This document shows positions 1 to 64,000 of a DNA stretch of 64,000 bases, one piece after another. Within the stretch, counting starts at the first letter, position 1. The number at the start of each line of letters is the position of its first letter. Made by a program: the position numbers and the translations under genes. Source of the stretch: Escherichia phage JLBYU32. The DNA lies in the sequence record OK272490.1; one strand, given 5' to 3'. The notes under the pieces are model-generated. The model ran no database searches, had not been told where the DNA came from, and was given only the letters and a program-made list of their open reading frames with translations.

Positions 1-1
1 T

Positions 2-2368
2 ATGCGCATGGTAAATGACCACGCAGAAGTGATTAAGAGTTCAACTTCTTTAGAGACGTCTCAAGCACAGATTACAATGACACCTGAGATGTTCAGCCTT
101 TTGAGTTCTGGTGTGTATACCTTTAAAGAAAGGGCAGTGATTCGTGAACTGTCATGTAACGCAGTAGATGCTCAGAAAGAAGCTGGAAAAGAGAACATCC
201 CGTTCCATGTGCATTTACCTACTCGTTTTGAGCCTTACTTTGAAGTTCGTGATTTTGGAACTGGATTGACTCATGATAAAGTTATGAGTTTGTATCTAAA
301 CTACGGGGCTTCTACGAAGAATGACTCTAATGACTACATTGGTGCAATGGGTATCGGCTCAAAATCACCATTTGCAATTGCTCAGTCATTCACAGTGTCT
401 AGCTATGTTGATGGTGTTGTTAATAAGTACTCTGTTTATCTTGAGAATGGTATCCCTCAAGTAACTAAGCTGACCACTAACCCAACAAAAGAACCTAATG
501 GTTTAGCTGTACGTGTGGCAGTTGCTGACCACCGTATCTCAAAGTTCTTTGAAGAAGCTGGAAATGTGTACTCATACTTCACTGTAAAACCAGAAAGTAA
601 TATTGAGTACGACGATGTATTAGCAGACATGAACGTCATTGCCCGTGAAGAAGGTGTTTATGATGCCATGATTCATAAGCAAAGCTGGCGTTCTAGTGGT
701 AACAGGACAGAGTTTAATGTGGTGATGGGTAACATTGCCTACCCTGTTAATATGGAAGCATTACTTGGTGATGATTTCTTCAAAGTATTGCCAGAATTTT
801 TCCGTAGGAGCGTAGACCTTGTAAACATCTACATGCCTATTGGTTCAGTTGCTATTGCAGCTTCTCGTGAAGCATTGCAGATGAATGATACGACAAAAAA
901 TGTTATCATCGAGGCTACCAAAAAGATAACTGAAGCAATTACAAAGGATGTTATCAAGAAAGTTAATAGCCAACCTACACTCATGGATGCTGCACAGGCT
1001 TATGCAGAGCTACGTTTGAACTCACGAGAGATGTTTAATGCTGTGTGTCCAAAGCTAGAGTGGGGAGGCATTAAGCTTGATTCTCTGGAAGAAGAATTGT
1101 TAAACATTCGTCGTGGAATTATCTACGCAGAAGACGGCTCAGTCATTTATGAACGTGACGGTAAAGGCAATATTAAGGTTGATAGGAACGGGAACAATAT
1201 CCCTAAAGTAGATTATCTTTATGACCCAGTTGCTTATGTCAAGTTCAACTCTTTAGAGAGTAAGATTCGTGCAACAGCACTTTCCTACACTCAAGAGGCA
1301 AGTATGTTCAATATCTTTGGTGCAATGCGTAAAAGCCAAATTGAACAGTTTTTGTTCGTGATTAATGACCGTCGCAATAAAAACGGTACTGAGAAGACTG
1401 TAGGCCGCAATCAGATTCTGCGTGGTGCATGTCGAGATTACGCCAATGAGTCAAGTCTGTTTCACAGATACAATGGTATTGTGTTTGTATTCTCAACTGA
1501 GAAAGAGTTAGATGATTTAATCAATCTGCATAAACTTGATAAAAGTTTGTTAAAGATTGTGAAGATGTCTGATAAGGAACACCATTATCAGCGTAAAGAA
1601 GCTGTGAGGGGTGTTGTAAAACTCTGGAAAGCTGTCCCAGCAGAAGGTGTAGCCTCCTACAAAGAGGTATCAGAAGACTTAGACACAATTGAAGAGCCTC
1701 AGCTTTACATTAAGGCGGTTGGCGACACAGTTGATGGTGAATGTTTTTGCTCATCTCCAGAAGATGTGGCTAAGTCAGTTGCTAATGTTATTGGAAAGAC
1801 AGTCTATGTTTTCCGAAAAGCAAATTGGAAAAAGATACCAGAAGACTGGATTGAAGTAGATGAGAAGCTCTTGAACGACAGCTTAACTGATGTTCATTGG
1901 ATTAACCATAACAGGTATATGACACGCATCTACATGAATGGTGTTCTTGACCTTACAAGTAGCTGGATTATTGCCAGAAACTTTACATTCAATAATAGGA
2001 AGATTTCTCGTGGTTATTGCTATTCACGGGATACAAACAAAACTATCTTCCTAGAAGGTAATGAAGAGGCTGTAGAGGCAATGTTCGGTAAAATCCAATA
2101 CGTTGCTGCACCGTTTGCATACACTTACACTGTTAGTAGATTGCAAACTTTGAAAGAATGCCTTGACAATGATACAAAGCTGTACAAGAAAATTAAGAAA
2201 GCTGGTGACCGCATGGTCATTAAGGTGACAAACTATCTTTCAAAAAGAAAACAAGAAAACTTCTTGCTTTCTCATTTAGATTGGAATAAAGTGTCACCTA
2301 TTGAAGTGAGTAAGTTTTTAGGCTTTGATGTGAAATGTGTTCCAGAAGGGACTACAATTTACGATTAA
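2..2368 (+). CDS. rIIA: rIIA-like protein (GHKL/histidine-kinase-like ATPase N-domain)
   Basis: N-terminal block FSLLSSGVYTFKERAVIRELSCNAVDA ... DFGTGL ... NDYIGAMGIGSKSPF matches T4 rIIA ATPase motifs as recalled; 788 aa; followed by rIIB-like gene. Confidence 0.85.
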   Translation: MRMVNDHAEVIKSSTSLETSQAQITMTPEMFSLLSSGVYTFKERAVIRELSCNAVDAQKEAGKENIPFHVHLPTRFEPYFEVRDFGTGLTHDKVMSLYLNYGASTKNDSNDYIGAMGIGSKSPFAIAQSFTVSSYVDGVVNKYSVYLENGIPQVTKLTTNPTKEPNGLAVRVAVADHRISKFFEEAGNVYSYFTVKPESNIEYDDVLADMNVIAREEGVYDAMIHKQSWRSSGNRTEFNVVMGNIAYPVNMEALLGDDFFKVLPEFFRRSVDLVNIYMPIGSVAIAASREALQMNDTTKNVIIEATKKITEAITKDVIKKVNSQPTLMDAAQAYAELRLNSREMFNAVCPKLEWGGIKLDSLEEELLNIRRGIIYAEDGSVIYERDGKGNIKVDRNGNNIPKVDYLYDPVAYVKFNSLESKIRATALSYTQEASMFNIFGAMRKSQIEQFLFVINDRRNKNGTEKTVGRNQILRGACRDYANESSLFHRYNGIVFVFSTEKELDDLINLHKLDKSLLKIVKMSDKEHHYQRKEAVRGVVKLWKAVPAEGVASYKEVSEDLDTIEEPQLYIKAVGDTVDGECFCSSPEDVAKSVANVIGKTVYVFRKANWKKIPEDWIEVDEKLLNDSLTDVHWINHNRYMTRIYMNGVLDLTSSWIIARNFTFNNRKISRGYCYSRDTNKTIFLEGNEEAVEAMFGKIQYVAAPFAYTYTVSRLQTLKECLDNDTKLYKKIKKAGDRMVIKVTNYLSKRKQENFLLSHLDWNKVSPIEVSKFLGFDVKCVPEGTTIYD

Positions 2369-2381
2369 AGTGTTTGACAAG

Positions 2382-2398
2382 GGGCTTTGAAGCCCCTT
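2382..2398 (+). terminator. stem-loop GGGGCTT-TGAA-GCCCC after rIIA (no clear U-tract)
   Basis: inverted repeat directly after stop codon; same GGGGCT/AGCCCC stem recurs elsewhere in window. Confidence 0.4.
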
Positions 2399-2447
2399 AG
2401 AATAGCCTTACAAAATGATTTATTAACTAACAAGAGAGAGTAATAAG

Positions 2448-3557
2448 ATGACTACTAAAACTAAAGCACAGATTGACGCAGAAATTTACAAACTGGTTAA
2501 AGAAGGTAAGCTGACTAAAACAGCTATTGCACAGAAATTTAATACTTCAACCCGTTCAGTCGGTCGTGCTGTAGAGCGTCATGAAGCAACCTTAAAAGGT
2601 AAGAAAAAGGTAGCTTCTAAACCAGCTACGAAGACTTTGAAGCAAGTTGCTAAATCAGTTAAAAAGAAAGCTGACAAGCCAGTTAAAAAGGCTGTTAAAG
2701 AGGATGTACAGAAAGCTCCGGTAAATAAACTACACGAAGCTATGCAGAAAGATGACAAGATTGAGTACATGATTACTGGTGACTCTGTAATTATGACTTA
2801 CGGTTCAGAATCTGAAATTGTTGAGTCTACTCATCCGAACTATCAAGAGATTGTAGTTCATGTTGTTAAAGGTGAGTTTAAGAAAGCTTTCGAACTGATG
2901 AACATTCGTAAGTCTATCGAAAACTTCACTCAGGGAGCTATCACAATCAAAGGTGATAAGTTATTCTACGGTGCTGTTGAGATGCGCTCTACTCTGGTTG
3001 ACCGTATTCTTCACATGATGAAGACTGGTGACAAGGGCTTTGAACGTCTGGTAATGTTCTTCGAAAAACTGATGGAAAACCCATCCAAAGATTCTGTAGA
3101 ACAACTTTGGGGCTTCGTATCTCACCTTGATGTCGAAATTGATGAGGAAGGCTACATCATTGGTTGGAAGAAAGTCTCTACTCGTGAGGGTAAGCTGGTT
3201 GATTCTCACACCTACAAAGTGCCTAATGATTTGGGTAACATTGTAGAAATGCCACGTTGGATGGTTGATAATAACCGTAACGTGACTTGCTCTCAAGGTC
3301 TTCACGTTGGTGCTTGGGATTATGTTCGTTGCTTCTCAGGTGATACAATCCTGAAGGTTCGTGTCCATCCACGAGATGTTGTATCTGTTCCGACTGATTA
3401 CAATGATATGAAGATGCGTTCATCCCGTTATGAAGTTGCAGCAATCGTTGATAATCAACGTAAAGTGCTGGAAGCATGGAATGGTAAGACTGAAGCCTTG
3501 CATGTCATTGTTGGTACTGCTGGGGAACTCATCTCTCAACGCAAACGCGAAATCTAA
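2448..3557 (+). CDS. rIIB: rIIB-like protein
   Basis: C-terminal half (LFYGAVEMRSTLVDRIL ... CSQGLHV ... KVRVHPRDVVSVPTDYNDMKMR) resembles T4 rIIB as recalled; immediately downstream of rIIA. Confidence 0.75.
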   Translation: MTTKTKAQIDAEIYKLVKEGKLTKTAIAQKFNTSTRSVGRAVERHEATLKGKKKVASKPATKTLKQVAKSVKKKADKPVKKAVKEDVQKAPVNKLHEAMQKDDKIEYMITGDSVIMTYGSESEIVESTHPNYQEIVVHVVKGEFKKAFELMNIRKSIENFTQGAITIKGDKLFYGAVEMRSTLVDRILHMMKTGDKGFERLVMFFEKLMENPSKDSVEQLWGFVSHLDVEIDEEGYIIGWKKVSTREGKLVDSHTYKVPNDLGNIVEMPRWMVDNNRNVTCSQGLHVGAWDYVRCFSGDTILKVRVHPRDVVSVPTDYNDMKMRSSRYEVAAIVDNQRKVLEAWNGKTEALHVIVGTAGELISQRKREI

Positions 3558-3572
3558 TAAGTAATTTCTTAA

Positions 3573-3597
3573 AAGGCTGCTTCGGCGGCCTTTTTTA
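3573..3597 (+). terminator. rho-independent terminator
   Basis: GGCTGC-TTCG-GCGGCC hairpin followed by TTTTTTATTT. Confidence 0.7.
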
Positions 3598-3657
3598 TTT
3601 GTATTTTGTGCAGAGTGCTGTATAATTGTTGTCACGATAAACTAAACAGGAGAACCA

Positions 3658-4206
3658 ATGAAGAAGTTGATTCTAGGTTTGTGCTTAATGTTTACAGCAC
3701 ACTTATCTTATGCAGTTGACTGCCCAGAGCTATCAATTAGCCAAAAAGTAAACATGTTAAAAGCTTACCAGTATGGTGAGAATAATATGGGTAAAGGTTG
3801 GGGTATCACTCTAGCTGCTATAGCCTTACAAGAGTCAGAGTTAGGTCTGAAGGTAGAGAATAAAAAGACACACGATTATGGTATTTTCCAGAATCACTTG
3901 AAGACTGTTGTAAAGCGTAACAAAATTAGTCCTAATGTTGCTAAAAAGAAACTCTTAAAAGACTTTGACTATGCTGCGAAGGAGACTCACAAAGAGCTTG
4001 AGTTTTGGACAAAGGTGCATGGTCAACCAAAGTCAAAGAAGACTTTACAAAAAGTTTTAGCATCATATAATGCTGGGTATTCGTACAAAATCCCTAAAGC
4101 TAAGAAATACTCTCAAGATGTCTATAACAATATGAAAGTCATCGCTCAATGTGAATTTGCAACAAACATCTCTAAGGTAAATCATGAAAAAATTAAAAAA
4201 GTCTGA
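3658..4206 (+). CDS. secreted lytic transglycosylase-like protein (SLT domain) with signal peptide
   Basis: N-terminal signal peptide MKKLILGLCLMFTAHLSYA; QESELG...YGIFQ and SYNAGYSY resemble SLT catalytic/AYNAG motifs. Confidence 0.5.
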   Translation: MKKLILGLCLMFTAHLSYAVDCPELSISQKVNMLKAYQYGENNMGKGWGITLAAIALQESELGLKVENKKTHDYGIFQNHLKTVVKRNKISPNVAKKKLLKDFDYAAKETHKELEFWTKVHGQPKSKKTLQKVLASYNAGYSYKIPKAKKYSQDVYNNMKVIAQCEFATNISKVNHEKIKKV

Positions 4207-4879
4207 TGAAGTACTGTGTCATGCTTACGACTTACATCCTCATGAGTTAGGTCTTGATTCCTGTGTATGGACTCCAGAACAGTGTAGGGATTTTGAAGAC
4301 ACTGCAAGAGAAGTTGTATGTTCACTGGAAGAGTTCCACACATCAGAACCAATTGTGAACGTTGTGGACAAAGAGACTGGACAAACTATAGGTGTAAGGC
4401 GTGATAGTTTAGTCATAGTCAATAAAGACCTTGTAGAAAAAGGTAACCTCATCTTAGCAGATATTGATGGCGTTCTTACAAATTTTAATCACGAAGATTG
4501 CTCAACGGAGTTGACTGATGGGTCATTCTCACAGTACACTAATCTTCTTGATTCTGTAAGAGCAAAGCCAACATATGTTTTCAACATTATTGATGCAATT
4601 GCTAATCATGCTGCCGTTGGACTCTTGACAGCAAGAGGTGAATCTCAGAGAATACCTACTGAGATGTTTTTAAGGCACAATATAGAGCATGATTACTTGC
4701 TTTTTATGCGTGGTTTTGGAACTAACTCTATAAGTGCAGAAAGTTTGAAAGTGAGGATGATTCAGTCTTGCATTCTTCCTTACTTTAATATAGTATGCTT
4801 TATAGAAGATACAGAGAATAATGTTAAGAAGGTAAACAGAATCCTTCCACACATTAAAACTATGTTAGTTAAACATTGA
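4184..4879 (+). CDS. hypothetical protein, possible HAD-family phosphatase
   Basis: LILADIDGVLTNF resembles HAD motif I (DxDGxL); GLLTAR possible motif II; weak. Confidence 0.35.
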   Translation: MKKLKKSDEVLCHAYDLHPHELGLDSCVWTPEQCRDFEDTAREVVCSLEEFHTSEPIVNVVDKETGQTIGVRRDSLVIVNKDLVEKGNLILADIDGVLTNFNHEDCSTELTDGSFSQYTNLLDSVRAKPTYVFNIIDAIANHAAVGLLTARGESQRIPTEMFLRHNIEHDYLLFMRGFGTNSISAESLKVRMIQSCILPYFNIVCFIEDTENNVKKVNRILPHIKTMLVKH

Positions 4880-5355
4880 GAGAAGAACTTATGAACAATA
4901 TCATTACGGTAGCACTGGACGATACGGCAAACAAATCTGAAGTAGTTCGTAAAATGATTCAAGGCAACTTTGAAGGTAAAATTTTCCGTGCTGTTAATGT
5001 AAAAGCTGATGGTAGCATTCGTGAATACCGTGCACTGTTGAACGTTAAGAAGCACGTAAAAGGTGTTGGTTCAACGACTGCACACAAAGAAAACCTGATG
5101 ACTATCTATGATATGGGTAAGGCTTCAGAGTTAGGTGCTGAAGGTATCGTTAAAGAAGGTGCTCCGTATCGCTCTTTCAATCTGGAAACTACCCTTATGC
5201 TTTCCTTTACAAGTGGTTCCAAAACAATCACTTATCTCTTTACTGATGCTGCAACGGTATCTGCTATTAAGGATAGCACTGTCAAAGCTGGCGTAGTTGC
5301 TGCTGCAAAAGCTTCTTCGATGGCTGCAAATATCCTTGCTAAAGTCCTCGGTTAA
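4876..5355 (+). CDS. hypothetical protein
   Basis: ORF with overlapping start/stop (ATGA) with upstream gene; followed by terminator. Confidence 0.5.
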   Translation: MREELMNNIITVALDDTANKSEVVRKMIQGNFEGKIFRAVNVKADGSIREYRALLNVKKHVKGVGSTTAHKENLMTIYDMGKASELGAEGIVKEGAPYRSFNLETTLMLSFTSGSKTITYLFTDAATVSAIKDSTVKAGVVAAAKASSMAANILAKVLG

Positions 5356-5366
5356 GGTTAAGATAC

Positions 5367-5389
5367 AGGCTCCTTCGGGAGCCTTTTTC
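5367..5389 (+). terminator. rho-independent terminator
   Basis: AGGCTCC-TTCG-GGAGCCT hairpin followed by TTTTT. Confidence 0.75.
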
Positions 5390-5407
5390 ATTTCAGGAGA
5401 TTGTTAA

Positions 5408-5755
5408 ATGACATTTAAAGAGTTCTGTCAAGCTACTTTCATAGTTGTTTTCTTAGTTGGGGCAGGTGTCTGGGGAGGATACTCTTACAGAGACTACCAA
5501 GTTGCTGAAACTGAGCTAAACAATGAGAAGCTGATAAGTGTTGCTAAAGATGCTTATCAGGAAGGATTAGCTACACTGAGCACCAATTACAAAAATGATT
5601 TGAAAGATGTGCTTGCTAAGAATAAGCATACAAAAGAGGTACTAACATATGAAAAGACTAAGCCAGAGTTTTATAATGTTTGTGTTACTGATAATTATGT
5701 CAGGGTGTTCAACGAGCAAAGTGAACAGTACATTCAAAAACTCCCAAGTAAGTGA
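5408..5755 (+). CDS. putative i-spanin (Rz-like): N-terminal TM helix plus coiled-coil region
   Basis: hydrophobic segment FIVVFLVGAGVWGG near N-terminus; downstream lipoprotein ORF overlaps its 3' end in another frame. Confidence 0.35.
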   Translation: MTFKEFCQATFIVVFLVGAGVWGGYSYRDYQVAETELNNEKLISVAKDAYQEGLATLSTNYKNDLKDVLAKNKHTKEVLTYEKTKPEFYNVCVTDNYVRVFNEQSEQYIQKLPSK

Positions 5756-5918
5756 GAGTGACAAGTACACTCAAGAAGAGTCAAGATTCACTGTCAAAGG
5801 TAATACTGGTAGTGATGTGGCAGCAGCCCTTGAGTTTTATCGTGATGGTTTTTACCAGTGCACAATCAGAGCTAATAACCTTATTGATATGATTTTATTA
5901 GGAAATAAACAGCAATGA
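5649..5918 (+). CDS. putative o-spanin-like lipoprotein (Rz1-like), overlapping the preceding gene
   Basis: signal peptide with lipobox-like IMSGC (MKRLSQSFIMFVLLIIMSGCS); ORF starts inside and extends past the Rz-like ORF. Confidence 0.35.
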   Translation: MKRLSQSFIMFVLLIIMSGCSTSKVNSTFKNSQVSESDKYTQEESRFTVKGNTGSDVAAALEFYRDGFYQCTIRANNLIDMILLGNKQQ

Positions 5919-6184
5919 CAGAGAATGAAGATACTTTTTACGTAGAGGGTTACTTACTGTTACCACGACCAAAAGAAACTTATATGCGAATTGACTTCTT
6001 ACCAACCATTATGGATAATGTGATGTGTCATATCTTTATGCAAGGTGTCACAGCACAGCTTAAGCACGTTGGTAAAGAGTGCAAAATAAAGGTTGACACT
6101 CATCCAGAAATCAAAGAGAATCACTACACATGGTTCTTACCAGACTCTAAAGAAATCTTAGCAGTTCTTAAAACGAGGAAGTAA
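5915..6184 (+). CDS. hypothetical protein
   Basis: ORF, start overlaps upstream stop. Confidence 0.45.
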   Translation: MTENEDTFYVEGYLLLPRPKETYMRIDFLPTIMDNVMCHIFMQGVTAQLKHVGKECKIKVDTHPEIKENHYTWFLPDSKEILAVLKTRK

Positions 6185-6186
6185 CT

Positions 6187-6513
6187 ATGCAGATTAATGG
6201 AAGAGATTTTGTAGCCGTTTACTACGAGAAAGATAAAGAAGTTGGCGTAGCACAAGTATCTTATGGCAATGGTAAGTGGTTGTATGGGACAATCGCAGTA
6301 GTTGGAACAAGAAGTGATACAAAAACTTTTAAAGACTGTGTTGACCTTCTTGAAGAATCCATCCATAATCATTGGTGTCTGATATGGATGACTGACAACG
6401 AAGTGATAGAACGCTTCAAAAAGATTGGTATCAACATTGATAGCATTGAGCATGTTGACTTGTATGAGCTAACTGAGAAGGTAAACTATGAAAGTAATAC
6501 TAGCCAGAGATAA
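6187..6513 (+). CDS. hypothetical protein
   Basis: ORF in tightly packed + strand array. Confidence 0.5.
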   Translation: MQINGRDFVAVYYEKDKEVGVAQVSYGNGKWLYGTIAVVGTRSDTKTFKDCVDLLEESIHNHWCLIWMTDNEVIERFKKIGINIDSIEHVDLYELTEKVNYESNTSQR

Positions 6514-6721
6514 AAAGACCCGTAAGATTGTACGTTCAGCAGTATTCATAGGGAGAGATGAAGTTGTACCGTTTGCAGGGGAAGATGTGCTAACTTATAA
6601 GAAGGGTTTAAAACGTAAATTCAGTGACCGTTTACGTGGCTTCATCTCTGAACCATTAGAAGATTTCAAAAGTCGCTGTGGCGAAGGCATCATCATTCAA
6701 GAGGCAATTATTCATGGCTGA
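6488..6721 (+). CDS. hypothetical protein
   Basis: ORF. Confidence 0.4.
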   Translation: MKVILARDKKTRKIVRSAVFIGRDEVVPFAGEDVLTYKKGLKRKFSDRLRGFISEPLEDFKSRCGEGIIIQEAIIHG

Positions 6722-6914
6722 TTTCTGCAAAGATTGTGCTATCGAAATGTTCGGACGTGATACAGGTGACTTAAAAGGTCTCATCACTGAAGATGACTTT
6801 AAAGCTGGTTATGCAATGCCAGTAATCTGTGAAGGTTGTGGATGTATCTGGGTAGACCATGAAGGACAACGTGTAAAACCTTCAGAAGATAAAGAATCTT
6901 GGGAGAGATGTTAA
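6678..6914 (+). CDS. hypothetical Cys-rich (zinc-ribbon-like) protein
   Basis: CKDC ... CEGCGC cysteine pairs. Confidence 0.4.
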   Translation: MAKASSFKRQLFMADFCKDCAIEMFGRDTGDLKGLITEDDFKAGYAMPVICEGCGCIWVDHEGQRVKPSEDKESWERC

Positions 6915-7700
6915 ATGGGTATTGTAAAAATCATCAATGGGGATATCTTCTCCGCATTTGATAAAGGTAAGTTTGATATTATTGGTCACGGTTGCAACTG
7001 TATGAACTTAATGGGTGCGGGTATCGCTGACAAGATTTCTAAACTTTACCCAAAAGCATATGAGACCGATACAGAAGCTTATCTGTATGCAGGTGGTATA
7101 GGTCACAAACCCTGTGAAAATTTACTAGGAAATTTCTCTGTAGCACGTTTAGAACAAGGCCGTATAGCTAATCTTTACACTCAGCTTAAGACTGGTAAAG
7201 ATGCCCGATACAGTGCTTTAGAGTCATCTTTGAAACAGCTTAACAGATACTGTGAAGTTAATCAGTTGAAGAAAGTCGGGTTACCTATGATTGGTGCAGG
7301 TATCGGTGGGCTAGACCCTCAAGCCGTCACAGTTATCATTAATCAGGTGATGAAGAGTGTAGATGTGTATCTGTATGTTTATGAAGGAGAGATGTACCAC
7401 AAGTTACGCTCAGGTTGGAAGAACTACTGTGAACCAGAATACTTTGCAGGTGTAGTAACGTTCACAGATAATACAGTTACCCTCTTCAGACGAAGAAAAG
7501 GTAAGATACATCAAAGTAACCCTCCGGTTGAAAAGATGTCTCTGAGTAACGCTCTAGTTACCCACCTGTCGAAGAGCAATCACAGGATTGCAGTAACATT
7601 TGGTAGTGATGCAGACACTTATATCTATGCAAGAACTGATGAGGATATCGAGACAGTTTTCTCTTCTCCAGAAGTTATCTTCTTAGACGCAAAGAACTAA
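6915..7700 (+). CDS. macrodomain protein (TARG1/OARD1-like ADP-ribose processing domain) with C-terminal extension
   Basis: DIIGHGCNCMNLMGAGIADKI resembles TARG1 HCISEDCRMGAGIA signature; second glycine-rich loop PMIGAGIGGLDP. Confidence 0.5.
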   Translation: MGIVKIINGDIFSAFDKGKFDIIGHGCNCMNLMGAGIADKISKLYPKAYETDTEAYLYAGGIGHKPCENLLGNFSVARLEQGRIANLYTQLKTGKDARYSALESSLKQLNRYCEVNQLKKVGLPMIGAGIGGLDPQAVTVIINQVMKSVDVYLYVYEGEMYHKLRSGWKNYCEPEYFAGVVTFTDNTVTLFRRRKGKIHQSNPPVEKMSLSNALVTHLSKSNHRIAVTFGSDADTYIYARTDEDIETVFSSPEVIFLDAKN

Positions 7701-7761
7701 GAAACTCTGTAGTATATTCACAATAGACTAAGCCTTTCTTATCTGGTAAATTTTTCAGGTA

Positions 7762-7965
7762 AGGAGGGCTTTTTCATTTCAGATTTGTGCAGGTAGAGTT
7801 CTGTAGAGAAATCTATAGAGAAAATTTTGAACTCCAAAGAGAAAATTCATTTTCAAACTGTGCAGGTAATCTCCAAAGAGCTTTTTCATTTTCAAAACGT
7901 GCAGACCCCGCTCAGGTCGGGCAAGAAAAATCATTTTAGAATTGTGCAGGTAGGTGGGTGCAGGT
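7762..7965 (+). repeat. four direct repeats of ~TTTCATTTTCAAA-N-TGTGCAGGTA in ORF-free intergenic region
   Basis: copies near 7764, 7848, 7884 and 7930 (last with duplicated GTGCAGGT); no ORF >=60 aa in 7701-8208 on the + strand. Confidence 0.7.
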
Positions 7966-8129
7966 GGGAATGTCGCCATTTCTCACAAGGCTACCACATC
8001 TGGAAATAAAAGTCAACAGAAAAATTTGTAGCGGATTGAAAAATAATTCTTGATTGTAGTTCTGTTTTGTGGTAGTCGCGCGCACCCGTTTCATTACAAT
8101 TTTTGCAAAAAATATTTTTAAAATTCCTA

Positions 8130-8158
8130 TTGACTCTTTGAGTATAGTTATCTAATAT
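8130..8158 (+). promoter_or_regulatory. sigma70-like promoter TTGACT-17-TAATAT
   Basis: consensus -35/-10 with 17-bp spacer ~50 bp upstream of first small ORF (8209). Confidence 0.6.
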
Positions 8159-8208
8159 TTGCATCAGACGGGCAATCAAGCCCACTTCCTAAACTGGAGA
8201 TTCAAAAA

Positions 8209-8397
8209 ATGGCATCAAGAAAGATTAAAGTTGGCGATGAGGTTAACATCAAGCACGAATACTCTTACAAAATGCTAACTATACGCTCTTATAAGGTTTA
8301 TCAGGTGGAAGCTATCCACGAAGATAACACTTTTTCCTTAAAAGGTTATAGCGAACGTTTCCCTGCTGAACTCTTTGAGAAATGGAGTGCGAAATAA
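8209..8397 (+). CDS. hypothetical small protein
   Basis: preceded by conserved AAACTGGAGATTCAAAAAATG RBS/start module. Confidence 0.55.
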   Translation: MASRKIKVGDEVNIKHEYSYKMLTIRSYKVYQVEAIHEDNTFSLKGYSERFPAELFEKWSAK

Positions 8398-8603
8398 TGA
8401 TATACAGTCGCGAATTGATGGTTACAACTAACATTCACACAAAGGCAAAACGTTTTTACATGCAAATTTGTGGCGTATGGTCTAGAATATCAGAAGCTGA
8501 CTATTGCAACTATGTAGAAACGTCTATAAACTCTAATTGCTACCTTACAAGAAATACAAGAAAGTACATAAGACAGACAGCAATTTACTACTACGATAAA
8601 TAA
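8397..8603 (+). CDS. hypothetical small protein (start ATG overlapping upstream stop, TAATG)
   Basis: ORF MIYSRELMV...; ends exactly at cassette-associated TAA. Confidence 0.35.
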   Translation: MIYSRELMVTTNIHTKAKRFYMQICGVWSRISEADYCNYVETSINSNCYLTRNTRKYIRQTAIYYYDK

Positions 8604-8690
8604 AGTACTTTACAAGGGGCTTATAGTTCGATAAAGTAAGCCCCAGATAAAGAGCTTTACTAACTAACCTTAAACTAGGAGAATCTGAAA
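8603..8690 (+). repeat. intergenic cassette type A (TAAAGTACTTTACA-GGGGCTTA..TAAGCCCC-AGATAAAGAGCTTTAC + RBS)
   Basis: near-identical copies at 8984, 9592, 10661; stem conserved, loop variable; begins at the stop codon of the upstream gene. Confidence 0.75.
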
Positions 8691-8984
8691 ATGGCTATTA
8701 TCAAAAACGTTGTAATTACTGCAAAAACTCGTGATGACGCTCGCGTTATGGCTAAAAAGTTATGCGGGAAAGTGGTTGACAACGGAAAACAATCTGCTGT
8801 AAGGTGGGGCGTGAAGGCTGATAAACAGTTGAAGTTAAAAAATTCACCGATAAACCTTTTTACATGTGTAAACACTATCGGGAAGACAAATGTATACACG
8901 AAAAAGGCATACATTAGACGCGTAGCATTAACATCCCCCATTCGTACAATGAGAAGTTATGCAAAGCTGAAAATTAACAAATAA
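8691..8984 (+). CDS. hypothetical small basic protein
   Basis: ORF after cassette with GGAGAATCTGAAAATG start context. Confidence 0.55.
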   Translation: MAIIKNVVITAKTRDDARVMAKKLCGKVVDNGKQSAVRWGVKADKQLKLKNSPINLFTCVNTIGKTNVYTKKAYIRRVALTSPIRTMRSYAKLKINK

Positions 8985-9069
8985 AGTACTTTACATGGGG
9001 CTTAAAAGTTGATATCTTAAGCCCCAGATAAAGAGCTTTACCACTCAATCCTAAACTGGAGATTCAAAA
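8984..9069 (+). repeat. intergenic cassette type A
   Basis: TAAAGTACTTTACATGGGGCTTAAAAGTTGATATCTTAAGCCCCAGATAAAGAGCTTTAC. Confidence 0.75.
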
Positions 9070-9582
9070 ATGAAAACTGTAGACGCTACTTTTGAAGTTG
9101 TAAAAGAAAAATTCACCATTATCTATGAAGCGGTAAATTGCTTTGAAGCAAGCCATAATCTTGATAATTGGAAGTTTACAGATGACCATCAAGGCGGTGT
9201 GACTATTAAAAACCCTAACTGTCAGCGTAACGATTTTAAATATGCAATTCCTTTAAATTATAGCCTTAAGCAGCTTTCTAGTGACTATGCAAAACAAGGC
9301 CGGGAAAACCCATCAAAAGAGGCTTATATCAGCTTACAGGAAGAAATAGAAAGAGATTTAGAGGCTTCAGAGTACAACCTTGCCGCGAAAGTTGTGGATG
9401 CAAACGGTAACACGGTTTTAGAAAGTTTTTATCTTGGTTATGCTTTCGATTGGTGCTATCGTGACGGCGATGATTTAGAGGATAGACTAAAAGAAGAGGT
9501 GAGCGATTCAGACGCAGAAACTGAAGTATTAGAACGTTTGGAATCGTTGAAAGACTCAGTGATGAATATCTTTAAGAACTAA
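9070..9582 (+). CDS. hypothetical protein with acidic C-terminus
   Basis: conserved GGAGATTCAAAAATG start module; D/E-rich C-terminal third. Confidence 0.55.
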   Translation: MKTVDATFEVVKEKFTIIYEAVNCFEASHNLDNWKFTDDHQGGVTIKNPNCQRNDFKYAIPLNYSLKQLSSDYAKQGRENPSKEAYISLQEEIERDLEASEYNLAAKVVDANGNTVLESFYLGYAFDWCYRDGDDLEDRLKEEVSDSDAETEVLERLESLKDSVMNIFKN

Positions 9583-9591
9583 ATAGATTTC

Positions 9592-9674
9592 TTTACACGG
9601 GGCTAACAAGCTGATATGATAGCCCCAGATAAAGAGATTTATCAAATAAAGCCCTTAAACTAGGAGATTCTAAA
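9592..9674 (+). repeat. intergenic cassette type A (variant)
   Basis: TTTACACGGGGCTAACAAGCTGATATGATAGCCCCAGATAAAGAG ... AAACTAGGAGATTCTAAAATG. Confidence 0.7.
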
Positions 9675-9971
9675 ATGAAATTATCGAATAAAGTTCGTGA
9701 AAATCTGAGCAAATTACTCAACAAAATTGATTTCATTGAAACATCAAGGAATAGCCATGATGTTATGGAATGGTTACACGGCAAAATAAAAGGTCGTCGT
9801 GTAGTGATTTGCTTATGGAATAGTTGCAGGGAGTATAAAAAACCTGTATTGCAAGTAAATATTTATGATGATACTTTTAAAAGTCCTGTAAAGTCTAAAA
9901 GTGATTTATTAGAATCCTATGAGATAACTTTAAATGGCAAAGTGTCACGTAAAGAGGAAACACCATGTTAA
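9675..9971 (+). CDS. hypothetical small protein
   Basis: ORF following cassette. Confidence 0.55.
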   Translation: MKLSNKVRENLSKLLNKIDFIETSRNSHDVMEWLHGKIKGRRVVICLWNSCREYKKPVLQVNIYDDTFKSPVKSKSDLLESYEITLNGKVSRKEETPC

Positions 9972-10297
9972 TGACTGGTATCACTGCAATCATTGCCATT
10001 TTCGCGCTATATAAGGCATATAAAGCCTATAATCTAGCAAATAAGGCAATCACACAGCAGGTTAGCAATAACCTTGTAGAAAGCTTTCTAGGGCGCCTCA
10101 GTGATGAGCAAATAAAGCGGCTAGAGATGAGCTTCAGATATAAAGCGAAAACCTATCAGATAAGTGACATCTTCAAAGATGATTTTCAGTTAGTCGATGA
10201 TTATAATTCACTGATAAATGCTTTAAATATCAGTGACTTGAAAGACTATTACGCTGTAATTGTTCAAGAATTGAGCAAACGAAAACAAAACAGTTGA
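9965..10297 (+). CDS. hypothetical protein with N-terminal hydrophobic helix
   Basis: ITAIIAIFALY hydrophobic segment; stop TGA lies inside the -35 of the next cassette promoter. Confidence 0.5.
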   Translation: MLMTGITAIIAIFALYKAYKAYNLANKAITQQVSNNLVESFLGRLSDEQIKRLEMSFRYKAKTYQISDIFKDDFQLVDDYNSLINALNISDLKDYYAVIVQELSKRKQNS

Positions 10298-10322
10298 CAC
10301 TGGTTTTTAGATAGATTAAATT
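10294..10322 (+). promoter_or_regulatory. sigma70-like promoter TTGACA-17-TAAATT (cassette type B)
   Basis: exact consensus -35, 17-bp spacer; duplicated at 11162. Confidence 0.6.
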
Positions 10323-10388
10323 ACACATCAACGGGGAGGGAATGACCTTCCCCACTAAGTAAAGTCCTTAAACTAGGAGATTCAAAAA
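10323..10388 (+). repeat. cassette type B hairpin + RBS (ACACATCAACGGGGAGGGAATGACCTTCCCCACTAAGTAAAGTCCTTAAACTAGGAGATTCAAAAA)
   Basis: GGGGAGGGAATGACCTTCCCC stem-loop; copies at 11191, 11758, 12352. Confidence 0.7.
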
Positions 10389-10661
10389 ATGTATACTACT
10401 AACAACGGTCGTACTCTAAATGTCACTCTACGTCACTACATCAACGGGGTGATGCACTTTGAAGACTTACAAGCTGAGCAACATATCTTAGATTGGCAAC
10501 TTGCAGGACTACAAAAAACTGCTACAGGATACGGGAAAAAGATTCCAACCAGTTGGAAAGTATACTACGAAGGCCGTTTGCGCAGAATTTATCAGGATGT
10601 GCAAAGCAATAGCGCATCGAGTTACATCATAGTAAAAGGTAAAAAGCTGCATTTAGTATAA
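10389..10661 (+). CDS. hypothetical small protein
   Basis: ORF after type B cassette. Confidence 0.55.
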   Translation: MYTTNNGRTLNVTLRHYINGVMHFEDLQAEQHILDWQLAGLQKTATGYGKKIPTSWKVYYEGRLRRIYQDVQSNSASSYIIVKGKKLHLV

Positions 10662-10747
10662 AGTACTTTACAAGGGGCTTATAGTTCGATAAAGTAAGCC
10701 CCAGATAAAGAGCTTTACCACTAAATCCTAAATTGGAGAACTTAAAA
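10661..10747 (+). repeat. intergenic cassette type A
   Basis: TAAAGTACTTTACAAGGGGCTTATAGTTCGATAAAGTAAGCCCCAGATAAAGAGCTTTACC, near identical to copy at 8603. Confidence 0.75.
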
Positions 10748-11152
10748 ATGACTATTAATAATCGCGAGTTATCAATCTTAAAAGCACGTTTGACCGTTAA
10801 CCGGATTAATGTTATTACGTCATCAGCACCGGACGAAACATTGCACAACATTATTGGGAAGATTCAAAGCGTTATCTTAGACGTTGAAAACGTAAAAAAC
10901 TCATTGGCTGACGTTGCAGCAGGTATCACGCTAGACGGTGCACAATATGAAATGTCAGACATGTTAGGCAAATCTAAGGTAATGAATAAAGAGTTAGATT
11001 TGAAAATGTTCCGATTTGCTGTTAAAGTGTGGCTATCTGTCGAGTATGACGCTAACTTTGCAATCGCTGACTTTTTCGCCACTTGGTTACAACGTAATTT
11101 GACAAATCATGATTTTCGTGGTATCTGTGATGCAATTTATGCAGAACTCTAA
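10748..11152 (+). CDS. hypothetical protein
   Basis: start moved to ATG at 10748 after GGAGAACTTAAAA module; track start at 10733 lies inside the RBS. Confidence 0.5.
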   Translation: MTINNRELSILKARLTVNRINVITSSAPDETLHNIIGKIQSVILDVENVKNSLADVAAGITLDGAQYEMSDMLGKSKVMNKELDLKMFRFAVKVWLSVEYDANFAIADFFATWLQRNLTNHDFRGICDAIYAEL

Positions 11153-11161
11153 AAAATTTTG

Positions 11162-11190
11162 TTGACACTGGTTTTCAGATAGATTAAATT
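11162..11190 (+). promoter_or_regulatory. sigma70-like promoter TTGACA-17-TAAATT (cassette type B copy)
   Basis: identical architecture to 10294-10322. Confidence 0.6.
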
Positions 11191-11253
11191 ACACATCAAC
11201 GGGGCGGGAATGAACTTCCCCACTAAATAAAGTCCTAAACTGGAGATTCAAAA
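11191..11253 (+). repeat. cassette type B hairpin + RBS
   Basis: GGGGCGGGAATGAACTTCCCC stem-loop then AAACTGGAGATTCAAAAATG. Confidence 0.7.
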
Positions 11254-11595
11254 ATGGCTTATGTAACCGTAATTACCGATAAAGCTGGCTCATCTTGGTC
11301 AACTCAAGTAAGCGATAAGATGTCACCTATGCAGTGCCTAAAATACTTTGAGCAGTGGAATAAAGGCGAGGATGTAAGCCCCTTTCAAGTAATGAAGGTT
11401 ATTCATGTAGACAATGAAGGGAAGAAAACAACGCTGAATAGTGAGTACTATGCAAGCCGTTTTGAAACGAGAAGTAAAACAATGAAACTTTTACGTGAGT
11501 CCGGTTATGCCCATATCGCCGCGTTAATCTGGGATGACCTGCTAAAAAACCAACGTATGAACTATGTAAAACCTGAAAAAATATTCATCAGTTAA
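11254..11595 (+). CDS. hypothetical protein
   Basis: ORF after type B cassette. Confidence 0.55.
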   Translation: MAYVTVITDKAGSSWSTQVSDKMSPMQCLKYFEQWNKGEDVSPFQVMKVIHVDNEGKKTTLNSEYYASRFETRSKTMKLLRESGYAHIAALIWDDLLKNQRMNYVKPEKIFIS

Positions 11596-11627
11596 TCAAT
11601 AACTTACAAAAAACTTTTAAAAAAGTA

Positions 11628-11656
11628 TTGACAATACCCCTTGACATTGGTAACTT
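11628..11656 (+). promoter_or_regulatory. candidate promoter TTGACA-17-TAACTT overlapped by palindrome GTATTGACAATAC
   Basis: perfect 13-bp palindrome centred on the -35; second TTGACA 8 bp downstream. Confidence 0.4.
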
Positions 11657-11724
11657 TGTTCGAGGGGGTTTATCTAAAAAGGATTAACTTAAAAGATTCT
11701 TTATAGATAAGCTTAAAAAATTGC

Positions 11725-11753
11725 TTGCAATCAGATATCAAAACAAGTAAATT
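11725..11753 (+). promoter_or_regulatory. sigma70-like promoter TTGCAA-17-TAAATT
   Basis: same -10 and spacing as type B cassette promoters; followed by type B hairpin. Confidence 0.5.
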
Positions 11754-11757
11754 ACTA

Positions 11758-11815
11758 ATCAACGGGAGGGAATGACCTTCCCCACTAAGTAAAGTCCTAA
11801 ACTGGAGATTCAAAA
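11758..11815 (+). repeat. cassette type B hairpin + RBS
   Basis: AATCAACGGGAGGGAATGACCTTCCCCACTAAGTAAAGTCCTAAACTGGAGATTCAAAA. Confidence 0.7.
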
Positions 11816-12346
11816 ATGAACAAGTTCAAAGCTATCAACTTCATTCGTTCAAATGCTGTAATGTCCAAGCCTGTTAAAGACACCTATGAATTTCGTTGCA
11901 ATGGTGAACATTTCGCAACCATCACCAAATCAGAAAACGGGGCTTATTATATCCATCGTCGTAATGTTTCTACCGTTGTAGTTTCTAACTTTATGCAAGC
12001 TGTAGCGGAACTCCTCCCGCTCTTCATGGAAAAGTATGCCGTACAATGTGAAAGTGTTCGTGAATGCACTAAATCAGTACTTAACGGTTATCGTATGGCT
12101 TACGAGCGCTCTTTAAAGAATCTCAATAAGTACTACAAAGCACCAGAAGGTACTACCTCGACAGCCTACGGGGTAGGGGGCTTCAATGTTAGCCTTTACG
12201 AAGTGGAAGAAATCGAGCTTTACGACCATCGCCCAAATGGTTACGCTAAAACACTGGGGGAAGGGTTAATGATGAATATCAAGAACTTAGAAAAAACTTT
12301 AAGAGAAATTGAAAAAGACATTGACGAGACAATCAAAAATCTGTAA
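11816..12346 (+). CDS. hypothetical protein
   Basis: ORF after cassette. Confidence 0.55.
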   Translation: MNKFKAINFIRSNAVMSKPVKDTYEFRCNGEHFATITKSENGAYYIHRRNVSTVVVSNFMQAVAELLPLFMEKYAVQCESVRECTKSVLNGYRMAYERSLKNLNKYYKAPEGTTSTAYGVGGFNVSLYEVEEIELYDHRPNGYAKTLGEGLMMNIKNLEKTLREIEKDIDETIKNL

Positions 12347-12349
12347 ATT
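12321..12349 (+). promoter_or_regulatory. sigma70-like promoter TTGACG-17-TAAATT inside 3' end of upstream gene
   Basis: same -10/spacing as cassette promoters; precedes type B hairpin. Confidence 0.5.
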
Positions 12350-12351
12350 GT

Positions 12352-12414
12352 CAATCAACGGGGAGGTAATGAACTTCCCCACTACATAAAACCCTTAAAC
12401 TAGGAGATTCAAAA
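12352..12414 (+). repeat. cassette type B hairpin + RBS
   Basis: GGGGAGGTAATGAACTTCCCC stem-loop then AAACTAGGAGATTCAAAAATG. Confidence 0.7.
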
Positions 12415-12663
12415 ATGGCAACTATTCGCGCTACTGTTAACGAATTTGGTTTTTCCTCTCTGGATGTTAAATTTGACATTGTAGGCACTGATAACGCCTT
12501 TGAAATGGTGAAAGGTCTTATCAGTCAGACTATCAAAGGCTATAATCCTTCGGAAGAGTTCTGGGAGGAAACAAAACAAGAAGTTCTCAAGGATGGTTAT
12601 ACTTATCACTATTGGGGAGAAAAAATCGTCTCCCTGTACTACAACAAACAAGATTATAACTAA
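12415..12663 (+). CDS. hypothetical small protein
   Basis: ORF after cassette; last gene of + strand array. Confidence 0.55.
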   Translation: MATIRATVNEFGFSSLDVKFDIVGTDNAFEMVKGLISQTIKGYNPSEEFWEETKQEVLKDGYTYHYWGEKIVSLYYNKQDYN

Positions 12664-14434
12664 TCGACGCAGCGGGGCTAAATAGCCCCAGATACCTTTA
12701 CAGCCCCTTTATTTAGATTCGATAGAGTCTATCTCATAGGGGCTTTTTTACGTCCTATCAAATCCCTTATACAATCCCTTTCCCTTTCCTTTCCAGAATC
12801 TTATCAGACCTTAAAAAGCAATAACTCTATAGTCTACTCTATAGCCTACTCTATAGCCTTTTATCAAATCAACTTAAATATAAGCCCATAACCCGAAAGG
12901 GAAGGGCAACCATTTAAACGCTCTATAAAGCCCTATAACAGCCTTATCAACCTAACTTAAGGGATTGCATTACCTCACCCTTAAAAGCCCTTTATAAAGC
13001 TTCCCAGAGCCTTAAAAGAATCTTATAAGGGTGTAAGCTTTATCATCTCGTTAGCTATCTTGTGAACTACTAAACAACCCCCTTGATAGTCACTAAAAAG
13101 TATGTTATAGGGGCTTTAAAGTTGCTTAAAAGTAGCTTAAAAGTTACTTCAAAGTTACGTAAATGCTAGCCCCCTTAACATTTTCTTAACAATTTCTTAA
13201 CAAACCCTACATAGTTATGCTTGTTAGCAACTTGTTAGCCCCTTGTTAAATCTCTGTTAAGACCACGTAAAAGCCTTGTAAGAGTCTTTGACATAGCCTT
13301 TAAAGCCCCTGTAAAGCCCTATAAAGAGCTATCTGTACAGTTGGGCTGTAGTTACTAGGGAGAGACTTAAAAGGGGCTATACAGAGCTATACAGAGCTTT
13401 TAAGAGGTATGTTTAGAGAATCACTAAGAAAGGAAAGGGAACGATAAGAAAAGATAGTTGTGTTTGTAAACAACCACTGTGACCATGTTAATAGCTTGTT
13501 AAAAAGGTTAAACACTTGTTAGGAACTTGTTAATTATCTTAACAAAATAACTCTTAAAAATTAACTTGTTAGCTCTTGTTAGTCATCTGTTAAGATTCTG
13601 TAAAGACTATTCAGCACTTGTTAATTGGTATTGTTACCAATCCCTAGAAAACTGTTACAGCCTTGTTAGTTCTGTTAAGAATCTGTTAAGACCTTTGAAG
13701 AATTGTTAAGAAGATGTGAGAACTGTTAAGAGATTGTTAAGGATATTTTAAAATTCTGCAAAGGGGGTGTTAAGGAGCTGTTAAGGGCTACCAAGCAGAT
13801 ATACATCTTCTACAGATATTTTTCAGTTCCTTCAAAGACCCTAAAAAATGACTTGATAGTCCTATTTTATAAAAATTTTAAAAATCTGAATAATTACCTA
13901 TACAGTCTTTTAAAAATACAGGTAGAAACAGGCTTATAAGATACCTTGTTAGTACCGTGTTAGACCTTGTGAGATAAGGTCTGTAAAGATATTCCTGTTA
14001 AGTTTGTTAAAACAGTCTATATAGAGGCTTAGTAATACCTAGTGAACACCTATAGAGGGTGACATAGCTGACATAGAGATTAAGAGGTGTATAGGAGCTT
14101 CTAAGAGTGTGTAGAGAGATGGTTAAGGTGATTGTATAGGTTGTTTAGAAGGCTTGTTAGAAGAGTGTTTAGAAGGCTTGTTAGAGGGCTTGTTAGAAGG
14201 GTTATACAGAGGGGCTATTAAGACCACTAGATAGTTACTAAGATACTATATAGTACTATATAACTATATATATATAGAGAGTAAGATTAAGAAGGTTGTT
14301 AAGAAGGATAGATATTTGTTCACATATGATGGTGACCCAGAGGTTGGGACAACCGATAAAATTTTATAAAAAGTATAAATTTCGTAAATTTTACTCAATA
14401 AAAAGCCCCCGATTAAGGAGGCTCTTAAGATATT
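12664..14434. repeat. 1.7 kb ORF-free, repeat-dense region between convergent gene blocks
   Basis: no ORF >=60 aa on either strand; tandem CTCTATAG(T/C)CTA x3 (~12826-12860), GCTTGTTAGA(A/G)G x4 (~14143-14200), dozens of YTGTTAR units, TATATA tract ~14246-14280. Confidence 0.8.
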
Positions 14435-15058
14435 TTAAATCAGTGTTTCCAGAACTGTTTTAAGGGATGACTTAGTTGTCTGATAAAAATGAGTGAATCC
14501 GTTGTTGTTATCGAATATCTGCATCATGATATCATCTCCCTTGATTGGGTATACTCGGATATCATAGTGAAAACCATTAAAGACACAAGACCCATTACAG
14601 AATGCACTAAAGTCATCCACTGAGATATACTCTTCATGTCCTGTGATTTTTATACAAACACCTTTACTCGGTCTCTTAGGGTTGATATCTTCCATCACAG
14701 ACATACTCTGTCCACCAAGAGACACCATAGTGACCACTTTACGGTTCTTCTGTCTAAAGTACATCTTAACTTTCTGCAAAGTGTCTTCATAGAACGGATA
14801 AGACCTTTCTACAAAGATTCCTTCAAGTGGCTCTTTACCATTTTCAACTTCTCGGTTATGCCGTACTGCAAAGATAATTTGTTCGAACCAGTCAAGATTT
14901 TCTTCGGAGAGTGCTTCCCGAACATCCTTCCAGTCAAGTACTAAGTAGTTACCTTCAACTTCTTTTAAGTTATCTTTTTCCATATCTATCACACCATTAT
15001 CGTAAAACTTGATATTCTGGTACTGCGAATTTATTACTATTGTTCTTGATGAGGTCAT
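14435..15058 (-). CDS. hypothetical protein
   Basis: first gene of - strand block; 207 aa. Confidence 0.5.
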   Translation of the reverse strand: MTSSRTIVINSQYQNIKFYDNGVIDMEKDNLKEVEGNYLVLDWKDVREALSEENLDWFEQIIFAVRHNREVENGKEPLEGIFVERSYPFYEDTLQKVKMYFRQKNRKVVTMVSLGGQSMSVMEDINPKRPSKGVCIKITGHEEYISVDDFSAFCNGSCVFNGFHYDIRVYPIKGDDIMMQIFDNNNGFTHFYQTTKSSLKTVLETLI

Positions 15059-15461
15059 CTTCTGAAACTAAAAATGTAACCCCACATAAGTGTCTGTAAC
15101 GACTATCATACTCGAATATCTTAAACAGATATTTACCATCATGATAAACCTGTTGCACTTCGCCTTCTGCAACAATCTCGCCTGTAATAAAATTTTTTAG
15201 TTTATACACATTACCAACTTTAGGTACTGTTTTCATCTCAGGCTCTTTTAGTGCTACACCTATTTTTGCATCACCGAGTAAGTGAGAACTTTCAAACGCT
15301 ACATATTGCATATAAGCCTCTGAGCATTCCCAGATAAAACAGTGTACAAGAACCTTAGCAGCATGTCTTGAGCAATTCAACTTATCACAAATCTCTTTGT
15401 ACATGTCATCTTTAGTTGAGTTGTCAAGCATTGCTTTTTGAACGACTTCTTTAATTTTCAT
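14997..15461 (-). CDS. hypothetical protein
   Basis: ORF. Confidence 0.5.
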   Translation of the reverse strand: MKIKEVVQKAMLDNSTKDDMYKEICDKLNCSRHAAKVLVHCFIWECSEAYMQYVAFESSHLLGDAKIGVALKEPEMKTVPKVGNVYKLKNFITGEIVAEGEVQQVYHDGKYLFKIFEYDSRYRHLCGVTFLVSEDDLIKNNSNKFAVPEYQVLR

Positions 15462-15491
15462 AAACTCTTTACCTATATAACCTTTCGTTTC

Positions 15492-15764
15492 TTAAAGCCT
15501 ATCAATTTGAAATTCTTCAGGTAACTCAGCAACCACTTTTAAATAGTAAGCGTCAGAGATTGTATGCTTTGTCTCATAGCTACCATTCTTAATCCAGTTA
15601 TAATTTTCTGGTACTCCATCATCATTACAGAAACCTGAGTACATAATTGCTCTGTGGATTATATTTTTATTAGAGTATGCAACATCTACAATATAGTATG
15701 TTTTTTCTTTCCAACCACCTTCAGGTTTACAAATACCTGAGATACCTTCTAATTCTGGTGTCAT
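15492..15764 (-). CDS. hypothetical protein
   Basis: ORF. Confidence 0.5.
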   Translation of the reverse strand: MTPELEGISGICKPEGGWKEKTYYIVDVAYSNKNIIHRAIMYSGFCNDDGVPENYNWIKNGSYETKHTISDAYYLKVVAELPEEFQIDRL

Positions 15765-15820
15765 TTCGCTACCTTCTAAGTTTCTATAAAGGGGCTATCA
15801 AGTAACCCCTCAAGCTACTA

Positions 15821-16042
15821 CTAAGACTTTTCAGTCTTCTTGTCGGATTTCTTACTAGTCTTCTTCTCAGCTTTCTGTTCAGGTTCCTTTTCAGGAGTTG
15901 CCTTGATAACCATATCAAGAAGCTCTGATAAGTCACTCTTCAGCAAAGTAACAGGCTGCTCATTGTAGAAGTTTTTGTCAAGATAAACTTTGAACTCTTC
16001 AATAGATGGAAATCCAAAAATTGGTACAGGTGTCTTAATCAT
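15821..16042 (-). CDS. hypothetical protein with lysine-rich C-terminal tail
   Basis: ORF; KAEKKTSKKSDKKTEKS tail. Confidence 0.45.
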   Translation of the reverse strand: MIKTPVPIFGFPSIEEFKVYLDKNFYNEQPVTLLKSDLSELLDMVIKATPEKEPEQKAEKKTSKKSDKKTEKS

Positions 16043-16118
16043 TACTTAGTTTCTCCATAGGCATCTTTTAAGATTGCCTTGTTAATCATTTCAGCGATTG
16101 CAAAACGAACACATACAG

Positions 16119-16652
16119 CTATAATTGTAGGTTGCATTCTTTACTTACCTCTTCAAGTTTAACCTCAGAGTCCTTAAGTCGTTTCTTATGAACTCTGAAC
16201 CTCATTAGTGAGATGATGATACCAGCTAAAGGAACAGTATACAAGTACCAAACATCATGTACCTTTGCAGTAATCTGTGTAATGGTCAAGTCTTGAGATA
16301 TACAACTGATTGCTGATACTGCCAGTAACATTGCTAAGAAGAACGCCAGTACCATAACAATACTCAGGCATCCTCTGGCATGGTGTTCATGCTTAATGCA
16401 CTTATTCTTTTCGTCAACAACTCTGTTGTAGTCATTTGTAAAGTCTCTGTAGAAAGCTTTCAAGTATTCTTGAGTGTAGCCTTCAAAGCAACCTGTACCG
16501 TACCAATAATCACCACCAAAATGTGCTATGATACCAGTCTCTCCATTTGGTTTGGTTACTCTTAGTGAAGTATGATGACCAGTCTTCTGATAATCTATCT
16601 TGTATCTTTCTTCGTAAATCATTTCCCAACCCCTCTCAATCGTTTGTTCCAC
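16119..16652 (-). CDS. hypothetical membrane protein (soluble N-domain + two predicted TM helices)
   Basis: hydrophobic segments LSIVMVLAFFLAMLLAVSAISCI and LYTVPLAGIIISL. Confidence 0.5.
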   Translation of the reverse strand: MEQTIERGWEMIYEERYKIDYQKTGHHTSLRVTKPNGETGIIAHFGGDYWYGTGCFEGYTQEYLKAFYRDFTNDYNRVVDEKNKCIKHEHHARGCLSIVMVLAFFLAMLLAVSAISCISQDLTITQITAKVHDVWYLYTVPLAGIIISLMRFRVHKKRLKDSEVKLEEVSKECNLQL

Positions 16653-16837
16653 TCAAGGTCAACAAGTCTTTGCAGGACTTTCCCTCTAGGTGTTACACCT
16701 TTTAAATCTGCATCGTAGCAACGGTAAAAGTCACCTTCAGCGTGTTTACCATAGCATTTTCTGATATTCTGACTCCTACGATATTGTTCTAATAGGGACA
16801 GTTTGTAGTAATCTTCAACTGTAGTTAGTTTTTTCAT
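16619..16837 (-). CDS. hypothetical protein
   Basis: ORF. Confidence 0.4.
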   Translation of the reverse strand: MKKLTTVEDYYKLSLLEQYRRSQNIRKCYGKHAEGDFYRCYDADLKGVTPRGKVLQRLVDLEWNKRLRGVGK

Positions 16838-16909
16838 TTTTCACCACGCATCTTCTTAAGAAGCTAAAAAGGGAACTACCTCTCGATAGCTCCCATTATA
16901 GTCAATATT

Positions 16910-17500
16910 TTATACTCGGCAAGAGTACTTCTTAGGCATTAATGCACTGCGTTTGCTACTTTCTTCACTCAATAGTGCGATAAAGTCATCACCTTTACCT
17001 TTCCACGGGCTGAATGAAGGGATATGCTCACGAATAGCCTCAATAACCGTCTTAAGTGCTGTGTTCTTCATCCACCAATCAGAATCTGCTGATGCAACCA
17101 CGTAGTATCCACCGTCATCAGTTAAAATTGGCTCTGAAATACATGGTGAAATCAAAGTGGTGATGATTGAACCGTTGTTCATGTAGTATGTGCGCTTCAT
17201 AACCTTTTCAAGAAGCTTGTGAAGGTCACCAAACAGTGTTACAAGTTCTTTGTGGTCAATGTCTTTTTCTAGGTTTGCTCGATACTTCAATAGTGCAGCA
17301 TCAACCTCTCTGTCATTAAACTTGAAATATTGAACTTCATCAACAAGGCAAACACTTATGTTGTTAACATTCATAGTCAGCTTGCAAACTTTTGCAGGAG
17401 AGTTGATGCTTGGTTGAAAAAGTGCAACACACCCTTCAATATTTCCAAAGTGTTGTACAAGTGTTACTTGTGGAATGATATCCTGTTGCTCTTCGGACAT
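16910..17500 (-). CDS. hypothetical protein
   Basis: ORF. Confidence 0.5.
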   Translation of the reverse strand: MSEEQQDIIPQVTLVQHFGNIEGCVALFQPSINSPAKVCKLTMNVNNISVCLVDEVQYFKFNDREVDAALLKYRANLEKDIDHKELVTLFGDLHKLLEKVMKRTYYMNNGSIITTLISPCISEPILTDDGGYYVVASADSDWWMKNTALKTVIEAIREHIPSFSPWKGKGDDFIALLSEESSKRSALMPKKYSCRV

Positions 17501-17844
17501 TACAGTTTCCTCATTAAATATTTTTTAAGTTGTGTGTTAGGTTTCTCAAAAACTTCTATAGAAGATATCTTGACAGCTTCACCACGCATACCAGTATGTT
17601 TGAATATATAGTACTCTAACATCCCTATGTACTTTGCTGGCAAGTCATGCTTGACATACACCGTCACAGAATCTTCAAATTCGACAACCTTTGTACCATC
17701 TTTATAGTTGAACTCTTTAGGATGGTTGTAGTTGTCTATGTCATACATTAAAAAGAGTCTTTTCCGTTGCATGTCAAGCTTATTGGTTAAAGACTCTTTG
17801 ATATCTGAGAAGTTTTTGTAAACTGTGACATGGAGCTTACTCAT
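17500..17844 (-). CDS. hypothetical protein
   Basis: ORF with overlapping start/stop. Confidence 0.5.
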   Translation of the reverse strand: MSKLHVTVYKNFSDIKESLTNKLDMQRKRLFLMYDIDNYNHPKEFNYKDGTKVVEFEDSVTVYVKHDLPAKYIGMLEYYIFKHTGMRGEAVKISSIEVFEKPNTQLKKYLMRKL

Positions 17845-18130
17845 CGTTAAACTCTCTGACGAAGAAATAGTTGACTTTGTTATTACCTACCATAAGGTCA
17901 AAGCAGGTATTCTCAAAAGGCTTGTTGTAGGCATCATAAGAAGTATATGTATCAGCTACTTGTTTAGTATTCAGCTTTTTACTTGATGGGTTTAAGAGAC
18001 CACCATACAACTTCTTGATAGCCTCTTCTACAACAGACCAGATGATTTCGTCAGTAATTTCTTCGTACAGGTCAAGTTCACGCTCTAGTGAGAAGTCACA
18101 AATAGGGAAGATAACCTGTACTTTGCTCAT
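17837..18130 (-). CDS. hypothetical protein
   Basis: ORF. Confidence 0.5.
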   Translation of the reverse strand: MSKVQVIFPICDFSLERELDLYEEITDEIIWSVVEEAIKKLYGGLLNPSSKKLNTKQVADTYTSYDAYNKPFENTCFDLMVGNNKVNYFFVREFNDE

Positions 18131-18519
18131 TAACGAATAACCTGTGAAACTTGAATTGCTTCAGTTACAGACAAATCACCAACTTTCTCTTCTTTGATAA
18201 AAGTGAATGTGAGTTCAACAGGCTCTTGCTCTTCTTGCTCAACTGGAATGCCATTAAGCTCATCAAAGATTGATTGGGTAGTCCAGTCTTCTCCACCATC
18301 TGGATAATGGATGGCGTAAAGAGGAAACTCCATGTCATACCAGCCAAATACAGGGCAACCATCTGCATCATCTCGCATTCTGCGAAGGGTGCTACCTGAG
18401 CCTGTAAAGCGAAGACTAATATTTCCATTACACTCAAAAATCACTGCGTCAGCAAGTCCAGCATCTTCCCGACCATCATGGCCAAAGGTGTCAACTTTTA
18501 CTTGAATCTCTTTATTCAT
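18130..18519 (-). CDS. hypothetical acidic protein
   Basis: ORF. Confidence 0.5.
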   Translation of the reverse strand: MNKEIQVKVDTFGHDGREDAGLADAVIFECNGNISLRFTGSGSTLRRMRDDADGCPVFGWYDMEFPLYAIHYPDGGEDWTTQSIFDELNGIPVEQEEQEPVELTFTFIKEEKVGDLSVTEAIQVSQVIR

Positions 18520-18910
18520 AAAAACCTCTCTCTGCTTGTTCGATTTTTGCTCTTAAAGCTTCACAATGTTGAAAATGATAGTTAGCCTCTTGTTCATGTG
18601 TTGCTAACTGCCTTTCAAGAACAGTTTTATAATAACTTGCAAGTTGCTCTTTTGTCAATGGGTGTTCTGAAATAATATCAAGTCCACTTTCACCAAGAGG
18701 GTTGAATTGTCCATGTTCATTGACATTGTAAGTCTCAAACTTGAAGAGTCCATTGTTCACAGACTCAATAGGCGACAGCTCAACAAGCTCTACAGTAAAC
18801 CGTGTATATACCTTGTCACCTCTTGAAACCACATTGTTTCCGACAATGCGTACAAGCGAGCCATTACGAGTGTACTTAAAAGTTCCAAAGTCACTAGCCC
18901 AAAGTTTCAT
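18512..18910 (-). CDS. hypothetical protein
   Basis: ORF with AAGGAG RBS after - strand terminator. Confidence 0.5.
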   Translation of the reverse strand: MKLWASDFGTFKYTRNGSLVRIVGNNVVSRGDKVYTRFTVELVELSPIESVNNGLFKFETYNVNEHGQFNPLGESGLDIISEHPLTKEQLASYYKTVLERQLATHEQEANYHFQHCEALRAKIEQAERGFYE

Positions 18911-18925
18911 AATTTTCTCCTTAGA

Positions 18926-18952
18926 AAATAAAAAAGGCTCCCGAAGGAGCCT
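18926..18952 (-). terminator. rho-independent terminator (- strand)
   Basis: GGCTCC-TTCG-GGAGCC hairpin followed by U-tract on - strand, downstream of endolysin. Confidence 0.6.
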
Positions 18953-18961
18953 ATGAAGATA

Positions 18962-19426
18962 TTACTTTGGATATACACTGTCAAGATAAATGTCAGCTTC
19001 CATTCTACGTCTGTTTTTCAGGCCGTTTGAAGTGACCTTCTTACCTTTGACTGTAACCTTGTTCCACCACTGCATAGCTTCTGCACAACCGACCTTATTA
19101 CCAGCATTGTGGCGCTTGATAAATGTAGAATCCTGCATAGCTGTGATACCGATGTTGTATGTTTCACTTACAAGTGCATCGAACTCGTTCTGAGAAGTTG
19201 GAACCTTGATAGCTTTATTCACTGCTGCAACGAACTTCTCAACATCTGCAAGAAGATACTGTTCAGCTTGTTCAGCAGTAATTTTCATACCCATCTTAAC
19301 AGGTTTTCCGTCAATACGGATTGTCCCATACCCGATTGTTGGGATTCCGGCAGAGTCTTCGTAAGCCTCTAACTTCAGACCTTCAAAGAACTTAATAGCC
19401 TCTAAACCTTTTCTTGAGAGTTGCAT
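18962..19426 (-). CDS. endolysin, T4-lysozyme-like (GH24 family)
   Basis: EGLKLEAYEDSAGIPTIGYG resembles T4 lysozyme catalytic N-terminus (E..D..T motif); 154 aa. Confidence 0.75.
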   Translation of the reverse strand: MQLSRKGLEAIKFFEGLKLEAYEDSAGIPTIGYGTIRIDGKPVKMGMKITAEQAEQYLLADVEKFVAAVNKAIKVPTSQNEFDALVSETYNIGITAMQDSTFIKRHNAGNKVGCAEAMQWWNKVTVKGKKVTSNGLKNRRRMEADIYLDSVYPK

Positions 19427-20061
19427 TATGCCTCCCCTGCTGGGTTAACAGTAACTGTTGCTGCATCTGAGGTAACACTTGTTCCACCCTCTCCAGATAC
19501 AACGCAAGTGTATGAACCAGTGTCAGAAGGTACTACTGACTGTTTTGTGTAAGTTGCAGAATTGGCACTAGGGATGTCCTCACCATCCTTTTTCCACTGA
19601 TATCCAGTGGCGTTAGTTGCTAGAATGCTTAGAGTAAGTGTGTCACCCTCATTGACTGTTTGACCTGTTGGTTGCTGAGTAATTGTTGGTGGCTTAATAG
19701 CATCCTTCAACTTAGCATTCAACATTGAGAACGGCTTAACTCTTGCCAACCATTCACAGTAAATTGTGTCAACATCTTTACCATTGATGATTGCATACTG
19801 CAAATCCATGAAGAAATCAGCAGTTCTCATCTGTGCACCAACACTGTAAAGGAGTTCATCACTAAAAGGGACTTTGTAGTCTGGTTTGTAGTCAAACTTC
19901 TTAACCTCTGCAATATCAGCTTCAGGCCAATATGAGCTATAGGTGAGTGGTAAAATAGCCTCTTGATATGTTCTAAAATCATATCTCTTACCAGCTTTTA
20001 CGTTTGCAATGAAGCCCTTCACAAACTCTTTGAAGTCTGGGTAAGTCTTTGCTTTAATCAT
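19426..20061 (-). CDS. hypothetical protein with C-terminal Ig-like domain
   Basis: C-terminal ~85 aa (TITQQPTGQTVNEGDTLTLS...YQWKKDG...DTGSYTCVV) has Ig-like hallmarks; N-domain paralogous to next gene. Confidence 0.5.
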   Translation of the reverse strand: MIKAKTYPDFKEFVKGFIANVKAGKRYDFRTYQEAILPLTYSSYWPEADIAEVKKFDYKPDYKVPFSDELLYSVGAQMRTADFFMDLQYAIINGKDVDTIYCEWLARVKPFSMLNAKLKDAIKPPTITQQPTGQTVNEGDTLTLSILATNATGYQWKKDGEDIPSANSATYTKQSVVPSDTGSYTCVVSGEGGTSVTSDAATVTVNPAGEA

Positions 20062-20429
20062 TTCTTTTTAGCCTCTAAATGTGCGTTTAGTCTAAAATAA
20101 CCTTTGTGATTCGGAGATACATCACCAACGACAATACCTTTAACCTTATAACCTTTACCAATTACATACTGGATATCCATAAGGAATCTTCCAAGGCCAA
20201 CAATATGGAACATTGGGTATAATAGACTCTCAGAGTCTGGAATATTGATTTCAGGTTTGTAGATACGCTGTTCGCTTGTTGGTGTAATATCTTCTTCAGG
20301 CCATTTACTGAGTCTCCATGTCAAAGGTGTTGGGATAACATCATTAAGGCTGTACCTTTCACCATTTTGCACGGAATTGATATAGGATTGTAGGAAGCAA
20401 TAAAAGTCTTTTGCACTCTTAGCCTTCAT
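20058..20429 (-). CDS. hypothetical protein, paralog of N-domain of 19426-20061 product
   Basis: shared motifs (FMDxQY.I..GK, WPExDI) with the adjacent gene. Confidence 0.5.
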   Translation of the reverse strand: MKAKSAKDFYCFLQSYINSVQNGERYSLNDVIPTPLTWRLSKWPEEDITPTSEQRIYKPEINIPDSESLLYPMFHIVGLGRFLMDIQYVIGKGYKVKGIVVGDVSPNHKGYFRLNAHLEAKKK

Positions 20430-20476
20430 TAAATATCCTTATAAATAATTAAAGGGGCATCAGCCCCTATTCACAC

Positions 20477-21067
20477 TTAAGCTTTGGTCTTAAGTAGGTT
20501 CTTAAGTTTTTTAAGATTCATACTCTCATCAAACTTAAAACCAAATCCATTGACATAATCAATGAACTCGGATTTCTTACTAAGTGACAATGCGTAACTC
20601 ATATCAAAGTTCTTACTTGTTTCTGCGTCTGGACTAGAGTTCACATCAAATGAAATTTCTGTAGGCTCTTGCTTACTTTTTCTCATATTATCAATTAACA
20701 AACATGTATAGTTTGCTGGATAGAAGTTTACACTACCATCAACGTAGCTGTACTTATTATTGTGGATAAGGTTGGAAAAGACCTTAAGGAATGTTTCTGA
20801 GTCGTGGCAAACAAGTTTGAATTGGCTGCTCTCTCCAAGCGCAACTAATGAATACGGACTTTCACTATCAAAGTCATAATTTGGATTAGATGCCGTCACT
20901 GTTACACGCATCAAGTTATTAGCAATAGTCTTCTGTTTAAAAGAATTTTGAACATAGTGAAGACCTCTATCACACTGATTGACTAGCTCTTTAAGTAGGT
21001 CATTTGCATATGGTGAATTAATTGATACAGAGCCATCACTATTGTAATTAAAACTTACTGTTAACAT
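20477..21067 (-). CDS. hypothetical protein
   Basis: ORF. Confidence 0.5.
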   Translation of the reverse strand: MLTVSFNYNSDGSVSINSPYANDLLKELVNQCDRGLHYVQNSFKQKTIANNLMRVTVTASNPNYDFDSESPYSLVALGESSQFKLVCHDSETFLKVFSNLIHNNKYSYVDGSVNFYPANYTCLLIDNMRKSKQEPTEISFDVNSSPDAETSKNFDMSYALSLSKKSEFIDYVNGFGFKFDESMNLKKLKNLLKTKA

Positions 21068-21294
21068 TTTTCAGTTCTCCTGCGATTTATAATTTTGCTG
21101 CAATAGAGAAACGAAGTAAACTCACTGGAAGAAACCACTAAGTGTTGTTCACTAGATTGAGCCATTGCCCTGAAATACATTCCAGTCAAAGCATCATAGT
21201 GACTATTCTTTCCAATTGAGGTTATATAGCCATGACTCTTTGCAGTTTGATATAAATCTATAATATCTGCGATTTCTAATTGGGAACTACACAT
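21061..21294 (-). CDS. hypothetical protein
   Basis: ORF. Confidence 0.4.
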   Translation of the reverse strand: MCSSQLEIADIIDLYQTAKSHGYITSIGKNSHYDALTGMYFRAMAQSSEQHLVVSSSEFTSFLYCSKIINRRRTEKC

Positions 21295-21458
21295 AGATAA
21301 TCCTCTTGTCTTCTGTAATTTTGAAAGAACAGGTACAGACCAATTTCAGAGGATGAATAGTAGAGTAACTCTACCCTTTTTGATTCCTTACAGTGATTGG
21401 TATTTTTACCTTTCTTCGGGTTGTTTGATTTTCTCATTAAGTCTCCTTTGTAGAACAA
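21276..21458 (-). CDS. hypothetical small basic protein
   Basis: ORF; first gene of - strand block. Confidence 0.35.
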   Translation of the reverse strand: MFYKGDLMRKSNNPKKGKNTNHCKESKRVELLYYSSSEIGLYLFFQNYRRQEDYLCVVPN

Positions 21459-21536
21459 GGCAGACCTACAGCTTTAAGTAAGATGGTACAGTAATCCATA
21501 CAACAAGTCAAGAACTATTGCAAGTTAAAAAAGTTG

Positions 21537-21577
21537 TTGACAAAGTACTTGACAAGGTGTAGGCTTCTAAATACTTA
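21537..21577 (+). promoter_or_regulatory. candidate tandem promoters (two TTGACA boxes) in divergent intergenic region
   Basis: TTGACA at 21537 and 21549; -10 candidates weak. Confidence 0.3.
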
Positions 21578-21686
21578 GAAGATAACTTAAAAGGTTCCTC
21601 TAAAAAGGCTATTTAAACAGATATCTTTCTGGATATCTATCTTTTATCTTAAAAGCCTTTTAAGAGGTCTTATAAGAGGCATACCA

Positions 21687-22058
21687 ATGAAAAACAGAAC
21701 AAACAAAGGCCAGTTTAAAAAAGGCCAGTCTGGAAACCCATCTGGAAGACCTAAAGGCTCTCGTAACAAAAGTTCACTCGTAAAAGCTCAACTGACCATT
21801 GATAATTCTGCTGAGTTTGCTGCAAAGTTGTTTGAAGCGATTGTTACAAGGGATGCTGCTAAGCTTGCAGAGTTCGGTTTGACGACTGACGATGTAAACC
21901 TGAAGTCGATGATGGAAGCTGGTAAAACTATCATGACCCACTCAGCAGGTGAGATGAAAGCGATTGCAGCAGACACTAAGAAGACCCCTGATAATGGTGG
22001 TCAAACCCAGACAGATAACAAACCAACGTTTTCTGCTGTAGCGACTCTCAAAAAATAA
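21687..22058 (+). CDS. hypothetical protein with N-terminal AT-hook-like GNPSGRPKG motif
   Basis: KGQSGNPSGRPKGSRNK basic motif. Confidence 0.5.
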   Translation: MKNRTNKGQFKKGQSGNPSGRPKGSRNKSSLVKAQLTIDNSAEFAAKLFEAIVTRDAAKLAEFGLTTDDVNLKSMMEAGKTIMTHSAGEMKAIAADTKKTPDNGGQTQTDNKPTFSAVATLKK

Positions 22059-22138
22059 TTTTAAAAGGTGTTGACAGACTCTACAAAGTTGCTCTAAAGT
22101 CTGTCACATCAAACAACAATGAGAGAAGAGAGTAAAAT

Positions 22139-23554
22139 ATGAGCGAGTTATTTAAACATGCGCACCTTCATGCAGGTCGAACTGAAAATGGTGCTGTAAA
22201 CCATACTTCATCAATGTCTTCTCTGGTAGACTTTTACAAAGCCGCTGGCTCAAGCCGTAGTAATGTAGAAATCTTACCAGACCTGTTCTACAAAGCTTTG
22301 CGTGAGGATGTTGATGTTGCAGTTCGTATTTTGCTTCATATGCGAGATGTACGAGAAGGTATGGGTGAGCGTAAAGCTTTCCGAACTGTTTTACTTCAAG
22401 CGATTGAAGATAAAGTTTTAGAGCCTACGCAGGTTCTTCGCATTATGGGTAAGATTGCAGAACTTGGTCGTTTTGATGACTTCAAAATCTTCGCAGGTAC
22501 TCGTTTTGAGACAGATGCCTTCAAACATTTAGAAGCAGCATTACTAGACCCTGCAACAGCAGGTTTAGCAGCTAAGTGGTTGCCACGAGTAAAACCACGC
22601 CACAAACAGTTTGTAAAACGTTTCTGCAAGTTTGCAAACTTAAGTGAGAAGGAGTATCGCACACTGTTGTCTGCACTGTCTGATACGGTTGAGCAAAAAA
22701 TCTCTGCTAATGAGTTTGGTAAGATTGACTACAGCAAGATTCCTTCACTCGCTGCTGCACGTTACCAAAAACTCTTTAACCGTAAAGATGGGGAACGTTA
22801 CAAAGCTTACATTGAGTCCCTCTCAAAAGGTGAGGCTAAGATTAACGCTGGCGCTGTTTACCCATACGATGTGATTAAATCTATCAAGTATGGTAATGCA
22901 GATGTTGCTAATGAGCAGTGGAAAGCACTACCAAACTGGATGGCAGAAGGTGAAAACATCCTGTGTATGACTGATGTTTCAAGCTCAATGTCTTGGGTGA
23001 ATCTTGGTTCAATCACTGCCCTTGATATTGGTGTATCACTTGCATTGTATGTAGCAGAACGCAATACAGGTTGCTTTAAAAATGAGTTAATGGTGTACTC
23101 AACAGACCCTCATTTCATCGAACTGAGTGGTGATTTACAGACTCGTATGCGTCAAGTAATGAGTCATGTTGAATATGGTTCAACTTACTTACAAGCAGCT
23201 TTTGACCGTATTCTTGAGATAGGTAAAAGAAACAACTTGACTCAGGAAGATATGCCAAGTAAGCTTATCATCTTCTCCGATATGGAGTTCAATCAGGTTG
23301 ATGGTGCTAACGGTCGTACAAACTTTGAAGCAATTCAGAGTAAGTACAAAAAAGCTGGATATGAGATGCCACAACTGGTATTCTGGTACTTAGCAAACCG
23401 TAATGGCACTTGCGAAGTATCTGTTAAGGATAACGGTGTAGCAATGGTATCTGGTTTCTCTCCAGCCACTTTAAAAGCTCTGCTTGGTGGTGAGAAGTTT
23501 GACCCAATCAGCGTAATGCTCAAAGCAGTAATGATTGACCGTTACATTTGGTAA
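22139..23554 (+). CDS. vWA-domain protein with MIDAS-like DxSxS motif (Ro60/TROVE- or DUF2828-like architecture)
   Basis: alpha-helical N-terminal half; CMTDVSSSMS MIDAS-like motif and FSDMEF in C-terminal half; 471 aa. Confidence 0.45.
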   Translation: MSELFKHAHLHAGRTENGAVNHTSSMSSLVDFYKAAGSSRSNVEILPDLFYKALREDVDVAVRILLHMRDVREGMGERKAFRTVLLQAIEDKVLEPTQVLRIMGKIAELGRFDDFKIFAGTRFETDAFKHLEAALLDPATAGLAAKWLPRVKPRHKQFVKRFCKFANLSEKEYRTLLSALSDTVEQKISANEFGKIDYSKIPSLAAARYQKLFNRKDGERYKAYIESLSKGEAKINAGAVYPYDVIKSIKYGNADVANEQWKALPNWMAEGENILCMTDVSSSMSWVNLGSITALDIGVSLALYVAERNTGCFKNELMVYSTDPHFIELSGDLQTRMRQVMSHVEYGSTYLQAAFDRILEIGKRNNLTQEDMPSKLIIFSDMEFNQVDGANGRTNFEAIQSKYKKAGYEMPQLVFWYLANRNGTCEVSVKDNGVAMVSGFSPATLKALLGGEKFDPISVMLKAVMIDRYIW

Positions 23555-23572
23555 AAAGTTTCAAAAAGGGTA

Positions 23573-23601
23573 TTGACAATATGTTTGATACCCTTTAATA
23601 T
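23573..23601 (+). promoter_or_regulatory. sigma70-like promoter TTGACA-17-TAATAT overlapped by palindrome GGGTATTGACAATA...ATACCC
   Basis: consensus boxes; inverted repeat spans the -35; upstream of tRNA cluster. Confidence 0.55.
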
Positions 23602-23663
23602 GTTCTACATAGAAACGAAATGAGAGCTTTTCTAAGATACTGAAAAATATTTTAAAAAAGTTC

Positions 23664-23692
23664 TTGACAATCACTAAAAAATAATGTTAAAG
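23664..23692 (+). promoter_or_regulatory. candidate promoter TTGACA with weak -10, just upstream of first tRNA
   Basis: TTGACA at 23664; -10 ambiguous. Confidence 0.3.
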
Positions 23693-23719
23693 TGGTTACA
23701 TAGAGTTTGAAAAGTTTAT

Positions 23720-23796
23720 CTCTGTTTAGCTCAGCTTGGTAGAGCGTTCCGTTTGGGGCGGTAAGGCCGGAGGTTCAAGTCCTCCAACAGAGACCA
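23720..23796 (+). tRNA. tRNA-Pro (anticodon TGG)
   Basis: hand-folded cloverleaf; 7-bp acceptor, T-arm GGAGG-TTCAAGT-CCTCC, CCA encoded. Confidence 0.7.
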
Positions 23797-23803
23797 AATT
23801 AAT

Positions 23804-23881
23804 GTTCCAGTAGACAAAACGGTAAAGTCACCACTCTTTCAAAGTGGATATTTGAGGGCTCAAATCCCTTCTGGAACGCCA
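23804..23881 (+). tRNA. tRNA-Glu (anticodon TTC), atypical T-loop CTCAAAT
   Basis: perfect acceptor and anticodon stems; loop CTTTCAA. Confidence 0.7.
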
Positions 23882-23883
23882 GT

Positions 23884-23963
23884 TTTGACAGAAGACCAAT
23901 TACAGCAAGTTTAATCTTATTCATCTGACACGAAATCGGACAAAGAAGAGATTTGGTCTGGTC
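23884..23963 (+). repeat. tRNA spacer element CAGAAGACC..ACAGCAA ... TTGGTCTGG (copy 1)
   Basis: long-range inverted repeat AGACC/GGTCT; recurs at least 4 times between tRNAs. Confidence 0.6.
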
Positions 23964-23972
23964 ATTAAGAAT

Positions 23973-24049
23973 TGCGGGTATAGAGAAAGGGCGTCTCACA
24001 TGTCTCATTAGCATGGTATCGGCAGGTTCGACTCCTGCACCCGCCTCCA
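23973..24049 (+). tRNA. tRNA-Met (anticodon CAT)
   Basis: anticodon loop CTCATTA; T-arm GCAGG-TTCGACT-CCTGC; 1-72 mismatch. Confidence 0.65.
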
Positions 24050-24050
24050 A

Positions 24051-24117
24051 TTTTGCAGAAGACCGTATGCAGCAATAAACTACTTTTTGCGGATAAAAGA
24101 AAAAACACGGTCTGGCA
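24051..24117 (+). repeat. tRNA spacer element (copy 2)
   Basis: TTTTGCAGAAGACCGTATGCAGCAA ... CACGGTCTGGC. Confidence 0.6.
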
Positions 24118-24126
24118 ATGTATTAA

Positions 24127-24203
24127 GGTTAGGAAGCACATAAGGTATGTGCGGTCGCCTGTTAAGCGAATGGCACAGGGTTCGAATCCCTGACTAACCG
24201 CCA
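24127..24203 (+). tRNA. tRNA-Asn (anticodon GTT)
   Basis: loop CTGTTAA; T-arm CAGGG-TTCGAAT-CCCTG. Confidence 0.75.
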
Positions 24204-24212
24204 AATTTAAAT

Positions 24213-24300
24213 GTGTCGTTATCCCGTAGATGGTAGCGGTGGGGACTGTAAATCCCTTGTCATTGAGACTCGGTAGGTTCGACTCCTACACGGCACACCA
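24213..24300 (+). tRNA. tRNA-Tyr (anticodon GTA), long variable arm
   Basis: 88 nt; loop CTGTAAA; T-arm GTAGG-TTCGACT-CCTAC. Confidence 0.7.
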
Positions 24301-24306
24301 AATAAA

Positions 24307-24384
24307 GGTTATGTAGTTTAATCTGGTTAAAATACTCCCCTGTCACGGGAGATGATGAGGGTTCAAATCCCTTCGTAACCGCCA
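24307..24384 (+). tRNA. tRNA-Asp (anticodon GTC)
   Basis: anticodon stem CTCCC/GGGAG, loop CTGTCAC. Confidence 0.75.
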
Positions 24385-24442
24385 ATTTTGAGAGGGCTAT
24401 TTAGCCCCTCCCTTAAAGAGTTCTTACGAGTATTCTTTAAAG

Positions 24443-24514
24443 GAGCAGAAGACCAAATACAGCAAATACGTATGATATTTTCAAGCCAATTTAATTTTGA
24501 AAAAATTTAAAACT
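24443..24514 (+). repeat. tRNA spacer element (copy 3)
   Basis: GCAGAAGACCAAATACAGCAA ... AACTTGGTCTGGC. Confidence 0.6.
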
Positions 24515-24520
24515 TGGTCT

Positions 24521-24668
24521 GGCTCAACAATTTTACAGAAGACCGTTTACAGCAAAACTTAAACAATCTATTTCTCGGTAAAGAAAAGGAGAAGGTTCGA
24601 TTCCTTCACTCGACAGATGTCGAGTTGGTGTAATGGTAGCACTTAAGATGATAAACAACGGTCTGGTA
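24521..24668 (+). repeat. tRNA spacer element (copy 4) containing a tRNA-like fragment
   Basis: TTTTACAGAAGACCGTTTACAGCAA ... AACGGTCTGG. Confidence 0.6.
24585..24640 (+). pseudogene. tRNA-like fragment: T-arm then acceptor-like hairpin then D-arm-like segment (degenerate or permuted tRNA?)
   Basis: GAAGG-TTCGATT-CCTTC then ACTCGAC-AGAT-GTCGAGT then TGGTGTAATGGTAGCAC; no canonical cloverleaf in normal order. Confidence 0.25.
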
Positions 24669-24817
24669 ATCATCTTTGCAGTAGCTTATGTGGCTAATTA
24701 TGTCGTCCCATGAGTGCCGATGAATTTCCTTAGCATGATTCTAGATTAGCTTAATAGGAAATGACTCTACAGACCCTTTAGCAAGGTCTGCGTAGGTTAC
24801 TGCAAAGATGATTTAAT

Positions 24818-24892
24818 GGAAGTGTAGCAGAATGGTGATGCGGCAGACTTTTAATCTGACAGGCGATGGGTTCGAATCCCTCCACTTCTACC
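24818..24892 (+). tRNA. tRNA-Lys (anticodon TTT)
   Basis: loop CTTTTAA; paralog of tRNA at 26051 (shared T-arm GATGGGTTCRAWTCCCTCC). Confidence 0.65.
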
Positions 24893-24897
24893 AAAAT

Positions 24898-24974
24898 GGT
24901 TCAGTCGCAGATAAGGTAATGCAGGGGTCTCATAAGCCCTATGAATGTGGGTTCGATTCCCATCTGAACCTCCA
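24898..24974 (+). tRNA. tRNA with anticodon CAT (Met, or Ile via lysidine)
   Basis: loop CTCATAA; perfect acceptor GGTTCAG/CTGAACC. Confidence 0.7.
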
Positions 24975-24976
24975 AT

Positions 24977-25051
24977 TGTGGGTTAGCATAAATGGTAATG
25001 CAAACGGCTGATAACCGTTAGAAGAGGGTTCGATACCCTCACCTACAACCA
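24977..25051 (+). tRNA. tRNA-Ile (anticodon GAT)
   Basis: anticodon stem AACGG/CCGTT, loop CTGATAA. Confidence 0.75.
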
Positions 25052-25066
25052 ATTTCAATAAAGTTG

Positions 25067-25095
25067 TTGACATTTAGATGTGACCACTTTATAGT
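25067..25095 (+). promoter_or_regulatory. sigma70-like promoter TTGACA-17-TATAGT inside tRNA cluster
   Basis: consensus boxes; followed by ~200 nt of structured non-tRNA sequence before next tRNA. Confidence 0.6.
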
Positions 25096-25299
25096 AACCT
25101 TAGTTTTCGTTGCGTAGCGTCTATTTTGCAAATTTAAAATAAATGCAAACGACAATGTTTTTCTGGCAGTAGCTTGATAGGCTAAACACCAGTGAGGTCT
25201 TCCAATCCCTCATCAAAGAATTTGGCGTACTAGCCCACGGTATGATTAATAAAGTGGGCATCTTTAAGGGCTTTCTAAGAGAGTCTTTAAAGATAATTA

Positions 25300-25381
25300 C
25301 GGGGCGTATCTCAGCTGTCTTCTAAACAGCCGTTAACCGAGTAAGTGGAGTATGCGGGTTCGAGTCCTGCCGCCTCGACCA
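25300..25381 (+). tRNA. atypical tRNA-like gene (possible anticodon TCT, Arg); fold uncertain
   Basis: good acceptor and T-arm (GCGGG-TTCGAGT-CCTGC) but non-canonical D region; hairpin GCTGT-CTTCTAA-ACAGC. Confidence 0.35.
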
Positions 25382-25524
25382 ATTTAGTTAGCAGATTACT
25401 TAGACGACCTAAGCGGGTCTTCCTGTAGGGAGGTGGTCTGTATCTCATGTTTTCCAGAACATGTAAATAATCTGAGAAGGGGCTTTACAGTGTTGAGATA
25501 ATACGGTAAGCTTCGAATTATAGT

Positions 25525-25606
25525 ATGGGACGATGTTAAGACTCTAAGGCATGAGCAACGGCTTCCAACACCGTTTCAAAGGGGTTCAACTCCTCCGTCC
25601 CATGCC
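25525..25606 (+). tRNA. atypical tRNA, possibly tRNA-Trp (anticodon CCA) with oversized D region
   Basis: perfect 7-bp acceptor ATGGGAC/GTCCCAT, T-loop TTCAACT; candidate anticodon loop TTCCAAC. Confidence 0.4.
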
Positions 25607-25620
25607 AAAGTCTTATTAGG

Positions 25621-25708
25621 GGTAGGTAGCGGCTAATGGTAGCCAAACTGTCTTGAAAACAGTTGCCACTGTAGAGATACGGTGAGGGTTCGACTCCTTT
25701 ACTTACCG
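25621..25708 (+). tRNA. tRNA-Ser (anticodon TGA), long variable arm
   Basis: 88 nt; anticodon stem ACTGT/ACAGT loop CTTGAAA; CCA not encoded. Confidence 0.7.
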
Positions 25709-25855
25709 CCTAATAAGATTTAAAGCCAAGCTTCATTCGGATGTTGCTTTGGTATACCGCGTGTATTGTTGTACACACAGATAAAACACCTAGTAGGTGT
25801 CACGGAGAAGAGATAATATCAAGCTCTCCAAAGGTTCTAGTCACCGGATTAAACA

Positions 25856-25880
25856 AGACTATGCAAAGACCTTTTTAGGT
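25856..25880 (+). terminator. hairpin + T-tract inside tRNA cluster spacer
   Basis: AAGACC-TTTTT-AGGTCTT followed by TTTTAGAG. Confidence 0.4.
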
Positions 25881-25966
25881 CTTTTTAGAGGGCTTCTAAG
25901 GTTATTAGTCGCTTGTTGTGGAACCTTGTTGCTCAGGTTCTTAGAAGTTCTCTAAAAAGATTTAAT

Positions 25967-26043
25967 GCACCTATAGCCCAACTGGTGGAGGCAGCAGACT
26001 TAGAATCTGCTCAGTGTGAGTTCGAATCTCTCTAGGTGTACCA
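25967..26043 (+). tRNA. tRNA with anticodon TAG (Leu by anticodon) but class I (short variable loop) shape
   Basis: anticodon stem GCAGA/TCTGC loop CTTAGAA; 77 nt; discriminator A. Confidence 0.6.
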
Positions 26044-26050
26044 AATTAAT

Positions 26051-26126
26051 GCAGGTGTAGCAAAATGGTTATGCGGCTGACTCTTAATCAGTAAGACGAT
26101 GGGTTCAATTCCCTCCACCTGTACCA
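26051..26126 (+). tRNA. tRNA-Lys (anticodon CTT)
   Basis: loop CTCTTAA; paralog of tRNA-Lys(TTT) at 24818. Confidence 0.65.
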
Positions 26127-26132
26127 AACATT

Positions 26133-26208
26133 GGGGTCATAGTTTATATGGTTAAAATTCGAGTTTTGCAAACTTGGGAACTGAGTTCAATTCTCAGTGA
26201 CTCCACCA
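26133..26208 (+). tRNA. tRNA-Ala (anticodon TGC)
   Basis: G3:U70 wobble pair in acceptor stem; loop TTTGCAA; T-arm CTGAG-TTCAATT-CTCAG. Confidence 0.8.
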
Positions 26209-26214
26209 ATTAGT

Positions 26215-26289
26215 GCATCCATAGTTTAAACGGGAAAATTACAGTCTTCCAAACTGAGGTTGAGGGTTCGATTCCCTCTGGATGCTCCA
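26215..26289 (+). tRNA. tRNA-Gly (anticodon TCC)
   Basis: perfect acceptor GCATCCA/TGGATGC; loop CTTCCAA. Confidence 0.75.
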
Positions 26290-26296
26290 AATTAAT

Positions 26297-26372
26297 GCTC
26301 CTATCGTATAATTGGCTATTACGGTTGCCTTGTAAGCAACTTATCAGGGTTCGAATCCTTGTGGGAGCACCA
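26297..26372 (+). tRNA. tRNA-Thr (anticodon TGT)
   Basis: anticodon stem GTTGC/GCAAC loop CTTGTAA. Confidence 0.8.
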
Positions 26373-26467
26373 ATTCAGAGGTCAAGTGAAAGACCGCTTT
26401 GAGTCAACTGAAGACCGTAACAAATTCCACGGAGTTGAGTTAGCGGCACAACTCCAGACCTCTTTCA

Positions 26468-26543
26468 TACTCGCTTAGTTTATATGGTAAAACATCACCC
26501 TTACAAGATGAAGAAAAAGGTTCAAGTCCTTTAGTGAGTACCA
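26468..26543 (+). tRNA. tRNA-Val (anticodon TAC)
   Basis: T-arm AAAGG-TTCAAGT-CCTTT; loop CTTACAA. Confidence 0.65.
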
Positions 26544-26544
26544 T

Positions 26545-26622
26545 GTTCCAGTATCCCAATTGGCAGAGGATGCAAGCTCAAACCTTGTACTAGTGACGGT
26601 TCGAATCCGTCTTGGAACACCA
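26545..26622 (+). tRNA. tRNA with anticodon CAA (Leu by anticodon), class I shape
   Basis: T-arm GACGG-TTCGAAT-CCGTC; loop CTCAAAC; discriminator A. Confidence 0.6.
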
Positions 26623-26627
26623 ATTTT

Positions 26628-26703
26628 GCAGGATTAGTTCAAATGGAAAGAGCAACAGTCTACGAAGCTGTTAATAGGGGTTCGAATCCCTTATCCTGCG
26701 CCA
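26628..26703 (+). tRNA. tRNA-Arg (anticodon ACG)
   Basis: perfect acceptor GCAGGAT/ATCCTGC; loop CTACGAA. Confidence 0.8.
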
Positions 26704-26722
26704 ATTTAAAGAGGCTATTTAG

Positions 26723-27280
26723 ATGAGATATTTGAAGTATGCTTCATGGATTTTCTTAGCTTTGTTAGAGCCATTTGCAGCAATCTTAGCAGTTATCTTA
26801 GCACCTTTTGTAGTTCCATTCTACAGTGAGAAGAAAGGACACTTACCTTTCGGGTTCAGATGGATGGAGACATATGACAACCCAATTGATGGTGATGAAG
26901 GTCACGTTAAAAGATGGGCTAATATTAGATGGATTGGTAAACTAGGTGTCTACATGCAAAGAGTCGGATGGCTCTGGAGAAACAAAGCTTATAACTTCTC
27001 TTACCATGTATTAGGAAGAGATGTAAAAGATGTTACTAAGTGGAAAGGTAATATCAACGTAAGTTCTGACCCCGAAGATAATCAGACAGGTTATCTCCTA
27101 ATGTGGAACAGTAATGCTTGGGGATTATTCGCTTTTATCCCATCAATTAAAATCTTTGGTAAACAATTTTACTGGAGAATTTATATTGGATGGAAACTAA
27201 AAAGTGTTGTCCCAGAAGAAAGAGCATTCTCAAGGGAAAGAGTTATGTTGGCATTCTTTATTCATCCACTGAGAAAGTAA
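26723..27280 (+). CDS. hypothetical membrane-anchored, Trp-rich protein embedded in tRNA cluster
   Basis: AAAGAGG RBS 8 nt upstream of ATG; N-terminal hydrophobic segment. Confidence 0.55.
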   Translation: MRYLKYASWIFLALLEPFAAILAVILAPFVVPFYSEKKGHLPFGFRWMETYDNPIDGDEGHVKRWANIRWIGKLGVYMQRVGWLWRNKAYNFSYHVLGRDVKDVTKWKGNINVSSDPEDNQTGYLLMWNSNAWGLFAFIPSIKIFGKQFYWRIYIGWKLKSVVPEERAFSRERVMLAFFIHPLRK

Positions 27281-27288
27281 AGATTTAA

Positions 27289-27364
27289 AGGGGATTAGTT
27301 TACAAGGTTAAAACCTCGGTCTTTGAAATCGAAGAAGTTGGTTCAATTCCAACATCCCCCGCCA
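27289..27364 (+). tRNA. tRNA-Gln (anticodon TTG)
   Basis: T-arm GTTGG-TTCAATT-CCAAC; loop CTTTGAA. Confidence 0.7.
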
Positions 27365-27366
27365 AT

Positions 27367-27445
27367 GCTCCATTACTCCAATTGGCAGAGAGGCCAGACT
27401 TAAAATCTGTGTTATGTATCGGTTCGAATCCGATATGGAGTACCA
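27367..27445 (+). tRNA. tRNA with anticodon TAA (Leu by anticodon), class I-like shape
   Basis: T-arm ATCGG-TTCGAAT-CCGAT; loop CTTAAAA; discriminator A. Confidence 0.6.
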
Positions 27446-27450
27446 AATTT

Positions 27451-27526
27451 AGCGGTATAGCATAACTGGCAATGCAGCAGCCTCTGAAGCTGTCCTATTA
27501 AGGTTCAAATCCTTATGCCGCTGCCA
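27451..27526 (+). tRNA. tRNA-Gln (anticodon CTG)
   Basis: T-arm TAAGG-TTCAAAT-CCTTA; loop CTCTGAA. Confidence 0.65.
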
Positions 27527-27557
27527 CTTCTAAGGATTCTTGCGAGAGTCCTTAAAT

Positions 27558-27633
27558 GTGGCCTTATCATAAATGGTAATGACCCATGCTGTGAACATGG
27601 TCTATACGGGTTCAAATCCCGTAGGTCACCCCA
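27558..27633 (+). tRNA. tRNA-His (anticodon GTG)
   Basis: anticodon stem CCATG/CATGG loop CTGTGAA; discriminator C. Confidence 0.75.
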
Positions 27634-27639
27634 ATTTAT

Positions 27640-27715
27640 AGTCCAAGTAGCTTATATGGTTAAAGCGCGTGTCTGAAAAACATGAGAAGAGGGTTCGAAT
27701 CCCACTGGACTACCA
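27640..27715 (+). tRNA. tRNA-Phe (anticodon GAA)
   Basis: loop CTGAAAA; T-loop TTCGAAT; acceptor pairing slightly ambiguous. Confidence 0.65.
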
Positions 27716-27731
27716 ATTTCAAAGGTGCTTA

Positions 27732-28466
27732 ATGAAAGAGATGACAGAACAAGGTAAGGAGATTTTTAATCTCTTAAAAACCGGTAGAGGGTTTTCTAAT
27801 CCCCTTATTACTGGTGCAGCAGTTCTCGGTGGAACCGTAGCTGCCTCTACATCACTTGTAAGTTCTATTAGCTCTGTAACAGACCCTACAATGAAGGAGA
27901 AACTTGTTGCTGCTGGACTTACAACAGTCCTTCTAAACAGCTTTACAACAAGCCTTACAAGCACTACAGCGACTACTAAGACCTTAACAGACTATGGTCA
28001 AAAGTCTATTGATGAGTTTTCATCACGTATGCAGGTAGCAAAGGGGTATTCCAATGTTATGGGTGCAGCAGGGGAACAAGTTGGCTGTACACCGTTTAGT
28101 GGTATTATGGGCGTTGCTACAGAATATGGTCAAAAAGCTATTGACACAATTAACAGTGCACTAGATGACGTTAATGATGTATTAAGTGACTTACAAGATG
28201 CTATTGATAAGGGTCTTGATACTGTTTCTGATTTAGCTAATCAGGCTGTTAGCAAGATTAATGAAGGTATCTCGAAGATTACAGCTTATGCAGATGAAGT
28301 TGTGCAGATGATTGAAGAAGAAGCTGCCCTTATTGCAGAGTACCTTAAAACGAATATCAATGGGTTCTTAGCAGGTATCTTACCAGACTGGTTTGATGAT
28401 GCCTGTAAAACTGGTGTAATTGATACTATTGCAACACCAGAAATGAAGAGCGCATTACAGAAGTAA
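27732..28466 (+). CDS. hypothetical Ser/Thr/Ala-rich protein embedded in tRNA cluster
   Basis: start moved to ATG 27732 (track start 27669 is an alternative start inside tRNA-Phe); ends 1 nt before tRNA-Ser. Confidence 0.5.
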   Translation: MKEMTEQGKEIFNLLKTGRGFSNPLITGAAVLGGTVAASTSLVSSISSVTDPTMKEKLVAAGLTTVLLNSFTTSLTSTTATTKTLTDYGQKSIDEFSSRMQVAKGYSNVMGAAGEQVGCTPFSGIMGVATEYGQKAIDTINSALDDVNDVLSDLQDAIDKGLDTVSDLANQAVSKINEGISKITAYADEVVQMIEEEAALIAEYLKTNINGFLAGILPDWFDDACKTGVIDTIATPEMKSALQK

Positions 28467-28467
28467 T

Positions 28468-28560
28468 GGAAGATTAACCCTAAAAGGTAAGGGAGCAGTT
28501 TGCTAAACTGCCAGTAGCTGAGAAATCGGTGTACCAGTTCAAGTCTGGTATCTTCCTCCA
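28468..28560 (+). tRNA. tRNA-Ser (anticodon GCT), long variable arm
   Basis: 93 nt; perfect acceptor GGAAGAT/ATCTTCC; anticodon stem GCAGT/ACTGC loop TTGCTAA. Confidence 0.75.
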
Positions 28561-28564
28561 ATTT

Positions 28565-28640
28565 GAATCCGTGACAGAAATGGCTATGTGCCTGTCTGCA
28601 AAACAGGTTTATAAGGGTTCGAGTCCCTTCGGATTCTCCA
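28565..28640 (+). tRNA. tRNA-Cys (anticodon GCA)
   Basis: perfect acceptor GAATCCG/CGGATTC; anticodon stem CCTGT/ACAGG loop CTGCAAA. Confidence 0.8.
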
Positions 28641-28679
28641 AGTTATTTTACTCTCTCTCTCAATTAAAATAATAATAAT

Positions 28680-28740
28680 GCCCTGCTATAAGTATTCTTC
28701 CTTTCGCTACCGAAGAGTATTTTTAGACAGGGCTTTTTTA
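28680..28740 (+). terminator. long hairpin + T-tract terminator after tRNA cluster
   Basis: GCCCTG ... CAGGGC with internal complementarity followed by TTTTTT. Confidence 0.6.
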
Positions 28741-28804
28741 CAGAGCTATACTTTATAAGAAGACTTATACAGTATGTCTCTGACGTACATTGTGGTTTCT
28801 CCTT

Positions 28805-28830
28805 GACGGTCTCTGTGCCGTCTTTTTTAA
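28805..28830 (+). terminator. hairpin + T-tract
   Basis: GACGG-TCTCTGTG-CCGTC followed by TTTTTT. Confidence 0.5.
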
Positions 28831-28864
28831 GGGGAAACATGGTTAATTATTTGGAGAAAACATA

Positions 28865-29065
28865 ATGAGCGAGACCGTTTATAAAGAACTTTATGAAGCT
28901 AACAAGAAGCTAGAATTTATGCAGAATACTATCATGGCAATTGCAGACAGATTATCTGTAGCAACAGGCATTGATATTAAAGAAGCATCTATGGATGCAC
29001 TTCTTGATGCTGTTGATGCAAAGTTCGAAGTTAAGAAAGAAGAGACTGCTACAGACTCTGAATAA
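28865..29065 (+). CDS. hypothetical small acidic protein upstream of terminase
   Basis: GGAG RBS; first gene of late + strand module. Confidence 0.5.
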   Translation: MSETVYKELYEANKKLEFMQNTIMAIADRLSVATGIDIKEASMDALLDAVDAKFEVKKEETATDSE

Positions 29066-29086
29066 TTCTATTTGCGGAGGTGCTTA

Positions 29087-30688
29087 ATGGACTTAAATGC
29101 TGTTAAGCAGAAGCGAGTGGAAGATGTTAGGAAAGTCCTAGCTGGAGAGTTGGGGCTTTCTGATGAAGTAAAAGAAATTATCAAATCATTCGGTAAAGAC
29201 CCCTCTAAATTCCTTCCAACTCAAATTCTGACTTTATTAAGATACACACCAGACCAAGTTAGACTTATCTTCAAATTGATGACTGATAAGAACTATGTAG
29301 CCCCTCAGCCGGGTTCTCAAGAGGTCTTTTTAAATACTAATGCTGACTTGGTTCTCTATGGTGGTGCTGCGGGTGCTGGTAAAACTGCTGCATTGTTAAT
29401 GGACTCTTTAAGGTTTATTGAAGACCCTAACTATAATGCTGTATATTTCCGTCGAAATACAACACAGTTACAAGGTGGTTTATGGCCTGCTGCAAAGAAA
29501 CTATTTGGTAAGTTTGGTGGGGTTCCTCACGAGCAGAAGATGACTATCACATTCCCTTCTGGGGCAACTATCAAGTTTACCTATCTAGAACTTGAAAAGC
29601 ACGCTGAAGGTCATCAGGGTATTGAATACTCAGCTATTTACTTTGACGAAGGTACACACTTCTCTGCTTCACAGATTTCATACCTACAGACTCGTCTACG
29701 TTCTGGGGCTGAAGGTGATTCATACATGAAGATTTCTATGAACCCAGACAGAGACCACTTTATTTACGATTGGGTAGAACCATTCTTAGATGAAGAAGGC
29801 TACCCAGACCCTGAAAAGTGTGGTCGTATTCGTTGGTATGTAATGAATGATGGTGTTATGGTTTCTGATTGGGAGAGAGACAAGATTCTTGAAATGTTTC
29901 CTCTTGAGATTCCTCAAACATATACATTCATCTCTGGTACGATTGATGATAACCCAATCCTTGACTTCTTAGAGCCTAAGTACCGTGGTAAGTTGGAAAA
30001 CAACACCCCTGTAAACGTTGCAAGACTTCGTTTCGGTAACTGGAAGGCTCGTGCAGAAGGTTCAAACTATTGGCAAAGACAATGGTGTGAGATTGTTGAT
30101 TCACTCCCAGAAGATGTATTCGATGTTAGAGCATGGGACTTAGCAGCAACTTTACCATCTGAGATTAACCCTAATCCAGACTGGACAGCAGGTGTTAAGA
30201 TGGGTAAATCTAAAAAAGACGGTTGCTATTATATCATTGATGTAGTAAGATTTAGAGATAGACCCTCTGGAGTCGAAACACAAATTAATTTGACTGCTGA
30301 AAGTGACGGTAAGCGAACTGGTATTTTTATCCCTCAAGACCCAGGCGCTGCTGGTAAATCCTACGCAACATCCCTCATCAGGAAACTTGCCGAGAAAGGT
30401 TATCGAGCAAGAGCTAAACCAACAAATAAAGATAAAGTTACCCGCTTTGCGGGATTTTCTGCTGCTTCTGAAGCTGGACTTGTAAAAGTCTTGAGAGGTA
30501 GTTGGAATGAAGCTTACTTTCAAGAGCTTGAAGGCTTTTGTGGTGATGGCAAAACTAAAGATGACCAAGTGGATGCTACCAGTGATGCTTTCAACAGTCT
30601 TAACGAAGTTAAATTATTCAAGCCACCATCAATGGGTGCTCACACAGATTTAGTGAGAGGAAACCCGTATGAGGGGCTTAGACGTTGA
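29087..30688 (+). CDS. terL: terminase large subunit
   Basis: Walker A LVLYGGAAGAGKTAAL; start moved to ATG 29087 after GGAGG RBS (track start 29072 is TTG); ~533 aa. Confidence 0.8.
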   Translation: MDLNAVKQKRVEDVRKVLAGELGLSDEVKEIIKSFGKDPSKFLPTQILTLLRYTPDQVRLIFKLMTDKNYVAPQPGSQEVFLNTNADLVLYGGAAGAGKTAALLMDSLRFIEDPNYNAVYFRRNTTQLQGGLWPAAKKLFGKFGGVPHEQKMTITFPSGATIKFTYLELEKHAEGHQGIEYSAIYFDEGTHFSASQISYLQTRLRSGAEGDSYMKISMNPDRDHFIYDWVEPFLDEEGYPDPEKCGRIRWYVMNDGVMVSDWERDKILEMFPLEIPQTYTFISGTIDDNPILDFLEPKYRGKLENNTPVNVARLRFGNWKARAEGSNYWQRQWCEIVDSLPEDVFDVRAWDLAATLPSEINPNPDWTAGVKMGKSKKDGCYYIIDVVRFRDRPSGVETQINLTAESDGKRTGIFIPQDPGAAGKSYATSLIRKLAEKGYRARAKPTNKDKVTRFAGFSAASEAGLVKVLRGSWNEAYFQELEGFCGDGKTKDDQVDATSDAFNSLNEVKLFKPPSMGAHTDLVRGNPYEGLRR

Positions 30689-30704
30689 TAGCTAGGTGAG
30701 AAGA

Positions 30705-32171
30705 ATGGCAGATATTACAGAAACACAAGAAAGCTTACCACCATTTAGAATGGGTGAAGTAGGTTCTTTGGGTCTGAAGGTTAAGAATGGAAGAATCTAT
30801 GAAGAACCTCGTCAGGCACTAAGGTTCCCTGAAAGTATTAAAACTTTCCAATTAATGATGCGTGACCCTGCTGTAGCAGCATCTGTAAATATTATTAAGA
30901 TGTTTGTCAGAAAAGTCAACTGGAGATTCGTACCTCCAAAGGGAAAAGAGCAAGACCCTAAAATGCTTGAAAGAGCAGACTTCTTTAATTCTTTAATGGA
31001 TGACATGGAGCATGATTGGGCAGATTTTATTAATTCTGTAATGTCATTCTGCACTTATGGGTTCTGTGTTAACGAAAAGGTTTATAAGAAGCGACAGGGT
31101 AAAAAAGGAAAGTACCAGTCAAAATTTGATGATGGTCTAATTGGATGGGCTAAATTACCAATCAGAAACCAATCAACACTTGATAAGTGGTATTTTGACG
31201 AAGACTTTAGAAAAGTTACTGGTGTCAGACAGAATCTGAGAAATGTTTCACATATTGCTGGAGCAATTAATCTTGGAGAAAGACCGCTAACAAGAAAACT
31301 TCCACGAGCTAAATTCATGCTGTTTAAGTATGATGATGAATATGGAAACCCAGAAGGTCGTTCACCATTACTTAATGCCTATGTACCGTGGAAATATAAA
31401 GTTCAGATTGAAGAGTACGAAGCTGTTGGTGTTTCAAGAGACTTGGTTGGTATGCCAAAGATTGGTTTACCACCAGATTATCTGGATGAAAATGCAGAAC
31501 CTGAAAAGAAAGCTTTCGTACAATACTGCAAAACTGTTGTTAACGATATGATTGCTAATGACAGAGCAGGTTTAATCTGGCCTAGATATATCGACCCAGA
31601 TACTAAAGAGGATATTTTCGAGTTCTCATTAGTTTCTAGACAGGGTGCTAAAGCATACGATACAGGTTCTATTATTGACAGATATTCCAAGCAGATTATG
31701 ATGGCATTTATGTCAGATGTTCTTGCTATGGGTCAGTCAAAATATGGTTCATTCTCTCTTGCAGATTCTAAGACAAGCTTACTAGCGATGTCAGTAGATA
31801 TTCTGCTGAAGCAAATTAAGAACGTAATTAACCGTGATTTAGTTGCACAGACTTATGCTCTTAATATGTGGGACGATGAAGAACATGTACAAATCACTTA
31901 TGATGATATCGAAACTCCAGACCTTGAAGCAATTGGTTCTTATATCCAGAAGACTGTTGCAGTAGGTGCTTTGGAAGTTGACAAAGAGCTATCTAACAAA
32001 CTTAGAGAGCATATTGGTCTTCCTCCTGCTGATGAGTCTCAGCCAGTATCTGAAAAGCTTTCTCCAAATAGCCAAAGCCGCTCAGGAGATGGTTATAAGA
32101 CCGCTGGGGAAGGTACTGCAAAGACACCTTCAGCGAAAGACCCAAGCACAGCAAATAAGGCAAATAAATAA
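30705..32171 (+). CDS. portal protein (by size and position after terminase)
   Basis: ~489 aa immediately after terL; ATG 30705 preferred over GTG 30696. Confidence 0.6.
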   Translation: MADITETQESLPPFRMGEVGSLGLKVKNGRIYEEPRQALRFPESIKTFQLMMRDPAVAASVNIIKMFVRKVNWRFVPPKGKEQDPKMLERADFFNSLMDDMEHDWADFINSVMSFCTYGFCVNEKVYKKRQGKKGKYQSKFDDGLIGWAKLPIRNQSTLDKWYFDEDFRKVTGVRQNLRNVSHIAGAINLGERPLTRKLPRAKFMLFKYDDEYGNPEGRSPLLNAYVPWKYKVQIEEYEAVGVSRDLVGMPKIGLPPDYLDENAEPEKKAFVQYCKTVVNDMIANDRAGLIWPRYIDPDTKEDIFEFSLVSRQGAKAYDTGSIIDRYSKQIMMAFMSDVLAMGQSKYGSFSLADSKTSLLAMSVDILLKQIKNVINRDLVAQTYALNMWDDEEHVQITYDDIETPDLEAIGSYIQKTVAVGALEVDKELSNKLREHIGLPPADESQPVSEKLSPNSQSRSGDGYKTAGEGTAKTPSAKDPSTANKANK

Positions 32172-32671
32172 TGGCTGAAGTTATCTCTATTTCAAATGCT
32201 ACACGAGTGCATTCGTATAGGGGTGTCCTTATCATCACTGACAAGTTATCTGTAGAGGCTGGCTCAAGGGTCAGCCTTTCAGGTTATGTTAGTGATGGTG
32301 GAATCTCTGACGTTTTCACTATTTGCAGGTTACTTGATGCACCAATGAGTGGAAAACCGTTTATTTCAGGAAATTGTAGTGAAATTGTTAAAATTCCATT
32401 TGACAGTTCATGCCTTTTGGGTGTAAAGTTATATAACTGCGAGAATAAACGTATCAATGTTAATAGCATTGAAGCCGCTTTCATTACCCTCGATACTGCA
32501 TTTCAATCTCCAATGACAGTTAATAAAGAAACAAACAGACTTGAATACATTTTTTCACAAAATGATTACAAAGTACTTGTCAAAGGTAAAGTATATGATA
32601 TGATTGTAAATGTGGTAGATGAATCTGGTAACCATTCAACAGTCCTTAAACAAAAAGTAAGGTTTAATTAA
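32171..32671 (+). CDS. hypothetical head-module protein
   Basis: ATGA-coupled ORF. Confidence 0.5.
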   Translation: MAEVISISNATRVHSYRGVLIITDKLSVEAGSRVSLSGYVSDGGISDVFTICRLLDAPMSGKPFISGNCSEIVKIPFDSSCLLGVKLYNCENKRINVNSIEAAFITLDTAFQSPMTVNKETNRLEYIFSQNDYKVLVKGKVYDMIVNVVDESGNHSTVLKQKVRFN

Positions 32672-33003
32672 TGGGAACATTAACTATTGATGGTAAGAAT
32701 AAAATCCTCGCCACGCTAACCCCAACGACTATTATTTTACACAATGTAGACCCAACGGCAGACCCTACAGCAAATAAGGTTACTCAGCCAGTGGCTATTT
32801 ATTTTTCTGAACCGGATAATGGCTTAATTGCCTCAGAAGACACAGTTAATATTACTGTTCCAGCTTCTGCAACGGTCTCACACTATAGCTTGTGGGATGC
32901 TAACGATAAATGCGTGGCAACTGGTGCTCTTAGCAAACCTCAATTCTTTGCTGAAGAAGGTATTTATGTTGTCTCTTCAGTCTCTGTAGATTTAAACAAA
33001 TAG
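32671..33003 (+). CDS. hypothetical head-module protein
   Basis: ATGA-coupled ORF. Confidence 0.5.
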   Translation: MGTLTIDGKNKILATLTPTTIILHNVDPTADPTANKVTQPVAIYFSEPDNGLIASEDTVNITVPASATVSHYSLWDANDKCVATGALSKPQFFAEEGIYVVSSVSVDLNK

Positions 33004-33014
33004 GGTGAGTAAAA

Positions 33015-34361
33015 ATGAGTTCGAATATCTTCAGACTTGCTGATAGATTATTCAACCAACCTTTACTAGCCACTGAATCATTAGCTCACTCAGCAGCAAC
33101 TTATGTGAATAACAGATTGCTGGGTGATGTCCAAGCAGCAGTAAACTTTGATAAACCCAAAGGTGACGCAAGAAGTCTTTTAAAAGTAAAAGATGACATT
33201 GCTATTATCCCTATTATGGGTGGTTTAACTCATCGTATGACGTTCATTGATGCAATGTGTACAGGTGGATTAAGCTCTTATGAGGGTTTACGTAGAGGCT
33301 TTGACGAAGCTTTAGCAGATGAGTCAATCAAGACTATTGTTCTGCATATTGATTCTGGTGGTGGTGAAGCTTCAGGTTGCTTTGAATTAGCACGTCACAT
33401 TATGGCTTCAAGAGGCCAAAAGAAAATTATTGCTTATGTAGATGAGTTCGCTTGTTCCGCTGCATACGCTCTTGCATCTTCTGCTGAAGAAATTATTGCA
33501 TCACCAGATGCAGATGTTGGTTCTATTGGTGTAATTATGGTTCATCAGGAATTAACTAAGGCATTTGAAAAGAATGGCGTAACAATTAACGTCATCAAAG
33601 CTGGTGAGTTTAAAGGTATGGGTTCACCATTCCAAGCACTCTCGGAAGAAAGCAAAGAAAGACTTCAAAAGAGAATTAATGATACCTACGCAACCTTTAC
33701 AGGTTTTGTAGCTGAATCTCGTAATCTCTCTGAAGAAGCTGTAAAGAATACTGAGGCGAATGTTTATTCTGCTCAGGAAGCTCTTGAACTTGGTTTAATT
33801 AACTCAATCATGTCTCAAGATGATTTCTTAAATTACTTACAAGGTTCTGAAGAGGCTCCTGTAAGTTTAAACGTTAACAATTCAGGTGAAGAAATGACTG
33901 AACAAGAAAAGCAAGAACTAGAAGCTTTGCGTCTTCAGGTTGCTCAAATGAAAGCCAAAGAACAGGAAGCTGCTTTGTCAGATTTGACTAATAAGATTTC
34001 TGCTTCTGCTGAAGCTTTTGGATTTGATGCAAAAGAAGCTGCAACGACTATTTTAGGTGCTGGTCTTGATAACCCTCTGAGTGTTCTGTTTATGAATGCT
34101 ATGGAAGGTGCTAACCAGAAACTTAATGAAACTATCGCGTCCCATGCTTCTGCAATGGAAGAAAAAGAATCAGAAATTACCAAGTTGAAAGAAACTGCTG
34201 GTGCTGTTCTTGAACATTCCAACGCTATGGAAGAAATGGGTAATGACGGCGAAGCTGATTTGGTTGAAGAAGAAAAAGAACCAGCTAAGAATGCTTCCGA
34301 AGACACCGCTGAACAACGCAAACTGGCTCTCCAGAATGCTCTAAAATCTCTTATCAAATAA
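33015..34361 (+). CDS. prohead protease (ClpP/S49-like) fused to scaffold-like coiled-coil C-terminal region
   Basis: IVLHIDSGGGEASG and CSAAYALAS motifs typical of S49/ClpP-type head maturation proteases; E/A/K-rich coiled-coil tail. Confidence 0.7.
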   Translation: MSSNIFRLADRLFNQPLLATESLAHSAATYVNNRLLGDVQAAVNFDKPKGDARSLLKVKDDIAIIPIMGGLTHRMTFIDAMCTGGLSSYEGLRRGFDEALADESIKTIVLHIDSGGGEASGCFELARHIMASRGQKKIIAYVDEFACSAAYALASSAEEIIASPDADVGSIGVIMVHQELTKAFEKNGVTINVIKAGEFKGMGSPFQALSEESKERLQKRINDTYATFTGFVAESRNLSEEAVKNTEANVYSAQEALELGLINSIMSQDDFLNYLQGSEEAPVSLNVNNSGEEMTEQEKQELEALRLQVAQMKAKEQEAALSDLTNKISASAEAFGFDAKEAATTILGAGLDNPLSVLFMNAMEGANQKLNETIASHASAMEEKESEITKLKETAGAVLEHSNAMEEMGNDGEADLVEEEKEPAKNASEDTAEQRKLALQNALKSLIK

Positions 34362-34372
34362 GGAACACAATA

Positions 34373-34750
34373 ATGGCATATCAAGGTTTTACTAAGTTAG
34401 GTAACAGAGAACCTCTGAATGATATCATTCTTTGGGAACAGATTACCCCAACAGGCCACTCTCGTAAAGAGTACACTCCACAGGCATCTACAGAGTATCG
34501 TGTAGGTGAAGTTCTGAAAGCAGATGGTACTAAAGTTGCAGCAGGGGAAGAATCTCAGGCTGATTCTGTATGTATCGTTAACTTTTACGCAGACCTACAA
34601 CTGTCTTACCACGGTCAGTTGAAAGTTGTTGGTATTTACCGTGACGCAGAACTAAAAGACCTGCTTACTCTTGAATCAGGTGTTGATGCTGATGCAGTCA
34701 AGACAGCTCTGGCTGCTAAAGGTATTGATTTCGTACCAACTGGCCTGTAA
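34373..34750 (+). CDS. hypothetical protein (possible head decoration/accessory)
   Basis: ORF between protease and capsid gene. Confidence 0.45.
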   Translation: MAYQGFTKLGNREPLNDIILWEQITPTGHSRKEYTPQASTEYRVGEVLKADGTKVAAGEESQADSVCIVNFYADLQLSYHGQLKVVGIYRDAELKDLLTLESGVDADAVKTALAAKGIDFVPTGL

Positions 34751-34783
34751 TAACAATAATAAGACATTCTGGAGAATTTTACA

Positions 34784-35896
34784 ATGTTGACTAATTCTGA
34801 AAAAAGCAGATTTTTCCTTGCTGACCTGACTGGTGAAGTCCAGTCTATCCCAAATACTTATGGGTATATTTCCAACTTAGGTCTGTTCCGTTCAGCACCA
34901 ATCACCCAAACTACTTTCCTTATGGACTTGACTGATTGGGATGTTAGCTTGCTTGATGCGGTAGACCGTGATAGCCGTAAAGCAGAGACTAGCGCACCTG
35001 AGCGTGTTCGTCAAATCAGCTTCCCAATGATGTACTTCAAAGAAGTTGAAAGCATTACTCCTGATGAGATTCAGGGTGTACGTCAGCCAGGCACTGCAAA
35101 CGAACTGACCACTGAAGCTGTGGTACGTGCTAAGAAGCTGATGAAGATTCGTACCAAGTTCGATATTACTCGTGAGTTCTTGTTTATGCAAGCTCTGAAG
35201 GGTAAAGTTGTTGATGCTCGTGGTACTCTGTACGCTGACCTGTACAAGCAGTTCGACGTTGAGAAGAAGACTATTCACTTCGACCTTGACAATCCTAATG
35301 CTGACATTGACGCTGCTATTGAAGAACTGCGTATGCACATGGAAGACGAAGCTAAGACTGGCACTGTAATCAACGGTGAAGAAATTCACGTAGTCGTTGA
35401 CCGTGTATTCTTCAGCAAACTGGTTAAGCATCCTAAGATTCGTGACGCTTATCTTGCACAGCAGACTCCACTGGCTTGGCAGCAGATTACTGGTTCTCTG
35501 AGAACTGGTGGTACTGACGGCGTTCAGGCTCATATGAACACCTTCTACTACGGTGGTGTTAAATTTGTCCAGTACAACGGTAAGTTCAAAGACAAGCGCG
35601 GTAAGGTTCACACTCTGGTTAGCATTGATGGTGTTACTCAGGATGGAACTGTAGGTGTAGGCCACGCTTTCCCTAACGTTTCTATGCTGGGTGAAGCAAA
35701 CAACATCTTCGAAGTGGCATATGGTCCATGTCCTAAGATGGGTTACGCAAATACTCTGGGTCAGGAACTGTACGTATTCGAATACGAAAAAGACCGTGAC
35801 GAAGGTATTGACTTCGAAGCTCACTCTTACATGCTGCCATACTGCACTCGTCCTCAGTTGCTGGTAGATGTCCGTTCTGATGCTAAAGGCGAATAA
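34784..35896 (+). CDS. major capsid protein (by synteny and size)
   Basis: 370 aa after protease-scaffold gene; strong codon bias. Confidence 0.65.
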   Translation: MLTNSEKSRFFLADLTGEVQSIPNTYGYISNLGLFRSAPITQTTFLMDLTDWDVSLLDAVDRDSRKAETSAPERVRQISFPMMYFKEVESITPDEIQGVRQPGTANELTTEAVVRAKKLMKIRTKFDITREFLFMQALKGKVVDARGTLYADLYKQFDVEKKTIHFDLDNPNADIDAAIEELRMHMEDEAKTGTVINGEEIHVVVDRVFFSKLVKHPKIRDAYLAQQTPLAWQQITGSLRTGGTDGVQAHMNTFYYGGVKFVQYNGKFKDKRGKVHTLVSIDGVTQDGTVGVGHAFPNVSMLGEANNIFEVAYGPCPKMGYANTLGQELYVFEYEKDRDEGIDFEAHSYMLPYCTRPQLLVDVRSDAKGE

Positions 35897-35917
35897 TATT
35901 CTTAAGGAGGGTTATTA

Positions 35918-36367
35918 ATGTGTTATACAGGCGACCCAGCCAATAACCCTCTTGATAGAGTAAGAATCCTCTGCACAGACACCAATAATGATGAAATTCT
36001 TATTGAGCAGTCTGTGCTAGAGTGGTTCTATCTAGAATCTGGAAAGGATGAAAAGAAAGCAGCCATCAAAGCTCTTAAATATTTACTCTTTCAAGTAGCC
36101 AAGATGGGAGATGAGAAGGTTGGTGGTGTTTATTTACGTAACTCTTCCAGATTCAAATCTCTGAAAGCTGTTTATGATGACCTTGTTAAAAGCTCTGTTT
36201 CAGGACTACCCTATGCAGGTGGTATCAATCAGTGTGATATTGACATGCGTCGTCAGAATCCTTGCTCTGTCAAGAAATACACAGAATATGGTGATGCTGC
36301 CAGATACGAAGGCAGAGATTACTGCAACCGTGTCAATGGCGTATTTATTATCGAGCGAGATGAATAA
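35918..36367 (+). CDS. head-tail connector/completion protein (by position)
   Basis: ORF with GGAGG RBS. Confidence 0.45.
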   Translation: MCYTGDPANNPLDRVRILCTDTNNDEILIEQSVLEWFYLESGKDEKKAAIKALKYLLFQVAKMGDEKVGGVYLRNSSRFKSLKAVYDDLVKSSVSGLPYAGGINQCDIDMRRQNPCSVKKYTEYGDAARYEGRDYCNRVNGVFIIERDE

Positions 36368-36849
36368 TGGTTAAAAGGGTTATTCACCCCGCTAGAGCAA
36401 AATTAGTCGGGGCTATGAAGAACTTGCAAACGGCTAATGCTCAAGTTGGGTATTTTCAAGAACAAGGTCAACATAGCTCTGGTTTTTCTTATCCTGCTTT
36501 AATGTATTTGCAAGAAGTTATTGGGGTTCCTTCAGCTTCTGGTAAAGTATATCGTAGGTTGTTTGAAATCACTATGATGCTAAACAAACAGACCTTGTTA
36601 GAGCAGACTAAGAAGAATCTATATAAGCAACTTAGCAGTCTCAACACAGACCCTTCAAATACCTTAGAAGCATTTGCAAAGAATGCTCAAAAGGCAATTA
36701 AAAGGGGTTTTGGTAATTCTGCTATCCTCCCTCCTAACGCACCTTCCACAGTCAAGAAAAAAGGCTTTAACGCACCTCTTGTTGAGACAGGTGACTTAAG
36801 AGATAACCTTGCTTATAAAATTTCTACTAAGAAGGGTATTAAAAAATGA
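36367..36849 (+). CDS. head-tail joining protein (by position)
   Basis: ATGA-coupled ORF. Confidence 0.45.
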   Translation: MVKRVIHPARAKLVGAMKNLQTANAQVGYFQEQGQHSSGFSYPALMYLQEVIGVPSASGKVYRRLFEITMMLNKQTLLEQTKKNLYKQLSSLNTDPSNTLEAFAKNAQKAIKRGFGNSAILPPNAPSTVKKKGFNAPLVETGDLRDNLAYKISTKKGIKK

Positions 36850-37247
36850 GACTCTTAAACAGACACAGCTTTGTAGTAAAGCGCAAAGTCTCTGAAGACG
36901 GTTATTATAATGATGATGGTGATTGGGTAGCTTCACAAGATATTGTTGAGGTTAACTGCAAAGGTAATATCCAGCCATACATCAAAGGTTCTGTAAAGAA
37001 TGGTACACAGATTGCTTTACCGGAAGGTATTAGACTCACCGATACAAGAATCCTGTATACTACATATAAACTTAGAACTTCAGATGATGTAGAGTGGAAT
37101 GAGTCTGATATTGTTATGATTGATGGTCATGAGTATGAAGTATTTATGACTATGGATTGGTCACAACAATTAGCCCATACGTCCCATTATGAATATATCA
37201 TTATTAGAAGGGATAAAATGAATGCAGTTAGAAACAGCAGAACTTGA
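36846..37247 (+). CDS. head-tail joining protein (by position)
   Basis: ORF. Confidence 0.45.
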   Translation: MRLLNRHSFVVKRKVSEDGYYNDDGDWVASQDIVEVNCKGNIQPYIKGSVKNGTQIALPEGIRLTDTRILYTTYKLRTSDDVEWNESDIVMIDGHEYEVFMTMDWSQQLAHTSHYEYIIIRRDKMNAVRNSRT

Positions 37248-37821
37248 AAAAGGTCTAGTTAGAACCTTAGTGGATGTTATTGGTCACAGACTAGCTCGTG
37301 ATAAAAATAATAGACCAAACGTAATTAGAGCTTACCCTTCTGATAACTCAAATGACAAAGGTTTAAAACCTGACCAACCATTTATCACCGTATATTGTCA
37401 AGATGCTGCAACACCTTATGGTTGGGTTCTTGATAAGTTTGTTGAGGATGATGTAGTTTGTTACAGAATTGCTTTTCAGATTCCAGTATTAATTACGGTG
37501 AATGGTAAAGGTGCTCACAGTATTATGCTTGAGCTTAAACAACGATTAGAGATGAGTTCAGTCAGAGATTTAATCCTTGAAGAAACAGGAGCTACAGTAC
37601 TAGACACTGGAGCTATCCCGAATGACTATACTTATCTCAATACAGATTTCGAAAATTCTGCACCTCTTGTTGTAACTCTTGTAAAAAACTCAGTCCTGAA
37701 AGATGAACGTGGAAGTATTATTGAGCGTGTCATTGTTGATGGTGAGTTAGTTTATGAAGAAGGACAAGAGCCACCAGAATATACTATCCATCTAGATGTA
37801 GACTCCAAAGGGGTAAAATAA
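37222..37821 (+). CDS. tail completion/neck protein (by position)
   Basis: ORF. Confidence 0.45.
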   Translation: MQLETAELEKGLVRTLVDVIGHRLARDKNNRPNVIRAYPSDNSNDKGLKPDQPFITVYCQDAATPYGWVLDKFVEDDVVCYRIAFQIPVLITVNGKGAHSIMLELKQRLEMSSVRDLILEETGATVLDTGAIPNDYTYLNTDFENSAPLVVTLVKNSVLKDERGSIIERVIVDGELVYEEGQEPPEYTIHLDVDSKGVK

Positions 37822-39174
37822 ATGTGGAATCCAATTGTTAATGTAGATATTACATTGAACACCGCAGGAACTACAAGAGAAGGTTTTGGTTTGCCACTAT
37901 TCTTAGCTTCAACAGATAACTTTGAAGAAAGAGTACGTGGTTACACTTCCTTAACTGAAGTTGCTGAAGATTTCGATGAGAATACTGCTGCATATAAGGC
38001 TGCTAAACAACTTTGGAGTCAGACTCCTAAAGTGACTCAGCTTTATATTGGTAGACGTGCTATGCAGTACACTGTATCAATTCCTAATGCCGTTACTGAA
38101 AGTACAGACTACTCAATCACTGTAGCTGCTGGCGGTGGAATTTCTCAACCATATCAGTATACAGCGCAAGCTGAAGACACTGCTGAAAACGTGTTGCAAC
38201 AGTTTAAAACACAGATTGAAGCTGACCCAACAATCAAAGATAAGGTTTCTGTGAACGTAACTGGTAGCAATGGCTCTGCCACAATGATTATTACCAAAGC
38301 TGGTGATAATGACTTTGTGAAAGTAACAACCACAGCACAGACTGTATATATTGCAAGTACAACTGCCGATACAGCATCAACTGCTCTAGCAGCCATTGAA
38401 GCTTACTCTACTGACTGGTATTTCATTGCAGCAGAAGACAGAACTCAACAGTTTGTCTTAGCAATGGCTTCTGAGATTCAGGCTCGTAAGAAAATTTTCT
38501 TTACAGCTAACTCCGATGTAACAGCCCTACAAGGTACAGAATTAGCCAGTGCAAATGATGTTCCAGCACAGCTTGCTAAGAATATGTACACTCGTACAGT
38601 TTGCTTGTGGCATCACGCAGCATCAGAAGATTATCCAGAGATGGCATACATTGCTTATGGTGCTCCATATGATGCAGGTTCAATTGCTTGGGGTAATGCT
38701 CAGCTAACTGGTGTAGCCGCTTCTCTACAACCATCTAATCAGAGACCTCTGACAAGTATTCAGAAGTCTGCTTTAGATGTACGTCACTGTAACTTTATTG
38801 ACCTTGATGGTGGTGTTCCAGTGGTTCGTAGAGGGATTACTTCTGGTGGGGAATGGATTGATATCGTCCGTGGTGTTGACTGGTTAGAATCAGACCTGAA
38901 AACTTCTCTGAGAGACTTGCTAATTAACCAGAAGGGTGGTAAGATTACTTATGATGATACTGGTATTACCCGTATTCGTCAAGTCATTGAAACCTCTCTG
39001 CAAAGAGCAGTCAACAGAAACTTCCTGTCATCTTACACAGTTAATGTTCCTAAAGCCTCTCAAGTTGCTTTAGCAGACAAGAAAGCTCGTATCCTGAAAG
39101 ACGTTACCTTCGCAGGTATCTTAGCAGGGGCTATCTTGGATGTTGACTTGAAAGGTACAGTGGCTTACGAATAA
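37822..39174 (+). CDS. tail sheath protein
   Basis: 450 aa directly upstream of 148-aa tube gene, chaperone frameshift pair and tape measure (canonical myovirus order). Confidence 0.65.
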   Translation: MWNPIVNVDITLNTAGTTREGFGLPLFLASTDNFEERVRGYTSLTEVAEDFDENTAAYKAAKQLWSQTPKVTQLYIGRRAMQYTVSIPNAVTESTDYSITVAAGGGISQPYQYTAQAEDTAENVLQQFKTQIEADPTIKDKVSVNVTGSNGSATMIITKAGDNDFVKVTTTAQTVYIASTTADTASTALAAIEAYSTDWYFIAAEDRTQQFVLAMASEIQARKKIFFTANSDVTALQGTELASANDVPAQLAKNMYTRTVCLWHHAASEDYPEMAYIAYGAPYDAGSIAWGNAQLTGVAASLQPSNQRPLTSIQKSALDVRHCNFIDLDGGVPVVRRGITSGGEWIDIVRGVDWLESDLKTSLRDLLINQKGGKITYDDTGITRIRQVIETSLQRAVNRNFLSSYTVNVPKASQVALADKKARILKDVTFAGILAGAILDVDLKGTVAYE

Positions 39175-39189
39175 TAGAGGTAAATTGGA

Positions 39190-39636
39190 ATGGCTATGTA
39201 TCAGCAATATTCCCCTAAAGACGTTGTATGTAGCTGGAACGGCATTGCTATTGAAGGCTTTGCTCCAGACTCATTCTTGCGTCTACAGAGAACATCACCA
39301 CTTGTGACACCAGTTGTTGGTGCAGGTGGTCAGGTTGCTCTGACAAGAAATGCAGACAAGACAGGTACTATTGAGATTGAGCTAATGCAGACTTCTCTCT
39401 CTAACCAGATGCTTTCTGCAATTCAAGCTAAACAAGACAATATGGAACTTGAAGAAGATATCTCTTCTAACTTCGTAATCTACGACCCATCAGGCTCTGT
39501 TCTGGCAACTGGTATTAACGCTTGGTTGCAGGAGTTACCACAGATTGAACTTGGTCGTGACCAGAACTCTAAAACTTGGATTTTTGGTTGTGAGAAGTTA
39601 GACTACACTTCTACAATTCCAGCGTCAAGTGTTTAA
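39190..39636 (+). CDS. tail tube protein
   Basis: 148 aa between sheath and chaperone genes; terminator follows. Confidence 0.6.
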   Translation: MAMYQQYSPKDVVCSWNGIAIEGFAPDSFLRLQRTSPLVTPVVGAGGQVALTRNADKTGTIEIELMQTSLSNQMLSAIQAKQDNMELEEDISSNFVIYDPSGSVLATGINAWLQELPQIELGRDQNSKTWIFGCEKLDYTSTIPASSV

Positions 39637-39648
39637 TAAATCCTATAA

Positions 39649-39680
39649 GGGGGAGACTTTAAAAGGTCTTCCCCTTTTTT
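39649..39680 (+). terminator. rho-independent terminator (likely partial readthrough)
   Basis: GGGGGAGAC..GGTCTTCCCC hairpin followed by TTTTTTG. Confidence 0.6.
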
Positions 39681-39709
39681 GTTTCTTTTAAAAGTATTAA
39701 GGAATCACA

Positions 39710-40108
39710 ATGAAAACAGAATCTAGAGTAATTAATGGTAAGAAAGTAAATATCGTTCTGCTTGGGGCAAGAGATGGTATTAAGATGTCTATGAAGTTGG
39801 GTAAAATTGTTGTTCCAACTTTTGCACAGATGCTGTCAAGTCTGACTGACAAGGGTAAGAAAGAAGCTCCAATGGTTCCATTTAAAGAACTTGTTGAAGC
39901 TTGTTTTGACAGAATTGAAGAAATTAACCTTGAAGAAATGGCTACCCTGTTATTTCAAGGGGCAACTGTTGATGACTTCCCACTCAATATTGATACATAC
40001 TTCCAAGCAAACTACGGTGAGTTCATTGATTACTTAGCATTTGCGCTGGAGGCAAACTTCGGAAGTTTTTTCGAAGCAAGCATTTTCAAAAGCCTAACTT
40101 CTCAGTAA
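39710..40108 (+). CDS. tail assembly chaperone (G-like)
   Basis: position before tape measure; slippery heptamer near 3' end. Confidence 0.6.
   Translation: MKTESRVINGKKVNIVLLGARDGIKMSMKLGKIVVPTFAQMLSSLTDKGKKEAPMVPFKELVEACFDRIEEINLEEMATLLFQGATVDDFPLNIDTYFQANYGEFIDYLAFALEANFGSFFEASIFKSLTSQ
40066..40072 (+). other. programmed -1 ribosomal frameshift site (slippery heptamer T_TTT_TTC)
   Basis: heptamer in X_XXY_YYZ register of 39710 ORF; -1 frame is open from 40069 into ORF 40111-40350. Confidence 0.6.
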
Positions 40109-40110
40109 AC

Positions 40111-40349
40111 ATGGGTAACACTCTACAGACACCACTAACTGATGCTGCTGTAGAGGCAACCTATGAAGAAGCAGACGAGATGAAATTTGTGCTTGCTATT
40201 TATGGTATGGAAGGGTGTAAAGAAACACTCGACCAACTCTTTGCTATGACATTCTCTGATTTATTATCATTGAGACAATTTCTTGAAATTCAGAGGTCGT
40301 ATAAAGAGGAAATTGCTTACAACGAACTTAGAAGAGCAGGAAAAATGTA

Positions 40350-40350
<1 letters not shown>
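40111..40350 (+). CDS. tail assembly chaperone frameshift extension (GT-like)
   Basis: in -1 frame relative to upstream chaperone, no intervening stop from slip site. Confidence 0.55.
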
Positions 40351-48369
<8,019 letters not shown>

Positions 48370-48371
48370 TA

Positions 48372-49520
48372 ATGGCAGTAGGTGAAATTCAAATTAGTGC
48401 CTTGCCTCAAGCAGCCTTACCAATCGACCTTAGTGATATCTTCCATCTTAAACAGGGTATCGAGGATAAGAGATGTACTCTTGAGCAACTACTTGCTCCA
48501 CATTCAAGCCTAAGAAATAACCCTCATGGTGTTACTAAGACACAAATTGGTCTAGACAATGTTATTAATGCTCTTCAGTTAGTTGCTGCAAATAACTTAT
48601 CAGATATTGTTAATGTAGCTGAGGCAAGAGCAAATCTACAGATTATGTCTTCAGAAGAGGTTAATAGCCTTATTCAACAGCATATTAATGACAAGAGCAA
48701 CCCACACAATACAACTAAGGCACAGGTTGGTTTAAGTAATGTCCAGAACTGGACAACATCTAACCTTTATAATGAAGATGCAGATAAGTATGCTACAGCA
48801 AGAGCAGTAAATAACTTGTACAAGGCTGTTCAGGCTTCTTATCCAGTAGGTACTATCCATCTCTCTATGAATCCTGCAAACCCCTCTACATATTTAATTT
48901 GTGGAGGTACTTGGGAGTTAGTTTCAAAAGGAAGAGCACTTGTAGGTTATGATAGTGATTCTAGGCCAGTTGGTTCAACGTTTGGTTCACAGACTACTGC
49001 ACTGACGGTTAATAACATCCCTGCACATACCCACTCAGTGTATGTCACTGGTGGTGGTCACACTCATGGTGCAACGGCCTCTATCGGTGCTTTTGATTAT
49101 GGCACTAAAGGGACTACAACGTTTGACTACGGAACCAAGACCGTATCTACTTACGACTATGGCAACAGAACAACAAGTGCTGCTGGCTTAACACAAACAA
49201 CATTCATTAACCGTGGCTATGCTGATGGTGGTTGGAGAGGTTTATCGGTTGAGGGGGCAAGCTATGACCCAAGAGCTACGCTGACAACAGCTAACAACCA
49301 CACTCACTCTGTAGCAATTGGTGCGCATAATCATACGGTTGGTATTGGTGCTCACAGCCATACTGTTGCAATTGGTTCCCACAACCACTCAGCAACAGTA
49401 ACAGTAACCGGAGCAGGTGAGCATTCACACTCTGGCACAACTGGCACAACTGGTTCTGGTCAAGCATTTAGTGTTGAACAGCCATCCTTCGTATTGTATG
49501 TATGGCAGAGAACAGCTTAA
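48372..49520 (+). CDS. tail fiber protein with C-terminal His-rich HxH repeat domain
   Basis: repeated HTHS / HNHT / HSHT motifs; C-terminal ...GSGQAFSVEQPSFVLYVWQRTA shared with next fiber. Confidence 0.65.
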   Translation: MAVGEIQISALPQAALPIDLSDIFHLKQGIEDKRCTLEQLLAPHSSLRNNPHGVTKTQIGLDNVINALQLVAANNLSDIVNVAEARANLQIMSSEEVNSLIQQHINDKSNPHNTTKAQVGLSNVQNWTTSNLYNEDADKYATARAVNNLYKAVQASYPVGTIHLSMNPANPSTYLICGGTWELVSKGRALVGYDSDSRPVGSTFGSQTTALTVNNIPAHTHSVYVTGGGHTHGATASIGAFDYGTKGTTTFDYGTKTVSTYDYGNRTTSAAGLTQTTFINRGYADGGWRGLSVEGASYDPRATLTTANNHTHSVAIGAHNHTVGIGAHSHTVAIGSHNHSATVTVTGAGEHSHSGTTGTTGSGQAFSVEQPSFVLYVWQRTA

Positions 49521-49530
49521 TTTCTTTACA

Positions 49531-49552
49531 GGGGCTTTATAGCCCCTTTTAA
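49531..49552 (+). terminator. hairpin GGGGCT-TTAT-AGCCCC + T-tract
   Basis: same stem sequence as cassette type A hairpin; followed by TTTT. Confidence 0.55.
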
Positions 49553-49566
49553 GAGGAAAATTTATA

Positions 49567-51918
49567 ATGGCAGATTACAAGTTGAGTGAATTAAACTCAA
49601 TTGATACAATTCGTTCAGACGACCTTCTTCATGTCAGGGTTAAAAAGAGACCTGAAATGCTGGGTGATGAAGACCGTCGAATGACCTATCAAGACTTCTT
49701 AGCATCTTTTAAACTAGAAAGATTTGTCCAGATTGCTGGTAGCACTATGACGGGTGACTTAGGAATTGTTAAGTTACTTTATGGTGGTAAGGTAGTCTTT
49801 GACCCAACAGGCTCTTCTGAGATTAATATTGGGGATGTTTTAAAGACTTTTAAAATTAACGCAAATGGCCTTAAACTAACTATCGCAGATGCTTCAAGGT
49901 CGGCAACTGTTTATCATACTCTTAATAAGCCAAGTCCTAATGAACTTGGGATGAGAACTAATGAAGAGAATGATGCAAGATATGCAAGACTTGCTGTAAA
50001 TAACACCTTTAGGGCCACTCAAAATATTCTATCTGATAATGAAACTATTATTGTTAAGAATGTTACACAAGGGATGCCGCTGTATATTCGCGGTCGAGAT
50101 GCAGATGGTTCTAACAGGTGGTATCTAGGCAATGATAACAAAGGTACAGACAATCTTGTTTTAAAAAATGTTAAATCTGGTGCATATGTAGCTATTTTGG
50201 ATAGCTTAATCACTGTGAACAAATCTATCCAGATTACTGGTCAAGTTCAGCCTTCTGACTTCTCTAACTTAGATGCTAGATACTTTACTCAGACAGCAGC
50301 TAATCAGAGATTTGCACAGTTAGTTGCGAATAACACTTTTAGAGGTATTAACAATTTTGTAGGAGAGTTCAATATCACCAGAGATAACGCTGTGCTAGTC
50401 GTTAAGAATGCCACTGCTGCAACTGGACTGTACTTGCTGGGGCAGAAGGCTGATGGGACAAACAAGTTCTACTTAGGGACTGATGACTCTGATTCTGTAG
50501 TCAACCTACATAACTACACCACGAGTACAACTATCTCTTTGTCAAATGTGATTACCACTACTAAGACTGTGAAAATCACTGGTCAAGTACAACCTTCAGA
50601 TTGGACTAACATTGACTCTCGTTATGTTCTTATTGGTTCATACGCAAATCTTGCTAAGAAGAATGAAGCTAACACATTCACTTTACAGCAGAATATTCAA
50701 TCTGATGGTGAAGCATTAAGAATCTACAGCAAGGCTCAGAATAATTCTTCTTACATTGTTGGTAAGAATACTGATAACACAAATAAGTGGTTTATTGGTT
50801 GTGGTACTAATGGTTCTGGTACGGCATCATTCCATAACTACTTGACTGGTGCAAGACTCGATTTAGCTGACGAAATTCTTCTGTCTAAATCTCTACAGAT
50901 TACTGGACAGGTAAAACCTTCTGATTGGTCTAACTTAGATGCTAGATACTTCACTCAGTCAGCAGCTAATCAGAGATTCATGGTTGCAGGTTCTACAGGA
51001 GAAGCTACAGAGCATAATGCAGATGGTGTGGCATGGAACGCTAAAACAGGCTTATATAATGTAACCTCAACAAATGCTGATTACACAGCACTTGTGTTTC
51101 AAATGTATCAGGGGGTTAACTCTTCTACTGCCTGTGCGCAATTAAAGTTCCAGTATAAGAACGGTGGGATGTGGTACAGAACATCTGTAGATAGTAAAGG
51201 CTTTGAAGCTAAGTGGTCTAAGATTTACACAGAAGCACAGAAGCCAACCCCTTCAGAGCTTGGTGCATACACTAAAGCAGAAACTGACCAGAAGATTGCA
51301 CAGGCAGTAAGTGACTCTACAGACCTTAATAAAATCTATCCAGTAGGTATTGTGACGTGGTTTAACAGTAATGTTAACCCTAATACAGCACTGCCTGGTC
51401 TAACTTGGACGTATCTGAACAATGGTGTTGGTAGAACTATCAGAATTGCAGCAGCAAACGGTTCAGATGTTGCTACAACTGGTGGTTCAGACTCTGTGAC
51501 GTTAGCTGTTGGTAACTTACCTTCACACACTCACAGTTTTTCTGCGACTACCTCATCGTTTGACTACGGAACAAAAAACACTAACACGACTGGTGCTCAC
51601 ACACACTCTGTAAGTGGTTCTACTTCATCTGCTGGTAACCACAACCACGCTATCTCGTGGATTGGTCAGAACTCTACACACTATTCTGGTGGTGGTGGTG
51701 GTAAAATCGGTACAGGTCCGGGTTACACTGATGCTGCTGGTGCGCACACCCACACAATCTCTGGTACTGCTGCTTCTGCTGGTAACCATGCTCACAGTGT
51801 TGGTATTGGTGCTCACAGTCATACTGTTAGTGGTAACACTGGTGGTACAGGTTCTGGTTCAGCATTTAGTGTAACTAACCAGTTCTACAAGTTAATGGCT
51901 TGGGTGAGAACTGCTTAA
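49567..51918 (+). CDS. long tail fiber protein with internal repeats and C-terminal His-rich HxH domain
   Basis: three copies of ~[20 protein letters not shown](T/S)AANQRF; C-terminal HTHS/HNHA/HSHT repeats and ...[22 protein letters not shown]. Confidence 0.7.
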
Positions 51919-51997
51919 TCCCTTGTTGACTGATTGTTAAGATGGTGTTAATATTCTTTATGGGTATTCTCACCATCTTGGCTGATGAGGTGATTAA

Positions 51998-52192
51998 ATG
52001 CCTACAATCCTAGCAATTCTTCTAAAAAATCTAGGTAGTTTCTTCTGGAAACTCATTTTATCCCTTCTAAGTGAATACATGATTGAGAAAGTGTTCTTTA
52101 GGCTTGCAAGATACCTTGCGAGTAAGACAGACACACCTATTGATGATGAGTTCGTAGATAACTTAGAAAAAGCTTTTAAGGGGGAGAAATAA
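51998..52192 (+). CDS. hypothetical small membrane protein (holin candidate)
   Basis: 64 aa, hydrophobic N-terminal segment ILAILLKNLGSFFWKLILSLL. Confidence 0.3.
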   Translation: MPTILAILLKNLGSFFWKLILSLLSEYMIEKVFFRLARYLASKTDTPIDDEFVDNLEKAFKGEK

Positions 52193-52564
52193 ATGAAGTG
52201 GCTGGAGGAAGCTTTTAAAAATAATATTGGTGCAATTGTAGTTGGTATTTTTAGTGTTATTGGGATGTATACCACCATGCAAGTTTCGGATGGTAAACAA
52301 GAAGTGTCTATCACAACAAAGTTACAGCAGCTAGATAATTATTCCAAAAGTAATTATTCAGCTATTCGTGATTTACAGTCTGATATGAGGCTGCTTCAGC
52401 TAGGGATGGAGAACCAGAAAGTCCAGTTAGAGAATGTTAAGGGAGAGAACGCAAAACTTACTAAGACTCTTGATAAATTTTCTGATAGTGTGAACAATCT
52501 GGCTCAATCAGTATCAGCCCTCCAAGCTATTACTGAAAAGAACACAAAGAATACTGAAAAATAA
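52193..52564 (+). CDS. hypothetical membrane-anchored coiled-coil protein
   Basis: N-terminal TM (IGAIVVGIFSVIGMY) then heptad-rich region. Confidence 0.4.
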   Translation: MKWLEEAFKNNIGAIVVGIFSVIGMYTTMQVSDGKQEVSITTKLQQLDNYSKSNYSAIRDLQSDMRLLQLGMENQKVQLENVKGENAKLTKTLDKFSDSVNNLAQSVSALQAITEKNTKNTEK

Positions 52565-52571
52565 AATTTTA

Positions 52572-52600
52572 AGGCTCCTTTTTACGGGAGCCTTTTTTGT
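52572..52600. terminator. bidirectional rho-independent terminator between convergent blocks
   Basis: AAGGCTCC..GGGAGCCTT hairpin flanked by A-run and T-run. Confidence 0.7.
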
Positions 52601-52602
52601 TT

Positions 52603-53502
52603 CTACTTACCTACTGACAAAGGTGCTTCAATCTTTCCTGCATGTTGGTAGTTACTAATTCCACCAATAAAGTCACTTGCAGTAAGATGTTTCAGGTCAC
52701 TTAAAGTATTAAGTTGTAGACCAATCTCAAAAGTTGGTGCATGGAACTCTTCATTGTTCATCAGTTCATAAACCTGCTTCATATGATTCTGATAAATCTG
52801 AGTATCTCCAAAGACACCTATCAAGTACCGTGGAGTGTATCCAGTCATCTTACAAAGAACTTCCAGAATAAAACCATAAGATGCAATATTAAACGGAAGT
52901 CCTAAAAAGGTGTCTACTGAACGCTGATACCACTGTAAGTCAACTTCACCCTCGTTAGTAATATAAATCTGAAACAGAACATGGCAAGGTGCTAGAGCCA
53001 TTGAGTTTGCTGCAATATCTGCTGCATTCCAAGCATTCACAAGCATGTAACGGTCTGTGATATCACCCTTCATCTTCGTTACTAAGGTCTCTAGCTGGTC
53101 TACAACACAACCGTTATGACCTTCAAAGTTTCTCCACTGAACTCCGTAGATTCTTCCACCTGCATCTTCTAACCAATCTTGTTCAGAAGAATAGTTAGAG
53201 CTTAACCATCGTTTAAAATCATCTGACCAGATAGTCCAACGTTCTCCGTCATTTTCACCCCAAGTACGGTAACGGAGTTCACCCAGTTTATTCTCACCAT
53301 TCAGGAACCATAAAGCTTCCCCAATAACTTGCCGCGTAAACACCTGTTTAGAGGTTAAGAGTGGGAAACCAGTTCTCATATCAAAACGAAACTGTGGTGG
53401 AGCAAATGCAGAGATAACATCTCCAGTTCGTGTAGTACGCAGTTCGCCAACAGATAAAACATGGTTCAGGATATTTTTGTAACTTGTATCTGCTTGTGAC
53501 AT
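52603..53502 (-). CDS. thyA: thymidylate synthase
   Basis: catalytic cysteine motif ALAPCH and overall ThyA-like sequence; 299 aa. Confidence 0.85.
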   Translation of the reverse strand: MSQADTSYKNILNHVLSVGELRTTRTGDVISAFAPPQFRFDMRTGFPLLTSKQVFTRQVIGEALWFLNGENKLGELRYRTWGENDGERWTIWSDDFKRWLSSNYSSEQDWLEDAGGRIYGVQWRNFEGHNGCVVDQLETLVTKMKGDITDRYMLVNAWNAADIAANSMALAPCHVLFQIYITNEGEVDLQWYQRSVDTFLGLPFNIASYGFILEVLCKMTGYTPRYLIGVFGDTQIYQNHMKQVYELMNNEEFHAPTFEIGLQLNTLSDLKHLTASDFIGGISNYQHAGKIEAPLSVGK

Positions 53503-53503
53503 A

Positions 53504-54049
53504 TCAAAAGTGTCCTTTTACTTGTGGAACATAAATTTCAAAAGTTGCTTTACCATCCTCTGATGGTTTTGACTGTACCTTTGTAAACACACGGTTATCA
53601 TACAGCTTCTCAAAGAAGTTTTCAAAAGGTAAATGCACAGTGGCCTCTTCAGTGACTTTATGGAAAACTGTATGGAAAACTACACCAGCATACGGTAAAG
53701 CATTGACAAGGACACCTGCACCACCAATTACAAAGACATCTTCATCAATAGAGCTATCAAGATACTTCAAAAATGCTCCAAAGGATTCTTTGCTGGCCTT
53801 AGCATACATTACATCATCTTTGCCAAAATCTATGCCTAAGTATGGTACAGAATTTGTTAAGATGAGGTTTGCACGTTCTGGTAAAGGTTTACTACCCAGA
53901 GTCTTAAAAGTCTCATTACCCATGACTACTAAGTTATTTTTAGTGAGTCTCTTAAACTCTTGCATGTCCTGTTTATGTCGAGGCCACGGCATACCAGTCG
54001 GTGTACCAAATTCACCGTTTTCACCACTTGCAAATATTAGTTTAATCAT
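53504..54049 (-). CDS. folA: dihydrofolate reductase
   Basis: N-terminal IKLIFA...NGEFG...GMPW motif typical of DHFR; 181 aa; adjacent to thyA. Confidence 0.75.
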   Translation of the reverse strand: MIKLIFASGENGEFGTPTGMPWPRHKQDMQEFKRLTKNNLVVMGNETFKTLGSKPLPERANLILTNSVPYLGIDFGKDDVMYAKASKESFGAFLKYLDSSIDEDVFVIGGAGVLVNALPYAGVVFHTVFHKVTEEATVHLPFENFFEKLYDNRVFTKVQSKPSEDGKATFEIYVPQVKGHF

Positions 54050-54306
54050 TTTGTAAACCCTTTCTTAATGAACCAGTTGATGACACTCTTCACAACTTTA
54101 CTACGATGGTAGATAAAATGTGGAGATGGTTGGTATGAACCATAAGCCCAGAAAGCGATAATTTCATTACACCCTGTGCATCGGGTACTTTCTTCAGCAA
54201 TATGACCGTTGACTATTTCACTTACCTCACCTTGTAAGTCTGTACACCCACAATGTGGACAACGGATAGGTGTTCCATCAGACTCATAGCAGTGTTCAAT
54301 TTTCAT
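54046..54306 (-). CDS. hypothetical zinc-ribbon protein
   Basis: CPHCGC ... CTGCNE cysteine pairs. Confidence 0.5.
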   Translation of the reverse strand: MKIEHCYESDGTPIRCPHCGCTDLQGEVSEIVNGHIAEESTRCTGCNEIIAFWAYGSYQPSPHFIYHRSKVVKSVINWFIKKGFTK

Positions 54307-54822
54307 TTATTTAACCTCAAAAACTGGCTCAAGAACCAATATAAAGTCTACACAGTCATCTTCTTCATCCAGAATACCATCAAAGTTCTTAGGAACGAAG
54401 TCGAAGAGGCTCATAACAAAACAGTCAGAAGTGACCTTGATAGTTCCTCCCATGTTCTCTACAGTCAACACTGTACGACTTTCTTTTACCTCCCTCAGAA
54501 GATTACCCACAAAGTCATCTAAGAAGTACTTCATCAGTGACTTAAACCCTTTAGGGTAGTCTGTACCAGAGTATGTTTCAATCTGTGGTACAAGCTTAAC
54601 ATTTATACTAGTCTTTGTTAAGAACGTGTTAGAGAACATACTATCAGGTAGCTTACAAACAGTCTTTCCAGTACCTTCATGTTCAATCTCAACAAAACCA
54701 GCTTCATCGCCACATGTAACTATTTTAAAAGATGCTTCATTCTCATACTGTGAAGCCATAAACTTTTTAAGCATCACTTTAAGGAAGTCTGCATGAGTAT
54801 CTTGTAAGAAGATATCAATCAT
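54307..54822 (-). CDS. hypothetical protein
   Basis: ORF. Confidence 0.5.
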   Translation of the reverse strand: MIDIFLQDTHADFLKVMLKKFMASQYENEASFKIVTCGDEAGFVEIEHEGTGKTVCKLPDSMFSNTFLTKTSINVKLVPQIETYSGTDYPKGFKSLMKYFLDDFVGNLLREVKESRTVLTVENMGGTIKVTSDCFVMSLFDFVPKNFDGILDEEDDCVDFILVLEPVFEVK

Positions 54823-54835
54823 AGTTAATCACCTA

Positions 54836-55195
54836 TTATGGGAACAAGCACTTAATGTCATCGTTTTTGAAAACAAAACTTGTGTAGTTATGACCGTCAA
54901 CATCCAGCCAAACAGCCTGAACATCTACACCATCAAGATTCTGGTAAAGCTCCTTGATGAAGTGGTCTTTCACAATCTGGCTACTGGTTGTTTCCAGCTT
55001 GATGTTTGAGATTGCTGAACCTACAGCCATATAACCAATGACACGTTTCTTCTCAGTATGCTTAATCTTACCATCTTTGTAAGCCATAATGAGATTGGAA
55101 AGAATCTTTACACCATAATACTTTTCAAGGTGAGTAGGTGCACCATAAAAGCCTAATGCGAAGTTTTCAGAGTGGATAATGTTTTCACGTTTCAT
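54836..55195 (-). CDS. hypothetical protein
   Basis: ORF. Confidence 0.5.
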   Translation of the reverse strand: MKRENIIHSENFALGFYGAPTHLEKYYGVKILSNLIMAYKDGKIKHTEKKRVIGYMAVGSAISNIKLETTSSQIVKDHFIKELYQNLDGVDVQAVWLDVDGHNYTSFVFKNDDIKCLFP

Positions 55196-55196
55196 A

Positions 55197-55526
55197 TTAA
55201 TCTGCCAACCTTAAATTGAAATTAACACCAAATTTTTCACATACTTCCAACATATACTCAAGGGAGACGTTACCAGTGAGATGGATTATGTTGGATACAC
55301 GAGCCTGAGAGATACCACAAATTTTAGCAACTTGCTCTTGAGAAAGACCTCTTGATTTAATCTCTCTCTTAAAACGATGTGCAACAAAGTCTCTCATTTC
55401 GTCTACATCCATTGGACAAATATAACTCTCCATTTCAGCCTCTCTATCAGCCTCCCAATCATCTTGTGGGGCATAAGGGTCAAAAGCTTCATTCATCTTT
55501 CTTCTTCCGTTTGCGTGAAGTGTCAA
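55197..55526 (-). CDS. helix-turn-helix (XRE-like) DNA-binding protein
   Basis: RGLSQEQVAKICGISQARVSNI helix-turn-helix signature. Confidence 0.6.
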   Translation of the reverse strand: MTLHANGRRKMNEAFDPYAPQDDWEADREAEMESYICPMDVDEMRDFVAHRFKREIKSRGLSQEQVAKICGISQARVSNIIHLTGNVSLEYMLEVCEKFGVNFNLRLAD

Positions 55527-55701
55527 TCAATGAATCTATGTTTGTAGCTCTAACCTTTTCACGTTCATCGTTAAGATAATCATCAAGAGCCTTTTCAATC
55601 TGTGAATCATCTTGACAGATAACTGTAAAGACTGTAAAGCCGTCTGTATCGTCAATTATCTTACCATAACCGCTTCTGGGATGTAACTTTTTAAGAGCCA
55701 T
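55489..55701 (-). CDS. hypothetical small protein
   Basis: ORF; overlaps downstream gene start by ~38 nt. Confidence 0.4.
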   Translation of the reverse strand: MALKKLHPRSGYGKIIDDTDGFTVFTVICQDDSQIEKALDDYLNDEREKVRATNIDSLIDTSRKRKKKDE

Positions 55702-55702
55702 A

Positions 55703-56086
55703 TCAAATACCTGTGCAGCTTCTGTTTTCTAAGAAATACTCAACACCATACATAGCTTTTTGCATCAAATCTTCTTTAAACTGAATACGATGATTGAGCA
55801 TAGCCTGTACATCAATATCATCATGGTGTTTCTCTTTAATATTTGCAGATTGCAGGAAATACTCTGCAAGAACGCGATACTGATAGTCAGTTACCTTATC
55901 AGTCATCTCTGTTAAAGATTCTTCAGAGATTGGTTTAAGTAGCTCACCTTTGGATAAAGCAATACCTTTTACAATCTGGCAAGTGTCTTCTGGAACACCT
56001 GACAAGTCCACATTTGGGAGTTCTGTTGCATTGACTGGTAAATTCATTGCCATAACCATTGCAGCAGCTAATAAAATCTTTTTCAT
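55703..56086 (-). CDS. hypothetical secreted protein (signal peptide)
   Basis: MKKILLAAAMVMAMNLPVNA signal peptide. Confidence 0.5.
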   Translation of the reverse strand: MKKILLAAAMVMAMNLPVNATELPNVDLSGVPEDTCQIVKGIALSKGELLKPISEESLTEMTDKVTDYQYRVLAEYFLQSANIKEKHHDDIDVQAMLNHRIQFKEDLMQKAMYGVEYFLENRSCTGI

Positions 56087-56099
56087 AATGACCTCAAAG

Positions 56100-56590
56100 T
56101 TATATTAAATTTTGTATTACATTGAGTATAAAAATAAGCTATAACACCTGACTTGTCAACAGACTTTATAGCTTATTTGGCAGATTTTTTATAAGGCTAC
56201 TGCCATCCTTCCATACCCTACCTTACCACACCTAACCATACCTAACCAAACTACACCATACAATACCTTGTTAAAAGACCCTATTTAAAGACCTTTTAAA
56301 AAGGTAAGTCTCATTTTAATGTAGCTGAGACTAACTACCCATACCGAACAACACCGCGCTATACCTTAGCCCACCTCACCGAGCCTCGCCCCACATCACT
56401 TAAAAACCCTCTTAGAAGACTCTTAAGTGATGTAATCGGATTTTTATGTAGCTCCGATTAACTACCCATACCAAGCCTAACCTGACCGCACCAAACCTTA
56501 CAACACCACACCATACCTGACCATACCAAACCTCATTAAAAGACCCTGTTTAAAGACCTTTTAAAAAGGAGCCTCCGAAGAGGCTACCTA
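56100..56590. repeat. ORF-free C/A-rich repeat region, copy 1
   Basis: shares ~70-bp block TTAAAAGACCCT.TT.AAGACCTTTTAAAAAGG(TAAGTCTCATTTTAATGTAGCTGAGACTAACTACCC) and CACTTAAAA.CCCT.TTA.AAGACTCTTAAGTGATG with 57650-58020. Confidence 0.7.
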
Positions 56591-56596
56591 GTCAAC

Positions 56597-57037
56597 TTAG
56601 AAAGGTTTTCTACGTTGCTTGTTAATGTTAGCTTTCATAGCAGCTAAATGGTTTTGCTGTTCAATCAGTCGTGAACGTTCTTGATGGCTAAGTGCCATAG
56701 TGTTCACATTCTCAATCGCTTGAGTGGCTTGCTTTAAAGCCCGACCAATCTTACCAGACATTTTACGTTTTGCAATAGTTGCTTGATGTTTAGGTTCAAC
56801 CACACGATAACCAACACCCATTGAAGCAACCAGATAAATCTTCTCTTCTTTAAGAAGCTTTTCAATAAACTTCTCAAGTCGGTTTAGACGTGTAAGTGCA
56901 TAAGCCTTCATTTCATCTTCGTACTTAACAATGTCGCCTTGATAAGTTGGCTTCACAATACCTAAGAAGGTATCCATCTCAGAATGTGATACAGTGTCAC
57001 CGTAACTAAACTTTGCTGCTAATGCTTTTGTATTCAT
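56597..57037 (-). CDS. hypothetical protein
   Basis: ORF. Confidence 0.5.
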   Translation of the reverse strand: MNTKALAAKFSYGDTVSHSEMDTFLGIVKPTYQGDIVKYEDEMKAYALTRLNRLEKFIEKLLKEEKIYLVASMGVGYRVVEPKHQATIAKRKMSGKIGRALKQATQAIENVNTMALSHQERSRLIEQQNHLAAMKANINKQRRKPF

Positions 57038-57039
57038 AA

Positions 57040-57645
<606 letters not shown>

Positions 57646-57649
57646 TTAG

Positions 57650-58020
57650 TTTATTGTTAAGTTGTTTGTAAAGAACCCTCAACAGAAGACTCTTTAGAAA
57701 CTTGGTAGATTTTTAACGTGGCTACTACCATCCACCCATACCAGACCTAACCACACCTCACCCCACCTGACCCATACCTCACATTACCATACCAAACCAG
57801 ACCCCACCTCATTAAAAGACCCTCTTAAAGACCTTTTAAAAAGGTAAGTCTCATTTTAATGTAGCTGAGACTAACTACCCGCACCTTACCAAACCACACC
57901 ATACACCACCGAACCGAACCAAACACTACCTTACCGGACATCACTTAAAACCCTTTTAAAAGACTCTTAAGTGATGCTGGTGAGTACCCGTTGGTTTATG
58001 ATGCTCAGTATACTCACCAA
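57650..58020. repeat. ORF-free C/A-rich repeat region, copy 2
   Basis: near-identical blocks to 56100-56590. Confidence 0.7.
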
Positions 58021-58030
58021 ATTTTCTATG

Positions 58031-58219
58031 TCAACAACTTTCTAATAAAGTTTTATGAAGATTTTGCTTAACAACCCGCCTCACATGCCTATGTTCTTTC
58101 TTAATAAAGAGTGACCTCTTCTTGATAGAGCGCCTATTCTTGTAAGTATTACTAGGATACTTATCATGAACCGGACAACAACTCCCCGGATTTGTAAACT
58201 TGATAATCTCTCTTTTCAC
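58031..58219 (-). CDS. hypothetical small basic protein
   Basis: ORF. Confidence 0.35.
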   Translation of the reverse strand: MKREIIKFTNPGSCCPVHDKYPSNTYKNRRSIKKRSLFIKKEHRHVRRVVKQNLHKTLLESC

Positions 58220-59355
58220 TATTCATAATCCCTAATAACTAGCCCGACAGGGAACTGTAAAGAACCCTTACGAGTCATCTTCTGGAACTGTACCGTTAAA
58301 GGTTTCCCGATAAACTCTTCAGGATGCTCAGCAAGATACTGTTTCTTCTCATGAGTAGTCTTCCATGAGACATCTACAAAGACGTTAGGAAGAGTCTCTA
58401 CAACGAACTTACCGTGGCCACGTTTATCAGTCTTGACACCAGTCACTTTAAACTCTTCAGTGTGCATCTTCTTGTGCTTAATCAAGAAGTATGAACGGTG
58501 ACAACACTCATAGAAGGAGTCTTCAGAGATTGAACGGTACATTGCACCTTCAAACTTAGCTTCAACCCACTTATCATGAGCTTCATCGAACTCTTCCCAA
58601 GAATTTACACGACGAGACTTAACAGGGACAACTTTACAGCCGTCTCTAAAGTCATTCAATGGTGAAGTCTCAATAATATCTCTACGCTCAGGCCACGTCT
58701 TAGTACTGTCACAGATATCGTACCAGTAAAACTTGAGTAAGTGTCTGTCAGGATTGTCTTCATTTTTAATCATGGAGACAATATCTTCTAAGTCCCACCC
58801 ATGAGCATAAATCTCTCCATCAAATTCATCAACATCTTTGTGGAGCCTTAACATTGCCATAATGTCAGGTATTAGTTCAGTAGGGATTTTGTAAACAGTA
58901 TTCTCACGAGAATATGCCGTGAAACTAACTGAATCATCACCTCTTGAAATTCTACAACGTACACCATCAAGTTTTGGTTGAGCATCAGCAGGGAACTTCA
59001 GATACTTTGCATGACTAACCTTTGCAGCATCATGAGCAAGCTGTACACCTACCTTCTCAGTATTCTGTGCAGATTCTTTTGTGTAAGCATACCCTTTACG
59101 GTCAACCTGCTTTTTATACTTAGCAGCAACTTCAAAGAGAGCTTGCTGTTCAGCGTTACGCTCATTCTTTTTACCAATGTTCTTAGGTTCTGCTGTATAC
59201 TCTTCAAACATCATCTTGCCATTTTCTTTACCGTAGGTTGTAATAACTTTGTCGCCTACAGCAACACATGACCAGACATTGAAAGAGCCATCTTTATTTT
59301 GTTTGTATAGAATTGTCATTTTATTCCTCTGAGTGATACCAAGTATTGCAAGCAT
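58219..59355 (-). CDS. ATP-dependent DNA ligase
   Basis: adenylation motif I KLDGVRC (KxDGxR); 378 aa, T7-ligase-like size. Confidence 0.75.
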   Translation of the reverse strand: MLAILGITQRNKMTILYKQNKDGSFNVWSCVAVGDKVITTYGKENGKMMFEEYTAEPKNIGKKNERNAEQQALFEVAAKYKKQVDRKGYAYTKESAQNTEKVGVQLAHDAAKVSHAKYLKFPADAQPKLDGVRCRISRGDDSVSFTAYSRENTVYKIPTELIPDIMAMLRLHKDVDEFDGEIYAHGWDLEDIVSMIKNEDNPDRHLLKFYWYDICDSTKTWPERRDIIETSPLNDFRDGCKVVPVKSRRVNSWEEFDEAHDKWVEAKFEGAMYRSISEDSFYECCHRSYFLIKHKKMHTEEFKVTGVKTDKRGHGKFVVETLPNVFVDVSWKTTHEKKQYLAEHPEEFIGKPLTVQFQKMTRKGSLQFPVGLVIRDYE

Positions 59356-59512
59356 TACATGCGTAAAGCTCTAAGTCATTTTTATCAGGTTTATGAAAGC
59401 AGTTTGCTCCGCAGTGGCAACGAAACGGCTTTCCACCAACTGTCAGGGTGAAGGATTGAACCTTTCCATTAGGAGTTCGTACAGCATTTTTATGCTTATC
59501 TTCTTTGTTCAT
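59321..59512 (-). CDS. hypothetical zinc-finger protein
   Basis: CHCGANCFH ... CNACN motif. Confidence 0.45.
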   Translation of the reverse strand: MNKEDKHKNAVRTPNGKVQSFTLTVGGKPFRCHCGANCFHKPDKNDLELYACNACNTWYHSEE

Positions 59513-59715
59513 TTTCTCTTACCACCAATCTCTACGTCAACCACTTGAACATCACCAGCAACATCAAACTTATGAATGATGCTTTCCACAGTGTAAGTCC
59601 AACCATCAATGCGAACTAACTCACCCTCTCGTGGGACGATTGGATTACGTTGAGCTACAGTTGTAGTGGAGTGAACAACATCATAACAATAGATATAGTT
59701 TACTAATACTTCCAT
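59509..59715 (-). CDS. hypothetical protein (start placed at internal ATG with GAGG RBS)
   Basis: track ORF 59509-59814 overlaps lipoprotein gene; internal Met has AGTGAGG RBS. Confidence 0.4.
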   Translation of the reverse strand: MEVLVNYIYCYDVVHSTTTVAQRNPIVPREGELVRIDGWTYTVESIIHKFDVAGDVQVVDVEIGGKRK

Positions 59716-59725
59716 CGTGAAAACC

Positions 59726-59983
59726 TCACTCAATAACCGTGGTATGTGATTGACCATTTTTGCCATAGCTATAAGATGTTGTTGTTTGAGAGTTTGGACA
59801 TCTGACAACAACAATATCCCTGCTTATAGCGTCACCATTGAGTTTGTAGATTTTGCAGTCTTGCATCTCTGGAGGTAGGCTGTAAGAAGCATCTTTGTTT
59901 TCATAAGAAGGGTTGCAGCCAGCCAGAAAAATTACTCCAAGTGCAACCATTACTTTCACACAACTCTTAATCTTATTGTTCAC
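59726..59983 (-). CDS. small lipoprotein (signal peptide + lipobox LAGC)
   Basis: MNNKIKSCVKVMVALGVIFLAGC; mature part ~63 aa. Confidence 0.55.
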   Translation of the reverse strand: MNNKIKSCVKVMVALGVIFLAGCNPSYENKDASYSLPPEMQDCKIYKLNGDAISRDIVVVRCPNSQTTTSYSYGKNGQSHTTVIE

Positions 59984-60115
59984 GATAGTCTACCTCTCTG
60001 TATGTTTTTAAATAGTGGGTGATGAGTTCTGGTAATTCACTACGTTTAACGTTTGAACGAAGAAGTGTCCAGTCAAAACCTTTACCAACCCTTCCCCAGA
60101 GACTGTACAGTTTCT

Positions 60116-60349
60116 TCATATCAACTCCAGAATATCAATACGTTCACCCTTAAGAACTCCAGTACGGTCTCTTGCAATCTTGCCGTCAACAATAAGGATA
60201 TGTGCAGCCCTTAAAGAGTCACCATTAAAACCTTTTACGAACTTGCTAGGCATCACTACAATGGACATCTCCTGAATCAACTCTGGAGTATAGCAATTAT
60301 CGTGAAGTTGCTGAATAACGTCTGCAAGTGTCATTTTTGATGTCTCCAA
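60116..60349 (-). CDS. hypothetical protein
   Basis: ORF. Confidence 0.45.
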   Translation of the reverse strand: METSKMTLADVIQQLHDNCYTPELIQEMSIVVMPSKFVKGFNGDSLRAAHILIVDGKIARDRTGVLKGERIDILELI

Positions 60350-60540
60350 TACTCAATGTCAATAAGTTCTTGTGCAATGCTTTTCAGATTACCTTTCAAG
60401 AAAACCTTCTCAGAACCTGAAAGAGATGAATTGTCAATTAACCTGTTCATTCTCTCAAACAACTTCTGCTTACGGTTCTTAATAGTTTCCTTTGAAGCAC
60501 CTTTCATCATCGCTGCATGGGTTCTTCCACGGTGACTCAT
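60331..60540 (-). CDS. hypothetical small basic protein
   Basis: ORF. Confidence 0.4.
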   Translation of the reverse strand: MSHRGRTHAAMMKGASKETIKNRKQKLFERMNRLIDNSSLSGSEKVFLKGNLKSIAQELIDIEYWRHQK

Positions 60541-60601
60541 AAGCCCTCCTATACAAGATGTAGTATAAGGTACTCTTCCCTGAGCACCTTGTCAATACTA
60601 A

Positions 60602-61165
60602 TTAGTGTACCTCATACCAGCTTTTACCAACCTTACCAGTACCTGTAACAAGTGTTTCTTTCTTAAGACCTAAGTTCTTAGAAGCTTGTCCATAATACCA
60701 GTCAGTAACTGCTTTCACTTCTGCCGTCATACTTTCTGGACATTCCCAACTCGTCTCGTCGTGATAGGAGCACAATAAACGAGCACCTATAGCTGGCTTG
60801 CGACCGTTCAACTTCATCAAACCTTCGTCAATCATACGACGGCAAGCAAGGTTAATTGCTTCATTCTGAACCTGCGCCTCACTACCCATAAGTGTGTAAT
60901 TCAATAACTTATGTGGAGATTTACACCATAACCACGCTCCAGCGACCTGAATGTACCCACCCTTAGCGATTGCAGCACTCTTGCCGAAAACCTCTTCTAA
61001 TGCCTTCTTAGTGGCCTTAAAATCGGCTTCTAAGTTATCAAGTAGCTTCTTAATCTTTGGTAGACGCATATAGTAGGTCTGCTTAGTCAATGCACCTTCT
61101 TCTGTAGAAGCTGCCTTAATGGTTTTGGCAAACTTCTCATCACCTGCACCGAACAATACATCTGG
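60602..61165 (-). CDS. DNA polymerase (family A), C-terminal segment (second half of motif B and motif C)
   Basis: VLFGAGDEKFAKTI matches T7-like motif B second half; YHDE motif C; in-frame stop at 61166-61168 bounds the segment. Confidence 0.7.
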   Translation of the reverse strand, partial: PDVLFGAGDEKFAKTIKAASTEEGALTKQTYYMRLPKIKKLLDNLEADFKATKKALEEVFGKSAAIAKGGYIQVAGAWLWCKSPHKLLNYTLMGSEAQVQNEAINLACRRMIDEGLMKLNGRKPAIGARLLCSYHDETSWECPESMTAEVKAVTDWYYGQASKNLGLKKETLVTGTGKVGKSWYEVH

Positions 61166-61965
61166 TCAATACACTCGCAAGGTGTACCAGTTCTCTTATG
61201 AACTTCTCCGCATTTCTACGGAGTGTCGGACTATATCACGTAGTAGTAATACTACCGTTGCACTTGGGAATGGTCATTAGCTTACCACCCTACTCTACTC
61301 AGTTCATACATTAAGTATGCTTTTCGATAGTCTCTGAACGTTTCTCTGTTAGGAACTCTAAAATACTATTGTTTACTAAGGTATGCAATTGCTCTCTGCA
61401 TATTATCTACACTGTCTGAGAACAAGCCAAGACCTCTGTTACAGTTGTGGCACAACATCCCTCTCACCTTACCTGTTTTGTGGTCATGGTCAACAACAAG
61501 TTTAGCTTTATGTCTTGAGCCATTCATGATGAAACCTTCACCGCCACAGATTTGGCACTTATGGCCACATTTACTTAACAACTCTTCAACCTCTTCTCTT
61601 TCTAGGCCGTAAGTCCTTAAGTAGTAGTTCTTTACCCTTCCCTTTTCTCCACATGCAGAACTGCAATATGTCTGTCTTGCTGTTCTAGGTGTGAATTGGT
61701 TATTGCAGCTTGGACATATCTTTTCTATGACACGGTTTGCTGCTCTCCTGTCTACTTCAAGAACGCAGTTTCTGCAACGTTTTTGATTGTACTGGTATGG
61801 CTTAAACTCTTCGCCACATCTGGAACAAACTCTCTCTTTATAACCTACCATTGTCTCTCTCCCATTTCTACTATAGGAGTCCTAACAGAGACTTCGCTGC
61901 TGATTACCATATCTTTTAAGACTTAGGCTTCCAGCAATTCACAACGTTTTACATGCGCCACTGAC
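61160..61965 (-). mobile_element. intervening sequence in DNA polymerase gene (putative group I intron; boundaries approximate) carrying HNH endonuclease
   Basis: splits motif B between ...AKNGIYA and VLFGAGDEK...; contains HNH ORF on same strand. Confidence 0.55.
61366..61851 (-). CDS. HNH homing endonuclease
   Basis: multiple CxxC pairs and DHDHKTGKVRGMLCHNCNRGLG HNH motif. Confidence 0.8.
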   Translation of the reverse strand: MVGYKERVCSRCGEEFKPYQYNQKRCRNCVLEVDRRAANRVIEKICPSCNNQFTPRTARQTYCSSACGEKGRVKNYYLRTYGLEREEVEELLSKCGHKCQICGGEGFIMNGSRHKAKLVVDHDHKTGKVRGMLCHNCNRGLGLFSDSVDNMQRAIAYLSKQ

Positions 61966-64000
61966 GCATAGATACCATTCTTAGCCTTCTTACGGCCTTT
62001 AGTTATCTCGTGAAGAAGTTCCTCATCCTGTGTCTCTCTACAACGGATAATATCTTCTTCTTTGTTCAATGCAAAATAGATACTGTTAAGTGTATGCGCA
62101 TCAGTACCTGTGTAGACTTCATACAAATCATTATCAGCATCGTAACGACAATATTTATCAGCCTCTGGATTTAGGTACTTATCAAGATGCTTGCAGTAGT
62201 ATCGTCCATCATCCTGTTTAGTGAACTCTACAAACTCTTTACCTTCAGTTACCGCTTTGGTGAAGTCTTTATCACCCATAAAGTTACACAGTAAAACAAG
62301 CTGTGCAGAGTTCTGGTCAACTGAAACGATATTAGTCCCTTCCTCGCAAATCCACACCTCCCTCATAGGCGCTCCATAGACAGCAGCACCAGACGGCACG
62401 TTTACAATACCATATTGTGTCATACGCCCAGTTGAAGTACCAAACACCATTGCACCAGCACTAAGGCGACCATCTGGACGAATCTGGTTCAGCCAACCTT
62501 TCTCGTCATCCTTTGAGTTCTCAATAGTTCTGCGTCGGTGCATCAAAGTATAGTACTTAGCAATCTTCTGTCCAAGTTCACCTTCAATCGTATCATAAGA
62601 TGATTCAGTAAGTTTTGGTGAAGTACGGATTAAGCAAGGCTCAAGCAAATCTGTGTACTTCTTCACAGACCAGTTATGCTCAATGTACTGGACACCTTCA
62701 TGCTCAACATAGCTCAAACCACACCGCTCAACCATTTCCTGCCATTTAGGATGCTTGGTAATCATCTTTTTGTTGTCTTTGAAACGACAAACCTTAACAG
62801 GACGACCATCTGAGTCTTTCTTGTAGTTCCAGTCATCTGGAATCCAACCAACTGATTTCAAGTAGTCTTTAACAACTGCTACCTGAGTCATACGAGAAAC
62901 TTCAAACTCAATTGGTGTATATGGTGCATCAATCAATCCTGTGTAGCGACTTGACTCAAGTTCAAAGTGGTTAACAACGTGGCTGTTATAGTACTTCACA
63001 GTTTTGACTGTTTTTACTGGCTTCCAGTCTTTGCATTTCTTACCAATCTTTGCATTCAACTCATTGCAAATTGCACGAGCATCCTTCATTGCTACAAAGC
63101 CTTCCTTGTACTCTTCACCAGTTACAGAGTTGGTTGGTGTATAGCAATTTCTCTTTTCAATGTTAAAAATCTTTGTAGTTGGCTTACCAAATGGTTTGAT
63201 TTCATAAGTCTGCATCTCACCATTACGCACCTGCTGACGATACTTCGTCTTAGGGTACTTGGTAATTCTTTTCAGTCCATCTGCATGACCAAATGCTTCA
63301 ACATACTCATTCCAAGCTTTTGCAAACTCTTCTCCAGTGACTTTACCTTTGGTCTTAATAGTTGGAGGTAGATGTGGTTCAACCTCTGAAGCAAGCTCAT
63401 TAGTCAACTTGTCAAGTTCCTTTACATGGAACTCCATAAGCTCTTTATCAGCTTTCCAGCCATTAATAGCTTGTTGACTCATCCAGAAAGACGTCTCTTT
63501 AGCTCGCATGTAGGTTTCATAAGTGTCTATGCCACACTTCTTAAGCTTGAGATACTCGTTATCAAGTGCCCGTTTAGTTTTGGCGTTAATACGGATATCT
63601 TCTACAACACGAGTGAAGATTTCTGCATTCCACACACCCCAATGTTCAATCTCTGGTTTACGAACACCAACACGAGCACCCCATGCAGCCAAACCATGAG
63701 CACCTTTATAACCCTTTGGAGTTGGTCTATCCATCCACTGAACACGAGACTGGATAAGAGAATCCTGAAAGAAATTACTCCACGGTTTACACTTTGGATT
63801 ATCAAAGTTCCATAAATCAGGTGCAATGTGATTGAAAACCCACCAGTCATAACCGAGACCATTATGGATGCAAAGACGTTTTGCCTTTAACGCAAACTCA
63901 ATGCCTTCACGTAAGCCACCCTTAATGTACTTGGTATACTTGTGACCGAGGATAGGCTCATCTGTAAAGACCCATACAGGCGGCTCTTCATCGTCAGATT
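61923..64000 (-). CDS. DNA polymerase (family A), N-terminal segment; partial, runs off window end
   Basis: DQNSAQL (motif A-like) and ...RKKAKNGIYA (first half of motif B); frame open from 63734 to 64000. Confidence 0.7.
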   Translation of the reverse strand, partial: SDDEEPPVWVFTDEPILGHKYTKYIKGGLREGIEFALKAKRLCIHNGLGYDWWVFNHIAPDLWNFDNPKCKPWSNFFQDSLIQSRVQWMDRPTPKGYKGAHGLAAWGARVGVRKPEIEHWGVWNAEIFTRVVEDIRINAKTKRALDNEYLKLKKCGIDTYETYMRAKETSFWMSQQAINGWKADKELMEFHVKELDKLTNELASEVEPHLPPTIKTKGKVTGEEFAKAWNEYVEAFGHADGLKRITKYPKTKYRQQVRNGEMQTYEIKPFGKPTTKIFNIEKRNCYTPTNSVTGEEYKEGFVAMKDARAICNELNAKIGKKCKDWKPVKTVKTVKYYNSHVVNHFELESSRYTGLIDAPYTPIEFEVSRMTQVAVVKDYLKSVGWIPDDWNYKKDSDGRPVKVCRFKDNKKMITKHPKWQEMVERCGLSYVEHEGVQYIEHNWSVKKYTDLLEPCLIRTSPKLTESSYDTIEGELGQKIAKYYTLMHRRRTIENSKDDEKGWLNQIRPDGRLSAGAMVFGTSTGRMTQYGIVNVPSGAAVYGAPMREVWICEEGTNIVSVDQNSAQLVLLCNFMGDKDFTKAVTEGKEFVEFTKQDDGRYYCKHLDKYLNPEADKYCRYDADNDLYEVYTGTDAHTLNSIYFALNKEEDIIRCRETQDEELLHEITKGRKKAKNGIYASVAHVKRCELLEA

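What the first reader, a model, noticed from the sequence alone, without database searches (positions are those of the whole stretch)
39710..40350. Programmed -1 frameshift in the tail assembly chaperone gene
The heptamer T_TTT_TTC at 40066-40072 lies in exact X_XXY_YYZ register near the end of ORF 39710-40108. The -1 frame is open from the slip site through ORF 40111-40350, giving a predicted fusion of ~210 aa. This is the conserved tailed-phage chaperone frameshift, here located precisely.
Basis: partly seen in the sequence, partly recalled or inferred. Interest (0 to 1): 0.4.

Follow-up and report, generated by a model that had tools for sequence, protein, structure and literature searches.

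The report
Tail chaperone -1 frameshift, Felix O1-like phage
The slippery TTTTTTC in the tail-chaperone gene of this Felix O1-like phage is real, is kept in every relative examined, and very probably makes a 213-residue fusion protein by a -1 ribosomal slip; this is a textbook phage mechanism already reported for sister phages, so it is ordinary.

Summary
TTTTTTC lies at 40066-40072 in exact T_TTT_TTC register of ORF 39710-40108. The -1 frame is open from 40030 to 40350, and the predicted fusion is 213 aa.

The window is a Felixounavirus. The ORF pair sits between the sheath and tube genes and the tape measure gene. ORF1 is a Pfam Phage_TAC_15 chaperone.

In one genome the heptamer alone is weak evidence (P about 0.1). 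The comparative evidence is strong:
- All 24 lineages of relatives (down to about 25% identity, GC 35-65%) keep NNT TTT TTY and a 76-124 aa -1 extension that usually has no start codon.
- Synonymous-codon identity peaks at 0.93 at the site.
- A Buttiauxella relative encodes the fusion as a separate in-frame gene and there uses non-slippery TCA TTC TTC.

The window shows no downstream hairpin. A GGAGG lies 13 nt upstream and may stimulate the slip.

The frameshift is annotated in the sister genus Mooglevirus (Mordin) and published for Mijalis. The five Felixounavirus records I opened list two separate genes. No protein-level evidence exists.

Verdict: supported, already known, low interest.

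The parts
39647..39686 (+). Intrinsic-terminator-like hairpin plus T-run between the tube gene and the chaperone gene. This is context: it would lower transcription into the chaperone and tape-measure genes.
   Evidence: 13-pair stem, 6 GC pairs, T-rich tail. A terminator is annotated at the same place in phage Mordin.
39700..39703 (+). Shine-Dalgarno AGGA of the chaperone gene, 6 nt before the ATG at 39710.
   Evidence: Read directly from the sequence.
39710..40108 (+). Frame-0 tail assembly chaperone gene (G-like product, 132 aa, stop TAA 40106-40108).
40048..40052 (+). Internal Shine-Dalgarno-like GGAGG, 13 nt upstream of the heptamer. It is a candidate 5' stimulator of the slip.
   Evidence: Sequence. 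The underlying GAG-G is present in 19 of 24 lineages against 9.7 expected from codon usage, P 5.5e-5. The published range for -1 stimulation is 9-14 nt (PMC5009743). The stimulatory function is inferred, not shown.
40066..40072 (+). Slippery heptamer T_TTT_TTC (F120-F121 of frame 0).
   Evidence: Conserved as T_TTT_TTY in all relatives. Synonymous-codon identity is 0.93 here against 0.3-0.6 elsewhere in the gene. U_UU.U_UU.Y is in the efficient class in E. coli (PMC4066793).
40030..40108 (+). Overlap in which both frame 0 and frame -1 are open. It is dual-coding downstream of the heptamer.
   Evidence: A blastn island: Erwinia phages match only window 40055-40095, at 92.7%.
40072..40350 (+). 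-1 frame extension (T-like domain, 92 aa, first codon CGA 40072-40074, stop TAA 40348-40350).
   Evidence: phrog_4963 E 2.8e-55 for its last 79 aa. It aligns with the -1 extensions of 14 other lineages. It also aligns in one piece, across the junction, with an in-frame Buttiauxella protein.
40111..40113 (+). ATG used by database annotators as the start of a separate 79-aa ORF2. It has no Shine-Dalgarno and lies 2 nt after the frame-0 stop.
   Evidence: A start codon at this position is not conserved in relatives.
40350..42578 (+). Tape measure protein gene. Its ATG overlaps the TAA of the -1 frame (TAATG).
   Evidence: PF20155 TMP_3; phrog_4036, E reported as 0.

Best explanation
This is the tail assembly chaperone pair of a Felix O1-like contractile-tailed phage, expressed by a programmed -1 ribosomal frameshift.

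Most ribosomes translate 39710-40108 and release the 132-aa chaperone. A minority slip when tRNA-Phe occupies both the P site (TTT, 40067-40069) and the A site (TTC, 40070-40072). Both tRNAs slip back one base onto TTT TTT (40066-40071). The ribosome then reads CGA at 40072 and continues in the -1 frame to the TAA at 40348-40350. The product is a 213-aa fusion (...ANFGSFF|RSKHFQKP...).

By analogy with lambda gpG/gpGT and P2 gpE/gpE+E', the shared N-terminal domain coats the tape measure protein encoded immediately downstream. The rare C-terminal T-like domain recruits the tube protein, and neither protein ends up in the virion.

The window has no downstream hairpin. The slip probably relies on the intrinsically shifty U_UUU_UUC, possibly helped by the GGAGG 13 nt upstream pairing with 16S rRNA.

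Shown here: the sequence anatomy, the family membership of ORF1, the synteny, the deep conservation of the signal, and the existence of in-frame homologues of the fusion. Inferred: that the slip occurs, its efficiency, the role of the GGAGG, and the protein functions.
For: Anatomy: the heptamer is in register, the -1 frame is open 40030-40350, and the fusion is 213 aa.

Identity and synteny: the gene order is sheath (phrog_205), tube, Phage_TAC_15 ORF1, phrog_4963 ORF2, tape measure. The window is 98.5-99% identical to Felixounavirus genomes.

Conservation of the signal:
- T_TTT_TTY is in register in Felix O1, Mordin, phiEa21-4, Yersinia P778, Arno162, and the Vequintavirinae phages CR3 and Av-05. 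It is also in register in all 80 IMG/VR loci.
- Across 24 clusters at 60% identity, the joint codon-usage expectation is about 1e-19.
- The preceding codon always ends in T, even in relatives with 62-65% GC.
- The register is fixed, which points to tandem tRNA slippage rather than a mere T-run.

The -1 extension: it is 76-124 aa long in every lineage. In most lineages the first start codon lies deep inside the extension, for example at aa 56 in phiEa21-4 and aa 72 of 76 in L047.

Nucleotide-level conservation: synonymous-codon identity peaks at 0.93 over residues 118-126. Erwinia phages match by blastn only at 40055-40095.

Natural controls:
- Buttiauxella locus L094 encodes G (126 aa) and an in-frame G+T protein (201 aa) as separate genes. 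Its G gene spells S-F-F as TCA TTC TTC, which is not slippery.
- The window fusion aligns with that 201-aa protein in one piece across the junction, E 5e-13.
- Phage CL1 has T7 instead of T6, which gives an in-frame ORF that reads straight through the predicted junction (...GSFFRSKHFQKP...).

Literature:
- U_UU.U_UU.Y is among the efficient heptamers in E. coli (PMC4066793).
- P2 E/E+E' slips at TTTTTTG without a hairpin (PMC3091744).
- A frameshift was identified in the Felix O1-like phage Mijalis (PMC5543628), and a joined CDS is annotated in Mordin.
Against: - There is no protein or ribosome-profiling evidence for any Felixounavirus.
- In the window, an ATG at 40111 lies 2 nt after the frame-0 stop, so ORF2 could also be made by termination-reinitiation. 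All five Felixounavirus records I opened annotate two separate genes.
- No downstream stimulatory structure was found. The 55 nt after the heptamer fold at -3.4 kcal/mol, z +0.7, weaker than 98% of windows in the locus. The fold of 40040-40140 has z 0.14. Rfam gives nothing near threshold.
- Within this single genome the heptamer is expected by chance about 10% of the time.
- The IMG/VR loci were retrieved with a peptide pattern that forces the F-F dipeptide, so only codon choice, not F-F itself, is an independent observation. The 1e-19 figure ignores shared ancestry.
Confidence: 0.88

Rival explanations
1. These are two independent genes. ORF2 (40111-40350, 79 aa) is translated on its own from the ATG at 40111 by termination-reinitiation after ORF1, as annotated in the Felix O1 RefSeq record, and the heptamer is incidental.
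For: The ATG lies 2 nt after the TAA of ORF1. Two separate CDS are annotated in Felix O1, warpig, GEC_vB_BS, pSJ21 and HMD-P8. The phrog_4963 profile is 79 positions long and matches ORF2 end to end.
Against: - There is no Shine-Dalgarno before the ATG at 40111.
- The start is not conserved. P778 has only a TTG. phiEa21-4 has none before aa 56 of the extension, and its ORF2 is unannotated or truncated in the records. Most distant lineages have none until deep in the domain.
- The -1 peptide between the heptamer and the ATG (RSKHFQKP) is conserved.
- The synonymous-conservation peak at the heptamer is unexplained by this model.
- The in-frame Buttiauxella homologue spans the junction.
- This rival could still be true in addition to the frameshift.
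Confidence: 0.06
2. The cause is transcriptional slippage. RNA polymerase adds one extra U on the T6 run, so that a fraction of mRNAs carry U7 and encode the same 213-aa fusion in frame.
For: The site is a homopolymer. A U7 mRNA would give exactly the same protein, as the T7 genome of phage CL1 shows. Some relatives have T7-T8.
Against: - Six T is short for efficient bacterial RNA polymerase slippage; documented cases use runs of about 9 (my own knowledge, not tested here).
- The register is invariant. The run always starts at the third base of the preceding codon, even when the second Phe codon is TTT. A register-blind polymerase mechanism would not select for this.
- The conserved GAGG 13 nt upstream fits a ribosomal mechanism.
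Confidence: 0.04
3. It is a chance heptamer. The F-F dipeptide is conserved for protein reasons, the T-run is a by-product, and the -1 ORF is not joined to ORF1.
For: F120 and F121 are invariant residues of the chaperone family. One in-register heptamer in the overlap is expected about 10% of the time.
Against: - The codon choice NNT TTT TTY is fixed in 24 of 24 lineages against a codon-usage expectation of 3-50% each.
- Buttiauxella keeps S-F-F but spells it TCA TTC TTC where no frameshift is needed.
- This is the only heptamer of the 66 in the window followed by a long open -1 frame.
Confidence: 0.02

Closest known systems
Tape measure chaperone frameshift of Felix O1-like Citrobacter phages Mordin and Mijalis (Mooglevirus, Ounavirinae)
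   Same: The genes are homologous (70% aa identity over the fusion). The site has the same sequence apart from one base after the heptamer (GGAAGTTTTTTCGA[A/G]GCAAGCATTTTC). The synteny is the same. The site is annotated as a joined CDS in Mordin and stated in the Mijalis genome announcement (PMC5543628).
   Different: It is a different genus. In the window and in the Felixounavirus records I opened, the two ORFs are annotated as separate genes. Neither case has experimental proof.
Bacteriophage P2 gpE / gpE+E' (-1 frameshift at TTTTTTG in the FETUD tail operon)
   Same: Both are contractile-tailed phages with the gene order sheath, tube, chaperone pair, tape measure. Both have a T6-based heptamer near the end of the first ORF and no downstream hairpin (PMC3091744).
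   Different: No sequence similarity was detected: ORF1 matched only Pfam Phage_TAC_15. The last base is C rather than G. The products are larger (132 and 213 aa against 91 and 142 aa). The P2 frameshift has been shown experimentally.
Phage lambda gpG / gpGT (conserved frameshift of Xu, Hendrix and Duda 2004)
   Same: Both use two overlapping ORFs just upstream of the tape measure gene. A rare -1 fusion shares the N-terminus with an abundant short chaperone. The model of function is taken from lambda (PMC5009743).
   Different: Lambda is a siphovirus. Its slip site is G_GGA_AAG (my own knowledge). There is no detectable sequence homology.
E. coli dnaX and IS-element -1 frameshift cassettes
   Same: They have a tandem-slippage heptamer with an internal Shine-Dalgarno-like stimulator 9-14 nt upstream (PMC5009743). 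Here GGAGG lies 13 nt upstream.
   Different: dnaX also needs a strong downstream hairpin, which is absent here. The gene function is different.

Membership tests
Tailed-phage tail assembly chaperone G/GT-type programmed -1 frameshift | Two overlapping ORFs lie directly between the major tail (tube) gene and the tape measure gene. | tested here: met
   Tube 39190-39636, ORF1 39710-40108, ORF2 frame open 40030-40350, tape measure 40350-42578.
Tailed-phage tail assembly chaperone G/GT-type programmed -1 frameshift | A slippery sequence sits in the overlap, in the register that lets the tRNAs re-pair in the -1 frame. | tested here: met
   T_TTT_TTC at 40066-40072, with codons 40067-40069 and 40070-40072.
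Tailed-phage tail assembly chaperone G/GT-type programmed -1 frameshift | The first ORF belongs to a tail assembly chaperone protein family. | tested here: met
   [not shown]
Tailed-phage tail assembly chaperone G/GT-type programmed -1 frameshift | The downstream ORF lacks its own translation start. | tested here: inconclusive
   The window has an ATG at 40111 without a Shine-Dalgarno. Most relatives have no start codon near the frame-0 stop.
Tailed-phage tail assembly chaperone G/GT-type programmed -1 frameshift | The slip site and the two-frame arrangement are conserved among diverged relatives. | tested here: met
   24 of 24 lineages. Synonymous conservation peaks at 0.93. A blastn island at 40055-40095.
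Tailed-phage tail assembly chaperone G/GT-type programmed -1 frameshift | Two proteins with a common N-terminus are made in a fixed ratio, both are needed for tail assembly, and both are absent from virions. | not testable with these tools
   This needs protein analysis and genetics. No such data were found in the literature searches.
P2 gpE/gpE+E' family | Sequence homology to P2 gpE. | tested here: not met
   The Pfam scan at E up to 0.1 gave only Phage_TAC_15 and one spurious hit. P2 gpE itself was not compared directly.
P2 gpE/gpE+E' family | A T6-run heptamer, no 3' hairpin, and sheath-tube-chaperone-tape measure synteny. | tested here: met
   The P2 features are taken from PMC3091744.
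dnaX/IS-type -1 frameshift cassette | An internal Shine-Dalgarno-like sequence lies 9-14 nt 5' of the heptamer. | tested here: met
   GGAGG at 40048-40052 with a 13-nt spacer. GAG-G is enriched in relatives, P 5.5e-5. The function is not tested.
dnaX/IS-type -1 frameshift cassette | A stable hairpin or pseudoknot lies 5-9 nt 3' of the heptamer. | tested here: not met
   MFE -3.4 kcal/mol, z +0.7. z 0.14. There is no Rfam family. Pseudoknots were not searched for explicitly.
Transcriptional slippage sites | A long homopolymer run (about 9 or more A/T in bacteria) whose reading register is irrelevant. | tested here: not met
   The run is T6. The register is invariant in 24 lineages. The run-length criterion is from my own knowledge.

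The most novel reading that the evidence does not exclude
The frameshift cassette is one ancient, composite signal written into a conserved protein motif, E-x-N-[FY]-x-[SC]-F-F. In this reading, GAG-G (an SD-like 5' stimulator) sits exactly 13 nt before T_TTT_TTY and is shared by Ounavirinae, Vequintavirinae and many uncultivated phages. In the Felix O1 group it would work with the 5' stimulator alone and no 3' structure. Felixounaviruses might in addition make a free 79-aa T-like domain from the ATG at 40111 as a third product.
Probability: 0.3. Interest if true: 0.3.

Novelty: already known. Interest (0 to 1): 0.12.

Why it matters
The main value is for annotation. The five Felixounavirus records I opened, including the Felix O1 reference sequence, list two separate chaperone genes, and the Erwinia relatives leave the second frame unannotated or truncated. 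The correct gene model is almost certainly a 132-aa chaperone plus a 213-aa frameshift fusion.

These phages are widely used for Salmonella and E. coli typing and biocontrol, so a correct tail-assembly gene model has practical use. Biologically the finding adds no new principle. It extends a textbook mechanism and gives a clean comparative case, including a natural control in which the fusion has its own gene and the slippery codons are gone.

Tried and rejected
- Downstream stimulatory hairpin. I folded the 55 nt after the heptamer in the window and in 26 relatives and folded 40040-40140. Nothing significant appeared in the Felix O1 group. Strong hairpins appear only in some GC-rich relatives, so this is not a family feature.
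- Hairpin 40056-40063 / 40069-40076. It encloses the heptamer itself, so it would be melted by the ribosome, and the region is not significant against shuffles.
- Weak 'terminator-like' hit at 40046-40062. I judged it a by-product of the T-run.
- Rfam over 39600-40500. Only sub-threshold chance hits.
- PDB by sequence. No relative found.
- Literature for a Felixounavirus-specific report of the frameshift. None found. The one hit for 'Felixounavirus + frameshift' concerned host rfaK mutations. The Mordin announcement does not mention the frameshift.
- The phrog_3840 match reaching fusion residue 151. I considered this as possible evidence for the junction, but the Vequintavirinae frame-0 tails show no obvious similarity by eye to the window's -1 peptide (no alignment was run), so I did not use it.
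- Other slip sites in the overlap. Only a U_UU.C tetramer at 40084-40087 is present. It is not conserved beyond close relatives.

Full report
**What is in the sequence**

Bases 40066-40072 read TTTTTTC. ORF 39710-40108 (132 aa) has codons starting at 39710+3n. F120 is therefore TTT 40067-40069 and F121 is TTC 40070-40072. With the T at 40066 this gives T_TTT_TTC in exact X_XXY_YYZ register.

The -1 frame is open from 40030 to the TAA at 40348-40350 and includes ORF 40111-40350. After a tandem -1 slip the next codon is CGA at 40072. The product is 121 + 92 = 213 aa, with the junction ...EANFGSFF|RSKHFQKPNFSVNMGNT....

**Is it more than chance?**

Within this window alone, only mildly. A crude set of 74 genes holds 66 in-register XXXYYYZ heptamers in 16,494 codons. 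At least one in the 26-codon overlap is expected about 10% of the time. It is, however, the only in-register TTTTTTC in the window. It is also the only one of the 66 followed by a long open -1 frame (94 codons; the next best is 34).

**Context**

The window is a Felixounavirus. It is 98.5-99% identical to Felix O1, JohannRWettstein and about 250 others over 39190-40700.

The gene order is as follows:

| Coordinates | Gene | Evidence |
|---|---|---|
| 37822-39174 | sheath | phrog_205 |
| 39190-39636 | tube-like virion protein | phrog_280 'virion structural protein' (PHROG category: head and packaging); Pfam KPP10_Orf10; 'tube' inferred from position |
| 39710-40108 | ORF1, chaperone | Pfam Phage_TAC_15, 71 bits against a cut-off of 22; phrog_1613 |
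| 40111-40350 | ORF2 | phrog_4963 'tail assembly chaperone' |
| 40350-42578 | tape measure | TMP_3; phrog_4036 |
| from 42578 | Dit-like protein | Pfam Dit_like |

**Comparative evidence**

- *Nucleotide island.* A sensitive blastn of 39710-40350 finds the Erwinia Kolesnikvirus phages only over query 346-386, which is window 40055-40095, at 92.7% identity. The proteins are only about 40% identical. There is thus a nucleotide island exactly at the slip site.

- *Named relatives.* In Felix O1, Mordin (Mooglevirus), phiEa21-4, Yersinia P778 and Arno162 an in-register TTTTTTC sits at the same ..N[FY]x[SC]FF.. motif. The same holds in the Vequintavirinae phages CR3 and Av-05, which are 26-27% identical. 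In each, the -1 frame runs on to the tape measure start.

- *IMG/VR scan.* A scan returned 80 loci, and every one has T_TTT_TTC or T_TTT_TTT with a 76-124 aa -1 extension. The scan pattern forced the F-F dipeptide, so only the codon choice is an independent observation. In 24 clusters at 60% identity (GC 35-65%) the preceding Ser or Cys codon always ends in T and the first Phe codon is always TTT. Local codon usage predicts 3-50% per lineage, and the product is about 1e-19, uncorrected for shared ancestry.

- *Synonymous sites.* Among nine Ounavirinae-like lineages, synonymous-codon identity is 0.3-0.6 along the gene. It rises to 0.93 at residues 118-126 (GSFFEASIF).

- *Start codons.* In most lineages the -1 extension has no start codon anywhere near the frame-0 stop. 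For example, phiEa21-4 has its first at aa 56, L047 at aa 72 of 76, and L059 at aa 63. The T-like domain can therefore only be made as a fusion in those lineages.

- *Homology of the extensions.* The extensions of 15 lineages align and share a C-terminal motif.

**Two natural controls**

A Buttiauxella noackiae chromosomal locus (L094) has a Phage_TAC_15 gene (126 aa), followed by a separate 201-aa gene and then a tape measure gene.

- The 126-aa gene ends ...ENFGSFFKAEIAKGV and spells S-F-F as TCA TTC TTC, which is not slippery.
- The 201-aa protein is an in-frame G-like plus T-like protein.
- The window's predicted fusion aligns with it in a single BLASTP segment, residues 81-208 against 64-194, E 5e-13. 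The alignment runs straight across the junction at 121/122.

So where the fusion has its own gene, the slippery codons are absent, and the order of sequence across the predicted junction is that of a real protein.

The second control is Escherichia phage CL1. Its record carries T7 instead of T6, giving a single ORF that reads straight through the predicted junction (...GSFFRSKHFQKP...) and is 98.6% identical to the predicted fusion. This is either a sequencing error or a fusion-only variant.

**Mechanism**

U_UU.U_UU.C and U_UU.U_UU.U are among the heptamers that shift by more than 0.1% without any stimulator. H_HH.U_UU.Y is in the most efficient class in E. coli, and U_UU.U_UU.C is used by IS elements (PMC4066793).

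No 3' stimulator is present in the window:
- The 55 nt after the heptamer fold at -3.4 kcal/mol, z +0.7, weaker than 98% of windows in the locus.
- The fold of 40040-40140 has z 0.14.
- Rfam gives nothing near threshold.

This matches P2 E/E+E', which slips at TTTTTTG without a hairpin (PMC3091744). Some GC-rich relatives do have strong hairpins 8-9 nt downstream, so a 3' structure is optional in this family.

A GGAGG lies at 40048-40052, 13 nt before the heptamer. The underlying GAG-G occurs in 19 of 24 lineages against 9.7 expected, P 5.5e-5. Internal Shine-Dalgarno sequences stimulate -1 frameshifting when placed 9-14 nt upstream (PMC5009743). This role is plausible but inferred.

The invariant register of the T-run argues for tandem tRNA slippage and against RNA polymerase slippage, which would be indifferent to register. 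Six T is also short for the latter (my own knowledge).

The function of the two proteins is taken from lambda (PMC5009743) and is not tested here. In that model the G-like part binds the tape measure protein, and the rare T-like part recruits the tube subunit.

**Rivals**

- *Independent translation of ORF2 from the ATG at 40111.* The ATG is 2 nt after the stop and has no Shine-Dalgarno. This cannot be excluded as an additional route in Felixounaviruses. It cannot be the conserved route, because the start is absent or different in relatives.
- *Transcriptional slippage* and *pure chance* are both unlikely, for the reasons given above.

**Known or new?**

The mechanism is the conserved frameshift of Xu, Hendrix and Duda (2004). 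The homologous site is annotated as a joined CDS in Citrobacter phage Mordin. [quoted passage not shown]

The five Felixounavirus records I opened annotate two separate genes. These are Felix O1 RefSeq, warpig, GEC_vB_BS, pSJ21 and HMD-P8. phiEa21-4 and phiEa104 leave the T-like frame unannotated or truncated. A search of 5.8 billion proteins with the fusion returned only ORF1-length chaperone-domain entries (124-136 aa, mostly 132 aa) and no fused form among the 92 hits.

The finding is therefore a correct and well-placed call of an already known feature, useful mainly as an annotation correction.

**Verdict**

Novelty: already known. Interest: low (0.12).

Noticed in passing
L094:6001-6986 (Buttiauxella noackiae JPRU01000001): A chromosomal, prophage-like tail module encodes the chaperone (126 aa) and an in-frame G-like plus T-like protein (201 aa) as two separate genes upstream of the tape measure gene. 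There is no slippery heptamer: S-F-F is spelled TCA TTC TTC. Gene duplication appears to replace the frameshift here.
   Followed up: partly
L006:952-990 (Escherichia phage CL1, OK040806.1): The record has T7 instead of T6 at the slip site, so the chaperone is annotated as one 213-aa in-frame ORF. This is either a homopolymer sequencing error or a viable fusion-only variant.
   Followed up: partly
window 39647-39686: A strong intrinsic-terminator-like hairpin (13 pairs) with a T-run lies between the tube gene and the chaperone gene. A terminator is annotated at the same place in phage Mordin. It would set chaperone and tape-measure expression below that of sheath and tube.
   Followed up: partly
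L003:1212-1502 and L091:631-744 (Erwinia phages phiEa21-4, phiEa104): The T-like -1 frame has no start codon until aa 56. It is left unannotated in phiEa21-4. In the phiEa104 RefSeq record it is annotated as a truncated 114-nt 'tail assembly chaperone'. Both are probable annotation errors.
   Followed up: partly
window 40084-40087: A second shift-prone motif, a U_UU.C tetramer (ATT TTC), lies 12 nt after the heptamer and inside the overlap. It is conserved only in close relatives and could be a minor alternative slip site.
   Followed up: partly
[not shown]
   Followed up: no
L068, L078, L059, L067 (IMG/VR relatives), 8-9 nt after the heptamer: GC-rich relatives carry strong hairpins just downstream of the same heptamer (for example GCGAGCG...CGCTCGC; z about -2.6 to -3.0 in three of the four, L059 z -0.3). 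The Felix O1 group has none, so the 3' stimulator seems to be gained or lost within one family.
   Followed up: partly
window 40348-40352: The tape measure ATG overlaps the stop of the -1 frame (TAATG), not the stop of the frame-0 chaperone. The same junction is seen in Mordin and P778.
   Followed up: no

Follow-up and report, generated by a model that had tools for sequence, protein, structure and literature searches.

Among described systems, the locus analyzed here is closest to that of Bas63 (Escherichia phage JohannRWettstein), whose fiber proteins gp26 and gp27 were presented on the basis of cryo-EM and AlphaFold 3 (Sci Adv 2025; PMC12609058). Both fibers have, by that account, a T4 gp37-like collar, an HxH needle and a head; their di-histidine motifs number 7 and 6, and a hairpin topology is described for them. 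The fiber density is without side-chain resolution, so metal sites are not visible in it. The paper gives the long fiber five gp34-like beta-helix repeats with helical linkers, names gp25 as the platform that carries it, and assigns a baseplate-binding role to the N-terminus of the short fiber. It locates variability both to the tips and to beta-helix repeats 2-5, and it offers three options for the variability of the shaft, the first being drift in tolerant spacers, without choosing one.

The second point of comparison is the tip of T4 gp37 (2XGF), with its D10 collar and D11 needle; its domain boundaries and seven iron sites have been described, and H929 and H931 are essential (PMC6957217). 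In T4, gp37 needs the chaperone gp38 in order to fold, and the long fiber is made of four proteins. The receptors of T4 are OmpC or LPS. Bas63, a close relative of the phage studied here, differs in that its receptor is the LPS core; for close relatives of our phage the receptor is the LPS core only (PMC8594841).

We analyzed a window of 64,000 nucleotides, the whole stretch taken from Escherichia phage JLBYU32 (OK272490.1), which belongs to the genus Felixounavirus (238 phage records match, with a best nucleotide identity of 94-96%). Two neighboring genes in it had been singled out in an earlier note, made from the sequence alone, as tail fibers with a common histidine-rich C-terminus. We explain them, with high confidence in the explanation as a whole, as the short (382 aa) and long (783 aa) baseplate fibers of a Felix O1-like E. 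coli myophage. Together with the gene in front of them they are:

48067..48369, + strand: platform protein, 100 aa, homologue of Bas63 gp25 (phrog_4141, E 4e-62; position as bas63_0025)
48372..49520, + strand: short tail fiber gene, 382 aa, homologue of Bas63 gp26 (ORF; phrog_2097 tail fiber, E 5e-128)
49567..51918, + strand: long tail fiber gene, 783 aa, homologue of Bas63 gp27 (ORF; phrog_4277 over the full length, 1315 bits)

The gene order (wedge proteins, 100-aa platform, 382-aa fiber, ~783-aa fiber, small ORF, holin) matches that of bumzen, Bas63, SUSP2, FO1a and ECOH1; the small ORF 3′ of the long fiber encodes 64 aa and has no Pfam match. The long fiber is 100% identical to the fiber of phage JLBYU32. 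Bas63 is like the window in genus, gene order and fiber lengths (382 and 784 aa in Bas63), and its short fiber is 99.5% identical, differing at 2 of 382 residues. Its long fiber is 69.7% identical to ours, with 200 of the 238 differences in four variable shaft domains, and has HHNH where ours has NHNH. The architecture of the tips is already known, having been published in 2025 for this phage with a near-identical short fiber, and the present finding on that point therefore adds no new biology.

Unlike in T4, with its four-protein fiber, the tip here sits on a single-protein fiber. In the window we found no homologue of the gp38 chaperone (the best tblastn match to T4 gp38 covers 34 aa, E 3.2), and since T4 gp37 depends on gp38, folding here must differ. 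Mu has a fiber chaperone gene after its fiber gene, whereas none follows the long fiber here; Sf14 is likewise without one after its fiber gene (PMC11821841). Dependence on gp38 is an accessory trait of T4 and does not define the tip fold.

From N- to C-terminus, the long fiber divides into the following parts:

49567..49971, + strand: aa 1-135, conserved baseplate-binding N-terminus plus the first beta domain (identity 0.85-1.00, 121 homologues)
49984..50232, + strand: aa 140-222, shaft unit 1, a beta-rich variable cassette (Pfam gp37_trimer, best stretch 160-248; 14 allele types, bimodal identity)
50233..50331, + strand: aa 223-255, conserved linker 1, copy 1 of the repeat in the earlier note (identity 0.86-0.94)
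50332..50574, + strand: aa 256-336, shaft unit 2, variable cassette (43% identical to unit 1; 16 allele types)
50575..50682, + strand: aa 337-372, linker 2, diverging after ~17 aa (repeat alignment)
50683..50898, + strand: aa 373-444, shaft unit 3, variable cassette (47% identical to unit 1; 19 allele types)
50899..50970, + strand: aa 445-468, conserved linker 3 (repeat alignment; direct repeat with linker 1)
50971..51231, + strand: aa 469-555, fifth beta domain, variable with indels (Pfam gp37_C, E 1.6e-18; 23 allele types)
51322..51525, + strand: aa 586-653, N-terminal part of the collar (aligns with the short-fiber and T4 gp37 collars; identity 0.97-0.99)
51526..51648, + strand: aa 654-694, ascending strand of the needle; HxH at 654, 678 and 692, FDYGTK once (aligns with T4 HxH 883, 915 and 929)
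51649..51732, + strand: aa 695-722, head at the hairpin apex (aligns with T4 gp37 tip 932-959, both 28 aa)
51733..51852, + strand: aa 723-762, descending strand of the needle; HxH at 727, 741 and 750 (aligns with T4 HxH 966, 980 and 989)
51853..51915, + strand: aa 763-783, conserved C-terminal strand running back to the collar (identity 0.98-1.00, 121 homologues; aligns with the T4 gp37 C-terminus)

The motif ITGQV(Q/K)PSD is present in three copies, as had been noticed before (residues 223, 337 and 445); the unit that repeats, however, is not the ~35-aa segment then proposed but a domain of ~110 aa (pairwise identity 36-47%, E 1e-20 to 5e-32), of which this motif is the conserved linker. The full 27 aa are present only in copies 1 and 3, copy 2 departing after ~17 aa, and at the DNA level linkers 1 and 3 form a 92-nt direct repeat of 87% identity. 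Pfam gp37_trimer (PF20744) matches the long fiber in three stretches (E 2.1e-57). By fold, the shaft domains resemble the T4 gp34 shaft (4UXG, 5NXH) and Mu fiber protein S (8JU3): Foldseek with the AF2 model gave a probability of 1.0 and E 3e-7 to 2e-5 for these structures; TM-scores stay low (0.1-0.28), since the domains of this monomer model are arbitrarily oriented. Residues 469-577 match 8JU3 by sequence (E 1.8e-17) as well as by fold (E 3e-7). The shaft units are modeled at a pLDDT of 70-90 (74-80 in unit 1) with 6-7 strands each, and helices lie in the linkers, so modeled the shaft would be a series of beta-rich domains like those of the T4 gp34 shaft, separated by conserved helical linkers.

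Across 121 homologues, the variability hot spots of the long fiber are its shaft domains, and the collar is 97-99% identical; the four variable blocks of the shaft, namely units 1-3 plus the fifth domain, have 14-23 allele types each, and the tip apex has 7. Within each block the pairwise identities are bimodal, few pairs falling between 40% and 70% in unit 3, and the blocks reassort, with 77 combinations among the 121 proteins and four-gamete configurations. Nucleotide identity drops abruptly at block edges, from 96-100% to 40-60%. Against bumzen, for example, unit 3 is 40-60% identical between flanks at 96-100%, with breakpoints at about aa 351 on the left (linker 2) and about aa 447 on the right (linker 3). 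SUSP2, a phage of another genus, has one cassette that is 87-90% identical against a background of 70-80%. Exchange between positions 1 and 3 is seen in 20 of the 121 proteins, the best case being a position-3 cassette that is 91.6% identical over 308 nt to the position-1 cassette of another phage. Each shaft domain is a discrete cassette framed by conserved ITGQVxPSDW linkers, and the diversity of the long fiber arises by recombination at these linkers, with cassettes also being exchanged between positions 1 and 3.

Of the rival explanations, the one that survives best holds that the shafts vary by mutational drift in structurally tolerant spacers, with neither recombination nor function involved. 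It fits the fact that sequence varies while domain fold and length stay as they are, a point also made for Bas63 (PMC12609058), and the fact that phages with the same K-12 host and the same short-fiber tip have very different shaft cassettes, from which it follows that no single cassette set is needed on K-12. However, bimodal identities, abrupt breakpoints at linkers, reassorting blocks with four-gamete configurations, the SUSP2 cassette that stands above its background and the near match between cassettes in different positions of different phages make up a mosaic that drift alone could not have produced. We therefore consider it unlikely, although drift may have brought about the first divergence of what are now ancient alleles.

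As to why recombining cassettes are kept, it is possible, though in our judgment doubtful, that the shaft domains are not inert spacers but a combinatorial set retained for side-on binding of host glycans or for evading a defense that senses fibers. Any functional role for the cassettes is speculative; the Bas63 paper has this reading as its options 2 and 3 (PMC12609058). Cassette recombination, found here, is not described in the sections of that paper that we consulted.

A diversity-generating retroelement target was considered and rejected, the variation being whole-block replacement with no template-repeat-like copy: direct repeats in 48372-51918 are only the linkers and the HxH units, a template repeat was not found there, and the annotation of bumzen, a close relative, lists no reverse transcriptase in its first 45 kb.

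Recombination at conserved motifs of T-even fiber/adhesin genes is reportedly the subject of earlier 'His box' papers. In the T-even systems, as here, conserved motifs flank variable segments and serve as crossover points, so that receptor-binding segments are exchanged between phages. In the long fiber here, by contrast, the exchanged units are whole shaft domains and not the adhesin tip alone, and they also change position within the protein. The evolution of gp37/gp38 in T-even phages has been described as modular (PMC3157838).

The short fiber divides as follows:

48372..48839, + strand: aa 1-156, baseplate-binding N-terminus plus helical shaft (conserved in relatives)
48840..48971, + strand: aa 157-200, N-terminal part of the collar (Pfam Gp10_C, E 1.4e-17; matches 2XGF, 2FKK and 5HX2)
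48972..49178, + strand: aa 201-269, ascending strand of the needle; HxH at 219 and 230, FDYGTK-type repeat three times (aligns with T4 gp37 882-931)
49179..49286, + strand: aa 270-305, hypervariable head at the hairpin apex (aligns with T4 gp37 tip 932-959)
49287..49451, + strand: aa 306-360, descending strand of the needle; HxH at 310, 319, 328, 337 and 351 (aligns with T4 gp37 960-1009)
49452..49517, + strand: aa 361-382, conserved C-terminal strand GSGQAFSVEQPSFVLYVWQRTA running back to the collar (aligns with T4 gp37 1010-1026, D10 collar)

Among 40 homologues, mean identity is 71-97% per 10-aa bin over aa 1-156, where the AF2 model has helices. It falls to 0.14-0.29, with many indels, in the head, within a hot spot at residues 261-310; the C-terminal tail is conserved, the last strand having a mean identity of 0.77-0.93 among homologues and a pLDDT of 84. 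The collar segment, aa 157-200, is the equivalent of T4 gp37 D10 and of the gp10 C-terminal domain and is the best-predicted part of the model (pLDDT 73-86). The descending strand includes a tandem repeat of 9 aa (27 nt), GAHxHTVxI, with direct repeats spaced by 27 nt at 49292-49394.

The two fibers do share a C-terminal module, though it is larger than the ~120 aa first credited to it: the alignment, at 31% identity, spans aa 157-382 of the short and 591-783 of the long fiber (E 1e-14), which makes ~195-225 aa; the module as a whole is put at ~200-230 aa. Their tails, once called near-identical, agree at 12 of 22 residues. A phmmer search against the PDB matched the T4 gp37 tip 2XGF to short-fiber residues 146-352 (E 2.3e-14) and long-fiber residues 652-762 (E 3.1e-15), bearing out the likeness to gp37 that had been suggested; the short fiber also matched the T4 gp10 collar, and Pfam Gp10_C gave E 1.9e-4, below the Pfam cut-off, on long-fiber residues 588-695. 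In BLASTP the tip regions are 32% (short, E 1e-19) and 39% (long, E 2e-24) identical to T4 gp37, and by this measure of sequence each tip is closer to gp37 than to the other tip (31%, E 3e-15). The homology to gp37 extends from the collar through both needle strands and the head to the C-terminal strand; all three proteins have FDYGTK on the ascending and GIGAHxHTV on the descending strand. The last 17-22 residues of both fibers align with the gp37 C-terminus, within its collar segment 1010-1026, and this alignment supports a hairpin topology in which the C-terminal strand would complete the collar. Judged by sequence, both tips are homologous to the iron-binding tip of T4 gp37, in which an HxH needle hairpin is inserted into a collar. 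The common fold proposed earlier agrees with the Bas63 work, where collar, needle and head are described in both fibers from cryo-EM and AlphaFold 3 (PMC12609058). Our AF2 monomer models are poor (mean pLDDT 58.6 for the short and 53.3 for the long fiber), with needle and head not resolved: pLDDT is ~30 over the long-fiber tip and below 50 at short-fiber residues 265-313. Foldseek with the short-fiber model gave no significant match; the T4 gp10 collar ranked first with E 0.1.

In this architecture, a collar of the fold family of the T4 gp10 and gp12 collars would carry the inserted hairpin, the chain running out along the needle, forming a small head at its distal end, then running back and ending in a strand inside the collar. 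Both fibers are most likely homotrimers, and the needle of each would be six-stranded, a hairpin in a trimer. Since the chain doubles back, the head is predicted at the hairpin apex (about 270-305 in the short and 695-722 in the long fiber) and not at the C-terminus, which would be a conserved strand of the collar. In the long fiber the head is the most variable part of the tip (identity 0.73-0.79 per 15-aa bin and 7 allele types among 121 homologues). The variable apex should be what contacts the receptor, and aa 270-305 are presumed to do so in the short fiber.

A recent duplication within the phage, or an exchange of tips between the two fiber genes, would also give a shared module, one tip having been copied from the other; the tips do lie in adjacent genes with the same architecture, and a 49-nt stretch in the needle region is 82% identical between them. 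This is very improbable. The mutual identity of the tips is lower than the identity of each to T4 gp37, both genes with their own tip types and in the same order are kept in bumzen, Bas63, TH10, FO1a and ECOH1 (Felixounavirus) and SUSP2 (Suspvirus), that is, in the Ounavirinae examined, and no mosaic block joins the two genes.

The HxH enrichment holds in both of these + strand ORFs. The short fiber has seven HxH motifs (residues 219, 230, 310, 319, 328, 337 and 351) and the long fiber six (654, 678, 692, 727, 741 and 750), against means of 1.0 (maximum 5) and 0.4 (maximum 4) in 5000 shuffles per protein. Among 57 short-fiber homologues, H219, H221, H230, H232, H337 and H339 are invariant, and H310 and H312 nearly so. 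In a three-way alignment, the six long-fiber motifs fall in order on T4 883, 915, 929, 966, 980 and 989, thus matching six of the seven T4 motifs, and the seventh (998) is without a partner. Short-fiber motifs 219, 310, 319, 328 and 337 fall on T4 883, 966, 980, 989 and 998; five of the seven are thus matched, the two head-proximal ones of T4 are missing, and two extra motifs (230 and 351) lie near the collar, a distribution unlike that of T4, so the needle differs in detail. Both tips probably bind metal: at each level one HxH from each of three chains would place six histidines around one ion, which is iron in gp37, giving up to 7 predicted sites in the short and 6 in the long fiber, and these would act as rivets for a thin, glycine-rich needle. 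That the HxH runs are instead low-complexity sequence with no specific metal-binding structure is the least credible alternative, for although they are repetitive and rich in Gly, Ser, Thr and His, match Pfam Phage_fiber only below threshold (E 0.004) and are modeled by AF2 with low confidence, 14 of the 20 short-fiber histidines lie in the seven motifs, all within 219-353, several are invariant, and the motifs are in register with the iron-coordinating ones of T4 gp37, where H929 and H931 are essential (PMC6957217).

Tips had also been proposed to be swappable, and between phages they are: in the short fiber the entire needle-plus-head block is replaced between conserved collar flanks. Between the two fibers of one phage, the low identity of the tips tells against it. 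In our model, short-fiber diversity arises by recombination at the collar flanks that frame this block. A comparison of modules across phages, which had been recommended, shows that short-fiber alleles go with the host used for isolation (K-12-type versus O157), an association confounded by common descent and by sampling, since a few studies supplied most of the K-12 isolates.

What our analysis observes is homology, motif register, a variability map and a mosaic structure with its breakpoints. The map of cassette recombination, which takes in exchange between repeat positions, adds modestly to what was known, and it narrows the explanations of shaft variability offered by the Bas63 authors. 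Phages of the Felix O1 type serve in Salmonella typing and are under consideration for therapy. Their fibers determine which bacteria they attack, and the replaceable units, namely the needle-plus-head block of the short fiber and the cassettes between the linkers of the long fiber, provide exact cut points for host-range engineering.

Two adjoining genes encode the fibres:

48372-49520, plus strand, short fibre ORF, 382 aa
49567-51918, plus strand, long fibre ORF, 783 aa

The pair is preceded by baseplate wedge genes and a gene for 100 aa, and followed by a 64-aa ORF and a holin gene. By megablast, the window belongs to Felixounavirus, the genus of Felix O1-like myophages, with matches to 238 phage records, the closest at 94-96% nucleotide identity. 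The long fibre has the same sequence as the Escherichia phage JLBYU32 tail fibre (100% identity), and the short fibre agrees with gp26 of phage JohannRWettstein (Bas63) at all but 2 of its 382 residues. Scans of 47900-52700 gave counts at or near chance, with 10 promoter-like sites against a shuffled expectation of 12.5 and 4 terminator-like sites against 2.8. The sole clear site lies past the holin gene: a bidirectional terminator-like hairpin (52571-52594; 9-bp stem, T-runs on both strands) at the junction of the rightward late genes (structural, holin) with the leftward thymidylate synthase and DHFR genes. The 46-nt gap separating the two fibre genes holds a short GC-rich hairpin (49531-49551; AGGGGC-TTTATA-GCCCCT, then TTTT), left uncalled by the terminator scan because it has four T only; its effect might be to limit read-through or to make the upstream transcript more stable, and hence to alter the ratio of the two fibres.

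Both fibres match PDB 2XGF, the crystal structure solved for the receptor-binding tip of T4 gp37, the short fibre with an E-value of 2.3e-14 and the long fibre with 3.1e-15; the short fibre also matches the C-terminal collar domain of T4 gp10 and the Pfam family Gp10_C. In T4 gp37, residues 811-881 and 1010-1026 make up the collar D10, within which the needle D11 (882-1009) is an insertion; residues 932-959 are the receptor-binding tip, and histidines along the needle hold seven iron ions (PMC6957217). With domain boundaries taken from that paper, a three-way alignment gives the following map:

Collar: short fibre aa 157-200 and 361-382; long fibre aa 586-653 and 763-783
Ascending needle strand: short fibre aa 201-269; long fibre aa 654-694
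Head: short fibre aa ~270-305; long fibre aa 695-722
Descending needle strand: short fibre aa 306-360; long fibre aa 723-762

Six of the seven HxH motifs of T4 pair with the six of the long fibre, and five of the seven pair with motifs of the short fibre, which has two extra ones near the collar. FDYGTK motifs mark the ascending strands: the short fibre has three of them, the long fibre and T4 one each. On the descending strands there is a 9-aa G(A/S)HxHTVxI repeat. At the level of sequence, these comparisons demonstrate the homology of both tips to the T4 gp37 tip and the register of their motifs. By extension from the structure of T4 gp37 and from what is described for Bas63, the fibres would be homotrimers with a six-stranded needle, in which each HxH level would hold one metal ion (up to seven in the short fibre and six in the long fibre), and the head would be the receptor-contacting part. 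No homologue of the T4 gp38 chaperone was found within the window. On the three-way map, the C-terminal tail described in an earlier note would be the strand returning to the collar and not the receptor-binding end.

The HxH-rich C-terminal module that the same note had reported in both fibres is real: the short fibre has seven motifs (residues 219, 230, 310, 319, 328, 337 and 351) and the long fibre six (654, 678, 692, 727, 741 and 750), against means of 1.0 and 0.4 and maxima of 5 and 4 in shuffled versions of the respective proteins. The two proteins do have a C-terminal module in common (short fibre 157-382 against long fibre 591-783, 31% identity, E 1e-14), but it extends over ~200-230 aa, for which the proposed last 120 residues are too short, and the tails described as near-identical are merely similar, with 12 of 22 residues in common. 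The proposed triplication in the long fibre holds insofar as ITGQV(Q/K)PSD occurs three times, at 223, 337 and 445, but the full motif is confined to copies 1 and 3, which form a 92-nt DNA repeat of 87% identity; copy 2 departs from the others after ~17 residues. The real repeat unit is a ~110-aa domain, with 36-47% pairwise identity and three matches to Pfam gp37_trimer. The note had rightly recognised the feature; what needed correcting were the limits of the module, its topology and the unit of repetition.

T4 gp37 is 39% identical to the long-fibre tip (E 2e-24) and 32% identical to the short-fibre tip (E 1e-19), while the two tips are 31% identical to each other (E 3e-15). Since each tip is nearer to T4 gp37 than to the other, a recent duplication or swap of the tip within the genome is rejected.

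For the short fibre, the AF2 monomer model (mean pLDDT 58.6, built on an alignment of 57 sequences) was confident only in the collar and C-terminal strand and did not resolve the head or needle, and a Foldseek search of the PDB with it returned no significant match. For the long fibre, the model (mean pLDDT 53.3, built on 54 sequences) fell to ~30 in the tip, again with the needle unresolved, and was informative for the shaft domains only; these reached pLDDT 70-90, and the matches to the model, with probability 1.0, were the Mu fibre 8JU3 and two structures of the T4 gp34 shaft, 4UXG and 5NXH. The unresolved needles and the lack of a significant match for the short fibre are to be expected of a monomer model, which cannot represent an intertwined trimer.

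Among 40 homologues of the short fibre, identity falls to 14-29% over residues 261-310, with many indels, and is 77-93% in the tail. Among 121 homologues of the long fibre, identity is 97-100% in the collar and tail and 73-79% in the bins that cover the head; variation is strongest in the three shaft units (aa 140-222, 256-336 and 373-444) and the next domain (469-555). This pattern supports the tip map. The short-fibre needle-plus-head allele of the window (at least 96.6% identity) is shared by 35 phage records, almost all of them from isolations on laboratory strains of K-12 type, and the allele in phages of E. coli O157:H7 (wV8 group) is 54% identical to it. This distribution is compatible with a part for the allele in recognising the host, though ancestry and sampling confound it.

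A sliding comparison of nucleotide identity with six relatives showed sharp transitions that divide the fibres into blocks. Against the relative bumzen, identity is 93-100% throughout save for one long-fibre block of 40-60%, from ~aa 351 to 447, whose edges fall in the conserved ITGQVxPSDW linkers flanking shaft unit 3. In the comparison with Felix O1a, the divergent part of the short fibre runs from ~aa 201 to 360, the entire needle and head between conserved collar flanks. SUSP2, of another genus, has one long-fibre cassette at 87-90% identity over a background of 70-80%, a peak that indicates cassette exchange across genera. The 121 long-fibre proteins hold 14-23 allele types per variable shaft block, with bimodal identities, and 7 for the tip apex; they form 77 block combinations, with four-gamete configurations between blocks. 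The alignments locate both the variation and the recombination breakpoints.

Cassettes also travel between repeat positions 1 and 3, and not 2. In 20 of the 121 proteins, the position-3 unit is at least 60% identical to the position-1 unit of another phage, and the best pair reaches 91.6% nucleotide identity over 308 nt, equal to its collinear flanks; the presence of the same downstream linker at both positions fits such movement. The strongest pairs include metagenome contigs, the best one involving a contig of 3.4 kb, and among 23 named isolates compared with each other cross-position identity has a maximum of 51%. Metagenome misassembly as the source of the exchange is unlikely, given that the 20 proteins include that of isolate vB_EcoM_BL and those of several contigs of near-genome length (79-90 kb). 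A diversity-generating retroelement was rejected, with no template-like repeat found in the fibre region 48372-51918.

Other differences from bumzen lie outside the fibre genes. Within the tape-measure gene (ORF 40350-42578), 41947-42225 has no megablast match to bumzen between flanks ~97% identical, and is a further local mosaic patch. The family-A DNA polymerase gene (60605-63998, minus strand), uninterrupted in bumzen (906 aa), is split by an insertion of ~805 nt at 61160-61964: residues 44-721 of the bumzen protein map to 63998-61965 at 98% identity, and residues 722-906, in a different frame, to 61159-60605 at 82.7%. A 161-aa ORF inside the insertion (61366-61851) has an Endonuclease VII domain (E 8e-20), and the ends of the insertion give group I intron matches below threshold (24.3 and 15.4 bits, cut-off 50); the insertion probably represents a group I intron that carries a homing endonuclease, and the downstream exon, with its reduced identity, may reflect a co-conversion tract. 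The window is without two homing-type endonuclease genes of bumzen, an HNH gene inside the tRNA cluster (matching junction 25384/25385) and, downstream of the polymerase gene (60595-60605), one for a free-standing endonuclease, so mobile endonuclease content varies among close relatives. The tRNA cluster (23720-28640, plus strand), of a kind typical of Felixounavirus genomes, holds 25 tRNA genes, including tRNA-His(GTG), with a few small ORFs interspersed, in an order identical to that of bumzen.

The fibre architecture is already known. The Bas63 cryo-EM paper (Sci Adv, November 2025; PMC12609058) describes a short fibre gp26 of 430 Å and a long fibre gp27 of 630 Å, both with a T4 gp37-like collar, HxH needle and head in which the chain doubles back, with seven and six di-histidine motifs; the long fibre has five beta-helix repeats like those of T4 gp34, joined by helical linkers, and variability is high not just in the tips but, unexpectedly, also in beta-helix repeats 2-5. 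Sf14, a related ounavirus, likewise has two fibres, with a gp37-like distal tip on the longer one, gp53, and no fibre chaperone (PMC11821841). Of the three explanations for shaft variability given in the Bas63 paper, the first is mutational drift (PMC12609058), and the mosaic alignments argue against pure drift of the long-fibre shaft. Cassette recombination in that shaft is the sole part of our analysis to go beyond the published work that we found, as far as the available sections of the Bas63 paper extend.

Follow-up and report, generated by a model that had tools for sequence, protein, structure and literature searches.

Sp (spackle) and Imm of the virulent myovirus T4 are made early in infection, are exported to the envelope, and exclude superinfecting phages after adsorption. 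Neither is a lipoprotein, Sp is largely helical, and both are unlinked to the receptor-binding-protein gene. Llp of T5, Cor of T1, phi80, and N15, and Rtp45 are small lipoproteins that face the periplasm, and all three come from siphophages that use a protein receptor (FhuA or LptDE); Llp targets FhuA, and Rtp45, from phage Rtp, binds LptDE. T5 Llp is made as a 77-aa precursor that matures to 62 aa, with a short tether and a disulfide by which the two ends of the protein are linked (Cys11-Cys58, counted from the mature N terminus; PMC9586334); Cor and Rtp45 are approximately 6 kDa in size and also contain a disulfide. Llp and Rtp45, the two for which structures have been resolved, bind the periplasmic face of their receptor. 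The gene llp adjoins the receptor-binding-protein gene oad (PMC9586334; also seen in the T5 genome), rtp45 is separated from the J-like gene rtp43 by a single gene, rtp44, and cor is found in or beside the tail-tip region of the siphophage genome.

A first-pass annotation of the DNA studied here had singled out an 85-aa open reading frame (ORF) with a lipoprotein signal, likened it to Llp by size and signal type only, and proposed it as a candidate for superinfection exclusion or receptor masking. We followed up this ORF in the window, the 64,000-nucleotide stretch of the Escherichia phage JLBYU32 genome that was analyzed (OK272490.1), and compared it with T5 Llp, T1 Cor, and Rtp45.

The lipoprotein gene and its genomic setting

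The ORF is complete. It occupies positions 59726..59983 on the minus strand and comprises 85 codons followed by a TGA stop, as read directly from the DNA and supported by a match to phrog_902. The start codon is a GTG at 59983-59981, the stop lies at 59728-59726, and a Shine-Dalgarno-like GAGAGG (59993..59998, minus strand), read off the sequence, precedes the GTG with a 9-nucleotide (nt) spacer. The stop of an upstream 48-aa ORF (phrog_2381; 59973..60119, minus strand) overlaps this start by 11 nt, an arrangement suggestive of translational coupling. Initiation at the internal ATG at codon 12 is unlikely, because the signal would then be without a charged n-region. The N termini of Felixounavirus orthologues are of at least three types (GTG-NNK[IV]KSC..., compare 59951..59983 on the minus strand of the window; ATG-MWK...; and ATG-MLKLL...), and some public gene calls start farther upstream and read through, which lengthens the ORF to 124 aa.

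The encoded protein begins with MNNKIKSCVKVMVALGVIFLAGC, in which a basic n-region and a hydrophobic h-region (mean Kyte-Doolittle value of 2.96) are followed by a lipobox. The signal peptide spans residues 1 to 22 (59918..59983, minus strand), with NNKIKSCVK as the n-region and MVALGVIFL as the h-region; the lipobox L20-A21-G22-C23 (59915..59926, minus strand) ends with Cys23, which is predicted to be lipidated and to begin the mature protein. From this arrangement, we infer that the prolipoprotein is exported, cleaved before Cys23, and lipidated on this residue. Cleavage at this site gives a mature lipoprotein of 63 residues (residues 23 to 85; 59729..59917, minus strand), with a tether of approximately 10 residues leading into a small, predicted β-sheet domain. 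Both the lipoprotein signal and the mature part of about 63 residues proposed in the first-pass annotation were borne out by these readings. Among all six-frame ORFs of at least 40 aa in the 64-kb window, a lipobox behind a strongly hydrophobic stretch is present in only two, this ORF and an o-spanin ORF at 5649..5918.

The window comes from a Felixounavirus. The 4 kb surrounding the gene match 259 phage records at 87 to 95% identity, with Felix O1-like phages predominating, and the 85-aa protein is 96.5% identical to the product of a Felix O1 ORF (AF320576, 59424-59678). Its orthologues are annotated as "hypothetical protein" or "unknown" among the matches listed. The split DNA polymerase genes (60602-61156 and 61923-63734) lie to one side of the lipoprotein gene and the DNA ligase gene (58219-59355) to the other, each of them on the minus strand, in keeping with the earlier placement of the lipoprotein gene in the replication block. 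The same-strand order is the split family A DNA polymerase, four small ORFs, the lipoprotein gene, two small ORFs, and the ATP-dependent DNA ligase. One of the small downstream ORFs, given for context, encodes 68 aa and matches phrog_4427 over its full length (59509..59715, minus strand). No hydrophobic ORF neighbors the lipoprotein gene in the window.

The only convincing terminator-like hairpin on the minus strand is at 56585-56570, downstream of the replication block, and a promoter scan performed no better on the real DNA than on shuffled sequence (22 sites versus 19.8 ± 4.1). Because gene order is the basis for co-expression with the replication genes, we infer this co-expression; going by gene order only, the lipoprotein gene is probably expressed early or in mid-infection.

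Two further features of this part of the genome were observed. The family A DNA polymerase is encoded by two ORFs (60602..61156 and 61923..63734, minus strand) with an endonuclease VII/HNH gene between them (61366..61851, minus strand; PF02945, E value of 8e-20), and related phages annotate a split polymerase and endonuclease likewise; the polymerase looks like a gene split by a homing endonuclease. A few kilobases downstream of the lipoprotein gene and on the same strand, a 127-aa ORF (55703..56086; phrog_4332) has a cleavable-looking signal peptide, MKKILLAAAMVMAMNLPVNATE, and would encode a second exported protein.

The DUF4884 family, its conserved residues, and its predicted structure

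The 85-aa ORF matches phrog_902 over residues 3 to 83 with an E value of 3e-18. Nearly all of its homologues, including one that is 94% identical, carry the precomputed Pfam label PF16225, which resolves as DUF4884; the label is listed unmarked, denoting an E value of ≤1e-5. A local Pfam-A hmmscan, by comparison, gave no PF16225/DUF4884 match for any family member, even at E values of ≤10, and the conflict between the local scan and the precomputed table may reflect a difference in Pfam version or in the models used. No significant family was returned when the ORF and its close homologues were scanned against Pfam, NCBIfam, and PADLOC. Matches to an InsA zinc ribbon fell below cutoff and were rejected. 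The TrbK entry-exclusion family (TIGR04359) was also rejected: it was matched by one homologue, in the signal-peptide region, at an E value of 0.03 (14.3 bits versus a cutoff of 23), and the 85-aa protein itself gave no TIGR04359 match.

A profile built from 113 family members, the 85-aa ORF among them, scores this ORF at an E value of 3e-31. A word-indexed search with a diverse alignment recovered 117 clusters at 90% identity, and an exhaustive profile search recovered 1,293 clusters at 50% identity with E values of ≤0.001 (741 at ≤1e-10). Family members are uniform in length, with all 1,293 clusters falling between 71 and 154 aa. The 85-aa ORF is a genuine Felix O1-type lipoprotein gene of the DUF4884/PHROG 902 family. 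It is an ordinary Felix O1-type member, in which only the N-terminal extension (GTG-NNKIKSC) is unlike the MWK-type orthologues, and the gene is already catalogued, the family being filed as function unknown in both Pfam and PHROGs. A search of the literature on PF16225/DUF4884 and of phage lipoprotein surveys found no experiment on any family member; the two mentions of DUF4884 in the papers searched are table entries, for Bacteroides thetaiotaomicron BT_3183 and for ORF6 of the T1-like phage Henu8.

We scored residue conservation across 247 family representatives. The lipid cysteine (Cys23) aligned in 100% of them, with Leu20 and Gly22 each conserved in 77%. Of the 237 sequences with the core motif, 228 have a lipobox as scored by a script, and 8 of the 9 that it flagged have one by eye. 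The distance from the lipid cysteine to the first domain cysteine has a median of 20 residues (range, 17 to 31). This first domain cysteine, Cys43 (59855..59857, minus strand), is 100% conserved and is predicted to form a disulfide with Cys62. The latter is part of the signature R61-C62-P63-N64-S65-Q66-T67-T68-T69 (59777..59803, minus strand), in which conservation is 99% for C62, 95% for P63, 85% for T67, 70% for T69, and 79% each for R61, N64, and S65. Further toward the C terminus, G74-K75 (59759..59764, minus strand) is found in 91% (G) and 94% (K) of the representatives; among other positions, P37 is conserved in 96%, and D42 and V59 lie within 79 to 86%. The family core can be written as VVRCPNSxT...GK together with two invariant cysteines. 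The 85-aa protein carries every family mark: the lipobox, C23, C43, V59-S65, T67, and G74-K75.

Among Felixounavirus orthologues, the signal peptide and start site vary and the mature part is almost invariant, with a median dN/dS of 0.06 for the mature region (160 pairs). The gene is thus genuine and strongly constrained. A dispensable passenger, with no significant function in this phage, would fit the count of approximately 197 records that hold a copy at ≥60% identity, compared with 259 in which the 4 kb around the gene are matched, although some of these records are partial. Such a reading is contradicted by the low dN/dS, by the intact family signature, and by the translational coupling with the upstream ORF together with a Shine-Dalgarno sequence, and we consider it the least probable of the explanations weighed here.

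The residue after the lipid cysteine (position +2) differs between lineages. Family-wide it is Asp in 32% and Glu in 19%; in phages of Enterobacterales, it is Asn in Felix-like phages and Asp in Asteriusvirus, Eneladusvirus, and Vequintavirinae. The +2 rule (Lol-avoidance signal) is established for Enterobacterales only. Within this group, Asn at +2 predicts Lol-dependent sorting of the Felix-type protein to the outer membrane and Asp at +2 predicts retention of the protein from the other enterobacterial phage lineages in the inner membrane; different membranes are therefore predicted for different enterobacterial lineages.

An AlphaFold2 model made with the 113-sequence alignment is a five-stranded β-sheet of moderate confidence only (mean pLDDT of 63 for the whole protein and 68 when the mature part is modeled). 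Cys43 is placed just before the strand at residues 44 to 48 and Cys62 just after the strand at residues 57 to 61, and these two strands pair in the model; their placement makes a disulfide that closes the hairpin plausible. Foldseek found no match in the PDB below an E value of 1. In BFVD, a family member with a TM score of 0.83 reproduces the β-domain, and the next matches are phage entries named "Lipoprotein" from T4-like Aeromonas phages, Vibrio phage JSF10, and Acinetobacter phage ME3; neither the PDB nor the BFVD search returned a structural relative of known function. A sequence search of the PDB with the family profile matched only the signal peptides of lipoproteins, for example, BamD and FlgP, and these matches were rejected.

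Carriers and neighboring genes across phage lineages

The family is carried mainly by large virulent phages of Gram-negative hosts. Besides Felixounavirus, cultured carriers include the jumbo phages of Asteriusvirus (121Q and PBECO4) and Eneladusvirus (Serratia phage BF and related Yersinia and Erwinia phages), the Vequintavirinae and their relatives (Certrevirus, phiTE, POP15, A7_1, and W70), Acinetobacter phages (Saclayvirus and the T4-like phage Acj61), Aeromonas phages, and approximately 290 T5-like Vibrio phages with genomes of roughly 114 kb. In 185,579 bacterial and archaeal genomes, one per species, the core pattern [LI][YV]VVRCPNS was confirmed at only 2 loci, a count that refers to this narrow pattern. 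A Paraburkholderia copy is in a region with phage-like genes, beside the host tatABC genes.

In the T5-like Vibrio phages, the family gene lies between the genes for the origin-binding protein and the D2 helicase, a location that matches the early replication region of T5 and parallels the position in Felix O1-type phages. In 23 independent lineages, we compared the same-strand ORFs up to 3 kb from the family gene and found no conserved neighbor, save for synteny between two related jumbo phages. With no recurring neighbor, the lipoprotein gene therefore acts as a stand-alone module.

Several lineages have the family gene among small hydrophobic, membrane, or secreted ORFs. In phage 121Q (3620-3895), a small ORF with a lipoprotein or signal-peptide sequence lies within approximately 400 bp downstream, with one ORF intervening; in phage Acj61 (5268-5579), such an ORF directly follows the DUF4884 gene; and in several further lineages, small transmembrane ORFs flank it. 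These arrangements suggest clusters of envelope-directed accessory genes around DUF4884, in which the flanking genes have no homology across lineages. One phage from metagenomic data, represented by a 52-kb and a 193-kb contig, encodes two tandem, overlapping DUF4884 paralogues (10001-10297 and 10294-10620), the second of which is divergent (E value of 6e-10) and has VQCSGNQT in place of RCPNS.

A periplasmic lipoprotein, some of whose homologues adjoin small membrane proteins, could have a role in lysis, either as an o-spanin, which is likewise a periplasmic lipoprotein, as a unimolecular spanin, or as a periplasmic regulator of the timing of the holin, endolysin, or spanin. The phage has its own spanin pair on the plus strand at 5408-5918, approximately 54 kb away. 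It consists of a 115-aa i-spanin with an N-terminal transmembrane segment (5408..5755; phrog_1152, Rz-like, E value of 1.7e-41) and an 89-aa lipoprotein o-spanin with the lipobox MSGC (5649..5918; phrog_4180, with a weak match to the Rz-like phrog_456) whose gene overlaps the 3' end of the i-spanin gene. We rejected an o-spanin identity for the 85-aa protein on the grounds of this overlapped pair and of the lack of a transmembrane type-II neighbor, and a unimolecular spanin of the T1 gp11 type on the grounds that no hydrophobic segment is present in its polar C-terminal half (…SYSYGKNGQSHTTVIE). Because no type-II membrane partner is adjacent and there is no C-terminal transmembrane segment, the protein is neither kind of spanin. 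Its company is replication genes rather than a lysis cassette, and no neighbor is kept across lineages; for these reasons, a lysis role of any of the three kinds is very unlikely.

Comparison with Llp, Cor, and Rtp45 and possible functions

With 63 mature residues against 62 in T5 Llp, the protein is of Llp-like size, as first proposed. It shares with T5 Llp an origin in a virulent phage, a short tether, and two cysteines in addition to the lipidated one (PMC9586334), and with Cor and Rtp45 the character of a small lipoprotein predicted to face the periplasm. The cysteine spacing differs: in the DUF4884 protein the two are 19 residues apart rather than at the termini.

Profile comparisons were made with full-length and with mature sequences. 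The full-length hhalign probabilities of 88% (Llp) and 92% (Cor) were rejected, as the aligned columns were mainly or wholly signal peptide; the Cor match spans 19 signal-peptide columns only. When only the mature parts were aligned, no similarity was detected to Llp (2%, score of 14.9, versus 9.2 ± 2.8 and a maximum of 20.7 for shuffles), to T1 Cor (0.4%, score of 10.9, versus 9.3 ± 2.2 and a maximum of 17.6), or to Rtp45 (0.0%, score of 5.6, versus 9.1 ± 2.2 and a maximum of 16.8). A local resemblance to Llp at "PKDIKCEAYYM" was inside the shuffle range and was rejected. Cor weakly matches PF24052; the 85-aa protein has no PF24052 match. As judged by these comparisons, the DUF4884 lipoprotein is not related to any of the three.

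The Felix O1-type gene also differs from llp, cor, and rtp45 in location, as it is not near a receptor-binding-protein gene. The polymerase genes and small ORFs separate it from the structural module, and approximately 5 kb lie between the lipoprotein gene and the closest tail gene in phage LinBro. Felix O1 targets lipopolysaccharide (LPS) rather than a protein receptor (PMC8594841); therefore, there is no outer-membrane protein on which a periplasmic lipoprotein could act allosterically. The T1-like phage Henu8 is annotated with both Cor and a DUF4884 protein, ORF6 (PMC12210894). Going by that annotation only, the co-occurrence would imply distinct roles. No DUF4884 family member was found in T1, vojen, or JLBYU09 (for vojen, also with the HMMER filters off).

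These comparisons bear on receptor masking of the Llp/Cor/Rtp45 type, in which the lipoprotein, anchored in the periplasmic leaflet of the outer membrane, would bind the receptor from the periplasmic side, alter its surface, and so block Felix O1-type adsorption to infected cells or debris. Masking would agree with the size class, with the disulfide-capable cysteine pair and short tether that also mark Llp and Rtp45, and with the outer-membrane sorting predicted by Asn at +2. Set against it are the mature part, which lacks similarity to the three proteins and has no fold match in the PDB, the distance from the receptor-binding-protein gene, and an LPS receptor. In addition, phages that infect Enterobacterales, Vibrio, Acinetobacter, and Aeromonas have the same mature domain and are unlikely to share one receptor, and retention in the inner membrane is predicted for the other enterobacterial lineages, which have Asp at +2. 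Of the analogy with Llp made in the first-pass annotation, the likeness in size and anchor type stands; receptor masking is mostly argued against by homology, gene location, the LPS receptor, host range, and the +2 residue, and we regard it as improbable.

The function that we rank first is that of a stand-alone effector that faces the periplasm and acts by post-adsorption exclusion or by conditioning of the envelope, a combined statement that we hold tentatively, at somewhat under even chances. The 63-residue mature protein would be tethered to a membrane and face the periplasm, with a five-stranded β-domain held by a single disulfide (Cys43-Cys62) approximately 10 residues from the lipid anchor. 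It would act alone at the interface of membrane and periplasm, where the surface formed by P37, D42, RCPNSxT, and GK may bind an envelope component conserved across Gram-negative bacteria. The likely outcome would be an infected cell that is refractory to later invaders after adsorption, or an envelope otherwise conditioned for the phage. Post-adsorption exclusion is our leading guess. T4 Sp and Imm may offer the closest parallel to the proposed mode of action; the DUF4884 protein differs from both in being a lipoprotein and from Sp in having a β-sheet model.

An explanation ranked after exclusion or conditioning is counter-defense or host takeover, in which the lipoprotein would serve the resident phage by neutralizing a protein of the host periplasm or envelope (a stress sensor, a protease, a peptidoglycan hydrolase, or an envelope-located abortive-infection component), with no effect on superinfecting phages. 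The occurrence of the family as a stand-alone accessory gene in many unrelated virulent phages is consistent with this explanation, as are the conserved surface motif, which implies a conserved host target, the prediction of either membrane depending on lineage, and the rarity of the family in bacterial genomes. No PADLOC model matched, however, and there is no linkage to known anti-defense genes; sequence by itself cannot separate counter-defense from exclusion. We consider counter-defense possible but doubtful; masking, a lysis role, and a lack of function are unlikely beside it.

A bolder form of post-adsorption exclusion is conceivable, at low confidence. DUF4884 may be a widespread, independently evolved, lipid-anchored mini-domain with which virulent phages from many lineages block a conserved envelope machine other than a receptor and so gain broad exclusion after adsorption. 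The blocked machine could be, for example, a trans-envelope complex or the path that incoming phage DNA takes through the periplasm and across the inner membrane. If this is true, DUF4884 would add a fourth family to the known exclusion lipoproteins, its target logic being unlike that of Llp, Cor, and Rtp45.

Interest attaches to the DUF4884 family, which has more than 1,200 clusters, nearly all in virulent phages of Gram-negative bacteria, is under strong constraint, and has no partner gene; experiments on the family would be worthwhile. Because phages of the Felix O1 type serve in diagnostics and biocontrol, the joint behavior of phages in a cocktail could be influenced by a gene that alters the envelope of infected cells. 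The locus itself matters little, as a standard Felixounavirus ORF deposited in hundreds of genomes. Among the deposits, GU169904 (Staphylococcus phage SA1) and the MG0656xx records (Campylobacter phages A126, A110b, A15b, and others) contain Felix O1-like or T1-like sequence, including the lipoprotein gene or cor, and are probably mislabeled or contaminated.

Follow-up and report, generated by a model that had tools for sequence, protein, structure and literature searches.

In the window (the whole stretch of 64,000 nucleotides that was analysed, sequence record OK272490.1), a Felix O1-like phage (Felixounavirus) carries a family A DNA polymerase gene that is broken in its catalytic O-helix by an 805-nt intron with its own endonuclease gene. 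Judged by sequence comparison, the source of the region is a Felix O1-like myovirus (Felixounavirus): 259 records match the region, nearly all from this genus, with Salmonella phage FSL SP-107 and Escherichia phage Barry at 97% identity. The polymerase, the intervening ORF and the flanks all lie on the minus strand, as follows.

61964..64000, minus strand: exon 1, family A DNA polymerase (ORF list, Pfam DNA_pol_A, comparison with intron-less HY02 and Felix O1)
61159..61963, minus strand: group I intron, 805 nt, subgroup IA type (Rfam RF00028 matches, ORF-less homologues, drawn structure)
61366..61851, minus strand: predicted homing endonuclease gene, 161 codons plus stop (Pfam PF02945, PHROG 307, alignment with Hpy99I and T4 endonuclease VII)
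60602..61158, minus strand: exon 2, polymerase (ORF list, Pfam DNA_pol_A, T7 alignment)

The ORF list gives three minus-strand frames here: 63734..61923 (open to the window edge), 61851..61366 (161 aa) and 61156..60602. As the preliminary description had noticed, the polymerase frame stays open beyond the Met at 63734; positions 61926-63998 form a stop-free frame of 691 aa. The 5' end of exon 1 is clipped by the window edge, and from the annotations of Barry and GEC_vB_B1 the true polymerase start would lie approximately 106 nt past position 64000. The 3' end of exon 1 reads ...AAT GGT ATC TAT GCG T. Exon 2 opens with TA TTG TTC GGT and encodes the C-terminal 184 codons, with motif C and the remainder of motif B, followed by a stop at 60604-60602. 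Both outer ORFs match DNA_pol_A in Pfam (profile positions 93-185 and 217-380 of 381), and with the T7 gp5 alignment this bears out the earlier view that a polymerase gene is split inside motif B by about 0.8 kb. The non-coding flanks inside the intervening sequence, first put at approximately 110 and 210 nt, measure 112 nt on the 5' side of the ORF in the transcript (61963-61852) and 207 nt on its 3' side (61365-61159).

Removal of the 805 nt (61963-61159) yields ...RKKAKNGIYALLFGAGDEK..., which is colinear with motif B of T7 and with the intron-less relatives HY02 and Felix O1. The joined polymerase aligns without a gap to T7 gp5 517-536 (TRDNAKTFIYGFLYGAGDEK). In HY02 and Felix O1 the sequence ATC TAC GCC CTG TTA TTT GG encodes IYALLFG; the window minus 805 nt reads ATC TAT GCG TTA TTG TTC GG and encodes the same peptide, with zero residues gained or lost. 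The claim that the two ORFs join into a motif B with no residue missing therefore holds, and both align to contiguous polymerase sequence, but the junction itself had been misread: it is not an Ala|Val boundary ('...GIYA' + 'VLFGAG') but a Leu codon cut after its first base (GCG T|TA TTG, giving ...GIYA-L-LFGAG). By alignment the insertion site falls between G527 and F528 of T7 gp5; the Leu codon aligns with F528. In E. coli Pol I the equivalent position is 763/764, which lies in the motif B O-helix.

The intron begins with CAGUGGCGCAUG and ends with ...ACCAGAUG, where the terminal G (omega-G) occupies position 61159. The terminal U of the 5' exon, U61964, forms a U·G pair with G61958 at the end of P1, and the 5' splice site lies directly after it. 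Among the choices that obey the U and G rules, only U61964/G61159 yields the IYALLFG of the intron-less alleles. The exon sequence at the junction is TATGCGT|TATTG in every intron-containing allele and TACGCCC|TGTTA in intron-less alleles. The elements of the ribozyme are these (all on the minus strand).

61952..61970: P1, exon UAUGCGU (61970-61964) with internal guide GCGCAUG (61958-61952) (pair table)
61963-61959 with 61158-61154: P10, 5 bp, intron nt 1-5 (CAGUG) with exon 2 +1 to +5 (UAUUG) (pair table)
61896..61946: P3 5' strand (61946-61940), P4-P5-P5a (61936-61898), P6 5' strand (61897-61896) (Rfam alignment, pair table)
61343..61891: extended P6a, 12-bp stem, 61891-61880 with 61354-61343 (drawn structure, pair table)
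61163..61339: ribozyme 3' half (Rfam, drawn structure, pair table), consisting of the following
61339-61338: P6 3' strand
61332-61328: P7 5' strand
61319-61305: P7.1
61290-61266: P7.2
61262-61256: P3 3' strand
61255-61240: P8
61233-61229: P7 3' strand
61223-61206: P9, with a GAAA loop
61203-61190: P9.1
61189-61163: P9.2

The core helices P3-P8, together with P1, P3-P9.2, P7.1/P7.2 and P10, can all be drawn with standard pairs; P7 is GACUA/UAGUC. P2 is absent, while P7.1 (CAUAC/GUAUG) and P7.2 (GGG-U-GGU/ACC-AUU-CCC) are present and invariant among the copies compared. By analogy with other phage introns (PMC3428280), the subgroup would be IA2 rather than another IA type. In each of 15 intron copies, P1 (seven pairs) and P10 (five pairs) are made up of standard pairs throughout. 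The P6a stem encloses a terminal loop containing the endonuclease gene; ORF-less copies have a short hairpin in its place, with a compensatory change of the first pair from U-A to C-G. Across the 15 copies, two pairs have changed on both sides (this P6a pair, and U-A/U·G/C-G in P8) and two others have gone from G·U to G-C, while two single changes disrupt pairing in some copies and most other variation falls in loops. With so little variation in the ribozyme, support from covariation is thin. The free-energy fold is no better than that of shuffled sequence (z = -1.4 and -0.7), a measure that discriminates poorly for this RNA class; most of the helices drawn by hand reappear in an unconstrained centroid fold.

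A covariance-model search, proposed in the preliminary description, gave a divided answer. On the window itself the ORF divides the Rfam RF00028 model, so that partial matches of 24.3 and 15.4 bits on either side of it fall short of the gathering threshold of 50 bits. ORF-less copies of this intron reach 63.8 bits in BPS17L1, 61.7 in REP9 and 65.3 in S19cd (E-values 2e-15 to 3e-14). Outside the P6a region, the window ribozyme differs from these above-threshold copies at no more than two positions, and it is identical to that of Barry. Such E-values, and the recurrence of the polymerase-intron-endonuclease arrangement in dozens of independent genomes, argue that the arrangement is not due to chance. 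Against LinBro there are 4 differences in 295 ribozyme positions, compared with a dS of 0.7-3.0 in the exons and 2.6 in the endonuclease; the ribozyme changes approximately 100-fold more slowly than silent sites.

This conservation bears on whether the locus might be a true split gene, in which the intervening sequence is never removed and the two fragments (one ending ...GIYASVAHVKRCELLEA, the other with its start at the TTG at 61156) are made as two polypeptides that combine to form an active enzyme. Most deposited relatives are indeed annotated with two "DNA polymerase" CDSs and an "endonuclease," and scans for the ligated-exon sequence, a possible sign of spliced RNA or of exact loss of the intron, saw no spliced RNA: in IMG/VR there was nothing relevant, only one chance match in an unrelated contig, and in JGI metagenome contigs no match, both results being uninformative. 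However, the polymerase is interrupted midway along the O-helix, between the equivalents of T7 Y526 and Y530. Exon 2 has no ATG, its only in-frame start being a TTG without a Shine-Dalgarno sequence, and none of the promoter or terminator signals rises above chance. The RNA between the exons makes up a complete group I ribozyme that is highly conserved; there would be no reason for its slow change unless splicing were required, and the exon bases at the junction precisely match the needs of P1 and P10. We consider a split gene very improbable. Some deposited records also carry a spurious small antisense ORF within the ribozyme.

The product of the middle ORF matches Endonuclease_7 (PF02945; Pfam, 8.4e-20) and PHROG 307 "endonuclease VII" (5e-43), and it aligns to Hpy99I (2e-7) and T4 endonuclease VII across the catalytic residues. 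Its C-terminal catalytic core comprises C99xxC102, D121-H-D-H124 (D121, H122, D123 and H124), R130 and C134xxC137-N138, in agreement with the DHHRN motif, defined as CX2-4C ... DHDH ... R ... CX2C-N (PMC6083498). The N-terminal half carries the Cys pairs C9/C12, C26/C29 and C46/C49, which are probably zinc ribbons, as well as C63/C67. A Shine-Dalgarno-like run, GGGAGAGAG, lies 5 nt upstream of the ATG. From these similarities we identify the ORF as encoding an Endonuclease VII-type ("DHHRN," His-Me finger) homing endonuclease with predicted activity. The preliminary description was right in seeing a homing endonuclease ORF on the same strand as the polymerase (the minus strand), but its HNH label does not hold in the classical sense. 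Pfam gives only Endonuclease_7 and no HNH domain of the PF01844 type, and the kinship is at the level of the His-Me finger superfamily only; Endonuclease VII-type proteins do not have the central Asn of HNH (Fang et al., PMC6083498). An intein can be rejected because of in-frame stops: the exon 1 frame meets a stop 13 codons into the insertion, and the endonuclease ORF begins at a separate start codon preceded by the Shine-Dalgarno-like run.

Approximately 253 records have the polymerase exons, about 96 the intron and about 42 the endonuclease gene. The alleles in the genus include endonuclease-plus, frameshifted, deleted, minimal and intron-less forms. Such presence/absence variation among relatives is a pattern typical of homing. 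The polymerase CDS of the ORF-less phage Meda was deposited as a join, its span minus 268 nt giving 2700 nt; the 2019 announcement of this phage reports an ORF-less intron in the polymerase gene (PMC6486253), and the Endonuclease VII-motif proteins of FSL SP-010, EC6 and JH2 have been called intron-encoded (Fang et al. 2018; PMC6083498). In the literature on the intron of this phage group we found no splicing or homing experiment. The element is real but an ordinary mobile element, already known bioinformatically for these phages.

Some relatives have decayed endonuclease genes (annotated as two overlapping ORFs in VpaE1; with a deletion in Mushroom and S19cd), which raises the question of whether the intron is also decayed in the window, the ribozyme or endonuclease being inactive, the polymerase a pseudogene or the endonuclease a passenger relic, and the phage coping otherwise. 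Against this, the ribozyme shows the near identity to the copies of Barry and the ORF-less phages given above, the endonuclease ORF is intact with all catalytic residues kept and strong purifying selection (dN/dS approximately 0.03), and the exons are under purifying selection (dN 0.009-0.022, dS 0.34-0.42 compared with GEC_vB_B1). Decay at this locus appears hardly credible.

The preliminary description had offered a group I intron, or a split gene, with a homing endonuclease inserted at a catalytic site. ORF-less copies above the Rfam threshold, drawable P1-P10 helices, frame restoration, ribozyme conservation and presence/absence polymorphism all support the intron. Very probably, then, the polymerase pre-mRNA contains a group I (IA-type) ribozyme intron that is spliced to give one polymerase, and the endonuclease encoded in the P6a loop drives homing; we infer an autocatalytic and efficient splicing reaction, as well as an active endonuclease with the intron-less allele as its target. 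The essential polymerase gene would be transcribed as a single pre-mRNA. The ribozyme would fold into P1-P9.2, an external guanosine would attack after U61964 at the U·G pair in P1, P10 would align exon 2, and the free 3'-OH of exon 1 would attack after the terminal G at 61159. The exons would then be joined as ...TAT GCG TTA TTG TTC... to encode a continuous polymerase of approximately 899 aa. In a mixed infection, the zinc-binding Endonuclease VII-type enzyme would cut or nick an intron-less polymerase allele near the insertion site, and repair from the intron-containing allele would copy the intron and adjacent exon sequence across (homing). Next to the intron, exon 2 has an approximately 80-nt tract that is identical between phages otherwise 75-85% identical; this tract is the one sign, an indirect one, that intron-less alleles may be cleaved and the intron transferred.

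Splicing might depend on a helper (a maturase function of the intron ORF, a factor from the host or concurrent translation), and the endonuclease may no longer drive mobility. P2 is missing and P1 is short, so that the intron fold may be marginal, and the fold z-scores point the same way. Some phage group I introns rely on translation or proteins in vivo; according to Sandegren and Sjoberg, the T4 introns reportedly require translation of the pre-mRNA. However, ORF-less copies are common in viable phages, which argues that a cis-encoded maturase is not required, and in vitro self-splicing is known for related IA2 introns of phage polymerase genes (PMC3428280). We regard dependence on a helper as unlikely.

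Splicing to a single polymerase has a consequence for annotation, in that deposited Felix O1-like records should have one joined CDS and an intron feature. The well-sampled allele series suits the study of the homing cycle, and its host phages are used in Salmonella and E. coli biocontrol. The current understanding of group I introns is unchanged by the finding.

The closest systems are in the same genus. FSL SP-010, -012 and -107, EC6 and JH2, which contain the endonuclease, and the ORF-less Meda share the insertion site and the ribozyme, which shows 0-13 differences over approximately 295 nt. The endonucleases of the Felixounavirus relatives belong to the same family (82-99% amino acid identity to that of the window), and no essential difference sets these introns apart from that of the window. 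Two further blastn matches to the intron core lie elsewhere: in Shigella phage Moonfish, next to an HNH gene, with annotated RNA polymerase CDSs on either side, and in the crAss-like phage cr3_1, between two DNA polymerase CDSs in an unrelated peptide context. Both look like other introns with only the conserved core in common. In LUZ24 the third polymerase fragment is only 94 aa, so its intron site is probably different.

The intron of the T7-like phage Berlin likewise lies in motif B of a family A polymerase gene, with a U·G 5' splice site and a terminal G, and the intron endonuclease of a Berlin-like Yersinia phage is of the same family as that of the window (49% identity over residues 43-159). 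The two introns have a 14-nt GUUCAUAAGAGAAC element in common, but their ribozymes are otherwise not alignable. The Berlin-type intron is inserted 11 nt farther upstream, after the second nucleotide of the Phe524 codon, and this distance and the non-alignable ribozyme rule out the same intron at the same site. The Berlin-type intron is also shorter (680 nt) and reaches an Rfam score of only 26 bits; only 142 nt separate the end of its ORF from the 3' splice site, so that less ribozyme sequence follows the ORF. The Felix O1-type and Berlin-type introns thus have related Endonuclease VII-type enzymes at sites 11 nt apart that flank a conserved ATCTACG. The window endonuclease is of the FSL SP-107 sub-lineage, and compared with that of Barry it has a dS of 0.55 inside an identical ribozyme, while the surrounding exons have a dS of 0.07. 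It is tempting, although doubtful, to speculate that motif B of phage family A polymerases is a shared target of one endonuclease lineage that joined independently with two unrelated ribozymes, and that the Felixounavirus endonuclease gene moves or recombines as a cassette independent of the ribozyme, the dS values being the basis for the latter part. If the target is shared, the two introns would be a natural example of the model of Bonocora and Shub, in which introns and endonucleases are said to evolve separately toward the same conserved sequence and then unite.

Family A polymerase genes also carry introns at conserved sites in PhiI/W31 (I-TslI), Pf-WMP3 (I-PfoP3I) and SPO1/SP82/Bastille (I-HmuI, I-HmuII, I-BasI). 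These are self-splicing IA2 introns with an endonuclease ORF in P6a, and that of Pf-WMP3 also lacks P2 (PMC3428280). Splicing of all these introns and DNA nicking by their enzymes have been demonstrated, whereas for the window intron splicing and cleavage are predictions. Their endonucleases are classical HNH enzymes, unlike the Endonuclease VII/DHHRN type found here. The F-CphI/"DHHRN" family has the same CxxC...DHDH...R...CxxC-N motif at the protein C-terminus, but F-CphI is free-standing and adjoins an intron-containing psbA gene, whereas the window endonuclease is encoded inside its intron. The IA2 polymerase introns sit at 674, 676 and 881 in E. coli numbering (PMC3428280), and the O-helix site at 763/764 of E. 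coli Pol I adds to these positions.

All features of the split polymerase locus lie on the minus strand, and the ORF list gives the following:

63734..61923, minus strand: upstream part of the polymerase ORF, in a frame that is open up to the window edge
61851..61366, minus strand: endonuclease ORF (161 amino acids)
61156..60602, minus strand: downstream part of the polymerase ORF

As the preliminary description had it, the polymerase gene is split by an insertion of about 0.8 kb: the intervening sequence measures 805 nt, and Pfam recognizes family A polymerase in both outer ORFs (profile positions 93-185 in the upstream one, 217-380 in the downstream one). The middle ORF matches Endonuclease_7 (PF02945, 8.4e-20). 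The non-coding flanks inside the intervening sequence, estimated at about 110 and 210 nt, measure 112 nt on the 5' side and 207 nt on the 3' side, and the polymerase frame does continue past 63734 to the window edge, as 61926-63998 translates without stops (691 amino acids). Salmonella phage FSL SP-107 and Escherichia phage Barry share this region at 97% identity. It is matched by 259 phage records, nearly all of them Felixounavirus (Felix O1-like myoviruses), which are usually annotated with two “DNA polymerase” CDSs and an “endonuclease” in between. Judged from annotated relatives, the polymerase would start about 106 nt past the window edge, and splicing would give a protein of about 899 amino acids, the same as in the intron-less phage HY02. 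Elsewhere in the window, Rfam (RF00005) detects a cluster of 23 tRNA genes at 23720-28637 (plus strand); 22 are given for Felix O1 in its genome paper. The DNA ligase ORF (58219-59355, minus strand, 378 amino acids) is whole in the window. The ligase of the comparison phage GEC_vB_B1 is annotated as two overlapping CDSs (locus L001, 6491-7103), perhaps because of a frameshift or because that record contains a sequencing error.

Where exactly is the polymerase interrupted? The intron-less relatives HY02 and Felix O1, which carry the predicted target (AAGAATGGCATCTACGCCCTGTTATTTGGAGCCGGAGA), read ...AAT GGC ATC TAC GCC CTG TTA TTT GGA..., which encodes NGIYALLFG. When exactly 805 nt (61963-61159) are taken out of the window, ...AAT GGT ATC TAT GCG T|TA TTG TTC GGT... 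remains, and it encodes the identical peptide, residue for residue; the predicted ligated exons read ...ATCTATGCGTTATTGTTCGG.... The final exon base is U and the final intron base is G, in keeping with group I rules. The two ORFs had earlier been joined into a motif B with no missing residues. Its length was right, and the joined polymerase aligns without gaps to T7 gp5 517-536 (TRDNAKTFIYGFLYGAGDEK), but GIYA followed by VLFGAG has a wrong residue at the junction, where the spliced codon (T+TA) is Leu. In the gap-free alignment, the insertion falls between G527 and F528, one base into the codon. We take T7 R518, K522, Y526 and Y530 to be equivalent to E. coli Pol I R754, K758, F762 and Y766, so that the insertion site corresponds to Pol I 763/764, in the O-helix. 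The junction reads TATGCGT|TATTG in all intron-containing alleles and is the synonymous TACGCCC|TGTTA in intron-less alleles. Exon sequence and intron presence thus vary together, at just the bases that P1 and P10 require.

The covariance-model check proposed earlier gave a divided result. In the window itself, the two hits to Rfam RF00028 (24.3 bits at 61975-61820; 15.4 bits at 61414-61206) flank the ORF and fall below the gathering score of 50. In contrast, the ORF-less versions of the intron in the sister phages BPS17L1, REP9 (268 nt each) and S19cd (310 nt) score 63.8, 61.7 and 65.3 bits, respectively (E-values from 2e-15 to 3e-14); outside the P6a region these copies differ from the window at two positions at most. 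In the structure drawn on the window sequence, P1 pairs the exon bases UAUGCGU with GCGCAUG, with a U·G at the splice site, and P10 (5 bp) pairs intron nt 1-5 with nt 1-5 of exon 2. P2 is absent. The drawing further contains P3, P4, P5/P5a, P6, a 12-bp P6a with the ORF in its loop, P7 (GACUA/UAGUC), P7.1, P7.2, P8, P9 capped by a GAAA loop, P9.1 and P9.2. Among 15 intron copies of the genus, all pairs in P1 and P10 are standard. Two pairs are doubly changed (U-A/C-G in P6a; U-A/U·G/C-G in P8), G·U improves to G-C at two others, and two single changes break a pair, each in a few copies; the other variation is mostly in loops L5, L7.1 and L8 and the P7.2 bulge. An unconstrained centroid fold finds most of the drawn helices again, and the folding energy z-score of the intron is not significant. 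In this model, the presence of P7.1 and P7.2 suggests subgroup IA, with the phage IA2 introns of PMC3428280 as the closest analogs. A 38 amino acid ORF (61198-61314, plus strand) runs antisense to the ribozyme's 3' half, overlapping P7.1-P9. Its counterparts (GEC_vB_B1 gp112, LinBro CDS0046, JLBYU28_68) are annotated as “hypothetical protein,” and it is most likely a false gene prediction.

Could the insertion be a dead relic, or the polymerase a permanently split gene? Between the window and phage LinBro, synonymous divergence reaches 0.7-3.0 in the polymerase exons and 2.6 in the endonuclease gene, while the ribozyme differs at 4 of 295 positions. Compared with GEC_vB_B1, the polymerase exons are under purifying selection (dN 0.009-0.022, dS 0.34-0.42). 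Both alternatives are hard to reconcile with these patterns of constraint. Exon 2 has neither an ATG nor a Shine-Dalgarno sequence. Promoter and terminator scans gave no signal above chance, and a scan for the ligated-exon sequence was uninformative (one chance match in IMG/VR, none in JGI metagenome contigs). Taking together the splice-site rules, the drawn structure, the exact restoration of the frame and the ORF-less copies above the RF00028 gathering score, we consider it very likely that the intervening sequence is a splicing group I intron, as was first proposed.

The endonuclease ATG is preceded, at a distance of 5 nt, by a Shine-Dalgarno-like GGGAGAGAG. The N-terminal half of the protein contains four Cys pairs (C9/C12, C26/C29, C46/C49, C63/C67), which probably form zinc ribbons for DNA binding. 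The C-terminal core (C99xxC102...D121HDH124...R130...C134xxC137-N138) aligns with the restriction endonuclease Hpy99I (2e-7) and T4 endonuclease VII, and the protein matches PHROG 307 “endonuclease VII” (5e-43). The preliminary description called it an HNH endonuclease. The relation holds at the level of the His-Me finger superfamily, but by its sequence the protein is of the endonuclease VII type rather than a classical HNH enzyme and belongs to the “DHHRN” family, set up around F-CphI (Fang et al. 2018, PMC6083498), which is a sister of HNH within that superfamily. Relative to the copies in GEC_vB_B1 and Barry, dN/dS is about 0.03, which indicates that the gene is maintained by selection. 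Compared with Barry (locus L002, 3650-4132), the endonuclease has 37 synonymous and 7 non-synonymous differences (dS 0.55), whereas dS is 0.07 in the flanking exons and the two ribozyme halves show no difference at all. The history of the endonuclease part is thus unlike that of its surroundings, which suggests that it was swapped by recombination inside the intron.

In the phage collection, the polymerase exons occur in approximately 253 records, the intron core in approximately 96 and a close homolog of the endonuclease in approximately 42. Judging from these sequences, Felixounavirus contains each stage expected of a homing cycle. Endonuclease-containing introns are 801-805 nt long. The VpaE1 intron (780 nt) has its endonuclease gene annotated as two overlapping ORFs (locus L014, 209-669), and those of S19cd (L005) and Mushroom (L015), at 310/311 nt, keep nothing of the ORF but its last bases. 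The gene versions in these three phages read as decayed, and the S19cd and Mushroom introns are apparently derived by deletion between short CTAA repeats. Minimal introns of 267/268 nt and intron-less alleles are also present. Next to the intron, the window is identical to REP9, JLBYU28 and S19cd over about 80 nt of exon 2; beyond this tract, identity drops to 53-85% per 40-nt bin, a pattern that suggests co-conversion. Our confidence is lower for present-day homing by the endonuclease than for splicing of the intron. Directly after the polymerase stop, many relatives carry a free-standing HNH homing endonuclease gene (Felix O1 ORF95, HY02_093, GEC_vB_B1 gp110c, BPS17L1_61, REP9, JLBYU28; compared at L001 4899-5411, L006 1361-1600 and L013 2539-3042), which is missing from the window (60331-60602), Barry, JH2 and LinBro. 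Its presence does not follow intron status in a dozen loci.

Elements of this class are well known, and this one has already been described bioinformatically in the phage group. Its main value lies in correcting the annotation and in the densely sampled homing cycle that it exemplifies. Among known systems, the same element in sister phages comes closest. The proteins with an endonuclease VII motif from JH2, EC6, FSL SP-010 and 2 JES-2013 are described as intron-encoded by Fang et al. (2018) and appear in the supplement of that paper. The DNA polymerase gene of Meda is described as having an intron without an HNH gene (Meda genome announcement 2019, PMC6486253), and its CDS is deposited as a join. 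No introns were found in the Felix O1 genome paper, which fits the intron-less polymerase site of that phage. Blastn matches to the intron core also occur in the N4-like Shigella phage Moonfish, next to an HNH gene and flanked by CDSs with an RNA polymerase annotation (L019, 1966-2903), and in the crAss-like phage cr3_1, between two DNA polymerase CDSs flanking a homing endonuclease gene (L020, 2063-3069). Neither intervening sequence is annotated as an intron; both resemble separate introns with no more than the conserved core in common, and we rejected them as instances of the window intron. Outside the genus, the nearest relatives of the endonuclease are in T7-like Yersinia phages (49% identity). 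In one of these, Berlin, the relative lies inside a 680-nt group I intron, also in polymerase motif B. The Berlin insertion, however, is 11 nt upstream of the Felix O1-type site, two bases into the Phe524 codon, and its ribozyme is otherwise not alignable with that of the window. Polymerase introns have been described at positions 674 (SPO1, SP82, Bastille, Pf-WMP3), 676 (phiL7) and 881 (PhiI, W31) in E. coli numbering (PMC3428280), and the window site at 763/764 is unlike all of these.
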